Position numbers and translations under genes: made by a program. A DNA stretch of 64,000 nt, taken from assembly GCA_951406725.2 (NCBI GenBank), contig OX597836.1, positions 806,001 to 870,000 on the forward strand, written 5' to 3'. Positions 1 through 64,000 of the stretch are shown piece by piece; positions within the stretch are counted from its first letter, which is position 1; each line of letters opens with the position of its first letter. Under the pieces are notes generated by a model that ran no database searches, was not told where the DNA came from, and worked only from the letters and a program-made list of their open reading frames with translations. The DNA is from Octopus vulgaris (Eukaryota).

Positions 1-337
1 CTCAGGAATTAGGAAAAATTAGAAGGAAGTGTCCCTCACAGTTTGAACATATGCTCTTCTTATGAAAGAATAGACAAGGAAAAGTAAATGGTGAAACAGA
101 AGAACATATGTGCGTCTATAAAATTGCTACAATATACTGAAGTGACTGGAAGAGATAAAGAGATCGCAAGAGAATTTTCCAGCTCCAGTCAGCAGCAAGA
201 CTGTTGTAGTATAGCCCCATATCTTTCTATTTCTTTTAACTTTTGATAATCAGAAAAATCTGTGAAACCAGTTAAGCATGTAAATATAAACCATCTAAAA
301 GATTCCCAGTGCATTTTCAACATATTTTTTCTACCCA

Positions 338-377
<40 letters not shown>

Positions 378-387
378 TTGCTAGACC

Positions 388-1110
388 AGGTGATAAAAAT
401 TACAGAAAGGATCATAGCTCAATTAATTAGAAAGTGAAGAAGCAGTGATGAGATGCAATTTGGTTTCATGCTAAGAAGAATCACTACCAATGCTGTCTTA
501 CTGGTGTGGAAACTGCAAGAGAAGTACTTGGCCAAAAATAAACCTCTGCATTTAGCTTTAGTTGACATGGAGAAAGCCTTTGACAGGGACCCCCTTATCA
601 GGTGAGCAATACGGAAGTTAGGGATAGATGGCTAATTGATGAAGCCTGTAAAACCCATGTACAGGGACACCATCAATTAGGTGAAAGTTGCCAATAAGTA
701 TAGCAAGCAATATGGTGTTCAATTATGAATCCACCAGGTATGGAAGCAAGGTCTGGAATCAAAGAGCTTTAAAGTCAATTTAGCAAAGATCAAAATTCTA
801 ATAAGTAGGAAAACAGACAAAATCACAGACCCCTTCAAGGAGATGGCTCTGCTCAATATGTAGAAAAGATGTTGGTAGAAACTCCATACAATGTATCCAG
901 TGAAGGCTATGGACACATAAATGGTGTAGTGGTATCACTGGAAGATTAACAGAGAAAGTAGTCTTTACATGTGGCAGATGTGCAGGTCTGTTAAACACCA
1001 GAAATGTACAGAAACTAGACCCTTCAAATGTCTTGTGGCATCCTTAGAAGTAGAAGACAGTTTCTGCTACTTAGGTGACCAAATTAGCAGTGGTGGAGGT
1101 TGTTCCAAAA
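388..1110 (+). mobile_element. Decayed RTE-clade LINE reverse transcriptase fragment
   Basis: Translates with stops/frameshifts to DEMQFGFM..TTNAV..LQEKYLAKNKPLHLALVDMEKAFDR and LEVEDSFCYLGDQISSGGGCS; the YLGD motif recurs at ~38510. Confidence 0.85.
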
Positions 1111-1744
1111 GACCAAGTGTAATTGCAGCCTTAGTTTGTGACAGAACAAAACTTGAAGAGGAATAGAGAATTATATCTTTATGAAATAAAATTAACATAA
1201 AATCCCAATATTAAGTGAACATCAATTATTACCTTATATTGAAACGATTGTGAAGCTGAGATAAGTGAATGAATGAAATGTTCAGGTTAATTGCCTTTGT
1301 TTATCTTGTAGTGGGGAAATAAGTACTTGACCACATGATGTAAGCAACAGCTGCCCTTGAGAAATGCATTCCTTTTATTAGGCCACATTCATTAATATAT
1401 ATGATATAGTCCATTGGTAAACCATATAAGAGATATTTTCCATTAATACACATTTGAAGACGAAACATTCAGTGGTTTTTCCAATGACTGATTGAGGGTT
1501 ATGGTTACATTTATTCCTCAAAATATTTTAATTCATCATTGCTCTATTACATCATTGCAGACTAGGTTTTTGGTTTCTCTTGTAATATTTCTGGCAATAA
1601 TATCCATTGATTCTCTTTCAAGTCTTCCTTCAATGCATATTAAATTCAATTCCTTTTTTTTATAGTAATATAAGACATTGTCTGAAAGAGGTGTTAACTG
1701 CCACAAAGGAACAGAAAAGTACATTGAAAATATAACAAATTTAC

Positions 1745-1822
1745 CTACATACTGTTTTAAATGACAGGAATATGTTCTTGTTGATAAACTTACCTGCAAA
1801 TAAAAGAAGAAGAAAAAGAACA
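1745..1822 (-). other. Candidate recursive splice site (ratchet point) plus cryptic RS-exon
   Basis: Minus strand ttctttttcttcttcttttatttgCAG|GTAAGT (junction 1794/1793); downstream donor TAG|GTAAAT at 1745/1744 gives a 49-nt exon. Confidence 0.5.
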
Positions 1823-2209
1823 TAAGTATTATTTGGTATCAATGTTTTTAGATAATCAAAAAAGATGATAATTTTAAAAACAGAAAAAAATTTACAGTAT
1901 GTATACATGGGCATATATATGTAGATACACAATTTCGAGTGACTTCACATAGACAATATACATAAACACATAGATAGGAATATGTATGCTGTATATATTT
2001 ATATACATTCTCAGTCACATTTCTTTTCAATACCCTCACTGATAACTATTATGAAGCTATCTACTACACCCTCTCTCTCTCTCTCTCTTTCTTTGCCAGT
2101 GCTCTCTTACCCATCACACACTCACACACATACACACTAGTTCTCTTTCACTCTCTATTACCTTCATCCCCATATATACATACACAAATACACATACATG
2201 CACACACAT

Positions 2210-2240
<31 letters not shown>

Positions 2241-2654
2241 AGCACATACATACACATATATATACATATAGGTACACACACACACGTGTGAAGTAGATGA
2301 GTGCAAATCTGTGTGTGTGTGTGTGTGTGTGTACCTTTACGAGTGCACTTGCATACCATTGCATATAAGCATGCTGGTGTATGGGTGTGTATGTGTATGT
2401 TTGTTCATATGTAAAAGCAGTCCCCCTTTACCCTCCTCATGTACATAACTGAGTGTAAGCAAGGGTATGTGTGTGTATGCCTCTGAACATTAGTGCATGT
2501 ATGTGTGTGTGTATATGTACATGTGTGCGCAAGCATATGTTTCTTAGGAATTGGTGGAAATGCATCTCTGTTCAGTGATTTATAAGTATCCTGTCGCATT
2601 TTTCCTCACTTATTATTATTATTTTTATTGTTGTTATTGTTGGGGGGGGGGAGT

Positions 2655-2860
2655 GGCAGAAGCATTAGTACATCAGATAAAATGTCTAGCAGTATTTCTT
2701 CTGGCTATTATCTTCTGAGTTCAAATCTCACCAATGTCTGCTTTACCTTTCATCCTTTTGGGGACAACTAAATAAAGTACTGGCCAAGTATTGGAGGTTG
2801 ATGTAATTGACTTGCCCCTCCCCACTAAAATTGCTGGTTTTGTGCCAAAATTTGAATCCA
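2655..2860 (+). mobile_element. tRNA-derived SINE family A
   Basis: B-box-like gagttcaaat, core ctttcatccttttgggg..aagtac, 3' end ttgtgccaaaatttgaa then (cat/tat)n; many paralogues in window. Confidence 0.8.
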
Positions 2861-3044
2861 CCCATCATCATCATTATTATGGTTTCCTTCCATTATATCT
2901 TTATTTCAGCTACCTTAATACCGGGCATCCTCTGGAGGCCAAGAGTAGCAAGGGTACTTTATCATTATTATCATTATTATTATTATTATTATTATCATGG
3001 CGGTAAACAAGATGCCTTAAGGAAGAAGTAATTACAGGGGTATC

Positions 3045-3340
3045 AAATTACTGGGCAAGTTACAGAAGTTATTGAAAGAGTTGTAGCTCAGTTAATTAGG
3101 AAGGCAGTTACTCTAGATGAGATGCAGTTTGGTTTTATGCTGAAAAGAAGTACTACTGATGATCTGTTTATAGCACAGAAACTGCAGAAGTATTTAGAAA
3201 GTATTAGAAGTATTTGGCATTCATTGATCTGGAGAAAGCCTATCATATGGTGCCTTTCTCCCTCATTTGGTCGTTCCTACGGAGTCTAGAAGAGGGATAG
3301 CTAATGAACGTCGTTGAAGCTACGTACAGGGATGCTGTCC
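3045..3340 (+). mobile_element. RTE LINE RT fragment
   Basis: DEMQFGFMLKRSTTDDLF and LAFIDLEKAY motifs, paralogous to 388-600. Confidence 0.8.
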
Positions 3341-3950
3341 TGCCCCTCTATCAGACTTTCATATCCCTCAGCACTATACCCCACTCAGCTGAGAGGCTCT
3401 TGTCATATGGGTACTTGGTGCTCTTACCAGTGCCGGTGTCATAAAAAAGACATCCAGCACATTCTGTGAAGTGGTTGGCATTAGGAAGTGCATCCAAAAT
3501 AGACATTGTAAATTAAAATGAGCATTTTTATTATTGCTTATCCACCTTTTTGCTTTCAGAATGATGAGGTTTGTCTTTTTACCCATTTTGTCTTGACTGA
3601 AGAAATAGCTGCATACTGTGACCCCATAGCTGCATACTAATTGACCACAAGACTGCCCAAAATACACTTCCCACCCACCCACACACACACAATTAAATTA
3701 TTACCAGGAGAGGTATTTATGTCCACTAAATCAACTGGAATTTATTACCAGTATTTCATTAGCAACTGAAAAAACTGATGACGATGATGATTGTTAAGAT
3801 GACAGAGATTTCTTTTGATAGTTGTTATGGTGTTGGAGATTGTCCCAGAAACATTCTGGAGCCAATCTCAACATCTGTAGCTTTCAAGGATGGGCTCTGC
3901 TCCAGTGTGGACAAATACCATCAAAATAATTTATACACATCACCATGCAC

Positions 3951-4010
<60 letters not shown>

Positions 4011-4824
4011 TAATATATGTGTACCAAAAACAGGTGATAATGATTGTGATGTTGCTGGTGCTCTTGTGTGCGTCTGTAATTATTAACATTATTTATTCAT
4101 TTATTTTTTCTTTTTTATATTTATTCTAGTTCAGTCTAATTAAATCTAAAATAATCTAATATAAAAATTTAATTTGATTTTTTAGATTAAAAAAACATAT
4201 TAACATGTGTGTCAAAAAGTGAAGTAGATAGAGGGATAGAAAGGGAATGCAAGAAAGAGATAGAGAAAGGGAATGCGAGAAAGAGAGAGAGAGAGGGTAT
4301 GAGAGAGAGAATTGTATGGGATACGTGTGAGAGACAGAAACAGCAAGCAGAGAAATGCAGAGATAAAAAGAGAGAGAGAGCGAGCGGAAGAGTGGAAAAA
4401 AGAGATAGAGGTGGAGGATGAGAAAGCGAGAAAGATGTGGGTATGAGAGAAAGAGGGAAAATGATCAAGAAGGAAAGAGAGACAACCAGAAATGAGTTGA
4501 ATTGTTATAATCATTTTTTCCCAGTTGGTAACAATTATTGGTTGAAAAACTTAAAAACTTCAAATACAAATGAAATGAAACAATTACAATTTTACTTTTT
4601 CAGCCTGCAAAGAATTTCTGCAATTTTACCTGCATATTAACTTAATATGACAACTGCATCATAATGTTGTTATATTCTGTATTATGCACAAGTGATATGG
4701 TGGCAGTGGTTGTTGATGCATTTTCTTTAGAAAACTTCCAATGATAAATGTAATTAATCATTTGGAAAAAAAAAAGTTGAAATTCAATTTTTTCCTCATT
4801 GTTTGATGAAAGATGATAATAATG

Positions 4825-4878
<54 letters not shown>

Positions 4879-5933
4879 ATATATATATACATATACATGT
4901 ATGTATATATTATACACACACACACATACATTTTTTTATCAGCTGCAAAATTACAAAAGGACTCAATACCTGAGAGTTTTGTGCATAGTGCTAATCAATC
5001 AATCAATCACACACACACAAAAGAGACCTGCTGTCCAGTTAACATCACTTACCAAGAACAGACACACATCAACCAAATTTCTAATTATTTCAAACAAGAT
5101 TCATTACTAGATCTTATCAACGGCATTTCAAATGACACTTCAAATATGTGTTTATGTATATGATATTTATGTGCTGGTATATGTGTGAGTGTTTGTGTGT
5201 GTATATATGTATGTGTATGTGTGTGTGTGTGTGTGTGTATGTGCCTTGTTGAGTGACTTGTGAGGGCCAATGGAACTCTTCCACACCAGATGAGCTGACT
5301 TTTCCATAGCAGTCTTCATAGCCTTGTTTTCTACAAGTTGATCAATAATGCTTTGCTTGGTTTGGCAATATCTGTATGTCCATCTGTGGGTTTCCAGAGA
5401 AGATCACTGAATATTTTTTCTATGCTTCTCCAGCAGTGCCCTGCATAATGTGTTCTTTCTCTGATTTCTGAGCAGATGCCACACAGTTGCTATTTTGTAG
5501 AGTGTTGCTCCCACGAAAGATTGAAAATTGCACATATTCTTGTTGAATAGCAAAATTGCTTGAATATTGCACTTTGACATTTCCATTTCAGATGATTGTA
5601 ACAACGGTGAAAAAAATTATCAATGTTAATTTATTGGTGCATTTGGGCAAGTCTATGTCTGTATTATCAGACAACTGCTAAAAAATGTTTAAAAAAATTC
5701 AAAACTGCAAAAATCCAATACAAATTCTTCATGGTTTAAAACGTTGCTTACTTCTTACTTAACCTGACTGCAAACTCCAAAAGTTTTTTATTCTCTGTCT
5801 CTTTATTTCTTCATGTTCCTTTCTATTGAAGAGCATTGGCTTGAAATGTAAAAGACTTTCTCACCTTCCCAAGCATTAAACTAATACACCTGTCTTCGGC
5901 TTTTGTTTTTCTGTAAATTCCAACTATACATAC

Positions 5934-5979
<46 letters not shown>

Positions 5980-6296
5980 TATATGTATTATTGTGTGGTA
6001 TGATTTTGTGTGGTATCGATCAGTTAAGAGAATAAAGATATATTATAATGAATACCACAAATAGCCTTGAGAAATACAGCAACCCAGATTTTCCTGGACA
6101 AAATATTAATTTATTTTGTCATTTATCAAGCTGGTACTAAATCATCTTCTTGCTTTTACCAACTTGATAGATGGAAAAATAATTATCATTTTGGCCAGAA
6201 CACCATGTGTTGTTGTATTTCACAAGGCTTTTTGAAATCTCATAATAATAATAATAATGACACTCTGGAAAATGGACATTAAAGGATGATTAATAA

Positions 6297-6515
6297 TGGC
6301 TTCAGATTTTGGCTCAAGGCCAGCAATTTAGTGGGGGGGGGAGTAATTCGATTACATTGACCCCCAATACTCAACTGGTACTTATTTTATTGATCCCAAA
6401 AGGATGAAAAGCAAAGCTGACCTCAGCAGAATTTAAACTCAGAACATAAAGATTGGCAAAATGCTGCTGAGCATTTTGCCTGGTATGCAAACGTTTCTGC
6501 CAGTTCACCACCTTA
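6297..6515 (-). mobile_element. SINE family A
   Basis: Reverse-complement copy of family A (CpG-decayed), flanked by (AAT)n. Confidence 0.8.
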
Positions 6516-6599
6516 ATAATAATAATGATAATAATAATAGTAATTAAAGTGAAGTTGCTTACTTATCAACCCATCATGCCTGTTTGATTCCAGGATCAT

Positions 6600-6922
6600 A
6601 AAGAAAGGGGAAGGAAAGCAAAAATAATACAATCACTTAAAATTTGAAATAGAAAAATTTGGAGCATATGAACAATAAAGGTGGGAAGAGTAAGCAAAGA
6701 TATAGACAAATGGCTGAAGGAGATTGGAATAGAATGCCCAGTGGAGCTCCAACAGAAAAGTTGTCTCTTAGGGACAGCAAGGATTATTGGGATGGTTCTA
6801 AGCTCTTGAAAGACTGCTGAAAACTCGTGGATAGCTAAGGTTACAGGTAGTGAACTGCTACTCACATAAATCCAACCAGGAATAAGACCAAATCGTAGCT
6901 AAACCAAAATAATAATAATAAT
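6600..6922 (+). mobile_element. 3' end of RLE-type (R4/Dong-like) LINE with (TAA)n tail
   Basis: VSKDIDKWLKEIGIECPVELQQKSCLLGTARIIGMVLSS* resembles the QK..L.GT..I/VL C-terminus of the copy at 11735-12231. Confidence 0.7.
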
Positions 6923-6976
6923 AAAGATTTCTTTATTTAAATAGATAATAATAATAATAATTTCTTTATTTATATA

Positions 6977-7017
<41 letters not shown>

Positions 7018-7039
7018 TTTCTTTACTTAAATAAAGAAA

Positions 7040-7062
<23 letters not shown>

Positions 7063-7077
<15 letters not shown>

Positions 7078-7178
7078 TTGGTTTAGTTCAGATTTGGTCT
7101 TATTCCTGAAGGATTTATATGGATAGCAAATTAATACCTGTAACTTTAGGTATCCATGAGTTTTCAGCAGTTTTCAAG
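7063..7178 (-). mobile_element. Inverted copy of the same RLE-LINE 3' UTR
   Basis: Imperfect reverse complement of 6805-6920. Confidence 0.8.
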
Positions 7179-7247
7179 TGCTTTGTGTGTGCTGATTAAA
7201 GAATAACTCAAGGTGTATACAGCAATGCATACATGTGAATGTATATA

Positions 7248-7289
<42 letters not shown>

Positions 7290-8175
7290 CAGGGTACGAT
7301 GGGTAAATTGCCACTGTTTTATATTTTTGATTTCGCACATGCACATTGCTTGTTTTTGATTTTGTAGACTACACAGTATAGTAGGGTCAGTTGGGTACTG
7401 TCTTGGATAAAAACAGCACCATGACGCAATTCACTCTGCCAGAAATTTGGAGACAATATGTTGTACTGCTTGGCATTTGTGTCAGAAGCTCCAGTATGAA
7501 CAAATGGTGAACACATAACAACTGCTGGCTTGCTGTGTCCCCAAAACATGTACCAAGAGAGATAAAAATCAAACATCCAGTCAACATCATGGTGTTTGGA
7601 GTGATCACTAGTGATGGCGACATTATGCCTCTATTCCTCTTCCCACGCAACCTCAGACTCAACACAGGGGCCTACATCAAGTGCCTGGAGGAGATAGTGC
7701 TGCCATATGTCAAGAGGGTGGCTGCTGGAACACCCTATGTCTTGCAACAGGACTCTGCACCATGCTACACCAGCAGGGGAACCCAGTCATGGCTGTCAGA
7801 CCATTTCTGTGACCACATCTTCCCTAATATCTCGTCACCAACTCCCTAGACAGCAACCCTCTTAATTATTATGCGTGGGGCACAGTTGAGCAAGAGACCA
7901 ACAAAATTCCTCATAACACCAAAAGATGAACTGAAGGAAAGAATTATGGCAGCATTCACCAATGTAAACAAGGAGACTGTCCAGAAGAATTGTAGGAGAT
8001 TCCAAAGTTGTCTGAAGGCAGTGGTTGAAACTAATGGCAATTTTATTGAATACACTTACTCTTTAGTATTTCAAGATAATTTTATGTAATTTTGGTAAAT
8101 ATATCTGTTAAAATGAGACGTCAATGTTATTTTCATTTTTGCATAATTTAGACAACAGTTTATTCATCGCACCTG
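7290..8175 (+). mobile_element. Internally deleted Tc1/mariner DNA transposon, probably maT (DD37D) type
   Basis: Imperfect TIRs cagggtacgatgggtaaattg / rc caggtgcgatgaataaactg, TA on left; transposase relic IMVFGVITSDG..YVLQQDSAPCYTS..[fs]NSLDSNPLNYYAWG; spacing fits D37D with the last D mutated. Confidence 0.8.
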
Positions 8176-8360
8176 AAGAAGTGCTCTCTACTTCCATACT
8201 TTTTTTGGTGTGTGTACATATCAATTACATTTTGACAAGAAGAGGAGTTACAGTGACTTTGGGATTTTGGTCTGTAAGCTTTCCTCAGACTGTAATGAAG
8301 GCTAGCAGGCTGAAACTTCAAGATCACTGTCACCCCTATTCTTATAAAAAGTAGAATATA

Positions 8361-8393
<33 letters not shown>

Positions 8394-8491
8394 TGATAAA
8401 ACGGTAAGATAACAAAAGAAAGAAAGAGACCTCAATATTATGTAAATAGAGGAAATTTATCTATACAATATGTTACATTACTCGGTAGTCA

Positions 8492-8554
8492 AGATAAAAC
8501 TCTGAGTTTCAGATGCCGAAGTGGAAATCCACAACACCATCTCATCGGTTATCT
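8492..8554 (-). ncRNA. Mirror copy of the pLTR hammerhead ribozyme
   Basis: Reverse complement of 10704-10766. Confidence 0.75.
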
Positions 8555-8750
8555 GGCTATTTGAAAACGTCATGAAAAAATATACCGTTAAAAATGAAGG
8601 GAAATTACTCTGTTATAACTCTGCTTTGCCTGCGTACTTATACATCGCTCGCATTTTTCGTCATAAAAATTATATAAAAATACATAAAAATATATAAAAA
8701 TATATAAAAATATATAAAATCTTCTTGGGACATAACACAGAAAGCATGTT

Positions 8751-10046
8751 CTATCCGTTTTCTTTAGGGGACCAAAAACGTAACAGAAATTTAGTCACAT
8801 GTGGGCATGATCCGAAAAGTTCTGTCCTTGTATTTAGACATGTGGTAGGGTCTAAGCTGCTTTTCCAGATAAGCCATCTCTCCATGTCGCATAAACCGCA
8901 CCTTCCGCTGCCGTTAGTATAGGGCTTACATCTGGCCAAAATCTTCCATTGTATGTTATAATCGACACCTTTATCTCTTAAAGACCAAATATGATTGGAT
9001 AATTGTGTCGCTTTTCTTTTGTTCCAGTGCCTAAAGCTCAAAGTGTGGTTATTGAACCTGGCCTTGAAATTACCCTCTGTCAGGCCCACGTATTTCTTCG
9101 TCGAAACGGTGTCTTTAGTGGTTATAGAGTTTACGGTAGCTTCATATATGATGGTCTTGGACATGCAAGCTCCATTTAGCGGGCACAATTCTTTATTCCT
9201 GCATGAACAGCTGTTTTCTTCTTGTGTTTTTTGTATGTTATGATTGATTATGTTTTTAAAATTGGTAGTTGAACTAAAACTAATTTTTAAATTGTGTCTA
9301 TTGAAGAGTTTCCTATAAGCATGGTTAACTGGAAAATGTCTATCTATCAGTGCTAGGAAATATTTACCTATATTGAAGGCCACCTCGGGTGAGTAAGGGG
9401 CGTAAACCAGATGACCTTCCTATTTCTATTATTCCTTTTCCTTATTGTTGGGCTGGTGATAGGTGTATATTTTATTTTTTCGCTAAAACCACTATCTTTT
9501 AAAGCTTTATTATAAACTGGGGCAACGCTATTGAAGATGTCCTCATTAGATGAGAGGCTAGAAATCCTCTTACTAATATTTTTAACTAAATTTTTGAATA
9601 CTATAGGGGGATGGCATGAACCTACATTAATATAACTTAGTCTATCATTGGGCTTCCTATAAGGCTTATAAATATTATTATTAAGATCTAAGGAAACGTC
9701 TAAGAAATTGACAACCGTCAGGTTAGTGTCTATAGTTATACTAAGTCCGAAGTGTTTCATTAACTGGATAATATCCTTCCTAAAACGATCTTGTGCTGGT
9801 CCATTTGTATTAGCTGTTAAGGCGAGGGCATCATCTTTGTAGATGGCGAAATGTACGTTAGGGAATGTCTTACCGAAGGTATCTAGGAGAAAGAGTCCAA
9901 TTAGATCACAGATGCCTGCCCCATCATATGAACCCATGCTCACATCGAAAGCGCCCTCCGTGTCGGTGTTTTTTACCCACTTTGCATTCTCACTGAAAAG
10001 TAATGTCTTTCTAGCATGGAAGATTATATCCTTATCATTGTATCCT
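8751..10046 (-). pseudogene. PLE reverse transcriptase plus GIY-YIG endonuclease, one frameshift near 9400
   Basis: FDVSMGSYDGAGICDLIG..AIYKDDAL..NFLDVSLDL..YRKPND..SCHPP; adding one C restores WFTPPYSPEVAFNIG; EN: CSCRNKELCPLNGAC, IIYEA..YVGLTE, RFNNH, CGLC, CPH. Confidence 0.9.
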
Positions 10047-10507
10047 GCTGTTCATGCAGGAATAAAGAATTGTGCCCGCTAAATGGAGCTTGCATGTCCA
10101 AGACCATCATATATGAAGCTACCGTAAACTCTATAACCACTAAAGACACCGTTTCGACGAAGAAATACGTGGGCCTGACAGAGGGTAATTTCAAGGCCAG
10201 GTTCAATAACCACACTTTGAGCTTTAGGCACTGGAACAAAAGAAAAGCGACACAATTATCCAATCATATTTGGTCTTTAAGAGATAAAGGTGTCGATTAT
10301 AACATACAATGGAAGATTTTGGCCAGATGTAAGCCCTATACTAACGGCAGCGGAAGGTGCGGTTTATGCGACATGGAGAGATGGCTTATCTGGAAAAGCA
10401 GCTTAGACCCTACCACATGTCTAAATACAAGGACAGAACTTTTCGGATCATGCCCACATGTGACTAAATTTCTGTTACGTTTTTGGTCCCCTAAAGAAAA
10501 CGGATAG
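10047..10507 (+). pseudogene. Duplicate GIY-YIG endonuclease domain within the inverted pLTR
   Basis: Protein identical to the C-terminal part of ORF 8751..9383. Confidence 0.9.
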
Positions 10508-10703
10508 AACATGCTTTCTGTGTTATGTCCCAAGAAGATTTTATATATTTTTATATATTTTTATATATTTTTATGTATTTTTATATAATTTTTATGACGA
10601 AAAATGCGAGCGATGTATAAGTACGCAGGCAAAGCAGAGTTATAACAGAGTAATTTCCCTTCATTTTTAACGGTATATTTTTTCATGACGTTTTCAAATA
10701 GCC

Positions 10704-10766
10704 AGATAACCGATGAGATGGTGTTGTGGATTTCCACTTCGGCATCTGAAACTCAGAGTTTTATCT
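10704..10766 (+). ncRNA. Type I hammerhead ribozyme in pLTR (CCGAUGA core variant)
   Basis: Stem I agataa/ttatct; core CCGATGA; stem II gatg..gtgg/ccac..catc; (t)GAAA; near-palindromic stem III actc-a-gagt; GUU triplet. Confidence 0.75.
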
Positions 10767-10795
10767 TGACTACCGAGTAATGTAACATATTGTAT

Positions 10796-10836
<41 letters not shown>

Positions 10837-11088
10837 CACATACATATATTTAAAATGAGATTGACTCAGCTTCACACTAAAGTTTTGTGAGTGCAGGACA
10901 TATCAATTTTATTAGATGTTTAGAGTCAGATTGAAGATAATTTAAAAGAAATTTGAAATGGCTTCTTGGTAAGAATATAGAGGCTTTCATCGGTTAGTTC
11001 AGGTTATGTGGCTGGTTTAGCAACATTTGTTTTTTTCATTGGATGCCTCACAAGATCAGACAGAAAGGTTTTTGGTATCAGTTAGTCA

Positions 11089-11119
<31 letters not shown>

Positions 11120-11319
11120 TGTATGTATGTACAAATAGATAGATAAACAGTCAGATGGACAGACAAAAAGACAGATAGATTTATATACATATATACACAT
11201 ATATATAGAAATACATATATACATACACATGCATACATACATACATACATTCATACAGACTGACAGACAGATAGATACACACACACATGTATATATACAC
11301 ACACACACACACAGTAATG

Positions 11320-11490
11320 CACTCTGTAAAGTGGTTGGCATTAGGAAGGGCATCCAGCTATAAAAACCATACCAAAACAGGCAGTGGAGTTCAGTGCAGT
11401 CCTCTGGCTTGCTAGCTCCTGTCAAGTTGTCCAACTCATGCCAGCATGGAAAATGGATGTTAAATGATGGTGATGATGATGATGATGATG
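11320..11490 (+). mobile_element. Solo RTE 3' tail / RTE-derived short element
   Basis: gtggttggcattaggaagggcatccagc..catgccagcatggaaaatggatgttaaa(tga)n matches 3' UTRs of RTE copies at 39290-39450 and 43750-43897. Confidence 0.75.
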
Positions 11491-11696
11491 TTTCAAATTT
11501 TGGCACTAAGCCAGGAGGTTCAGGGAAGGAGGATAGTCAATTGCATCAACCCTGGTGCTCGGCTTGTACATATTTTATACTGACCCCAAAAGGATGAAAG
11601 GCAAAGTTGACCTTTCCAGAATTCAGAATGTAAAGACTGATGAAATGCTGCTATGCATTTTGCCAGCCATAGTAATGATTCTACCAGCTTGCTGCC

Positions 11697-11700
<4 letters not shown>
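11491..11700 (-). mobile_element. SINE family A
   Basis: aaaggatgaaaggcaaagttgacc core; flanked by (GAT)n and (TAA)n. Confidence 0.75.
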
Positions 11701-11733
<33 letters not shown>

Positions 11734-11734
11734 G

Positions 11735-12412
11735 TGGAGTATAAATTAAGACATGACAGAGTTGGCCAATATCTCCACTGGCTAATAAGTCGGCATTACA
11801 ATATCAAAACTGCCGACAAGTGGTATAATCACCACCCTGAGGCTGTAACTGAAGGAGAAAATGTAACCATTCTGTGGGACTTTCCAGTACATACAGACTG
11901 AACCATCAAGGCCAATAAACCAGATATTGTTGTGAAAGACCAAAACAATAAAGTTTGCTTATTGATCGACATGAGCATCCCCTGTGATCATAATATCTCA
12001 GCGAAAGAGTTTGACAAGCTCAGAAAATATAAAGACCTACTCATTGAAATTGAGAAAATGTGGCATCTCAAGGCGGTTACAATACCAGTGATCGTAGGAG
12101 CACTAGGAATGATCAAGAAGGGAACCGAAAATTATATGAGAATGATCCCTGGCTTACCATCCCTGCAAGAAGTGCAAAAGATTGTATTAACTGGTACATC
12201 ACACGTATTGAGAAGAGCATTGTCGATGTGAGAACTGTTGCTGCTCATGTATTTTAATTTAACTTAAAAAAAAAAAAAAAAAATGAACGAACTATTGAGT
12301 TTGGTTTAATGGCCTACCAATGTATACTATGAGTTTCTTTGCCCTAGGAGTCAGGAAGACACTCGGCAAGAAATGGAAGCAAATTTGAAAGAAGAGAAAA
12401 AAAAAAAAAAAA
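11735..12412 (+). mobile_element. R4/Dong-like RLE LINE 3' fragment inserted in (TAA)n
   Basis: RHDRVGQYLHW..ILWDFPVHTD*TIKANKPDIVV..LIDMSIP..KLRKYKDL..PVIVGALG..QKIVLTGT: PD-(D/E)xK restriction-like endonuclease; (TAA)n both sides, the known target of Dong elements. Confidence 0.88.
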
Positions 12413-12420
12413 AAATAATA

Positions 12421-12463
<43 letters not shown>

Positions 12464-12499
12464 TAATAATAATGAGGATGATGATGATGATGATGAAGA

Positions 12500-12648
12500 T
12501 GATCCTTTCTACTATAGGCACAAGGCTTGAAATTTGTGGGAAGGAGACAAGTTGATTACATTGACCCCAGTGTTTCACTGGTACTTAATTTATCAACCCT
12601 GAAAAGATGAAAGGCAAAGTCGACCCTGGTTGAATTTGAACTCAGAAT
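12500..12648 (-). mobile_element. SINE family A (partial)
   Basis: cccagtgtttcactggtacttaattt..gatgaaaggcaaagtcgacc..tttgaactcagaa. Confidence 0.75.
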
Positions 12649-12657
12649 AAGAATAAT

Positions 12658-12925
12658 AAAAGATTCTTTTAACTGGAATGTCACATGTAATGAGAAAAGT
12701 ATTGTCACTGAAAATTTCCTTTTCCTTTTCTTTGTTTACTTTTTAAGTTTTTATTTTTTCCTTTTTCTCTGTTTTTCTTCCCCTTTTTCTTTATCGCATG
12801 ACTTTGTAAATGAACAATTTGGTGCATTTATTTTAATGACCTACCAATGTATACAGTGCGTTTCTCTGCCCTAGGTGTCGGGGAGACATTTGGCAAGAAA
12901 TTGAAACAGACTTGAAAGAAGATGA
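12658..12925 (+). mobile_element. Second, shorter R4/Dong 3' end
   Basis: Similar to 12178-12230 and 12305-12395 (cctaccaatgtatac..gccctagg..ggcaagaaa). Confidence 0.7.
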
Positions 12926-12971
12926 TAATGAAAATGTTGATAATAAAACATATATATATATATACTTATTT

Positions 12972-13308
12972 CTAGAGATAATGGTGTTATTGAGATCCAA
13001 AGGTGTCAGGTAACATTGAACAAGTGCTATAGACAGACCATAGTTAAGTTCCAGATTCAGGAATATTGCGAATAAGGAGTTCAACATTGGTTCTATGTCA
13101 GCTTGTGTATATAAGAATTTTTTGCGTAATAAGATAAAAAACCAAGGCTATAACTAACTATGACTTAACTTTCCTCTCACACCGTCTCCGATGAAGGGAT
13201 ATTATTAATAAATATCCTAGAAACAGCTGTAAGACCTTCTATCAATAAATACTCCAATATCTATACAGCCTTGGTTTTTTATCTTATTACGCAAAAAATT
13301 CTTATATA
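12972..13308. mobile_element. Small non-coding PLE-like insertion: hammerhead between 42-bp perfect inverted repeats
   Basis: IR 13108-13149 / 13267-13308; direct repeat tatatatacttattt at 12957-12971 and 13303-13317. Confidence 0.6.
13184..13235 (+). ncRNA. Minimal type I hammerhead ribozyme (CCGAUGA core variant)
   Basis: Stem I gtct/agac; CCGATGA; stem II gggatatt/aatatcct; GAAA; palindromic stem III acagctgt; GUA triplet. Confidence 0.8.
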
Positions 13309-14536
13309 TACTTATTTTTATGTAATCACAACGAGCACAAACTGACTCAAACTTGCTCCTACACATGTCAAAATTAAACAGAGAATACAACCTGGCAACC
13401 ACACCAGACTCTGAGGGTGGAGTCTTCGACTTGGCCTGAGCATGGACTCAAACTCAAATGAAATGAAAATCAAGCAGTGTATCCTTGCTTATGATATATA
13501 ACTGGTCAGAAAGTTAACATTAGTTTCACATCTACTGATATATTTGGCAATAATGGTTATTCATCAGACCTACAAGCTGAAAATACATTGCTGCTTTATA
13601 AAAGGAGATATGTAGACTGTCTTGGTCAAATCAAAACTGTATATTCACTTCCATTAATACAGAAGTTATGTCCTTCCAGCCAGCAGGTCTGATGAGTCAC
13701 CAATATTTCCAAGTGCAACAGAAGACATAACCAAGGATACACTGCTCAATTATATAAAATGTAACTGTTCAAAATTTCTTTTAGAGTGTGCTTTTTTCTG
13801 ACTTATGGACAGCTGACTGTTATCTACATATATATACATATGCATATATGTATATATGCGTGTGTGTAAGTATTTATACATATATATGCACACACACACA
13901 CACACACATGTTTATGCATCTTTATATATTTATATACTTATGTGCTTTGATTGATTAAGTTTGTTTTAGTGATGATGAATGCCACATCAGAGTACCACCT
14001 CGTATATTTCTATTATCATATCTGCTGTATATTCTTTCATGTTAAGCGCTGGACACTAATCAGTTGCTAACTCTATCCTGTTCATTAAAATTCATTAAAT
14101 CAAGACTATAGAAATTTATGTATCACATTATTTTTTGTAATTCTGAGGAAGATACACATAGAAAATCCGTGAATGAAAAACATTGAGATTTTTAGTTCAA
14201 TACTTGAACCAAACTGTATTCAAAGTGAATAATTGAAGAAAAATAACTTGTTCCTCATTACCCTTTATGCATAATAAAATATCTATACAATTAAACTGCA
14301 TGCAGTGGTGAAGATCCAGTTTGGGAGTTCTGGAGTTGTAGAGAGTGTGCAGTCATCCGTTAATTACCATTACTTCCAAGTCTCTTCTGACCTGGGATGG
14401 CCTAAGACTGTAGAAGATGACACTTGTCCAAGGGGCCATGCAGTGGGACTGAACCTGAGCCATGTGGTTGGCAAGTAAATTTCTTAGCCAAACAAGCATG
14501 CCTGCTCTTTTTATACATCTATACATAATGCAAATA

Positions 14537-14910
14537 GGTGTAGGAGTGGCTGTGCAGTAAGTAGCTTACTTACGAACCACATGGTTCCGGGTTCAGTCCC
14601 ACTGCATGGCACCTTGGGCAAGTGTCTTCTACTATAGCTTTGGTTTGACTAAAGCCTTGTGAGTGGATTTGGTAGGCAGAAACTGAAAAAAGCCTGTCGT
14701 ATATATGTATATATGTGTGTGTGTGTTTGTGCGTCTTGACAACTAATGCTGGTGTGTTTATGTCCCTGTAACTTAGCGGTTCGGCAAAAGAGACCGATAG
14801 AATAAGTACTAGGCTTACAAAGAATAAGTCCTGGGGTCAATTTGTTCGACTAAAGGCTGTGCTCCAGCATGTCCACAGTCACATGACTGAAACAAGTAAA
14901 AGAGTGAAGA
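14537..14910 (+). mobile_element. tRNA-derived SINE family B (full length)
   Basis: tRNA-like head (tggctgtgcagt, ggttcagtccc), CORE-like accttgggcaagtgtctt, internal (TA/TG)n, tail gtgctccagcatg..tgactgaaacaagtaaaag. Confidence 0.85.
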
Positions 14911-17019
14911 GTATATATTCACACAATGTGCACATATCCACTCAGAAACACGCATATGAATCAAAGGCTACAATAAGCAACTCTTCATGCTTACATTACA
15001 ATTGCATGCACAGAAACAGGTGAATTTGTAAGCATACGTATACATACACTCACAGAAATATATATACAACACCAATGTAGATATATGAATACAAACAACA
15101 TGCACATATCATCCACTCACACATATGCCTGAGTATTTACTCTCAAACTTCAATAAGTTTCCATACACATGTGAACTCAGTGATTCGCTATCACGTAAAC
15201 ACATTTACACACTCACATACACAACCTAACACACACACGTAACTACACAACATACCATAGCTGTGACTGTATCAAGTAACGCTTGCCTTTAGCTCTACAA
15301 ATATCAAACACACACACACACACACAAAAGAAAACAAAAACAAAACAAAACATATACAAACTCATATGGACAAGCATACAGTTGCATACACTCTAAGGAA
15401 AGATGCATGAACACATACATTGATATGTACATACATCCCCCCCCCCACACACATATATGTGTGTGTCAAAAATATCATCATCATCCATGATATGTGTAGA
15501 AATAGAAAGACATATACTCAGAGTGAAACACACAAGCAAAACACAATAAAACACACAAGAAATCAATAATGCACACACACACACAAAGAGAATCAATATG
15601 ATACACAATACACGTACAATCAAAATTTCTCCCAATTTCTTACATACTTAGAAACACATATATACACGGAGAGAATCAATATCACTCAGACACATAAAAT
15701 CAATAACACACAGGCACACATACAGGATCAATATGGCAGACACACACACACACACACACAGACAAAATTATTACCTCTCAGAGACAAACACAATAACACT
15801 CAACTAGAGAATCAATAACATAAACACACACACACAAACACACACACACACACACATACACACACACACACGCACACAGAGGCATAATCAATAACTTACA
15901 TACACAATAAATAACACATGCAGCAGACATATTCCATATCATTGTACCTTTGATACACACTCAGATATATAGAAACATGTCTATACAGACTACATATATG
16001 TACACAGACATGCACATCAAACACAAACACACACACACACACATAAAAACATAAAATTTAAAGAAAGTGAAAACTTTACATACAGACACATAAAAATGAA
16101 GAAACTATTCCATAAGAGAATCTAATCGATGACTTAACACAGCCTCACTGTTCAATCTCTCACACACACAGCCACCTATACACACACATACACAGTAATA
16201 TAGTAAGGGAGGGGGTCCATTCCCCAAGAGTGTCAAACCAATCCCTCCACATACACCACACACATACATACACACTCATGTGGAAGAAATGGAGATAAGA
16301 GAAAGAGGGAGAGAGCTTTTGGAGAGGGTTTAATCCAAAACTTCACAAACGTATTAAATGTATGTGTGTGTGTGTGTGTACTCTCACAGTTATATTAAAT
16401 AATGCACCATTAAATACACACAGTCACCATACATAGCAAGATACACACCATGTATAGGGAGAGACAGGATATAAAGAGAGAATGGGGAAAGAAGTGGGGA
16501 GGCAATTCCAGAAGGGTGTCTAATGGATGACTTCAACAGAAATGAATGTGATGCCAATATGTCTTTTAATCATCTTTAGCATTTGTCACAGTGAATGGAG
16601 AGACTACAGATAACTTATTACTTTTCTTTCATTAGAGATGAAGAAGTGAAGAGGAAAAGAAGAAAAGAGACAGAAGAGAGAATTTGTAGAGATGGAGCAG
16701 AAAACAGAAAAGAAAGAGAAAAGAAAGTGAAAGCAAAAAGAAAAGAAGAAAGAGAAAAAAAAGGAAAAATAAAGTAATACTGAAAAGAGAGAGAAGGAGA
16801 AATGATGAGATATATTGAGGATTTGATAAAAATATTTGAAATGATTTTCTTTTCTCATGGCTAGGCACAAATCCTTTGGTGCTGAGATTATGTGGTGTAG
16901 AGGCTATCATGCACCGACACATGTGTGATTATGTGTATGTGTTTAAGTCTAAGTTAGTCACTGATACTGAACTGAGAACATCAATTACATAATGATGATG
17001 ATGATGATGATGATAATAA

Positions 17020-17215
17020 TTTTTTATACTACAGGCACAAGGCCTCAAACTTGGGTGAAGGGGTTAAGTTGATTACATCGACCACAGTGCGTGATTGGTA
17101 CTTATTTAAGCGACCCCGAAAGGATGAAAGGCAAAGTTGATTTCGGCAGAATTTGAACTCAGAGTGTAGACACAGACAAAACATCACTAAATATTTTGCC
17201 CGGCATGCTAACAGT
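17020..17215 (-). mobile_element. SINE family A
   Basis: cgaccccgaaaggatgaaaggcaaag..tttgaactcagag; flanked by (GAT)n/(AAT)n. Confidence 0.8.
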
Positions 17216-17227
17216 GATAATAATAAT

Positions 17228-18020
17228 AATGATTTCTTTATTGATCACAAAAGTGCTTACATTAAGAAAAACATTTTGGACGGTACAGGACAAGAATGTG
17301 TGTGTGTTTGTGAGGGATTTGCATGTAAACAGGTTTAGAATAATGGAAAAGAAAACAATTTTAACAATGTATTGTCCACAATAGAGAGGAGGAGACATTT
17401 GAGGCCTGCTTATGGAAAAACTCCATGGGTGCCCTGACTTCTGAGTTAGGTCCCTTTTCTCATTTTCTTTACTCTGATTGCAGGTGTATGCTTAGGGCAT
17501 GCACGTTCACTTGCACCATTCTTGTCACTCACATTCACCTTTCAGCAAAATGGCTAGAAGGCAAAACTTCCCTCTTCACCCTTATTTTCCTCTTTAAGTG
17601 AAACCTGAAGAAGTTGACCAAAGAGAAATGTTTTTGTCTTCAGCCCCTTTAATCTCGTCCACCATACAACCTCTTTCACCATGGCCACCAGGCATATAAA
17701 GAGAAACTGCTCTTCCTGGTTAAAAAGTGATGAGGCAATCTTCACAATGGATTCAGTTGATAGTCAGATCTGTCCCCCACATGAAAGCAGGTTTTTGACA
17801 TAAACCCACACATGTCAACAATGCTCAGGCATTGGATGAGTGCATGCAGGATGGTTTTGTCACCCTGTATGCATATCGGACATGACCAGGCCACCATGCA
17901 AATAGACTGCCTGGCCATCAGAGTATGTCCATTCCATAACAAGTGGAAGAGTATACACTCCAATATAATCGGACAGGGTTTGGGCCAAGGCACAACGGTC
18001 AACCAGTAGTAGATGATGGA
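17228..18020 (-). mobile_element. L1/Tx1-like LINE 3' fragment
   Basis: C-terminal CCHC knuckle CPICIQGDKTILHALIQC then KEVVWWTR; ends aataaagaaatc(att)n; (AAT)n on both flanks. Confidence 0.7.
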
Positions 18021-19015
18021 CACAATAATAATAATTATATTGTGCACATTTCAGTAATATGGAGGTGTACCTGATGTTCTGCTGAAATCACACATGTAAA
18101 TGTTGACAATGTATACTATAATTTAAATGATATTAATAGTGATTTCTCACAGTGGCACAATGATAAGCATGATATTGCAATCCATGACCATCCTGTTTTT
18201 TATTCATATACATAGTATGTCAGACACTACATAACCAATGTACCCTTCCCATTTTTAAAACAGTAGTGTAAGAATTGATGGTGATTTGACTGTTGTTTAT
18301 AGCAAATATACAACTACATAGAGGCTCCTGGATTGGCTTGTTATATGAATAATTTATGTTGGTACAAAACCTATAATTTTGTAAGCATTTGTTTTTGTTT
18401 TTGTTTTTTTGTACTTGACTTGATCCCAACACTTATTCTCTGACACTCCTTCACAGGCAATTAAGGAGCCTTTACAATATCTCCCTCAAATCACACCATG
18501 GCATTGTTTTGAAAAAGAAAGGATATCTGGCAATGCAGTTGAAGATACAAAGAAGATGGAATGGTCACAACTGAAACATTTTTATTCTTATTACAGTTGA
18601 TGATGGTGGGGATGATGATGAGATGTGGTGGTGGAGGTGGAGGTGCTGGTGCTGGTATCTGCATTTAAGATGCTCATTTTAGGTTTTCTTCTAGTTTACT
18701 TAGTTTCTAGATGTCTATAATTTATTGGGTTGTCTTTTTTTACTCCCTTTAATTTTACCGTTTACCATCCCAACAAATTACTGTAATCAAGAGACACTGT
18801 TATGGGATTCTGTTTGTCTACATGTGTGTAAAAGTTTGCCTAAAACACAAACGCACACATACACACTCATACATATTAATAGATATGTGTACATACATCC
18901 AAAGTAAGAACTGAAAAATTGTATGTCAAAAGAGCATGAATTCATAAATAAAATATGTAGAAAGAATGGGAAAAATGTGCACGTGCGTGTGTATTTATAT
19001 ATATATGTATATATC

Positions 19016-19051
<36 letters not shown>

Positions 19052-19389
19052 TAACAGTTCCAAGATAGGTACAAGCAACAACAAAAAAGGTACCCCATCC
19101 AGTGAAAGATAAATAGTTTTTTTTTGCTGTGGCACTGGCACTAGTGAGATCACTAAGTAACTTGCAAGACAAAGAAAAAGCCTCTTGACTGAGTGGTAAC
19201 ACATTTGAAAAGGAGAGATTAAAATATGATAGGAGAGGAACAGATGTCTTGCTGTAGAGGGGATACATGTCGTCTACCCAGCATTATAGAAGATGGTAAT
19301 AGATGAAAAGAAGGATAAAGATGGTGGGGGTAATGTATCAGGGCATACTCACAAAGTACAATAAGCTGAGTATAAGAGAGAACAGGTCA

Positions 19390-19825
19390 TTTGTCATTGC
19401 CTCTGTAAGGCCCAACACTCAAAAGGAGCTTTCTACGTGCTACTGGCATTGGCCACTTTGCTTCTGTGAGGCCCAATGCTCAAAAAGTATTTTTATGTGA
19501 AACCAGCATCAGCCACGTCTATGATTTTACTTGGCTTGATCGGTCTTCTCAAGCACAGCACATCACCAAAGGTCTTGATCACTAATCATTGCCTCTGTGA
19601 GATCATGTTTCACCACCTTGTCCCATGTCCCATGTCTTCCTCAGTTAGAAATTGGTGTCCTCATCCATATGCATCATATGACCATACCAGCACAGTCGTC
19701 TCTCTTGCATACCACATCTGATGCTTCTTAAGCCCAACTTTTCTCTCAAGATGCTTACACTCTGTTGAACATGCACACTGACATTGCACATTCAGTGAAG
19801 TATACTGGTTTCATTTCTTTCAGAC
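19390..19825 (-). mobile_element. Fragmented RTE LINE 3' region
   Basis: Reverse complement similar to 38730-39060 (aatgtcagtgtgca, gcaagagagacg, gggcctcacagaggcaatgac). Confidence 0.75.
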
Positions 19826-21624
19826 CTACACACACACACATAAATATATACATATATATCAGTATGAACAAACAATACACAGTAAAGTACAGAACAGTTC
19901 TTTCCCTCTATCTAAATATTTTGTGACACCCAAATTTTGGTTCCAGTTGCAACTTGTGTTCTTCTAGGCAGATACTATAATTGTTAGTCAGTTCTGCACC
20001 TGACCCTTTTTGACATGGAACAATTTACTTTCTTTTCTGCATGGATCAAACTGAAATTGCAATGCTGCAATTTAATGGAACACTCATCAGTTTGACTCTG
20101 GTACCATTGTATGCATCAGTGAAATATTAGCACTGTGGAAACTTCAACTTGGTGAACTAGACATTGTCACTGTGACTATTAATTACTAACTGACTTCATA
20201 GCTGGTTTTTGTGGCATTACTGAGTTGACCATTAATATTGTTGCATGCATATATTTTATATATCATCATCATCATCGTTTAACATCCGTTTTCCATGCTA
20301 GCATGGGTTGATATATACATATATGTGCATTTGAGACAATCGTTAACACATCAGGCAAAATGCTTAGCAGTATTTTATCTGCCCTTCCATTCTGAGTTCA
20401 AATTCTGCCCAGTCTTTCATTCTTTTGGGGTCGATAAAATAAATACCAGGCAAATACTGGAGTTGGTGTAATTGACTTAATTGCCCCTGGGTGAGAGTAT
20501 AAAACTGCCTGTCCTCTGCCAAGCTATGTCAAGCCAGTGTGGCAGAGTAGGCTCATCAAACCAGTATGATCTCAAGCTCAAGTTAACAGCTTGTACATCA
20601 GAATGTGGTTAGTGGAGAGAACAAGCTGAGGCCTTCATCCTGCAGTGGACTGAACATAGGCCATCCAATCAAATCCAGTATTCATGAGAGAGAGAGTGAG
20701 AGAAAAAGATATTTATATATCTATATATAAGAACAATAAAGATGAATAAAGATATACCAAACTTCATTATTGAAATGATTTTTCCTTTGAGAAAAGAATA
20801 AACAAATGCTTTGTGGCAATTGTGACTGTCTCCAAATGAGAATGAAGAAGAATAATCTCAAGAACTAAGAATTTTCTCTGAAACTGAAATGTCATTCAGG
20901 AAAAAAATAATTAGATTGTCTAGAGACAAAAGGACAGCTATAGAAATGGAGCATTGTCAATACTGCAGTTGTCCTACCTTGATGAGATAACTAGACAAAC
21001 AAAACGAAAATATATACAGGTATCTTTCACATTATGGATACCTTAGGTTATGGGATTCACTGCAAGTATAAACTGTAAATTATGACCACTAATTCTGAGA
21101 TTTGGTCTGTAATTTTGCTCTGATAAATTTTAAGAATTTAAAAGCTATGCTTTCTTCTTAGACTAAAGATTGCTTCTCACCTTTTATCTAAGATCAAAGT
21201 AGCTCACATTTCAAAAAGTTATAATCATGATACATATAAACGCATACACTCACACACTGTGAGTGAGTGGATGCAAGTGTTTGTGTATGCATTACTGTAA
21301 ACATTTACACAGGGGAAAATGGAATTTGTCACTGGATATTTTTGAGCATTTGCTTGTTTTCTTGAGTCACAATCATCCATCCATCCATCCATCCAGCCAG
21401 CCAGCCAGTCATCCATCCATCTAACTGGCAACAACAAAAATGATATCAGCATGATAAAGATATCTGTATGTCAATACAATGGAGTGTGTGTATGTGTGTG
21501 TGTGTGTGTGTGGAGTGTTATGGCTTAAGTCAGAAGTGTAAGGGATGAAATGCCCATGGACCTAGTAATCTGAGAACAAAATATAATCCTACAGTACTCT
21601 CCCACCTCTCTCCATCAGCCTTTT

Positions 21625-22080
21625 ATTTTCTTATTTCCCTTCTTATAAAAGGACTCTCTCTCACAATGAAAGGTAAATTGTATGATGCTTGTGTCAGAAT
21701 GGCTATATTACATGGTAGTGAGACATGAGTTCTAACTGCAGAGGATAAGTGTAGACTGGAGAGGAATGAAGGTAGTACGCTCTGTTGGATTTGCAACATC
21801 AGTGTGCATGACCAACAAAGCACAACTGTGTTGAGAGAAGAGTTAAACATAAGAGGGACTACATGTGCTATGCAGAAGAGGAGAATGCAGTGGTTTGAAC
21901 GTGTGATGCAAATGGATAAAAACAGCTGTATACAGAAGTGCCTGTCACTGAAAGTGGGTGGTACCTGTGGAAGAGGGAAACCCAGGAAGACATAAAATGA
22001 AGTGGTGTGGGCCAGTCTTAGGATGTTGGGGCTCACAGAGGAAATGACAATGGACCAAGATGTTTGATGATATGAGCAGA
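21625..22080 (+). mobile_element. RTE LINE ORF C-terminal fragment
   Basis: KGKLYDACVRMAILHGSET*..RLERNE..RRMQWF..CGRGKPRKT. Confidence 0.85.
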
Positions 22081-22989
22081 CCCACCCACATCAACGAAAA
22101 CTGAGTGCTATGGAGTTGTGTCCCACCCACATGTAACACAAACTTTTCACACACCCTATCCTAAGAAACCAAACTACATCTCCTCTTCTAAACTGCATCT
22201 TTTTCTTCTACACATAATTTCCTCTTCATAAACTATGATTGTTTTTCAATCTCCTTTCCTGCTCTGTATCACTGCTTCTCTCCCAGACCCCAATTTTCTT
22301 ATCAGGTTTTTGCCAGTCACTGCAATCCTCACTCCCAACTTGTGTTGTCTTGGCAAAATCTAACTGCATATATTATGACCTTTGAAACACTCACTTCCTT
22401 ACTCTACCATCACATCTGTGCTCTGATCCTTGTTATTTGTGAGCAGACCCTGGCACTTCACCATCTCTCTCCTGCTCTCTGTTTCACTTCTGATGTTTCC
22501 TATTCTCTCTCTCTTTCCTAACTTTTCCCTCTGACTGGGTAGCCACGTATATCTACAGTAGCACACCTATTTCTGCCCTCATTCTTTCTCTCTCTCTCTC
22601 CTTCTCTTGTTTTTCCTCTGACTAGGTAACCAAGTATCTCCTTTACATCAGCACACCTGTTTCTATCCTCTTTCTTCTACCTCGTTCTCCGTCTCTCTCT
22701 TCCTCTTTTTCTCTTCTCTCTCTCTTTATCCTTCTTCTTTCTTTCTCACTCTCTCTATCTCCTCTATCTCACCAGGTATCCATGTACCTCCTCTATAGCA
22801 GGACACCTATTTCTGCCTCTCTATTTCTCTGTTGCACTCTAAACTTTCATCATCAGTTACTGGGTCACCTTCTCCAATGCTCTTTCCGTTATAGTGAGAC
22901 ACCTGTTTCTGCCTCTCTGTCACACTAACCTTTCATCCTCTGACACAAATTCTCCTCCTCTAATGTCCCTACCTCTCTCATAATTCCTT

Positions 22990-23303
22990 GTCTTGTGAAT
23001 TACTTGGTGATCCTGCCAGTGCCAGCGCTACGTAAAAAGCATCCAGTCGACACTGTAAAGTGGTTGGCATTTGGAGGGGGCATCCAATCGTAAAAATCAT
23101 GCCAAAACTAACATTACCTATGCTAGTGCCATGTAAAAAGCACTGAGTCCACTCTGCAGAGTAGTTGGTGTTAGGAAGGTCATTGAGCTGTAAAAACCCT
23201 TCCAAAATTGTCACAGTAGTCTATGGTAGTTTTCTACCTGGCCAGCTCCTGTCAACCATCCTACCTATGCATGCATGGAATATGGATGGTAAACGATGAT
23301 GAT
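22990..23303 (+). mobile_element. RTE 3'-tail-type repeat with internal duplication
   Basis: Two gtggttggcat/gtagttggtgttaggaagg units, ends gcatggaa..taaacgatgatgat. Confidence 0.65.
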
Positions 23304-23745
23304 TTATGTAGATATGGATAAACACACATTTTTATAGCATCTGCTAGTCTGGCCATCCTAGTAATATAAACCAACACAGATATACAAACTCTTACATACA
23401 ACTATAAAATTCTCTCATACAATTACAAATATGCATGTGTGTGTGTGTATGTGTGTGTGTGCATGCTGTAAGAATTTGAGAGTATGTTAATCACATTTCA
23501 TCAATGCAGTGATGATGACAATAGCTTAAAAACATCAACAACATAATGATGACAATAGCACAAAGCCCATCTCATTGTTGATATTGTAGTAGCAATGATA
23601 ATATATGATGATAGTGATGAGAATGATGATGATGGCATAATAGTAAAGATGATGATGATCTTAACAGTTATAATGACAGCGATGATATCATTGGTGTAAT
23701 CAATTCTAAGAGAAAGGAAAAAAATCTGAATCTGCAATGAATGAA

Positions 23746-23780
<35 letters not shown>

Positions 23781-24341
23781 TTTCTTTTAAAAAGAGAGAC
23801 ATCCTCTTTTTTAAGCATAGTATTTTGTTGTTGTTGCTATTGTTGTTGATTAAGGAGTTTAATTACAAGTTTTTCTTCTTAGCTGGCAGCAAGATACTCA
23901 TCCCCTTCCTCTGCAGACATCATTAAACCCTATCATCACCACCCAGTACAAAGTACCCTACCAACACATGCTACCACCATGGAAAATAAAATAACAAAAC
24001 AAAACAGAAAAGTAAAGTAAAAGATTCACATTCATTGTCCCCCATTTTCTCATTTACTTTCCTTTTCTTTTCTCTTTATCATTGCACATCCCTCTTCCTA
24101 GCTTCCCTTTTAGCATTCATTGTAAAAAGAAAACTACAAACAAGAACAATTACTGACAAAAAAAAAAATACAGTTGGCAGTGGGGTAAAATTTCTTTATT
24201 TTTTAACTTTCCTTTCAAATAATACCAGGCTTCTGCCACCACCACCACCACACTAGTGCTAAATGTAACTCATCCATTACTTCTACTTCTCTTTCACACA
24301 TATCCACACACAAGCTAAGATAGATAGATAGATAGATAGAT

Positions 24342-24383
<42 letters not shown>

Positions 24384-24556
24384 GGAGGGAGAGAGAGAAG
24401 ACTACATTTGGTGTGTTTCTAGCTTAGTTTTGTTTGATGCATTTTGCTATTACAATATTACTAATACAAGTGATGAGAAGAGGGAAAAGGAAGAGAATGT
24501 CGAATGAATGACAAGACGTTTTGCTTTGCCTCAGTCTTGAAAGAAAAGTTGGATAG

Positions 24557-24602
<46 letters not shown>

Positions 24603-25939
24603 CATCTTTATCCATTTTTTTTTCTTGAGTGCAGAGGCGTTTTTTTCATAGGAGCAAAAAGGAACTGAAAGAACACACACACGCACACACACACGCACAA
24701 CACACACAGCAGTAGAAATAGTAGATAACAATAAAGAGAATGACACCAAGCTAGAGGGAGGTAGAAAAGAGTCAAAGGAGGAGAGAAGATTAGAAGTAGA
24801 CAAGGAAAAAAAGAGACAGAACGAATAGAATATAAAGAGATGGCATATAATGAAGGGGGTGATGGGAAAGAGTTACGTGTGTGTGTTAGAGTCTGCAACT
24901 GTGCAATTAGTATTTTTATTTCATATCTTGTGCACTAATTATATACATACTTTATATATTGTTATTGAAACATAGAATAGGAGTGATTGAGAGATTGACA
25001 GACAGATGTGTGTGTGATAGAGAGAGAGAGGGGGGACAAGAGATATACAGAGAGCTCTACTCAGAGTGACAAAGAGGTAGATTCACTGGGAAATATCAGA
25101 ACCTACATGTACAGCTAGCTTTGAAAGCACTTCAATTATTCACATTTATTTTATACCCATAGTATGTAAATTGCTAATACATTTGCTGTGTTCTGTTTCA
25201 AAACTATTATTTGCTAGTTTTAACCAATACTGCATATATAGGACAGATTTAAACACCTTTTCATATACAAAAAGAGGTATCAGTTTCAAAAATTTTGATA
25301 CTGTTTTATCAGCAACTGAATACCCCCATTAACTGTGTGTAGAAACATTGATTATACACTCGTTAATATTAGGGCTTAAATAATTTGCATTCATGCAGTT
25401 ACGATGGCTATTTTGATTTATAGATTACTGGCTCATTATAAGTATTAGACTTCAATCCTGTTATATACTGAAAATCTATCTATAGATTTTAGCCAGCACT
25501 ATGTAACAGAGAGATGTAACAACTTGATATTATATGCAATATCTCTGTGAACAGAAAGTCTATAGATACACATTGTAATACATAATAGTATATGAGATCA
25601 TTTGAAAAGAGAAGAGACAATACATAGATGTCTGTTTGAACACACAAGAATTGAAAGTATCATCGTTAACATTGTGTTAACATCAACTTTTCCATGCTGG
25701 CAATGGGTAAGACAGAATCTTTTGTGACAGATTTTCTACATGCAGATGCTCTTCAGTTACCAACCTTCGTCTATTTCTAAGAGAGGCCATATTTCACCAT
25801 GGGCAGATGATGTTTTCACAGAATACTGGAAACAAACAGCACTACTTGTGACACTTGCTTACAACTATCATGTGATGTCAAAACAAGGAGACAGGGTTGT
25901 TGGGGGTAGGCTCTGGGGACATTATATATATACTTGTTT

Positions 25940-26285
25940 TAGTTAGGGGACTGCAGCCATGTTAGGGTACCACCTTGAAGAGTTTTAGCTGAACAAGTCA
26001 AGCCCAGTACTTATTTTTTATTTTTTTTTGGGGTGAACCAATAAGTTATGGAGACATAGACAAACCAACACAGTTTGTCAAGCAGTGGTCATGGGTACAA
26101 ATATACATATTTTTATGAAAGAAGCTCATTGTGTATGTGTGCGTGTTTATATACATAAAAATATATATAATATCATATTATATATATATATAATGAGCTT
26201 CTTTTAATTTCTGTCTACCAAATGTGAAGCTATATTAGAAGTCACTTGCCCAAGGCACCATGCATTGGAAGTGAACCTGGAACCA
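25940..26285 (-). mobile_element. Decayed SINE family B
   Basis: gactgcagccatg..caaaccaacac..tctgtctaccaaat..cacttgcccaaggcacca. Confidence 0.7.
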
Positions 26286-26361
26286 CACACACACACACAC
26301 ATATATACACATATAATCATCATCATCATTTAACGTCCACTTTCCATGCTGGCATGAGTTG

Positions 26362-26415
<54 letters not shown>

Positions 26416-26611
26416 ATTTAGCTAAGTGGTTGGTGTTAAGAAGGGCATCCAGCTGTAAAAATCCTGTCAAAACAGTTCCAGAAGACTGGTGTAGACGTCT
26501 GCCTGGCTGGCTCATGCCAAACCATCCCACCCATGCCAGCAAAGAAGGCGGACATTAAACAATGATGATGATAATCACACACATCTGTGTGTGTGTGAAT
26601 GTATGTGTGTT

Positions 26612-26652
<41 letters not shown>

Positions 26653-26759
26653 CATACATGTACAATATATGCATGTGTGTGTATATATATATATATACAT
26701 CGATACATAAAGTATATATGCATGTATTATGTAAGTGCATCTTATATCTATGTGCATAC

Positions 26760-26801
<42 letters not shown>

Positions 26802-27281
26802 TGTATATATGCATACTACACCAATTTGTGTGTGTGCGTATGTATAAAATACAAAGAGAATGAGAGACACAGTATAAGAGTGAGAAGTTAGATAAATCTG
26901 AGTGTGTATATCTATATTTTGATTAGAGGGTTTTGACACTATTTATATACCCTATCCATTCATTGCAACATATGTTCGTGTTTACCTTACAATAATAATA
27001 ACAACAACAGCAACAATAATGTCTAGCACACCTCTATCCTCAGTTTACACACACAGATCTGTGACTTGTTTTATGTTTAAGTACAATTATATTCTGAGGT
27101 GCATATGATGTTGATGTATGCATGTATGCATATAATTATTTCTTTACAGACACAAAAGACAGTTGAATATTTTGAGGGTATAACTCCACACATACCCTTT
27201 GCAGTGCATAATATATTAATATATATTTATACATCTGCATACGAGCTCTTTTACATGGCATAACTCAAGTAAACATTGCCG

Positions 27282-27286
<5 letters not shown>

Positions 27287-27374
<88 letters not shown>

Positions 27375-27378
27375 GTAC

Positions 27379-27409
<31 letters not shown>

Positions 27410-27466
27410 TGTATGTACACACACACATACATATATTATATATATATATATGATGTATGTATGTAC

Positions 27467-27499
<33 letters not shown>

Positions 27500-27600
27500 T
27501 GTACACACACACATACATATATATATTATATATATGAATGTATGTACATATATATAAATATATGTATGTATGCAGATACATATATATATGTATATATAAA
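27287..27600. repeat. (TA)n of about 80 bp followed by a compound TA/TATG array with an approximately 90-bp higher-order unit
   Basis: Direct reading. Confidence 0.9.
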
Positions 27601-28319
27601 TCCTTAAATCTTTAAAAATGTTTTAGCCCGAAGACCGCGGCCATGCTGGGGCACCACCGCTGAATGAGCTACACTAATTTGTGAATCCACCTCTGATACG
27701 TGGCACTTGATCAACAAGGGAGTTCGATGCTGCTGCTCGCATCTGCGTCTCCTGTCGTGAGGTAGGTTCATCTGGGTCTCCCGACAAGAAGAGACCTAGT
27801 TTAATTTTAAAGAAACCCACATCCACACCATGTAAGTCTCTTAGGCATTTAGGGAGGATGTTAAAGAGCTGTGGTCCTCTGGAACCCAAGCTGTTGCAGT
27901 ATCTGGTCCTGTATTTTGATGGTGATGTTGGAATCTTTGTCACCATGCAGTGGCGTCCCGTTCTACGGTTGGGGTAACTTTGAATGCCAAAGTTTGGGAC
28001 AAGACCCTCCAGGATTTTCCAGATGTATATCACCGCATATCTCTCCCGCCTCCGCTCTAGGGAGAAGAGGTTTAATACTTTCAGTCTTTCCCAGTAGCTG
28101 ATATTTTGCATTGAGACGATCTTCTTTGTGTAGCTTCTCTGAATTGCTTCGAGTTATGCTGTTAGTTTTATATTGTGTGGTGACCATAGTTGGGAGCAGT
28201 AGTCCAAGCGGCTGAGGACGAATGTTTTCCAGAGGACCATCAGTGTCTCCTTCTCTCTTGTTCTGAAAGTTCGGAGAATGCATCCAGCTAGCCGTCTGCA
28301 TTTTATCACCAGATTAGTA

Positions 28320-28320
<1 letters not shown>
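27601..28320 (-). mobile_element. CR1/L2-superfamily LINE 3' fragment
   Basis: [28 protein letters not shown] and YWERLKVLNLFSLERRRERY..GPQLFNILP; short 3' UTR; TA microsatellites on both flanks. Confidence 0.85.
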
Positions 28321-28368
<48 letters not shown>

Positions 28369-28393
28369 CATGTACATATATATATGTATGTAC

Positions 28394-28430
<37 letters not shown>

Positions 28431-30479
28431 CACACACATATATATATATATGTATGTATATATGTATCACCGTACATCTACTGCTTTATGCGTGTTAGTT
28501 CGCAAACGCACATTCTAACAGACACTATCACACATACGCATGCGCACGCGACACACACACACGCATACACCATCATCAGGAAACATCAACATGCTAGTGA
28601 TCATTCATACCGTCGGACGTTTACTCACCCAATAACCCCCCCCCCACCGCGCGCACACACACACACACAAACATATGGAAACCAAAGTGATTCGCTCTTA
28701 AAGTTTATTTCAGTTTAACTAATGATTTACAGATTTTCTGAGATAAAAGGATTTGTTTCCATTTCTTTCTTTCTCCTTGCGTTCTCTACCTACTTCCCCT
28801 CTCTCCATCCACCCAGTCTCTTATAATTAGGGCTTTCTCTGTTTTAATTGTTGTTGTGACCTGGTTTCGAATCCTAGTTACATATTGCTTCACTTATGTC
28901 AGTCACGTAACTGAGGCAGATTCTATGCAGTCGCTAATAAAGCGGCATTTGGCACTCAACAAAATCCCTCACTGATTTATGTCGGTAGAACGCCTACGGT
29001 GTTTAGTTACGGTCCTTTACGTACCGTGTTCAAATTCGAGCAAGGCATTCTGCACCTTTCAGTCTTCTGGGGCTCTTAAACTAATCGACACACAATGAGC
29101 CTCTGTGTATGTGTGTTCACGCGTGCACACATACGTAACAGCGTGGAAAAGAATGCTTTGCGGTATTCTGAGTTCAAATCTCACTGAGGTCAAGTTTGCT
29201 TCTCTTTCACTCACATTTCCTCTGCAGCAGGAATCAGTTGTGTTCTCCATACTTGGAGAGGGGCTCTGTTAGCTTCGAAATGTCAAAGACATGCTGAATG
29301 TTTCAAGAGAAAGTCTCCTATCACTATAACTACGATAATTCAGTGTGTATTTAAGAACAGACAGACAGATAGATAAATAGATAGCGACGGAGGCAGATGA
29401 AGAGCATAATCTGTACATGACAAAAAAAACCCAAAAAAACTTGTATTAGGTTACTTTTATTTACACCACTTTTCTATTTTGCAAGGTTCGTAAACTAAGA
29501 AATAATCGATATCTAAGTGAGATGAAATGAAGAGGGCGATGGTAATCCTGTGAAAGGCGGCGGTGCCTCACGCATGGCCACAGTCCAAGGAGGACTGTAA
29601 CGAATATAAGAATGAGTTTATTATATGCGATAGTGGTTGTGAAGTGTCTAGACAAGAAGACCATCGTCTTCACCCAGATTAACCTCGGTTTTAAAAATAA
29701 AATACTTTCCACTTATAAAACGTCTTGGACAAAATTATTGACTAAAATCTTAGAGTTTTCAGCAGATGTTCACTAGCTTTTGTTGTCTATTCATATATGC
29801 GTGCGCGCGTATATATATATATAAATATATATATACACACATACCTCACACATCTTTTATCTTAATCTTTTTACTTGTTTTCAGCCATTTGACCACGACC
29901 ATGCTGGGGTACCGTCTTGAACGGTTTAGTGAATTTATTCGGTTAGACCCTTCAATAAATCGACCCAGTATATTTTTTAGAGTCTGGTACGAACAGAAGT
30001 AACACAGTGACTCAAGGCCCGAGACTCAAGGTTCGTGCGTTGGCACGTACGAAACTCGTGCTCCTTGAGTCATTCTCTTACTTCTGCTAAATATTAGTAA
30101 AGAATATACTCATATTTTGAGTTCTTTTTTTGCCCTAACATACCTAACATATAGGGTTATATATATATAATGAGGGCATATTAACCTCATTAAAAGAAAT
30201 GGGCATTAATACGCGAGTGTACACACATACATACTTACATACACATCCACACACATGTACACAAGCACATATTACAGTGAAGGCTCGTCGCCTTGTAATT
30301 TGGTAGGGAATTCCTTTCATAATCACAAAGTTTTCGGTTCAATCACTGGCCAGGTCGGCGAATTTATATCCTTCACACATGGCATTTCATTCTGACTTCT
30401 CTCCATTAGCCTTTTTATATTTCTTAATATTCTCGTAATCTTCTAATAAGCAACAACCTCCACGTATATGAGTGTGTGT

Positions 30480-30534
<55 letters not shown>

Positions 30535-31443
30535 CTTTTCTTTTACTTGCTTCAGTCTCATTTCACTGCGGCCATGCTGGAGTACCCCCTTTAGTCGAAC
30601 AAATCGTCTCAAGGACTTATTCTTTGTAAGCTTAGTACTTATTCTACTGGTCTCTTTGCCGAACCGTTGAATTACCGGGACATAGACACATCAGTTGTCA
30701 AGCGATGGTGGTGGGACACACATACACACACGTGCGCGCGCGCATACAACGGGCTTCTTTCAGTTTCCGTCTACCAAATCCACTCACAAGGCTTTGCTTG
30801 GCCCGAAGCTACAGTAGAAGACACTTGCTCAAGGTGTCACGCAGTGGGACCGAACCCGAAGCCATGTGATTGGGAAGCCATGTGTATAAATAATATGTAT
30901 ATAGTAAAATCACACACATGCATTCAATAATGCCGACAAGGTGTCTCAAAATCGTTGGTAAACGATCTTGCCTACCTTTCAGTTGCTTCGGGCATCTTTT
31001 CTCCAACTGAACAATAAAGATGTCGTCGTCGTCGTCGTCTCGAGCAGACGACAACTTTCAGAGGCTCTGATTGGTCGATGCAAAACTGAAGCAGACGACC
31101 ATTTCTCGGGAAAGCGATTGGCTGTTGGGGAACGAACCAATAAATAAAAAAAACCCTTGAATGTGTGTGTGTGTGTGTGTGTGTGTAAGCGTTCCTGCCT
31201 GCCTCTGTGTGTGTGTGTGTGTGTGTGTGTGTAAGCGTTCCTGCCTGCCTCTGTGAGAGAGAGAGAGAGAGAGAGAATGAAAATATAGACATGGTGGCAT
31301 GTGTATTTTATGTGTAAAATACATTTGTATATGGATATATGTATATATATATATGTTTATATAAATATATGCATGAGTGTATAATATATATGTATACACA
31401 CACGTGTGTGTGATTGGGAAGCAGGCTTCTTCCCCCGCAGCCA
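30535..31443 (-). mobile_element. SINE family B interrupted by an insertion at 30879-31408
   Basis: Body 30535-30878, head resumes 31409-31443; tgtgattgggaagc duplicated at both junctions. Confidence 0.8.
30974..31141 (-). promoter_or_regulatory. Candidate CCAAT (NF-Y) promoter, Inr and first-exon donor, copy 1
   Basis: Minus-strand AGCCAATCG (core 31121-31117) and GACCAATCAG (core 31074-31070); plus-strand CCAAT 31137-41; TCAGTT ~31010; donor AAG|GTAGGC 30976/30975; CpG-rich. Confidence 0.5.
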
Positions 31444-31912
31444 TTTATGCGATATTCATGGCTTAAGATATATTTTAGTGACGCAAAACCTTTAATCTGT
31501 CATTTATGTTTTCTACTTATTTTGGTATGGCATGTTTTCTGTACGGATCTTATTTGTGTACATTTATAATATAATATAATAAAATATACCATAAAGTAAT
31601 ACGAATAAATAAATAGGTGCGTGTATGAGTTTAAGTATTCAAAAAAAAGGGTGCAATGACTGCTTGGGTGAGAAGACTCGCCATGTTTTGCCAAATTAAT
31701 ATTTTTAGCGATCATTTCGGGTTTTAAAAAGAAGCCTAACAAATTCTTCGCATTTCTCCACTTTTACGAGTTGCAACTGTGAGCATCGCAAGAAAAAAAG
31801 AGGAAAGAAAATCTTGGAAGGACGACACTGTGTTTGTATGTATTTCTGTACCTCGAAATATGTCTGTGTTTCTACGTCCCTGAATATCGGTAACAAATAT
31901 ACATACGCTATA

Positions 31913-31960
<48 letters not shown>

Positions 31961-32324
31961 AATCAGTTGAAACACTCCTGTCCCAACCTGGGACCTTGAA
32001 GACTGTTTAAATGCATAAAAGTATACGAGTCCCTTAATATTTGATATTCAATATTTCATCTATTCAATAAGACAATCAATACCTCATTTCATTTTACTGT
32101 ATATATATTATTTATACAATATATTCTACATTCTACTTTAATATTACAAAGAATATCAATAAAACATAAAAAACAGACAGAGTTGGAATTTCTTTGAATA
32201 ATATATATCCCTCTATACACAATCATACAAACCCCTTTTTATACACACACACACACATATATATACCCGGCTGTTCAATAATGCCGACAAGATGTCTCAA
32301 AATCGTTGGTAAACGATCTTGCCT

Positions 32325-32492
32325 ACCTTTCAGTTGGTTCGGGCATCTTTTTTCCAACTCAACAATAAAGATGTCGTCGTCGTCGTCGTCTCGAGCAGAC
32401 GACAACTTTCAGAGGCTCTGATTGGTCGATGCAAAAATGAAGCAGACGACCATTTCTCGGGAAAGCGATTGGCTGTTGGGGAACGAACCAAT
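32325..32492 (-). promoter_or_regulatory. Candidate CCAAT promoter and first-exon donor, copy 2
   Basis: attgg 32421-25 and 32468-72, ccaat 32488-92, donor AAG|GTAGGC 32327/32326. Confidence 0.5.
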
Positions 32493-32511
32493 AAATAAAA
32501 AAAACCCTTGA

Positions 32512-32551
<40 letters not shown>

Positions 32552-32747
32552 GCGTTCCTGCCTGCCTCTGTGTGAGAGAGAGAGAGAGAGAGAGAGAATG
32601 AAAATATAGACATGGTGGCATGTGTATTTTATGTGTAAAATACATTTGTATATGGATATAGGTATATATATATATGTTTATATAAATATATGCATGAGTG
32701 TATAATATATATGTATACACACACGTGTGTGTGTATGTATGTATGTA

Positions 32748-32781
<34 letters not shown>

Positions 32782-32782
32782 C

Positions 32783-32992
32783 TTTTCTACTCTAGGCACA
32801 AGGCCCAGAATTTTGGGGGACGTACCAGTTGATTTGGTGAACCCCAGTGCACAACTGGTACTTAATTTATCAACCCTGCAAGGATGAAAGACAAAGTCAA
32901 CCTTGGCAGAATTTGAACTCAGAACATGAAAACAGATGAAATACCGCTAAGCATTTCGTGTGGTGGGCTAACATTTCTGCCAGCTCGCCACC
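32783..32992 (-). mobile_element. SINE family A
   Basis: Full-length reverse copy ending ctgccagctcgccacc. Confidence 0.8.
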
Positions 32993-35734
32993 TTCAATAT
33001 ATATACACACACAGAAGTGTATAAGTATGTCAAAGACAGCCCTAAACCCAGTTGAAAAAGGAGGATATTGTATGTGGGGCCAGCATACACCTCCTACAGA
33101 AACAACTAGTGGAGCTCAGAGGAAAGCAAAGAATCGGGATATTTGGTGGGACTCTATTAATATGGTGGGATATTTGGATAGTAATTGTGATATCATTGAT
33201 GATAAAACTGTGATTATGATGATAAGAAAAAATTTAGGATAGAAATCAGAATTAATAGTTATGCCCGTCTCTTATGCATCCACAGCTGATGCAGATTGCT
33301 TGAAAATTTCCTGCCATATTCATTAATTGCCATATTAAAAGTCACTTCTTTTTCTATGAACTTGGATTCAAAACTGGTGGCACATTTCTCTCTATTTCGA
33401 CATATAATTTTTCTTATCTTATTAATTTTACATCCACAGGAGGAATAAATGGAGCAAGGGACAATAGTGAAACTCAGAAAATGGCCATCATCATTATCAT
33501 TTAATATCCGTTTCCCATACCCGAATGGGTTGGTCAGTTTCCCAGGTGCCAAGCTTAACTGTCAGCTTCGACATGGTTTCTATAGCTGGATGTCCCTCTT
33601 AATGCCAACCATTGTACTGAGAGTATTAGGTGATTTTTACGTGGCACCAATACCAGGAAGATCATCAAGTAACTTACAAGACCCTTCAAATGAGGTGGGG
33701 AGTAGTATTGAGAAGGGTGGCTTTGTGTCAGATAAGGAAAGGTGTCTTGCTGTGGAGGAGATACATAGCTACCCCAGTTGGCAAAAAAAAAGGACAGAAG
33801 AAGGAAGAAAGAGAAAATGGTGAAGACATTCCAATGCATAGCCTCAGGTTACAGGGTGGTATATGTAAGTGGAGAGGATTGGATAAGGTGAGTAGGCAAG
33901 ATAAGTTTGTGAGAATGCAAAATGGAATTCTGATATTGACAATCATCAGGGTAACTTAGTTCTGAAAGTGAACCGCTATTAACATCCACCAAATTGGAGT
34001 TTATAAACGTTATTTGGCAACCAAAAGACTGAATCTAACCAAGCTCCACCTGATAATGTTAAAGGTTATATTCTTACAATCAGTCTCTTCTTCCACTTTT
34101 AAAGAATAGGTTTCAGCATACACATATTTTTACCTATTTGATTTGTGTCTGCTCAATCTACAACTCATGTGTCCAAAGGTGACTCCTCAGGTCTACTACT
34201 CAGTGACACTCATTACACACTGAGTAATGATCGTCAGTAACATTTACAAGAAATATGTTAAGGTTTTCTTTTAATATTCCTGCTTGTTTCTGCACATGGA
34301 TTTTGTAACAAGCTAATAAAAGAGAAACTTCATTCTGGACATTACATATTGAAAAGAGTTGCAAGGTGAAACACCCTGGCCTCCTTTACATACATACATA
34401 CATGTATGTATGTATGTATGTATGTGTGTGTATATATATATATTCATATGTGGTGTGTGTTTATGCTTATATAATGTGTATGTGCATGCATATATATATA
34501 TGTCTATATATATGCATGTGTGTGTATATGTGTAAGTGTGTGTGTGTGTGTATGTGTGTGTGTGTGTGTATTTGCATGATATGAGTTAAGGTACGTTACA
34601 TGCATTCAGCATTTTGAACTCCATGTATTCCTTTATATTCTGACAGAGAAAATTGTTAAGAGAATTTATACTATTTTGTCAAATTTCTCTGACAAATGTC
34701 TTGTTTACTTATAAATATCACAATGTAAATTAAGAAAAAACAAGACTAGAAAATTGATTCTGAAATAATTTACTTATAAAATGCTTCCTTGAATTTCACT
34801 GAATACTGTAGGACCAAATTATGTAATAGACAAACTGCATTACAGGCAACCTGCCTGAAAGGGCAGAACCACTGAATAAGAACTGATACTATAAAGAGAA
34901 GTTGTGAATCCTTTAAGCTCCTTCACATTGGACAGTTTCATTTATGAAATGATTTAGAGGCATCCAGTACACTGGATGCTAGGAAAGGCATTTATCCTTT
35001 GAAAGTATTGATGCAATGAACTCCACAAACCACGGTGCAGTTTATCAATGTTGAAGAGCAGTAACCCTGAAATACAAGGTAGAAGGGTCTTGGCCCTTTG
35101 TGCATAGGCCAACCTTTCTAGCACTAGGTGCACAACAAACCACACTCAAGTTTTTTCTGTGAGATTTATGCAACACCATAGTTAGTCTGATTTTCTCTGC
35201 TAGCAAGGTGACATGGACCACAACGACCTACGCAACTCAGCAACTCACACTGGCATGGAAAAATGGATGTGAAATTATGTTGTCAATAATGATCACGATG
35301 ATGATGATGATGATGTGTGTGTGTTGTATAATAGACACACACATACATGTTTATATCTAAATACATGGTGTATAGAAATATGTGTTTGTGTGTGTGTGTG
35401 TGTGGGGGGGGCAGCTGTTCACATGTGTTGTGAGCATATGCATGTATGTGTAATAATTTGATTGGACCAAATTGATGCTAGCAAAAGAAATAACAACATC
35501 AGGATCCAGAACAAGAACAACAACAACAGAAGCAACATCATTCTGAACGGCTGCATCAGAAAGTAGTACGAGAAGAAGAGCCACCAACAACACCAGCTGA
35601 ATCAACAGCAACAACATCAACAGCATCATGACCATCATCATCAAGGCACACATCATAATGTAAAGAAGTATCATCAGTAACAACAACATTTTCTTATCCT
35701 ATATTGTAATACAATAATAATAATAATAATAATG

Positions 35735-35768
<34 letters not shown>

Positions 35769-35947
35769 TGATGATGATGATGATGATGATAATAGCCATC
35801 CATAATGGTAGCTATTTTTAAAATTAATGAAAAAATCCTTTTTAGAAAGAAATTCCTTGAATTGATTTTTTACATATGCATACTCACACACACACCAACA
35901 CATACATTTGTATGTATGTACACACACACATTGTGCATGTATGTATG

Positions 35948-36002
<55 letters not shown>

Positions 36003-37394
36003 ATATATATATATGTATGTATAGATCAATACATATCTTTGCATATGTCTAGAAATGTATATCTATACACACACGTACATATTCATTCATGTGCATATAT
36101 AAATATATACATATATACATATGCATATATTTTGATGATATGCATATATATATATATATATATACATACATATGCGTATTTATATATACATACATAGACA
36201 TGTTCATATATACATACATATTCATATATATATATATGTGTGTGTGTGTATTTATATATGTATACATACATGCACACATACACAAACACTCATTTTTATA
36301 CATGCATAAAAATATGTTTCTGCATACAGACAGAGAAATAGAGGAAGAAAGAAAAACAGGCAACGATTTCAAGATAAATCATATTGCAGAAAGAAAGAAA
36401 GAAAGGAAAAATGAAAGAGAAGGAGAAAAGTAGACAGAAAAGACTGGCAGGAATAGAAGAGTGGTTGAAAGAGAGAGAGAGGGTGAAAGACTGACAGAGT
36501 GAGAGAGAAAGAGCTTGCATGTGAGTTGTAGGCAGAGGTGAAAAGGAGTGTAAAGAGAATTGGTAAGTTGATGGTGGAGATGGAGTGAGACTGAGTGAAA
36601 GAGGAAGTGGAAGGGAAGGAGAAGCTGTGAGATAGTCTCAGAGAATGGCAATCTAATTTCATAATTTCACCAAACTCCTTTTTGTTCCTTCATTATTCCC
36701 CCTCGTTGCACTCCCAAATTATTTTGCTATTTTGCTCCTCTTCCCCCTTACTCTCCTTCTTACTCATATGCTTCACTCTCTATGTCCTCACTCATTCTTC
36801 TCCTGTGTTTTTTTCACCTAATTATTCATTCCTGATGTGTAATTGATAAAATTTGTAGTAAACGAGATATCGTAAAATACTTTGCAATCTAAAGTGATGC
36901 TACATCACATTCTGAGTTCCATTCACACTGAGAGACCAACTTTGCCTTCCATTCCATTCTTCCCTGATTGCTATGTCTTCCAAAATAAAGTACGACCTTG
37001 GATTCGTGTTCCATTTAGGGACTGATCCCTTCAACCAAACTTTGTCATCTCGTATTTCTTTGAATTCTTCTCAACACAACATGGTAAATACCAGTTGTAT
37101 ACTGTGCATCTATTTCCTCTCTCAAGCAATTTTTTGTTTTATGTGTGTGTTACTAATGATTGGTGAATGGCAGAAGAATAGCGGCAGAGCCATTAGAATG
37201 TCTGCAGGTGTTTGTTTTGGCTCTTTATGTTCTCAGTTCAAATCCTGCAAAGGATGGCTTTGTCTTTTATTCCTCTGGCATCCGTAAAATAATGTACCAA
37301 CAAGGACTGAAGTTGAGTTAATTGACTAAACCTTCCCAACAAATTTCTAACCTACATTTGTTAGAAACAATCACTATTATCATTATTATTATTA

Positions 37395-37432
<38 letters not shown>

Positions 37433-37668
37433 GTTATTATTATTGTTATTATTTAATAAGAGTGATTGTTGGCAGAATTAGTAGAGAAAATGTCTTGTCA
37501 TATTAGACATGCTTCCTTCTGTGGCTACTGAGGTCAAACTGTTAAAGTTGTTTCAGCCTTTACTTTTCCAGAGCAATGAAAATGTTTACCAATAATATCT
37601 GTCTGTCTGTCTGTCTAAATAGATTGATAGATAGATAGATAGAAAGGTAGATTTGATAAATATATGAA

Positions 37669-37880
37669 GGCATCTGGCCAAGTGGTTAGGGTGTTACTCT
37701 CACGACCTCAAGGTCATGGTTTCAAATTTCAGACGAGCTGTGCATAGAATGTATTCTTGTGCAAAACACTTCATTTCACATCATTCCAGTCTACTCAGCT
37801 GTAAATGGATAACCCTGCAATGGACTGGCACCCTATCCAGGGGGAATGTTGGCTTGCCTGCCTAGCCAGTGGGGCGGAAT
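37669..37880 (+). mobile_element. tRNA-derived SINE family C
   Basis: A-box tggccaagtgg, B-box-like gtttcaaat, CORE-like actcagctgtaaatgg, then ccctgcaatggactggc..tccagggg. Confidence 0.6.
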
Positions 37881-38497
37881 CATTTGAAAGCTGAAATAAC
37901 ACAAAGCACAGTAACTAGTGATAGGTTTGTCGATACCATGACACCGTGATATATACACATACGTATACACACACACACACACATATAAATACTTGCACAT
38001 ATTTAAAATGGTGATACCTCTCACTCCATACGTTTTGGCTTTGAACCAATGCTACAAATAGTTGTTAGGTTGTGTTGCTATTGTTATTGTTTAACCTGAG
38101 GTCAATCTTGAGCCAACTTATGATCTGGTTCTTACCAGCCATGACCATTCCTTCTTTTCAGGAATCTACAACTATTTTCTTCTTTTTGCTTTTCTTTTCA
38201 AGAAGATACAATATCACCTGAAGTGGTTTTGGCTATTATTTCTAGCTGGATAGGCAATCACATACAGAGTTGTTTTGTTTTAATAACAAGATACTTGTTT
38301 AACTCCAGGCTTGATCGAGTGGACCTGTGATTAAATGAATCATAAATCTGTTTGTATGTCTGTTGAGACATACACACACACCTTTCCAAATGTGTGTGCA
38401 GATATGTGTATGTATTTATGAATTTATATATTTATGAATGCATACTGGCATGTGTGTGTGTCTGTGTATGTACATACATATGTAAGAACCTACTGTG

Positions 38498-39450
38498 GAC
38501 TAGTTTCCGCTACCTAGGTGACCAAGTTAGTAGTGGGGGTGTATGTTCAGAGAGTGTTACCACTAGAATAAGAATAGCCTGGGCAAAGTTTAGAAAGCTT
38601 CTACCCCTACTGGTGACAAAGGGTCTCTCAATCAGAGTGAAAGGTAGATTGTACGATGCATGTGTGCAAACTGCCATGCTTCACGGTAGTGAAACATGGG
38701 CTGTGACTGTGGAGGACATGCGTAGGCTCGAAAGAAATGAAGCTAGCATGATCCACTGGATGTGTAATGTCAGTGTGCACACACCACAGAGTTTAAGCAC
38801 CCTGAGAGAAATGCTGGACATAAGAAGCATAGGATGTGGCATACAAGAGAGACGTTTACGCTGGTATGTTCATGTACTATAGATGGATGAGGAGAGATGT
38901 GTGAAGAAGTGCCACTCCCGAACTGTTGAAGGGATCTGGGGTAGAGGTAGCCCCAGGAAGATATGGGATGAGGTGGTCAAGCATGACCTTCGAACATTGG
39001 GCCTCACAGAGGCAATGACAAAAGACCGAGACCTCTGGAGATATGCTGTGACTGCGAAGACCCAACAAATAACATGAGTTCATGGCTGTTTCCTGCACCA
39101 GCTTCACTTAGTAGCCCCAGCCCATCCAAAGTACCTTGGATCGTAGGATGACCTGCTGTGCTTACTTTGGATCATAGGGCAACCTGCTGTGCTTGAGGAG
39201 ACCTGTTGAGTCAAGTACATCAACAACAAAATAAAAATCAAATAGAAATTGTAGTTATGATACCTGTGCTGGTGGCAAGTAAAATATACCCACTACACTC
39301 ATGGAGTGGTTGGCATTATAAAGGGCATCCAGCTGTAGAAACACTACCAGATCAGACTGGAGCCTGGTGCAGCCTCCTGGCTTCCCAGACCCTGGTCAAA
39401 CCGTCCAACCCATGCTAGCATGGGAAATGGACGTTAAATGATGATGATAA
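38498..39450 (+). mobile_element. RTE LINE 3' fragment with 3' UTR and (TGA)n tail
   Basis: SFRYLGDQVSSGG..RIRIAWAKFRKLLPLL..LHGSETW..RRLRWY..GRGSPRKIWDEVVKHDL. Confidence 0.9.
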
Positions 39451-39465
39451 TATTTATACATATAC

Positions 39466-39506
<41 letters not shown>

Positions 39507-41613
39507 TATATATATATACATATCATCATCATCATATACATATTATATATACATATTATATATATACATATACATATATATACATACATATATATACATA
39601 TATATACATATACATATATATACATACATATATATATATACATATACATATATATACCTACATATACACATATACATACACATATATTTCCATGGTGTTT
39701 AACCCTTGATCAGCCAGGCGTGTCCTTATCTATAATCAAAAGCATTCCAACTATGAACATCCAGCCATTTTGCACATGTAGGATTGTGTTATACAAACAT
39801 TATTCTTTTATAATGCTTGTATGTGATTTAATGGAGATTTAGCTGTTATTTCAAGTGAGTGGAAAACTGTGCTGAAGCTCTCACAATCTTGTCTTCATTT
39901 GTGTTTCCCAAAATATATGCAAGCATCAAGTTTGTTGATGCCAGTTGAGTTATTTCCCAGTGAGGCAGAAGGTGCCTTAGACATTCGATCAGTAGCAACT
40001 GATAAAATAAGAATCAGATTGAAATAAAATACTAGGATCAAGATGATTAACTGAAACTCTTGAAGGTTGTACTCCAGCATGGCCACATTCCAGTGACTGA
40101 ATCTAGTAAAAAACTTAAAAAGTAACAGAATTTCTTTATTGAAGTGTAATGTTTGTTTACATTCTGATTTCAAATCCGTTGGGTGTTGATCCAATTAAAT
40201 ATCAGTCAAGTACTAGGGGTCAGTTTAACTGACCATTCCACTCTCTGTAAATCTCTGGCCTTGTATCAACCCATCACAAAAACTCTTATTGAGGCTGGTG
40301 AGTCAAACAAAATGCCTTGCAGTATTCCTTTTGGGTTTTTACATTCAAATGCAGCCAAGATAAACTTTGCCATTTATCCTTCCAGGGTCCATAAAATAAT
40401 GAGGTGGATGATAGGATCAACTGAGCCTCAATGCCCTAAATTTGCTGACCTTGTGCACAAATCAGAATCAATTATTATTCATTTGGGAGCAGTCAGCAGA
40501 GTCCTGGGATCTGTGGAATTCCTTGACTCACCCTAGTTGGAGATCCACCTAATACAGGTGGATCGTCATCATCATCATCATCATTGCTGTCATCACCACC
40601 ACTTATTTTTATATCCTCTATACCTCTTTTTTGATTTTCATATAAAACCCATCACATTATGTAACATGTCTTTTTAATAATGTACCCCTTATTTGATACC
40701 CATGGGGCCAATAAAAGAATATTTTTAATTACCTTTGTAACTTGCTTCCTCCTCTTTTCCCTTTATTCTCCCTTGCACCTTTACCTCCTCCCTTTCTCTC
40801 CCACTACTTTTCCTTCTCTCTTAAGTTCCCCTCCCCCGTTATCTAAGTATTTTTTTTGTTTTAGTTCCTTTTTTGTTTGGTTTCTATTCCATTTGTTAAT
40901 TAGCTGGAATACTGCCTTGGCATGTGTGTACGCGTATGTATATGTATGAAAGTGCATGTGTATGTATATGCTAATGTGCATGCATATTGATAGTGTGCAC
41001 GTGTGTGTGTGTGTGTGTGCATTCGGTACTATTTGCATGTGTTTGGACATTGTGTTGGCGTATGAATGCAAATATGTAAGTGTATGTATATCTGCAGTGT
41101 CTGTCCGTGTGTGTGTGTGTGTAAACATGTGCATACATGTGTATATATGTGTTATATGCTGTATGTGTATATGACTACATAATTGTGTGTGTGTTTGTTT
41201 GTGTGTGCATTTCCTCTTCACCAGTCAATGTCTCACACTATCTCTCCTGGTGATTAAAAATATTTCAAAAAAGCAATTATTCTTAGTTTGAAAGGCAAAT
41301 GAATCATAAAGCGTCTGTGTTTGTTGAGATACAAACGTATAGAAAGACACACACACACACACACCTTTGCAAGTATGTCTGCAGATACGATGGGTATTTA
41401 TGTATGTTTTAATGTGTGTGCATATGAGTATATATATTAATGTGTGTGTGTGTGTGTGTGTGTGTACGGAGATAGAGAGAGACATGATGTATGCATAATG
41501 TATATTTGTGTCTGCATATCTATTTATATATCCAACTGTGTGTATGTATTGGTGTATATCTCTCTATCTATCTGTGTCTATGTCTCGATCTATATAACTG
41601 TCAATCCTTCTGT

Positions 41614-41644
<31 letters not shown>

Positions 41645-41687
41645 AACATCTATCCTAAAACAGCTGTGTGTTCCTACATTTATTTAA

Positions 41688-41895
41688 ATGTCTGCTAGAA
41701 ATAACCTCTCCTCTTTGCAACCACCGCCACCACCACCACCACCACCACCGCCACCACCACCACCTTCACCAATACTTGTTTCCATTCCAGGTTTTCTTGC
41801 CATTTCACTGTTTGTAGTAATGGTGGTGGTGGTGGTGGTGCTGGTGGTATCTAGCTGTTGGGGATGTGTGGGCATGCTGCTGGGTGATGCAGATG
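41688..41895 (+). CDS. Candidate first coding exon (signal-peptide-like, phase-1 donor)
   Basis: (TC)n..aaacag acceptor at 41663; in-frame TAA then ATG; MSARNNLSSLQ(P)nSPILVSIPGFLAISLFVVMVVVVVVLVVSSCWGCVGMLLGDAD; donor G|GTAAGT. Caveat: the P and V runs are microsatellites. Confidence 0.4.
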
Positions 41896-42111
41896 GTAAG
41901 TAGGACAGTAGGGGGGGGGGGCGGAGAAGGAAGAATGTTTACTTTTTCATCAACTCTTTCACCTGCAAGATGACCTGCCATATATCTTCCTCCACAACTT
42001 AACCTTCCCTCATACCACCACCACCGCATACCAACTCCCCCTCCCATGCACATTTCTTTCTAGCCTCCACTCTCTGTTTTACTGTCTCCTTCTCCTCACC
42101 TCCCTCTCTCT

Positions 42112-42156
<45 letters not shown>

Positions 42157-42859
42157 TACATACAGTGATGAATGTATACATGTGTATGTTTATCCTGTGC
42201 CACCAAATGATTTTCTCTGCAATACCACCGCAAGCATCAACACAACCACCACATGGAAAACTAACAACAGCAAACACACCCACAACATCAAAACATTGGC
42301 TCCCCCACCACAACCCTGTAAAATCCCTCAAAGCAACTCATTATTAAGTCAACACCATTCCATATCATCACCAACACCCCCCACCACATAAACTGGAGCT
42401 GCCTCCACCACCACCATTACATTCACCAATTTTGTGTTTTTTTAGTAATTTTGTGGGCTTGTTTCATATGTGTGTGTGTGTGTGTGTATGAAAAATAAGG
42501 ATGAATACAAATTTATATTAAAGTTCTTACACGTGTTTCACCATTATGGTTATTTGGAACCCTGCAATAGGTGTTGCAAATGCATTACAGATTACAGATG
42601 CTCAACATTATAGATGTAAACCATAACTCTAGCAGTCATGCATCTCGTGGTACACAGAATTTCTACTATATATATATATATATATATATACAGTACAAAG
42701 TGTACTGGAAACTTTATTTATCACAACAATCATTTCAGCATACTTTTCTGCACTGGTCCCTAGTGGGTAGGGAATGATATAATGAAATCAAATCCAGAAG
42801 AAACCTCATTAGGTGATATAATAGACTTTGATATAATAGGTGATATAATAGGCTTTTAT

Positions 42860-42916
<57 letters not shown>

Positions 42917-43194
42917 GTGTGTGTGCATGTGTATTTAATCATATCAAAGGGAAATGGAAATTAATAGAAATTTTCCCTTCCAGTGGCCTAGCATGAATAA
43001 ATTTAGTCCAAAGACTATGTATTAGTCATAAAATACAGTGTACATTTAAACACATAAGGAATCCACTCGTGGGATTCAACACGCTAGAAAGAACAGCTAA
43101 GTTCTATAACCACAAAATTAGGGATAAAATTTGACAGGAACGAAATGAAAAAATAAAAGCATTTTACCATATATAGTATATATATACCATATAT

Positions 43195-43897
43195 ATGGGC
43201 TGTGACTGTTGAAGACATGCATAAGCTTGCAAGGAATGAAGCCAGTATGCTCTGCTGGATGTGTAATGTCAGTGTGCATACATGACAGAGTGTAAGCGCA
43301 CTGAGAGTAAAGTTGAACTTAAGAAGCATCAGATGTGGTGTGCAAGAGAGACAGCTGCGCTGATATAGTCATATGATGCATATGGATGAGGACAGCTCTG
43401 TGAAAAAGTGTCACACCCTAGCTGTTGAAGGAACCTGTGGAAGAGGTAGACCTCGGATGAGGTGGTGAAGCACGACCATTGACCATAGGGCCTCACCGAG
43501 GCAATGACAAGTGATTGAGATCTTTGGAGATAAGCTGGGCTTGAGAAAACCCGGGAAGCCAAATGAGACCATAACCATGGCCTATGCCAGTGCTGTATAA
43601 TCAACGTATTTAAGAGTACCCTTCAATTACTGGACAATAAACTATGCTTGCAAAGATCTGTTGAGGCAAGTGAAATTGCTGTCTTGGCCGCTGCCAGTAC
43701 CGCCTGACTGGCCCTTGCGTTGGTGGCATGTAAAAGCACCCACTACACTCTTGGAGGTGTTGGCATTAGGAAGGGCATCCTGCAGTAGAAACTTTGCCAG
43801 ATCAGATTGGAGACTTGTGCAGCCTTCTGGCTCACCAGCCCTCAGTCAATCCGTCGAACCCATGCCATCATGGAAAGCAGGCATTAAACGATGATGA
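43195..43897 (+). mobile_element. RTE LINE 3' fragment
   Basis: WAVTVEDMHKLARNEASMLCWMCNVSVH.., paralogous to 38697-39450. Confidence 0.88.
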
Positions 43898-43905
43898 TAT
43901 ATATA

Positions 43906-43957
<52 letters not shown>

Positions 43958-44131
43958 CACATGGTTAAGATATGGTTCCATTACATGAACACAGTTTGCA
44001 TACTTCACTATTTTGGTGAATTGACCAACTTCTTGAAGAGTGAAATTATGGAATGAAAGCTAAAAGATGCCTGTTGCATGTGTACACACACACACAGAAA
44101 TGTTTTATATACATAAAAATTGCATACATAT

Positions 44132-44515
44132 AGGTGCAGGAGTGGCTGTGTGGTAAAGGCTTGCTTCCTAACCACATGGTTCCGGGTTCAGTGCCTCTTC
44201 ATGGCACCTTAGGCAAGTTTCTTCTACTATAGCCTTGGGCCAACCATAACCTTGTGAATGGACTTATTAGATGGAAACTGAAAGAAGCCCATTGTATATA
44301 TATATGTGTGTGTGTGTGTGTTTGTCCCCCTACCATCACTTGACAACTGATGCTGGTGTGTTTATGTCCCTGTAGCTTAGTGGCTTGGCAAAAGAGACTG
44401 ATAGAATAAGTACTAGGCTTACAAAGAATAAATCCAGGGGTTAGTTTGTTCAACTAAAGCGGTGCTCCAGCATGACCACAGTTAATATGACAGAAACAAA
44501 CAAAAGAAATAAAGT
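44132..44515 (+). mobile_element. SINE family B (CpG-decayed)
   Basis: Collinear with 14537-14910. Confidence 0.85.
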
Positions 44516-45254
44516 AAATGAATATGTATATGTACCTACACATGGCTGTGTTAGTGTTTAAGAGTTTGTATGCTTGTGTGAGTGTGTGTGTATATATATA
44601 TATATATGTATATATATGTGTCCCTGCTTCTTGTGATGTGTTTATTGATTGCAAACAAAGGTGTCATTATTCATTCAGTGTCCCTTACTTGCAGTCCACC
44701 ACCACAAAACCAGGTCCAGGCTTCTTGTCATGTTCTCTGATATATATATATGTGATTGTAATGATGATGTTGACAATGGAAATGACGATGATGGCGGTTG
44801 TCAGAAAGAGTTTGATGTCAGCTGGAATGAATTAAGTTGCAAGACATGAATTTTGAAGAAAGTTGTTTCTGTTGCTTAATCCAAGGTCAACTTTGATCAA
44901 ATAGTCATTACGAAAAGCATTACATCCACGACCATCCTGTCTTTACAAAATATGCCTGTGATTCCATCATTCTGTGCATTCTGTCTTATTTATAAGGACT
45001 TGAAGTAAAGGAGATTTAGCTGCTATTTCCAGCAGGTTGAGTGACCACTTATAGACTTATCAATTGTTAGGATTGTTTTCAAGTGTAGTGTTGATGCTGA
45101 TATTAATGATGGTAGGTGTTACTGTGATGGTAGTAGTAGTAGTAGTGGTGGTGGTGGTGTAGTATTAGTAATTGTAATGTAAAAGAGATCATGTTTGTGT
45201 ATCAAGCTTATATCAAAATCCTGTCAACTGATAAGAGTCTGAATAAATGGATGG

Positions 45255-45255
<1 letters not shown>

Positions 45256-45335
<80 letters not shown>

Positions 45336-45336
45336 C

Positions 45337-45435
<99 letters not shown>

Positions 45436-45447
45436 CGTGTGTGTGTG
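45256..45447. repeat. About 190-bp (TG)n microsatellite
   Basis: Direct reading. Confidence 0.95.
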
Positions 45448-46259
45448 CAGATTTGCATGTTTTGAGTTTGCAAAGAAGAAAGAGTAGGACTAAATACAGG
45501 AGTGTAATGTTTATTGCAGGGCTGACGTTACTCCCTGTTTTTAACTCAGAGTTTCTCGTGTGTGTCCCTGGTTTCATAAATGGTGAGCGTTTTGTGTGTG
45601 ACTTTGTATTGATAACAGAAACGAATAAAATGTCAGCCATTGGACAGAAATGGAGTCAAATGAAAAAAAAAAAAAAATAAAGGAGAATAAAATCAAAATA
45701 AAATAATGAATGTATATATAAAGTAAACAGTGTGTGTGTATATACATACATAGGTATGTATATACATGTTGAGTCAATAGCGCAAAAAGAAAATAGAAAG
45801 ATTGATACCATCTGCCAATATGAGATGCACACATGTCTACGAAGACACACACACGGTTACAGACGCACACATTTACTCTCTCTCTCTCTCTCTCTCACAC
45901 GCACACACACACACACACAGTTATAGATGCGCACACATACATGTCGTTACAACATATATGTATATAAGCACACACACACACACATATGCATGTATATATG
46001 TACAGAAGTATAGTGGGATCTTTCTGTCCATCTTTTAGAAAAGATCCATATAGTGTTCTAAATATGACAATTTTAAGTGTAAACTCAGTATATTCATAAA
46101 GTGTGTGTGTACGCATATATATGTGTGTATGTACATACCTGTTTATATGTACATGCTGATTATATATACACACACACACACATATATCCGTACATATACA
46201 TACATGCATATATGTACATGCTTATATATAAACATACATGCAAAAACATACTTATGCAT

Positions 46260-46298
<39 letters not shown>

Positions 46299-46339
46299 TG
46301 TGTGTGTGTATATATGTAAACATATATACATGTATATAT

Positions 46340-46388
<49 letters not shown>

Positions 46389-47598
46389 CACATACATAAA
46401 TACATACATAGACAGACACATACACACACATGTACGTGTGTTTGTGTGTGTGTTTCAAATATAAGCACAAACTATTGCCGTTCATGGCCGAGTGCAATCA
46501 ATCACAAATATCGAACAGTAATTCGCGTGAGCCACACGCCATCGTTTTATTGACCCCAGGAAGGCGGAAAGTCGAAATCTATCTACGTGGAATATGAATT
46601 TAGAATGATGTAGAGAGATGTAACTAAATACCATTTTTTCTGTTTATTTACTGTTTTCAGGCAGCTTGAAGAAGGGCACAAACAACATCAACAACGAAAA
46701 TGACAAAGATTTAGAAATACAAGATGACTCGACACCACATTGTGGAAAGTGCTGCATCAATTGTATTGAATAATGATAATAAATAAATAAATAAACGACG
46801 ATGATGATGATGATGATAATGATAAAATCAACAACAGCAATAATTATGATGAACAAGAAGTTAAGAGCTGTTTTCATTGTGTTGCCGTGTCATTTTCTTA
46901 CCGCGTTTTTCATGGTGACATTTTCTTTAAGAATGTTAAATGTCACCGAAACTACTAAGAAATGGTAAAAGGAAAAAAAAAAGAAGGAAACGGAACAGCA
47001 ATAACAAACCAACAAAAACAAAACAAAAAGAAACGATAACATAAAAGATTTCGAAATCAGATAAAAAAAAAAAAAAAAGAACACGAATAATAAAACTTCC
47101 CCTCTTCCTCTTCTTTATTTCATCCAGATTTTACCAATATTAAAAAGAAGTGAAATTGAATCATTCTTTTAGATTCTTTTATATTTTGTACTTGAAGAAT
47201 TCAATGAATTCGTTTAAAGTTTAAAATTTCTCCTTAGAATTGAATGTAGCACTTGTTACCTTATTTAGTATTTAGTTTGATATGTCGGAGAGAAAAGAAT
47301 GAATAATGTGTTTGTGTGTGTATCTATATACACGTGTGTGCATATTTGTGTACGTGTGTGTATAGGTTTTTAAAGTATTTTTGTGTATTGTGTCTGGGGA
47401 GCGTCAATGTACAGAGCCACACAAAGAATGTTGCAAACCAGATACAAAAAAGATGCTTTTGTGATACAAGCGTGTATGACTGTTCGGTATTGACTGACAC
47501 GGGAAGAGAGGCTTTAAAGAAAATGCTGTTTCCACGTGTATATTTGTGTGTCCCGACTTCATTTTTTTTCGCTTTCTGCTTGCCTTCTGTGACCGCAG

Positions 47599-47654
47599 AA
47601 CAAAGATTATATTTCAACGCCAGTCGGTCACCGATGCTTTTTCGTTATGGATAA
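47599..47654 (+). CDS. Candidate terminal coding exon (E)QRLYFNASRSPMLFRYG*
   Basis: Strong acceptor ttttttttcgctttctgcttgccttctgtgaccgcag at 47598; phase 1 matches donor at 41895; ends Gly-stop. Confidence 0.3.
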
Positions 47655-48304
47655 CAAGATTGACCTTGAAGCTGCATTGCAGATGACAATTTTGTTAAAC
47701 GGGTTAATTTCTAACAGGCAGTATGAAGTGGGTCTTTGCTTTAAAGTGGAACTCGCTCTTATGATCCAAATCTCCATTTTCCGAAACTGTGAGCCACATG
47801 AAAGAACTCAATATGCTACGATGACGATTGAATAGTAAAGATTGTTGTGAATCAAATTCCAGTTGCTCTGTGTATGACGCACGCGCACACGCACACACAC
47901 ACACACAAACGTGCGTGAGTGTATCAGCATTTATAGGTATTTGTATCTTTGTATGTTCATTTATATCTATACGAAACGCGCGCACGCACACCCTGTAAGT
48001 AACATAAATAATACAAGGCTGTTTGGAATTTGAGAAGTATATGCTCCGTGTGTGTGTGTGCGTGTGTGTGTGTGTGTGCGTGTGTGCGCGTGTGTGTGTG
48101 TGTGTGTGTGGTGTTTATATCTCCTGAGGATAAACAGCAGAAGTTAACTTGCCCAAGGGTTAAACATTTTCCACTCCTATTTCTTTTAAGAATACATGTT
48201 CTGGGATTATGTTTAGTATCACAAGTTATTTCATAGCATCATCATATTACTTGGTGAGTGTGTGTGTGTGTATATATATATATTCACACACGCGCACGCG
48301 CACG

Positions 48305-48359
<55 letters not shown>

Positions 48360-48709
48360 GTGCTGTATCATCCGACTAGCCAGAGTTATTTTTACCGGCC
48401 ACCTCCGTCTGGAGATTGCCTTGGGCATGAAACTTGCAATTTCATGTAACAGAAGATTTAAAATGGCGACAAATGATAAGTAAATAAATAATATTGCTCT
48501 ATGTTAGGGATAAGTTTTTGTATGTAATTATTAGCTGCAAATACACCATCAATATATTCCACACGCACACACGTATGAATATGGGTATCGACATATTTAA
48601 GCATTTAATAAATACATATATAAATGAGTATGTATGTATGTATGTATGTATGTATGTATACGTACTCACTCACATGCATACACATACACACACATAATAA
48701 ATGTACATA

Positions 48710-48760
<51 letters not shown>

Positions 48761-49424
48761 GGGGAGAGATTAGGATGACGGGTATGAATTTCTTATAAAT
48801 GGTATTAAGACATAACCACCAGCAACCTGAGAGAGGAATAACAGCCGGCCCCTGGCGGGACTCAAAACGGTAACAATATGACTTCTGTTGTGTGGTTTTC
48901 ACTCGCTTGTCCGGCGACTATATTATAGATGAGACTACAGATTGTCTGCACTTTTCCCTGTCAAAATCCGGCAATGTGTGTCGTTGACAAGTGTGTGACA
49001 TTACAAATGTAAAATTATGCAATGCGGGAAATAAATATCAAGTGGAATAAAATACAAAAATCTTGGAAATGAATTCAATGTAACTCAAAATGTAAAACAA
49101 ACAAATGTTTTACACAGCAAACATTACAGTCTGGCTTTTGTACTTTAACCAATGAATTTTAAATATAGAAAGCGAATGAATATAATCTTAAAATACTCTA
49201 CTTTCAATTTTTATATTCCTTTCATACTCAAAGTGGGACAGGATTTTTTCGTTGTTTTTCTTTTGTGACATACAAACATTTATAGTTTTTCTTGAACTAG
49301 AGTTGCTTTTTTGTTTATTTTTAATTTTCTTATACGTAGTGGAAGGAGGATCTGACGGGAATGTATGTAATGTGGTCAGAATCTAGACTCGACTCTTACA
49401 TTCTCCAAACCCGTTGCCTTTAGA

Positions 49425-49581
49425 CAAGTCATAGACAACCTGCGGGTTGCATGTGGTTCCCAGGAGTTTCTGAATAGCACGACTAACAAAAAACTACCTT
49501 CACTCGTTTTAACAGAGCGGCCCATCAGATGATGAGCCATGTCTGATGGGGCCGCTTCTCGAAAAAGGTTTCCCATACTTG
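49425..49581. mobile_element. hAT/Charlie-like MITE relic with GC-rich internal hairpin
   Basis: Ends caagtcatagacaacct / rc caagtatgggaaacct; hairpin agcggcccatcaga/tctgatggggccgct 49516-49556. Confidence 0.5.
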
Positions 49582-50293
49582 CCTTAGCCTAATGTATCCG
49601 ATTTGCCTGTTCTCCAGTTCGAACAACAACATGTAAATTGGTGGTGGTTTTAGGAAAACTGATTGAAAGGAATCAGTCAGTAACCAAACAGCAGGTGAGA
49701 TAATCGATGAATTGTGTCAGCAAAACTTATTTTGGGCAGTTCAGAAGTTTGCCACAAGTTCTTGCTCAGAAGGGATATGAATATCCTGGCGTTTCCAAAT
49801 ATATGAACTCGTTTACGAAATTCACTATAAAAATTCTTGGTAAAATCCAAAATCCAAGGAAACGAGTGGTGATCTCTGTCAAATTCATGAGGTTGTATTG
49901 GTGTGGGATGGAAAGGAAACTGATGTTCCTGCAAGACGTTTCTCTTGTTTGTAATTTAACAGTTTTTGAATTCTTTACTTAATAACAAAGGATCTTTTAC
50001 AAAGCCATTAATTTATCGATCAAACAACCTCGTCTTTTTCTTTTTTACAAGGAAAAGTAATTCTATTCAAAATCAACACAAAAAGCCGCGTCTCGGCTTT
50101 GTCGATTCATTTATGGGGAACTGTGAAGGACTGAGGTTGTTTTTAAATTCTAGCACTGGACATTATGTAATGTAGCATGGAAAAACATAGAACAATGCTG
50201 CAAACTTGATCCGTTTTTTAGTGTTACCCTGTGCAAAGTGCCCAAAATATCAATAATAATAAGAACACACACACACACACACACATACACTCA

Positions 50294-50340
<47 letters not shown>

Positions 50341-50397
50341 TCTCTCTCTCTCTCTCTTTCTCATATACATAATAACTGCTCACGAAACAGAAATCTT

Positions 50398-50460
50398 ACC
50401 TTCCGCCAAATAGGAAACATTTAAAACTCCAACTTACCTGGAAAATAAGAGAAAAATTTA
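50398..50460 (-). other. Candidate recursive splice site plus cryptic RS-exon
   Basis: Minus strand tttttctcttattttcCAG|GTAAGT (50438/50437); downstream donor AAG|GTAAGA at 50400/50399 gives a 38-nt exon. Confidence 0.55.
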
Positions 50461-50462
50461 TG

Positions 50463-50496
<34 letters not shown>

Positions 50497-50852
50497 GGGG
50501 GTCTTTCTTACATCAAAAGCAATTGGAAGACATGCACAAAAATATCCAAAGCTAACTAACAATGCTCTGTGAGACTCTCCTGATATTTATGAGGTATTGA
50601 TATTCTCTGGAACGTGCCATTGATCATCTTCAGGGGTAATCTGTTAATGTCTTTACACACACGCTTGTGTATCGTTCCAGCGGTGCCATGTACTCTTACA
50701 ATGATGGACATATTCTTCCATTGCCATAGTATATTCTATTTCTAATTGAACAGTTAACTCGAGTGTTTTTCAGGTCACCTTTACACAGCAATATGGTCAT
50801 TAAGGTTTGAGTTAAAGAAACCATCACCATCATCGTCGTCTTCATCACGATT

Positions 50853-51061
50853 GCGAACTGGCAGAATCGTTAGCAAGCCGGAAAAAAAAAATACTTAGCT
50901 GCATTTTATAAGTCTTTATGTTCTGGGTTCAAATTCCGCTGAGGTCGACTCTGCCTTTCATCTTTTTGGGGTCGATAAAATAAATAGATGCGCACTGGGA
51001 TCGGTCTTATCGATTTATCCACTCTTTCGAAATTGCTGGCCTTGTGCCAAAATTTGAAACC

Positions 51062-51062
<1 letters not shown>
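50853..51062 (+). mobile_element. SINE family A (CpG-retaining), followed by a decayed inverted copy at ~51208-51360
   Basis: ctggcagaatcgttagc..gggttcaaattccgctgaggtcgac..ccttgtgccaaaatttgaaacc then (att)n. Confidence 0.85.
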
Positions 51063-51111
<49 letters not shown>

Positions 51112-52069
51112 GGCGTGTCATCATATTTTCCTTCCCTTTTACTGAGTTCGTGAATACCAGTCATTGACCGGATAACGATTTTATTGATTGTATTGTAATA
51201 AAAATAACCTTGGCACAAGGTCACGAATTTTGAACGGAAAAGATGTAATGAGTTGAATGAAGACCGCATTTGGTTGATGCTGTTTTATTGGCCGAGTGGG
51301 GGGGGGTGCGAACGGCAGAGTCAACAAATCTCGTTGCGGGATTTGAACTCAGAACATAAAGCAACGAAAGAGAGCATTACAACAATGATAATAAATCTAG
51401 ATTTAATAGGATCAGCTTCCCAAATAAAACCAAAGAAAGGAAATAAACAGGTAAAAGGAGAAAAAAGAAAACAGCAAATAAATACTAAAAAAAAAGGCTA
51501 AATAAAGGAAAGCAATAACTAAGTATGGCCACCATTTCTGGTTGATTTGAGATTTGGATGGATGTGTATTGATCGGAAGAAAGGGGGGAAAATGAAACAA
51601 AATGATTCAATAAAAGTAAAAAAGGAAAGTCGATATTAATAGGGAATTTAAGTTTTTATTCATGTTTTCTTCATTTCTTTTCTCTTAATATTTTTTTTTC
51701 TATTCGTTTCCTCAATTTCCCTCGTTGAAGGCAATCAGAGAAAATTTAAAGCATACGCCATTCAATGCTAGTGTGGTGGTTGGTGGTCGAAGGAGAAAAG
51801 GGACAGATTTGGGGAAGGAGAGGATTGATTTATTTACTTATTTTTGTATTAGGAAAGTATTTTTATTTTTTGAAGTTAATTTTCATGTTTTTTTTTATTT
51901 CATTTATTTCGTTTTGGGAATATTCTAATTAAAACGGTAATTGTGTAAAACCCGTAAGTTAGTCGAAACTATAAAACCTTATTTAATCTTGTTATTATTG
52001 CAGTCATTGCTAGTCTCGCAATTGTTGTTGTTGTTGTTGTTGCTGTTATTATTATTATCATCATTATTA

Positions 52070-52780
52070 AGTCGGCGGCGAGCTTTGTAGAATCGTCAGC
52101 GCATCAGTGAAAATGCTTAGCGGCACTTTTTCTGGTTCTTCACGTTATGAGTTCAAATTCTGCCCCGGTCGACTTGGGCTTTTATCGGTTCATGGTCAAT
52201 AAAATAAGTAACAATGTAATCGGACTAATCCCTTCCCGCTAAAATTGCTGACCTTGCGCCTAAATTGAAACAATTTTTAAAAAGTGTTGATAAGCTGCTT
52301 AAATCGTTAGCATGCCGGACAAAATGCTTTGTGGAATTTCATCCGTGTCTATGTTCCGTTGAGATCGACTTTCATTCTTTCGGAAGAATTGTTTCAAGTT
52401 TAGGCTTAAGACCGGACATTTTAAGGGAATGAGATAGTCGATCGGAATGACCCATCACCTAACTGATATTTTATTGTATCGGCCCTGAAAGGATGAGAGG
52501 TAAAGTTGACCTCAGCGGGAATTGAACTCGAAGGCACTTTTTTCAGACTCTCTAATGATTCAGCTCGCCACCATGATGATTATAACGTTTTCAAATTTTG
52601 CCACAAGGGCAGCCATTTTGTGGGAGGGGATAAGTCGATTACCTCGACCCCAGTGTTTCACTGGTACTTAATTTATCGAATTAAGTCGACCTCGGTGGAA
52701 TTTGAACTCAGAACGTAACGACGGGCGAAATACCGCTAAACATTCCGTCCAGCGGGCTAACGATTCTGCCAGCTCACCGT
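52070..52780. mobile_element. Cluster of four SINE A copies (+,+,-,-)
   Basis: ~52070-52270(+), 52290-52383(+, partial), 52390-52570(-), 52587-52780(-). Confidence 0.75.
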
Positions 52781-52783
52781 AGC

Positions 52784-52840
<57 letters not shown>

Positions 52841-54195
52841 TTATTTTATTGGTTACGGGGACCCAAGTCATTGAAGAGTGCATAAAAAGGTGACGCGTTC
52901 ATCGATCAAAATGGGGAAATAATAATAAAAATTAATAATAATAATGATAATAATAATAATCACGATCATAATTTCTAACATAGACATGGTTATAGCTTCC
53001 AGATCAGCGTTGATCTAAGGCATTCCAGCTGTGACCATCCAATTCGTTTATTTATTTGCACGTACGCGGGCGTGTGTGTGTGTGTTGTAACAGCGAACCC
53101 TAATTTATCGAAAGTGTTTCCCTTTATTTTGTCCTTTTAAAAGAGCAAAGGGTAGATTTGAGGGGTATTTGGGTGCTGTTACTCCTCTCAAGTCTAAAAT
53201 TCCTCGTTTGGCACGCAGTTGTTGTTGTTGTAACTAATGTTATTGTTCGTTAACTGATTTAATAATAATAATAATGATAATAATAACAACAACAACAACA
53301 ATCGTTTCTGAAATGATGAGACTGACGCACTGCCGACTGCGCTGGCGATAGCAACAACAGAAATTCTTTTCATTCCGATAATTGGAAGCGTTATTCTGTG
53401 GGGATTACTGACGTATGGAGTCTATTTCGTGTAAATGGAGTTTGCATGACACAGAACGATAGCTGAATGAAAGACTGGAGATGGAATGATGGAGATTAAG
53501 GGGAAAGAGGAACAAAGGAGGAGAAAGAAGCAGACGACTGCGACGAGGATGAAGATGTTAGTAGGGGGGAGGGCGGAGGGAGGAGGAGAGAATGGAACTG
53601 AGGATGAGGAGAGGGAGAAAAACTGATTGAAAGATATGGAAGAAGAGAAGAAGAAGTGAAAGTGAAAGTCAATGGATGTGACGGAGGAGGTGAGCAGGGT
53701 GAAGGAAAAGCTGAATGAAAGATATGGAGGGAAGGAAAAAGGAAGGAAAAAGGAAGGAAGGAAGAAAACCGTAGTTTATAGTATTTGGAGGAGAGAAGAA
53801 AGTAGCGGCTGAGGAGAGGAGGAAATCAAGAATATAAATGAAAGAGAATGGAGACGTGGTGGGGGGGGGGTGAGAGGGGGGTGGAGACGAGGAAAGAAGA
53901 ACGAAGAATACAAAAGAAGAAGAACAATAGGAATTACACAACGAAGAAGGAAATTAGAAAAACGGGAAAACGAAGGGCTGAAAGGAAAGAAAAGGAACAA
54001 ATAATTATGTGTTGTTTAACCCCAGGTCAGGTTTGATGGAACAGATCTAGGATTAAAGAAATCCCACTTGCAATCATCTCCGCACCACCTTTGTATATTG
54101 TCCAGGTTTATCCTTCCTTTTTTACTTTCTTTTAAACAGTATAGTGTGTGATTTGAGGGGGATTTGACTCCTATTTCAAAACATTTCCTTTTCTA

Positions 54196-54603
54196 GGCGC
54201 AGGCGTGACATGGGCGTCGATTCGTCTCTCCGTGGTTTGCTTCCGAATCAATGGTGACTGGGTCAGTCTCGCTGCGTGGCACTTGGGGCAAAGGCAAGTG
54301 TCTTCTCCGGTGGCACCCGCCGACTAAAGACTGTGGGTGGATTTGATTGACGGAGACTGAAAGAAGCCCGCTTTGTGTATGTATATATGTGTGTGTGCGT
54401 CTTTGTGTTTGTCTCTCACCACTGTTTGACAACCTGTGTTGGTTTGTTTAACCCCCCTCCCTATAACTTATCCTTTCGGGAAAAGACCGATAAATACGAG
54501 GCTTTTAAAAAGATAATGAGAATTGATTTGTTCGACTAAACCTTTTCAAGCCAGTGCCCCAGCATGGCCGCAGACCATTGACTGAAACGAGTAAAACATA
54601 AAA
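54196..54603 (+). mobile_element. SINE family B (CpG-retaining)
   Basis: ggcgcaggcgtg..actgaaagaagcccg..gtgccccagcatggccgcag. Confidence 0.8.
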
Positions 54604-55411
54604 GAATATCGCTCAGAGGAAGAAGAGCATCGTTGGTTTTTGTTGTTGTTTTTGTTATTCGGGATCCCTAGAATTGGGGGGAAGAAGGGAGATAATTCTT
54701 CTCAGACTGGAGATGCGACCCAAATGTTCGCAAAAAGACACTTGAAGGTCAGGGATGGGGAGTTAAACCGGTCGATGCTTAGATCATAATTTAAGTTGAT
54801 CGAAGGTTATTTCAATTCATATTATACACGAGAGACTATTTGCATTGAGTTGACAGAACGCAACCCTGTGCCATTTTCTCTTGGCCACATTGTGTATATA
54901 ATGTGCACCACTGCATCTATCATCGTTGATGGTGAAGTGAAAGGACAAACGTGAGGATCGAGGAGTCAAACTTCAAACACTGTACAGTATTTGTACGACA
55001 GAATAAAAAGAAGGGCAATTTATGCTACCATTCTTTTATCTATTTATTTACCCATATTTGTCATTATCCTTCGTTCCTAAAATCGGTCACACACGCAAGC
55101 ACACACACACGCAAGCACACACACACACGTATTAATAAAAAAGGTAGACCCTCTTCTTCATTCTAGTCCCTTTCACACTTCTCGCCTCTCGCTTCACTTC
55201 CAGCACTTGACATATATCTTCACATTCTTTCATATTCACTGAGTTCAAAGAAACGACCATGCCATCGGTCCATCCATTGTATGCCTATCGTCAGGCATGA
55301 CTGTGTGGTTCCAGTTTCAATCCCACTACCTGGCACTTTGCTCAAATACCGTTTACATGTACTGCGACAGTCAGACACCACCGCACAACAAGGCGGGGAT
55401 CTTTTCCCTTT

Positions 55412-55730
55412 CAATGGCAGATCGAGAAATTAAGTTTTTGTAACTAAACACTTCGGACACTGGTAGAATGTGTCATATAAAACATCTTTTCCTCTTAGTG
55501 TTGTTGAGAAAAGTTTATATTTTCAAAGTTATTTCATGTTAAAGTTGTCGTATTTCGGTCATTTCAACCAATCAATGACGTGTATTTAGCTGAATAAAAT
55601 TACTGCCGTTGTTTGTCAACAACAACTTCCGGCGGTGTATATTTCGTTTGTCACTGTTATTTATGACATCGTTCGAGCGTTTGTGCTGGTTTTAGCTTTA
55701 AGGTTTTAGGGTTAGGGTTAGATGGGAAAC
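55412..55730. repeat. Unclassified repeat-like segment ending in telomere-type TTAGGG units
   Basis: ttagggttagggttag 55706-55721; lies between SINE B head-like (~55300) and tail (55760-55820) fragments. Confidence 0.4.
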
Positions 55731-55830
55731 GTGAAGAAAGGAAACACACAGAAATATGATCGACTAAAAAACCTTCAAAGCAGTGCCCCAGCATGGCCGC
55801 ACTCATAGCTGAAACCTGCAAAATGATTGT

Positions 55831-55864
<34 letters not shown>

Positions 55865-56202
55865 TGTGTGTGTGTGTGAGAGAGGGGGGATGGAGAACGA
55901 AAAGTAGTCCCAACTGGTTCTGACGGTGAATGTGCCACAAAACGGATATCTGGGACAGATGAAAATAAAGGGGTGGAAGGTAAGGGTGTTGTAGTAAAAC
56001 TTATCCGACCCACCCTCCCCTCTGTAGAATGGAGGGTGCGGGATGTTAGTGTCAGTTTGGAATCTTTGAGGTTAACAGGTGCTATGGTAACACAGGCGCC
56101 TACTCAGAACACACACACACATACACACACGAACACACACACACACATGCACTTCAACATATTTATGAAAAAAGCAGCCCACACAAAGCCACCTGAAAAC
56201 CA

Positions 56203-56238
<36 letters not shown>

Positions 56239-56924
56239 CCCTCACTTTCTACATTTTCTCTGTAGATTTCATCTGGCCTAATAACTGCGAATGCGTATAC
56301 ATGTATTCTATGCATGCATTCATGTATGTATAAGTTGGTGCGCGCGCGCACACACACATATTTTTTCTCTCGCAGCATTTTCCTATCGACCTCGTTGGAC
56401 GGTGTTGGAATATTCTCTGCAGAATAACCAATGTCTTCACGTTCCATTTTATCCGAGAGTTCGTGGCAATCGTGAATTTGTAGAAGCGCGAAGCATTGGT
56501 GCAGCTTTCAAACATAAACCACGTAAGACACTCTGTGTCCGGGTCGCGGATGGATCGTCAATGTATCAGACATCCAGAAAAGAAGCACACTCGAAAGTAT
56601 ACCGTTGACAGAACATACTAAAAGCCTAGAATCTCTCCGTAGACAGGTGGGTATTGTTTCTCTGGCGAAAGTCTAACAACACTGAGAAACTAGTCAAATT
56701 GATTCCTTTCTTTTTGCTGTTGATGGAAAGATAAACTTCAAACTTCGTTATTTATTCTATTTCACTCAATTCCTTCTTTCCTGTAATATATGGGGGTATT
56801 CTACATGTACTAGATTCCATATTTGTGAAATTCTTCTGATTGTGTGCACAGATTTGAGGTGAGTAAATATATAAAACCTACAGCTTGGAAGAGGTTGCCC
56901 AGGCCGGCCTTGGATGGTCATTTC

Positions 56925-57510
56925 ATTAGCTGCAAATAAGTTTATTTTCCAACCACATGACTGCGGGTTTGGTCTCACTGCGGGACTCCTTGGACATGTG
57001 GCTTCTACAATAGTTCTGGGCCACCCAAAGCCTTGTGAGTGGATTTAGTGGATGAAAATTGAAAGAAGCTCGTCGTGTGCGTGTATTAATGTGTGTGTGT
57101 GTGTGGAATAATTATAAACAAGGCAGATTTTAGCCATTTCTCCACATACTGGAAAAAATTATGAACAACCTGAATCGATTTTCGAACCTTTTTGGGTTCT
57201 CGTCTGAGGCGTCTACACCATTCTGACAGCCTCCTGAGAAACAAATGCAACAGTTACTCTATGAAGGAGTCACTAACTTGCATATATCTATGGGTGTGTC
57301 ATTTTGTCTATGTTATCCAGATCCAGCTCTATCACCACTTGACAACCGGTGTTGGTGTTTTTACGTCTCCACAACTTAGCGGTTTGTCAAAAGACAGCGA
57401 TAAAATACGAGGCTTAAAAAATAAGTTCTGGGGTCGATTTGTTCGAATAAAATCCTTGCAGGCAGTGCTCCAGCATGGCCGCAGTCATTGGACTGAAGTA
57501 AGTAAGAGAA
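56925..57510 (+). mobile_element. SINE family B split by ~230 bp of unrelated sequence
   Basis: 5' half 56925-57100, 3' half 57330-57510. Confidence 0.7.
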
Positions 57511-59225
57511 ACTATGTGTGTGTGCAAAAGAAACTCATTATGCAACGCAAGACTTTAATGGAAGTCCTCGGTTGAAAGACATGAAAAATGAAGCAGAAAA
57601 CTATAAACACTAAAAATGGGTGCTATATGATCCTTCATTATGTGTACGTTTCTATTTGCTTTTTTTTTCTCTACCAATATTACACACACACACACATACG
57701 TTTATATATAAATATGTAAAGATTTTGTTTTCGGAAAGATCGTGCTTGGCGACTGAATGAATAAAATTTACGACAAGTATTCTTTGTATGCAACATTCTG
57801 AGAAAAAAATGGATCTCGCATAGTTCCTTGAAATTGGAAACCAGTATTTGTTGCATTTCGGTTGACCGTTTTACTAATTATACCAAACACACTTTGACAT
57901 CTTCGATCAAATTACAAGGGTTTTACTGCTATGAACAAACATTATTACCGCATTACATATTTCAAGAAGATCACAGATTCCATGGAGACCATATACACAT
58001 ATATAAGAGGCACATTTTTTAAAGAAATTACGAAGAGTACGTTTGTGCCTAGTATAAACCACTACAGGCGAATACTTCCCTCCTCTCCACTCTGGACATA
58101 ATTTCAGCAGTGTAAACACTTTGTTTACTTTTCACAGCCAAGTTAAATTGTGCGATTCTTAAAAGAAAGAATTGCTGCATTCAATCGATGTGTTTTCAAA
58201 TAAATATCCAGAGATCATTCATTGAACGCATGAACGAACAGCATTCATCCAAATATAACTGTCCCCCCCCACACACACACACGAAGTTGAAAGATTTTTT
58301 TTAAACAACTGTTTAGAATAGGGTAGAGATTAATTGTCAGGATGAAACATATAGGTAACCATTACCACTCAGAACAGAATATTTACTTGACAATACCTTT
58401 ATTTGTATTTTCTACCAGATAATGCTTCACCCCAGTGTAAAACACGCAAGCACGCATAAAACGAGCTCCTGCATTTTACCTGTATTCAATAGCACTAACG
58501 AGGGGGGACTGGCAACTAACGTGACTGCAAACCTCTAAGCTACGCATTTATGCCCTCGCCGAGTTAAAAAAATATGGCTAAAATTTAATCGCGGGTTAGT
58601 GAATTAAGAATTATTAACCAGTGAATATAGGTCTACGAAGATACCTGGATTCAACTCGCACCAAGTTCTCGTGTCTTTATTCCACATTGCAAATAATCTT
58701 CCGATCTGCAGACGTTGATCTGGAACGTAAGTATATGTTCGGCTTTCAATCTCTCGCTTAACCTCCAAATATGTGTCAACATAATGTAACAAAGCATTTC
58801 CCCTGAAGACCTGTTGTAGATCTTCATCTAATTACAATACAAACACCCGCTGCAGAGAATGCAAATAGCTGCAATGGTGTAAAGTGCATTGGCAACAAAT
58901 AGTACAGATTTGCGTTTATCATACATAATCCTCACTGTGTCTTTCTCGGTCTGTCTCTCTCTCAGATATATATATATGTGCGTGTGTGTGTGTGTGTGTA
59001 GGCAAGCATACATGCGTGCGTGTATAGTATGCCTGATGCAAGAGAAATAACAAAGTTCCTAGAACGTTGCCTACTCTTATTTGTGTAAACATTAATTTTG
59101 AAAACACGCAGAGACTCGTTGAAGCTCGTCCAAAATGGAAGCGATTACCAACGTTTCAAAGTGAATCGTTAGAAATTCTTCCCATACGAAATCATTGATA
59201 GGATTGTTAATCTGAGAGAGAGGGA

Positions 59226-59257
<32 letters not shown>

Positions 59258-59274
59258 TATCACATAACCGCTCA

Positions 59275-59428
59275 TGCGCTTATGTGATAAAAAGTTTGCG
59301 CCTCAACCACATGGTTCCGGGTTCATTTCCACTGCATAGTACCTTAGGCAAATGCTTTTTACTATAGTCTTGGACCGACCAAAATCTTGTGAGTAGATTT
59401 GTCAAACAGAAACTGAAAGAAACCCATC

Positions 59429-59495
<67 letters not shown>

Positions 59496-59620
59496 AACCC
59501 CGCTTGACAATCGGTGTTAGAGTGCTTATGTCCTTGTAACTTTGTGGTTCGGCAAAAGAGACCGATAGAATAAGTACCAGGCTTTAAAAAGAAGTACAAG
59601 AATCGATTCATTCGACTAAA
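59275..59620 (+). mobile_element. SINE family B, 3'-truncated
   Basis: aaccacatggttccgggttca..gaaactgaaagaa..gagaccgatagaataagtacc. Confidence 0.8.
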
Positions 59621-59643
59621 ATTGCTCAAGCTGCAAATATTAG

Positions 59644-59788
59644 AGGAGTTACTCAAGTGCTTTGAGTTTCGTCCCAAACCACTTATCAAACACTTATCGA
59701 TTAAGCACTGATGAAACTTTGGTAAGTGCCAAAAACCATTTAGGGATAAGTGCTTTGGAACGAAGTTTTGGGTCCACGAGTCACTCCT
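59644..59788. mobile_element. MITE-like element with ~43-bp imperfect TIRs
   Basis: ggagttactc..ttcgtcccaaaccacttatc vs rc ggagtgactc..ttcgttccaaagcacttatc. Confidence 0.55.
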
Positions 59789-60051
59789 TTGGGTATTATT
59801 TACGAATAAAATATTATGCGCGCGTGTATATGTGTGCGCGCACTTGTGTAAGTCAGTATATTGCGTGTGCGAGTATGAGTGGTTATAAGAGTGTAACCGT
59901 GTTGTGTGTGTGTCTGAAAGAGAGAGGGGGGAGGGGGGATAGAGAGAGTATGTATGTATGAACCTGTTGATATTACACACTCATTGATAATATATTCATA
60001 CTCTCTCTCTCTCCAAACATACAAAATCTGAGGGATTGTGACTGGAGACAT

Positions 60052-60083
<32 letters not shown>

Positions 60084-60314
60084 TTATGTGTGTGAGAGAT
60101 TGAACCAGCGACAGTGACGAGAGAAAGATATATATTCGTAGGAACCGGGGGAAACTTCGAAAAGCAGAAGAGAGACAAACGGAAATGATGACATATACAT
60201 CGAAAAAGATTTGTAAATAAAATTACATGTGTGAGGAGGATGAAGCAGAGATGGAGAGATAGAGAATGAAGGAGAAACAGAAGCACCCGAGCGCACAGAA
60301 AGGGACCAGAAGAA

Positions 60315-60370
<56 letters not shown>

Positions 60371-60944
60371 GTGAATGAGATCCATCTTCTCTTTTATGCG
60401 ATGTGCCATTGATGTGGAGAGAAGAAAGCAAGTGTGATTTAATGAGTAACTAATCGCCAGTTCTGAAGGGTTTGTTGTGAAAGTAAATAGTAAACAGGTG
60501 TGTAGAGAAATGGTGTGTATAATAAATGCTGATTTCATATACGTATGTCTGTGCACACACACACACATAGATATATATATAGAGAAAGAGATTTGCACAC
60601 ACACACACATACACGAATGTGTGAGGAGGGTAGTGGTATGAGGAGTCGATTTGTGTGGGTGAGTGTTTTTGTGAGTGCACAGTGAATATATATTTATGTG
60701 TGTGTTTGATACATAAGTCTGTGTGTATATGTAAACTAGTTTTTGTGTGTGTAGGAATGTGTGTGAGCGAGTTACAGTGGGGTGTGTACAACGAGTCTGA
60801 GTAAATATGCTGCGAATGACTTGTTGAGATTTTAAATTGGGTTCTATATATTTATTGCTGACACTATACATACATATGTCATATGTGCGTGGATGGACAC
60901 ACACATATGCTGATACATACAAGCATATGTGTGTGAGCGCGTGT

Positions 60945-60983
<39 letters not shown>

Positions 60984-61767
60984 TATATACATATATACAT
61001 ATACATGTACATATACATGTATACATATATACATACATATATACATACATATATACATACATATATACATATATACATACATATATATATATATATACAT
61101 ACACACACACACACACATATGTGCGTGTACATATACACACGAAATCAATCGTTTGAATAATCGGTGACGTGAAACTCCTAGTAACAATTCTCTTAAGCCG
61201 ATGATGATGGTTTTTTTTTTTTACCCTGGCGCAATGTCATGCATTTCTGGCGGAATGGTGGTGGCGTTTGGTTGATAAAATTGTTCTCAGTAATTGACTC
61301 GGAATGAAATTATTGCATCGATCCCAAAAGGATGCAACATGAAAGTGGAGCTGGAAGGGAGCGGGATTTTAACCCAAAACATGAAACAACGAAATGAAAA
61401 TATCGTAAAGATATTTGTGTCCAACATTTCCAAGTTCTTTCTTTTGAAAAACAGAAAACAAACCATCAAAACTTGCCGACATCAAGTTCCGTATCAAGGG
61501 ATTACCATTTGCACAGAATTAATTAAATTATTAATTGTGGCAGAATAAATAGTTTTTTTAAAAAATTTTATGACCGTGCATTTACGCATTCAACAGGATT
61601 ATCTATGGAACAAAATCAACGACATAATCCACATTTTTTAAAATAATGGTAGCAATGTTATGAAGATCTAACAGTTTACGCATCAAAATATAAATAAGAT
61701 GTAGGAGACACGAATCCATGGGTCTTCCTGGCTGGGGTTTTTCTTTCCTATATTCCTTATTTTATAA

Positions 61768-61955
61768 GGTGGGGAGCTGGGCAGAATTGTTTGCACGCCG
61801 GGCAAAATGTTTAGCGACATTTCGCTCATGTTTATGTTCTGAGTTCAAATGCCGCCTAGGTCGTCTTTGCTTTTCATCCTTTTGCAGTCGACAAAAATAA
61901 GTACCAGTTGAGTACTGGGGTCGATGCCATCGACTTACTCCCCCATCCCTGTGCC
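61768..61955 (+). mobile_element. SINE family A
   Basis: gagctgggcagaattg..ttctgagttcaaatgccg..aagtaccagttgagtactggggtcgat. Confidence 0.8.
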
Positions 61956-62228
61956 CAATATTTTTCTTTGCTACATTAACTAGGCCCACGTAACTTGGGC
62001 CTATTGGATTTGCTTGTCATTATTAACAATTCTGGCGATAAACAACAACAACAGCGATCTAACTTTTAAAAAGGCAAATAGGGAGCCTCCACGTGGTTAG
62101 AAATAGATGCCAAATCTCACTCAAATCGCACCCAAATGTTAGATTAAAAGATGCGATGGTCGCGGTTGAAACGTCTTTGAGCCGAGGTCTGCTGGATCTA
62201 GGTTCACTTTCAGATAGACAACATCAAT

Positions 62229-62307
62229 GCAACAACAACAAGCTTACAACCACTAGCAACAACAACAACAAGCTTACAACCACTAGCAACAACAACAACA
62301 ACAAGCT
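62229..62307. repeat. 27-30 bp tandem repeat (gcaacaacaacaagcttacaaccacta), about 2.5 copies
   Basis: Direct reading. Confidence 0.85.
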
Positions 62308-62455
62308 ATCACTTTCCTATTTCGGCAGACCAGTTAATATCGAGTTGAAACCGGAAGACGAATAATCTGAGGGGTTGGTTGTGGCGGTGGGCGACAATAA
62401 ATAAATAAAAGTCTGCTGAAAAGAAATGCTATAAAGAGACAGACAGACTGACAGG

Positions 62456-62515
<60 letters not shown>

Positions 62516-63905
62516 GTGGCAGAGAGAGAAAGAAAAAGAGTTCTTTGCATGGTGGAAATATTTGAAAGACATGGCGAGTGGTAAGAAGCGAATCAATTAA
62601 TTAAATGGTTGGCTTTAATTAAGTTTAGTGAAATTCTTTCGAAATATAAATCCTATTTCAATCGACCCTCGTTTCAGGCTGGGAGGAAATGACAGCCGCA
62701 GAGCGAAACAAGAAACCCAGAATGTATCAGAGCAAGTTTGTGTGTGTGTGTGTGGGGGGGGTGCGCTTTTGTATATCAGATATATGTATGTATGCAAGCG
62801 CCCGCATCCCCCCCTATATATAGAGAGAGAGGGGGAGAGAGAGAGCGTGGAATAGAATGCCTTGCGATGCTGGTTCCTGCCCCCAATGATCTAAGTTCAA
62901 ATCCGGTCAAAGACAGCTATACCATTCATTCATTCGGGACAGGTATATGAAGTAGCAAAGTATCAACCAAGTCCTGGAGCTGTCTCTTTTATCTTTCTTC
63001 GTCGCCTGTGCTCAGCTGTGGTGGGGAGGGATCCCTTGCTCTCCTTTGAAATGACCAACACACCTCATATATGCAGACAACGTTGAGAACTGGAAGGAAA
63101 GAACGCTGGTTATGTGCTCATTGAAACACACACAATTAACCAGACCCCGGTGAGACTGGTGGTACATTTGATCCGCAAAAGTTGAATTTATTCGTAAAGT
63201 TAAACTTCCTTCAATTTCTAAGCCATTGGAAGGCAGTTCCAAGTCCTTATGGAATGGTCCCAAAACTTCTCGCACGACGACATAGAGACGGAAGAAACTT
63301 CTAATTTTGTTTACGTATGTCCATGCGTGTGTATGTGTGTGTGTGCATGTGTTTATGTGCGTGTGCATACGTATGTGTGTGCGTTATACCCAAGTGTGTA
63401 AGGCGCACACATTTTTAAATGGGTGTAAAATATATGCATGTATGCAAATATTTACATATATGTGTGTTATATATGTGTGTGTGTGTGTTATATACATAAA
63501 AATGCTAGATTTTTATATGACGAATTATATACCCTTACAACTGACATACAGCTGTAAAAACGTTTATGTGCATATACGATACGAATATTTACTTATCAAG
63601 TTCATTTATACATACATACATACATAAGTACATACATGTATGTATGTATATATGTATGTATGCACATATACATCTATCTTTCTATCTACATATATGAACT
63701 TATATGCATGCATGCCATAATTATTTGCACGCATACTAGCACATGCGCACGCGAACACACACACAAAATGTGTTTGGATGCATGTGTTTTGGTAGTCTGC
63801 GGGTTTCTAAATATGAATATATTTATATAAAGATATGGACTTATAGATTCAGCTGTAGGCTTCTATAGGCGTGGGAACGTTTGATAATGTATGACATACA
63901 TACAT

Positions 63906-63974
<69 letters not shown>

Positions 63975-64000
63975 CACACACATTAAACTAGAAAAAACAT

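Follow-up and report, generated by a model that had tools for sequence, protein, structure and literature searches.

A likely recursive splice site at RP2, second in a series of five, in the giant first coding intron of couch potato in octopus

The window (the whole 64,000-nt stretch analysed here; positions 1..64000 = C23:806001-870000) lies entirely within a giant intron of 308,031 nt on the minus strand (C23:971251-663221), which separates constitutive coding exons one and two of its gene in phase 0. To judge from sequence matches, the host is the couch potato (cpo/RBPMS/MEC-8) gene of octopus, because the peptide of exon 1 has 100% identity to its couch potato counterparts in Octopus sinensis and O. 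bimaculoides and the VRTLF exon is matched in PDB to MEC-8, RBPMS and RBPMS2 (E about 1e-10 to 1e-9). Against Pfam, single cpo exons reach an RRM_1 score slightly below the cut-off. Coding exon 1 runs from the start codon to ...TPEEE (C23:971359-971252, minus strand) and ends at the donor GAG/GTAAGT, and an exon scan placed the RRM exon VRTLFVSG...RAYK at C23:663220-663143 and a further cpo exon, PVGFVTF...DLQ, at C23:629593-629531, both on the same strand. The sequence examined around the window comprised 200 kb on each side and 200 kb further downstream. No cpo exon was found within the window, where the list of ORFs shows repeats and retroelement-like fragments. For instance, the frames at 8751-10507 are retroelement-like (reverse-transcriptase-like and endonuclease-like by eye) and include a segment of about 160 aa on both strands (8751-9419 minus, 10004-10507 plus), which is an inverted duplication. 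Another duplicated segment is found at 30972-31444 and 32330-32786, about 1.35 kb apart, with near-identical translations. In the alignment of cpo homologues (columns 91-126), the exon after RAYK occurs in two versions (GYEGSLLKVT... and GYQNALLKVM...), and some isoforms contain both or neither; the two versions are apparently duplicated and mutually exclusive, and they are common to octopods and mussels. A literature search found no link between RBPMS and recursive splicing.

The site under study, RP2, is located at 50398..50460 on the minus strand. Its pyrimidine tract and CAG acceptor span 50438..50460, with TT at -6/-5, pyrimidines at 16 of 20 tract positions (read from 50460 to 50438) and no upstream AG. 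A (TAA)n run abuts the 5' side of the tract and offers candidate branch-point-like TAAT words at -35 to -26. The acceptor is followed directly by GTAAGTT, the putative regenerated donor, which starts at 50437 and opens a frame-shifting 38-nt cryptic RS-exon (50400..50437 = C23:856437-856400); this exon is closed by a downstream donor, AAG/GTAAGA, at 50394..50399 with its GT at 50399-50398. The earlier note had described this arrangement (tract-CAG/GTAAGT, then AAG/GTAAGA 38 nt on), and re-reading of the sequence confirmed it. As that note also stated, YAGGTAAGT has only two matches in the window, both on the minus strand and 48,644 nt apart: RP2 and 1796-1788, the latter within RP3 (1739..1816, C23:807793), whose tract and CAG/GTAAGTT have their first donor base at 1793 and whose 49-nt cryptic exon ends at the donor TAG/GTAAAT. 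Both cryptic exons in the window, of 38 and 49 nt, are indeed not multiples of three, and the frame shift expected on inclusion of the 38-nt exon holds, with the host intron sitting in coding sequence between EEE and VRTLF in phase 0. The bare 9-mer is not significant in the window, where the two observed matches are to be set against a shuffle mean of 1.07 and 28 of 100 shuffles reach two.

RP2 and RP3 belong to a series of five sites on the minus strand of the intron. The other members are RP1 (C23:896085, 45-nt cryptic exon with an in-frame stop), RP4 (C23:767841, 43-nt cryptic exon) and RP5 (C23:717002, 42-nt cryptic exon with an open frame), so that two of the three cryptic exons outside the window (RP1 and RP5) are multiples of three. 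RP2 lies at C23:856437, and the successive distances from RP1 to RP5 are 39.6, 48.6, 40.0 and 50.8 kb. The tract-CAG/GTAAGTT motif occurs five times in the sense direction of the 308,031-nt intron and never in the antisense direction, and it is absent from both strands of the 355,970 nt scanned outside the intron. With the tract included, only 0.066 strong sites would be expected from 319 acceptor-like sites; the Poisson P of about 1e-8 is to be read in light of a strong-site threshold that was picked after the sites had been seen, and in this form the earlier claim that two matches with complete context are worth attention proved significant.

All five sites carry TT at -6/-5, and all five have an AG/GTA donor within 30-65 nt downstream (at 38-49 nt), compared with 10 of 247 antisense acceptor-like sites and 8 of the 314 other sense ones. 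At 4/5 sites, inclusion of the cryptic exon would cause a frameshift or introduce a stop codon. According to BLAST, the flanks of RP1-RP5 are unique, and matches between sites consist of the motif itself and simple repeats only; since this is also how the RP2 flanks align with the other sites, the motif is not borne by a repeat. Genome-wide, a compound pattern has 17 matches, five of them in the cpo intron and five others sharing repeat-like sequence; this pattern was built from the five sites themselves, so the count of 5/17 is descriptive. Between exon 1 and RP1 the sole candidate for a sixth site was a weak CAG/GTAATT at C23:963350, rejected for want of a cryptic donor, and no strong site was found in the 257 kb examined downstream of the VRTLF exon.

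To search for splice junctions, contigs of four sequencing runs (X1, X2, X6 and X13) were collected at the exon 1 donor and their loose ends were mapped. These runs contain RNA, because spliced contigs from exon 1 to a microexon are present in them. One contig of X1 (437 nt, depth 7.6) contains exon 1 and the shared GTAAGT and then continues exactly at RP1+7; its 30 visible loose letters match RP1+7 to +36 and none of the other places among 41 loci compared. One contig of X6 (269 nt, depth 4.5) has the same structure, except that its continuation is exactly at RP4+7. The two joins skip 75 kb and 203 kb, respectively, and the junction evidence thus amounts to one contig per site, with both runs from a single study. 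The loose parts measure 401 letters (X1) and 239 letters (X6) and far exceed the cryptic exons of 45 and 43 nt, which, judged by length with 30 letters visible, would fit a continuation into unspliced downstream intron, the expected intermediate of recursive splicing. Such a junction reports acceptor use at RP1 and RP4 and says nothing on re-use of the donor. The ratchet points have AGGTAAGT in common with exon 1, an 8-nt microhomology at the junctions. Reverse transcriptase can switch templates at microhomology of this kind. The assembled contigs have flat depth, and X6 also contains an unspliced exon 1-intron contig at depth 5.4, contig depths being rough.

Among the loose ends listed for the exon 1 donor contigs, none of the four runs shows a join to RP2, RP3 or RP5; contigs drop rare forms, so these missing joins are no evidence of absence. 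At RP2 itself the contigs of the runs are dominated by dispersed repeats, and 50345-50503 is masked as repeat.

Two real microexons are expressed from the same intron, both in frame and on the minus strand: microexon A (C23:740826-740794, 33 nt), found in all four runs, and microexon B (C23:694396-694358, 39 nt), found in run X1. Both are present in protein models of O. sinensis, O. bimaculoides and Argonauta and absent from the mussel models retrieved. The loose ends listed for the four runs include no direct junction from exon 1 to VRTLF, and their spliced forms reach microexon A or B; octopus protein models without A or B do exist (P0018, P0021 and P0067). None of the five cryptic exons appears in 20 cpo proteins of Octopus sinensis and O. 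bimaculoides, a set in which a frame-shifting exon would be invisible anyway. Microexon A starts with CAG/TTAAGT, one base off the ratchet-point motif, has a similar short-exon layout and lies halfway along the stretch from RP4 to RP5. An exonised ratchet point is one possible origin for it. The idea that it is a recently broken ratchet point was weakened by its L start in Argonauta too and by gastropods with L-initial inserts of 10-11 aa at the same junction, and the microexon may be older.

Taken together, RP2 is very probably a zero-nucleotide recursive splice site, namely a ratchet point, and the second of five. The ratchet-point-like reading put forward earlier is supported by the five-site sense-strand series in one giant intron and by exon 1 junction contigs at two sister sites, and from these we infer that the acceptor of RP2 itself is used. 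Poison exons are frequent in splicing-factor genes, and the sites might instead be ordinary poison cassette exons of 38-49 nt with low inclusion, which would serve NMD autoregulation of a splicing-factor gene without any re-splicing. In favour of this, a complete acceptor with a further donor downstream is present at every site, four of the five exons would shift the reading frame or introduce a stop, and the host gene has other microexons in the same intron. However, a poison exon is not required to start with GTAAGTT, yet all five do so, and the junction contigs appear, from their length, too long for a splice from the cryptic donor to the main path; we therefore consider this explanation quite unlikely. 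The two readings are not exclusive, since donor competition in flies allows poison exons and recursive splicing to coexist, as the available part of PMC8605326 describes, and poison-exon inclusion could be a minor parallel fate of the recursive sites.

Still less probable, in our judgement, is that the sites serve as acceptors for last exons of a cryptic or alternative kind, which would bring about premature termination in a long neuronal intron and leave the GTAAGT start without re-use. The junction contigs, which show exon 1 and the acceptor only and run on for more than 200 nt, would suit such exons, and cryptic last exons prefer long introns of neuronal genes (PMC7997972, available part). 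But this leaves unexplained the perfect donor at 5/5 acceptors, the second donor at 38-49 nt and the even spacing; no AATAAA or ATTAAA lies within 700 nt after RP2, RP4 or RP5, and no poly(A) signal was found close to where the two junction contigs are inferred to end, the first one after RP1 being at +614 and the contig end at about +407. The least credible alternative holds that RP1 and RP4 function and RP2 is unused, or that the junction contigs are template-switch artefacts with motifs arisen by chance or by repeat spread, to which the unseen RP2 junction, the microhomology and the repeat copies or duplicates among the genome-wide motif matches lend some colour, but RP2 has the same anatomy as its sisters, fills the regular spacing (a gap of 88 kb would be left without it) and has flanks that are not homologous to other sites, and the junction depths, rough as they are (7.6 and 4.5 vs 5.4 for the unspliced contig in X6), are high for an artefact.

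If RP2 is a ratchet point as we propose, the five sites would let the spliceosome remove the first coding intron, of 230-308 kb, during transcription in pieces of 40-75 kb. In the first step exon 1 would be spliced to the AG of a ratchet point, for which there are contigs at RP1 and RP4 and which is presumed for RP2. The AAG/GTAAGA donor of RP2 would then allow the site to be recognised as a cryptic exon of 38 nt, as its anatomy and the fly model suggest. Joining would then regenerate a consensus donor, GAG/GTAAGTT, which would beat the downstream donor, so that the 38 nt would be lost with the next intron piece and the mRNA would keep nothing of them. The pieces would measure 75, 40, 49 and 40 kb, followed by stretches of 27, 24, 23 and 31 kb that lead in turn to microexon A, RP5, microexon B and the RRM exon; that is, after RP4 the path would run through real microexons of 33 nt and 39 nt with RP5 between them, and then reach the RRM exon. 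The first piece, with 75 kb, is larger than the largest fly piece of 63.6 kb in the accessible portion of the source. Failure of the last step would leave a frame-shifting exon ahead of the first RRM.

For the 2.80-Gb genome as a whole, the motif was found 28 times, versus 3 times for the reversed motif, and the controls gave 8 matches with a non-T base at +2 and 38 with the three other bases (non-G) at +5. A second downstream donor accompanies 13 of 59 motif matches outside the cpo intron, compared with 8/70 in the local background (p=0.15) and with 1/16 among genome controls (p=0.28), the latter representing 20 of 46 control matches, less 4 of the 20 with weak-donor-like starts. The motif excess was rejected as evidence of recursive splicing throughout the genome, with no significant excess of cryptic donors and with some matches being repeat copies or duplicates; it could stem from ordinary donors that follow pyrimidine-rich exon ends. 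Since the cryptic-donor excess is not significant elsewhere, the mechanism has no demonstrated genome-wide counterpart and the cpo intron is an outlier by the strict motif, three of whose 56 matches fall in this intron, about 0.01% of the genome, with the reservation that the strict motif would miss weaker sites elsewhere. Two other groups of matches were observed. Three same-strand matches (C18:15812667, 15916311 and 15938489) lie in duplicated segments of 80-84% identity and, going by this identity, are a tandem gene or exon duplication. On the plus strand, two strong sites (C22:13129066 and 13167654) are 38.6 kb apart, each with TTG/GTAAGA 36-38 nt downstream; they are locally alike (67% over 115 nt), and 200 kb contain no other such site. 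A search for their host gene found none, and they may represent another ratchet-point pair or else an element that was duplicated.

The position of the octopus intron can be compared with that in flies. In the available part of PMC5012703, exon 5 is the first coding exon of fly cpo, and the exon 6 primer given there reverse-complements to E-V-R-T-L-F codons in our own reading; because the primer spells these codons, a fly splice junction lies beside the same position. Fly cpo also has upstream non-coding exons, so that its recursive intron may be this one or another, and neither a cpo identifier in the supplements of Pai et al. nor 'cpo' in those of PMC8605326 was found in the parts examined. 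Inserts at exactly EEE/VRTLF occur in many homologues. Two proteins of a second, cephalopod-like cluster (P0036 and P0037) share the same 13-aa insert, which starts with VS and ends with Q, and seven of 110 further proteins, all from arthropods (P0107, P0131, P0134, P0136, P0139, P0156 and P0169), have inserts of 10-20 aa starting with VS, VR, VC or VN. These V-initial inserts may be retained RS-exons or, equally, read-through of exon 1 to an alternative donor, two origins that protein data cannot separate. We suggest only tentatively, and regard as rather doubtful, that recursive splicing of the EEE/VRTLF intron is ancestral to protostomes and has been kept by flies and octopus in the same intron of this splicing-regulator gene since their divergence, despite the rarity of such arrays in the remainder of the octopus genome. 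If it were so, the V-initial inserts of the cephalopod-like cluster and the seven arthropods would be RS-exons sometimes kept, and the intron would be a switch of long standing between ratchet points and microexons.

Recursive splicing has been described in flies and vertebrates (PMC8605326, available part), and our search of the open-access literature found no report of it in molluscs or cephalopods. The cpo locus offers intermediates with RNA support from a third major lineage of animals, with five exact sites, and it makes testable why recursive splicing acts on some long introns and spares others. The array is concentrated in a single gene with a recursively spliced fly orthologue, which suggests the gene, not intron length alone, as the cause. 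Use of the same intron in fly and octopus, if confirmed, would mean very deep conservation or repeated recruitment.

Among known systems, the cryptic last exons repressed by SFPQ, as the available part of PMC7997972 presents them, resemble the octopus sites as unannotated acceptors in long introns that are joined to an upstream exon, but RP2 has no poly(A) signal after it and has both a regenerated and an internal donor. Vertebrate recursive sites (Sibley et al. 2015, as cited in PMC8605326 and PMC5126111) are likewise few, lie in very long introns and use exon definition through an RS-exon. In mammals nine fully suppressed sites are mentioned in PMC8605326, whereas octopus has five in one intron.

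The best counterparts are the ratchet points of Drosophila (Ubx, kuz, Bx, luna, cpo), described here from the available parts of Duff et al. (10.1101/006163) and PMC8605326. The differences are of host and scale: octopus is a mollusc, its intron has 308 kb compared with a fly maximum of 133 kb, and its pieces of 40-75 kb contrast with a fly mean of 18 kb and maximum of 63.6 kb (10.1101/006163). The octopus array looks exceptional in its genome, whereas most fly introns above 40 kb have ratchet points (PMC6110457). All three lariats of the two-ratchet-point intron were seen in fly cpo (10.1101/006163), while the octopus case is built on anatomy and junction contigs. As in Ubx, ratchet points and microexons are mixed in one intron, with the difference that octopus microexons A and B start without GT, unlike mI and mII of Ubx. 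The likeness extends to AG/GTAAGT in a very long intron, a strong tract that has TT at -6/-5 (true of 196 of 197 fly ratchet points; 10.1101/006163), a short out-of-frame cryptic exon (about 50 nt in flies; PMC8605326), exon-to-ratchet-point junctions, and several sites per intron, as in luna with five ratchet points in 108 kb (10.1101/006163). Finally, the host belongs to the same gene family, with two ratchet points in fly cpo and five in that of octopus.
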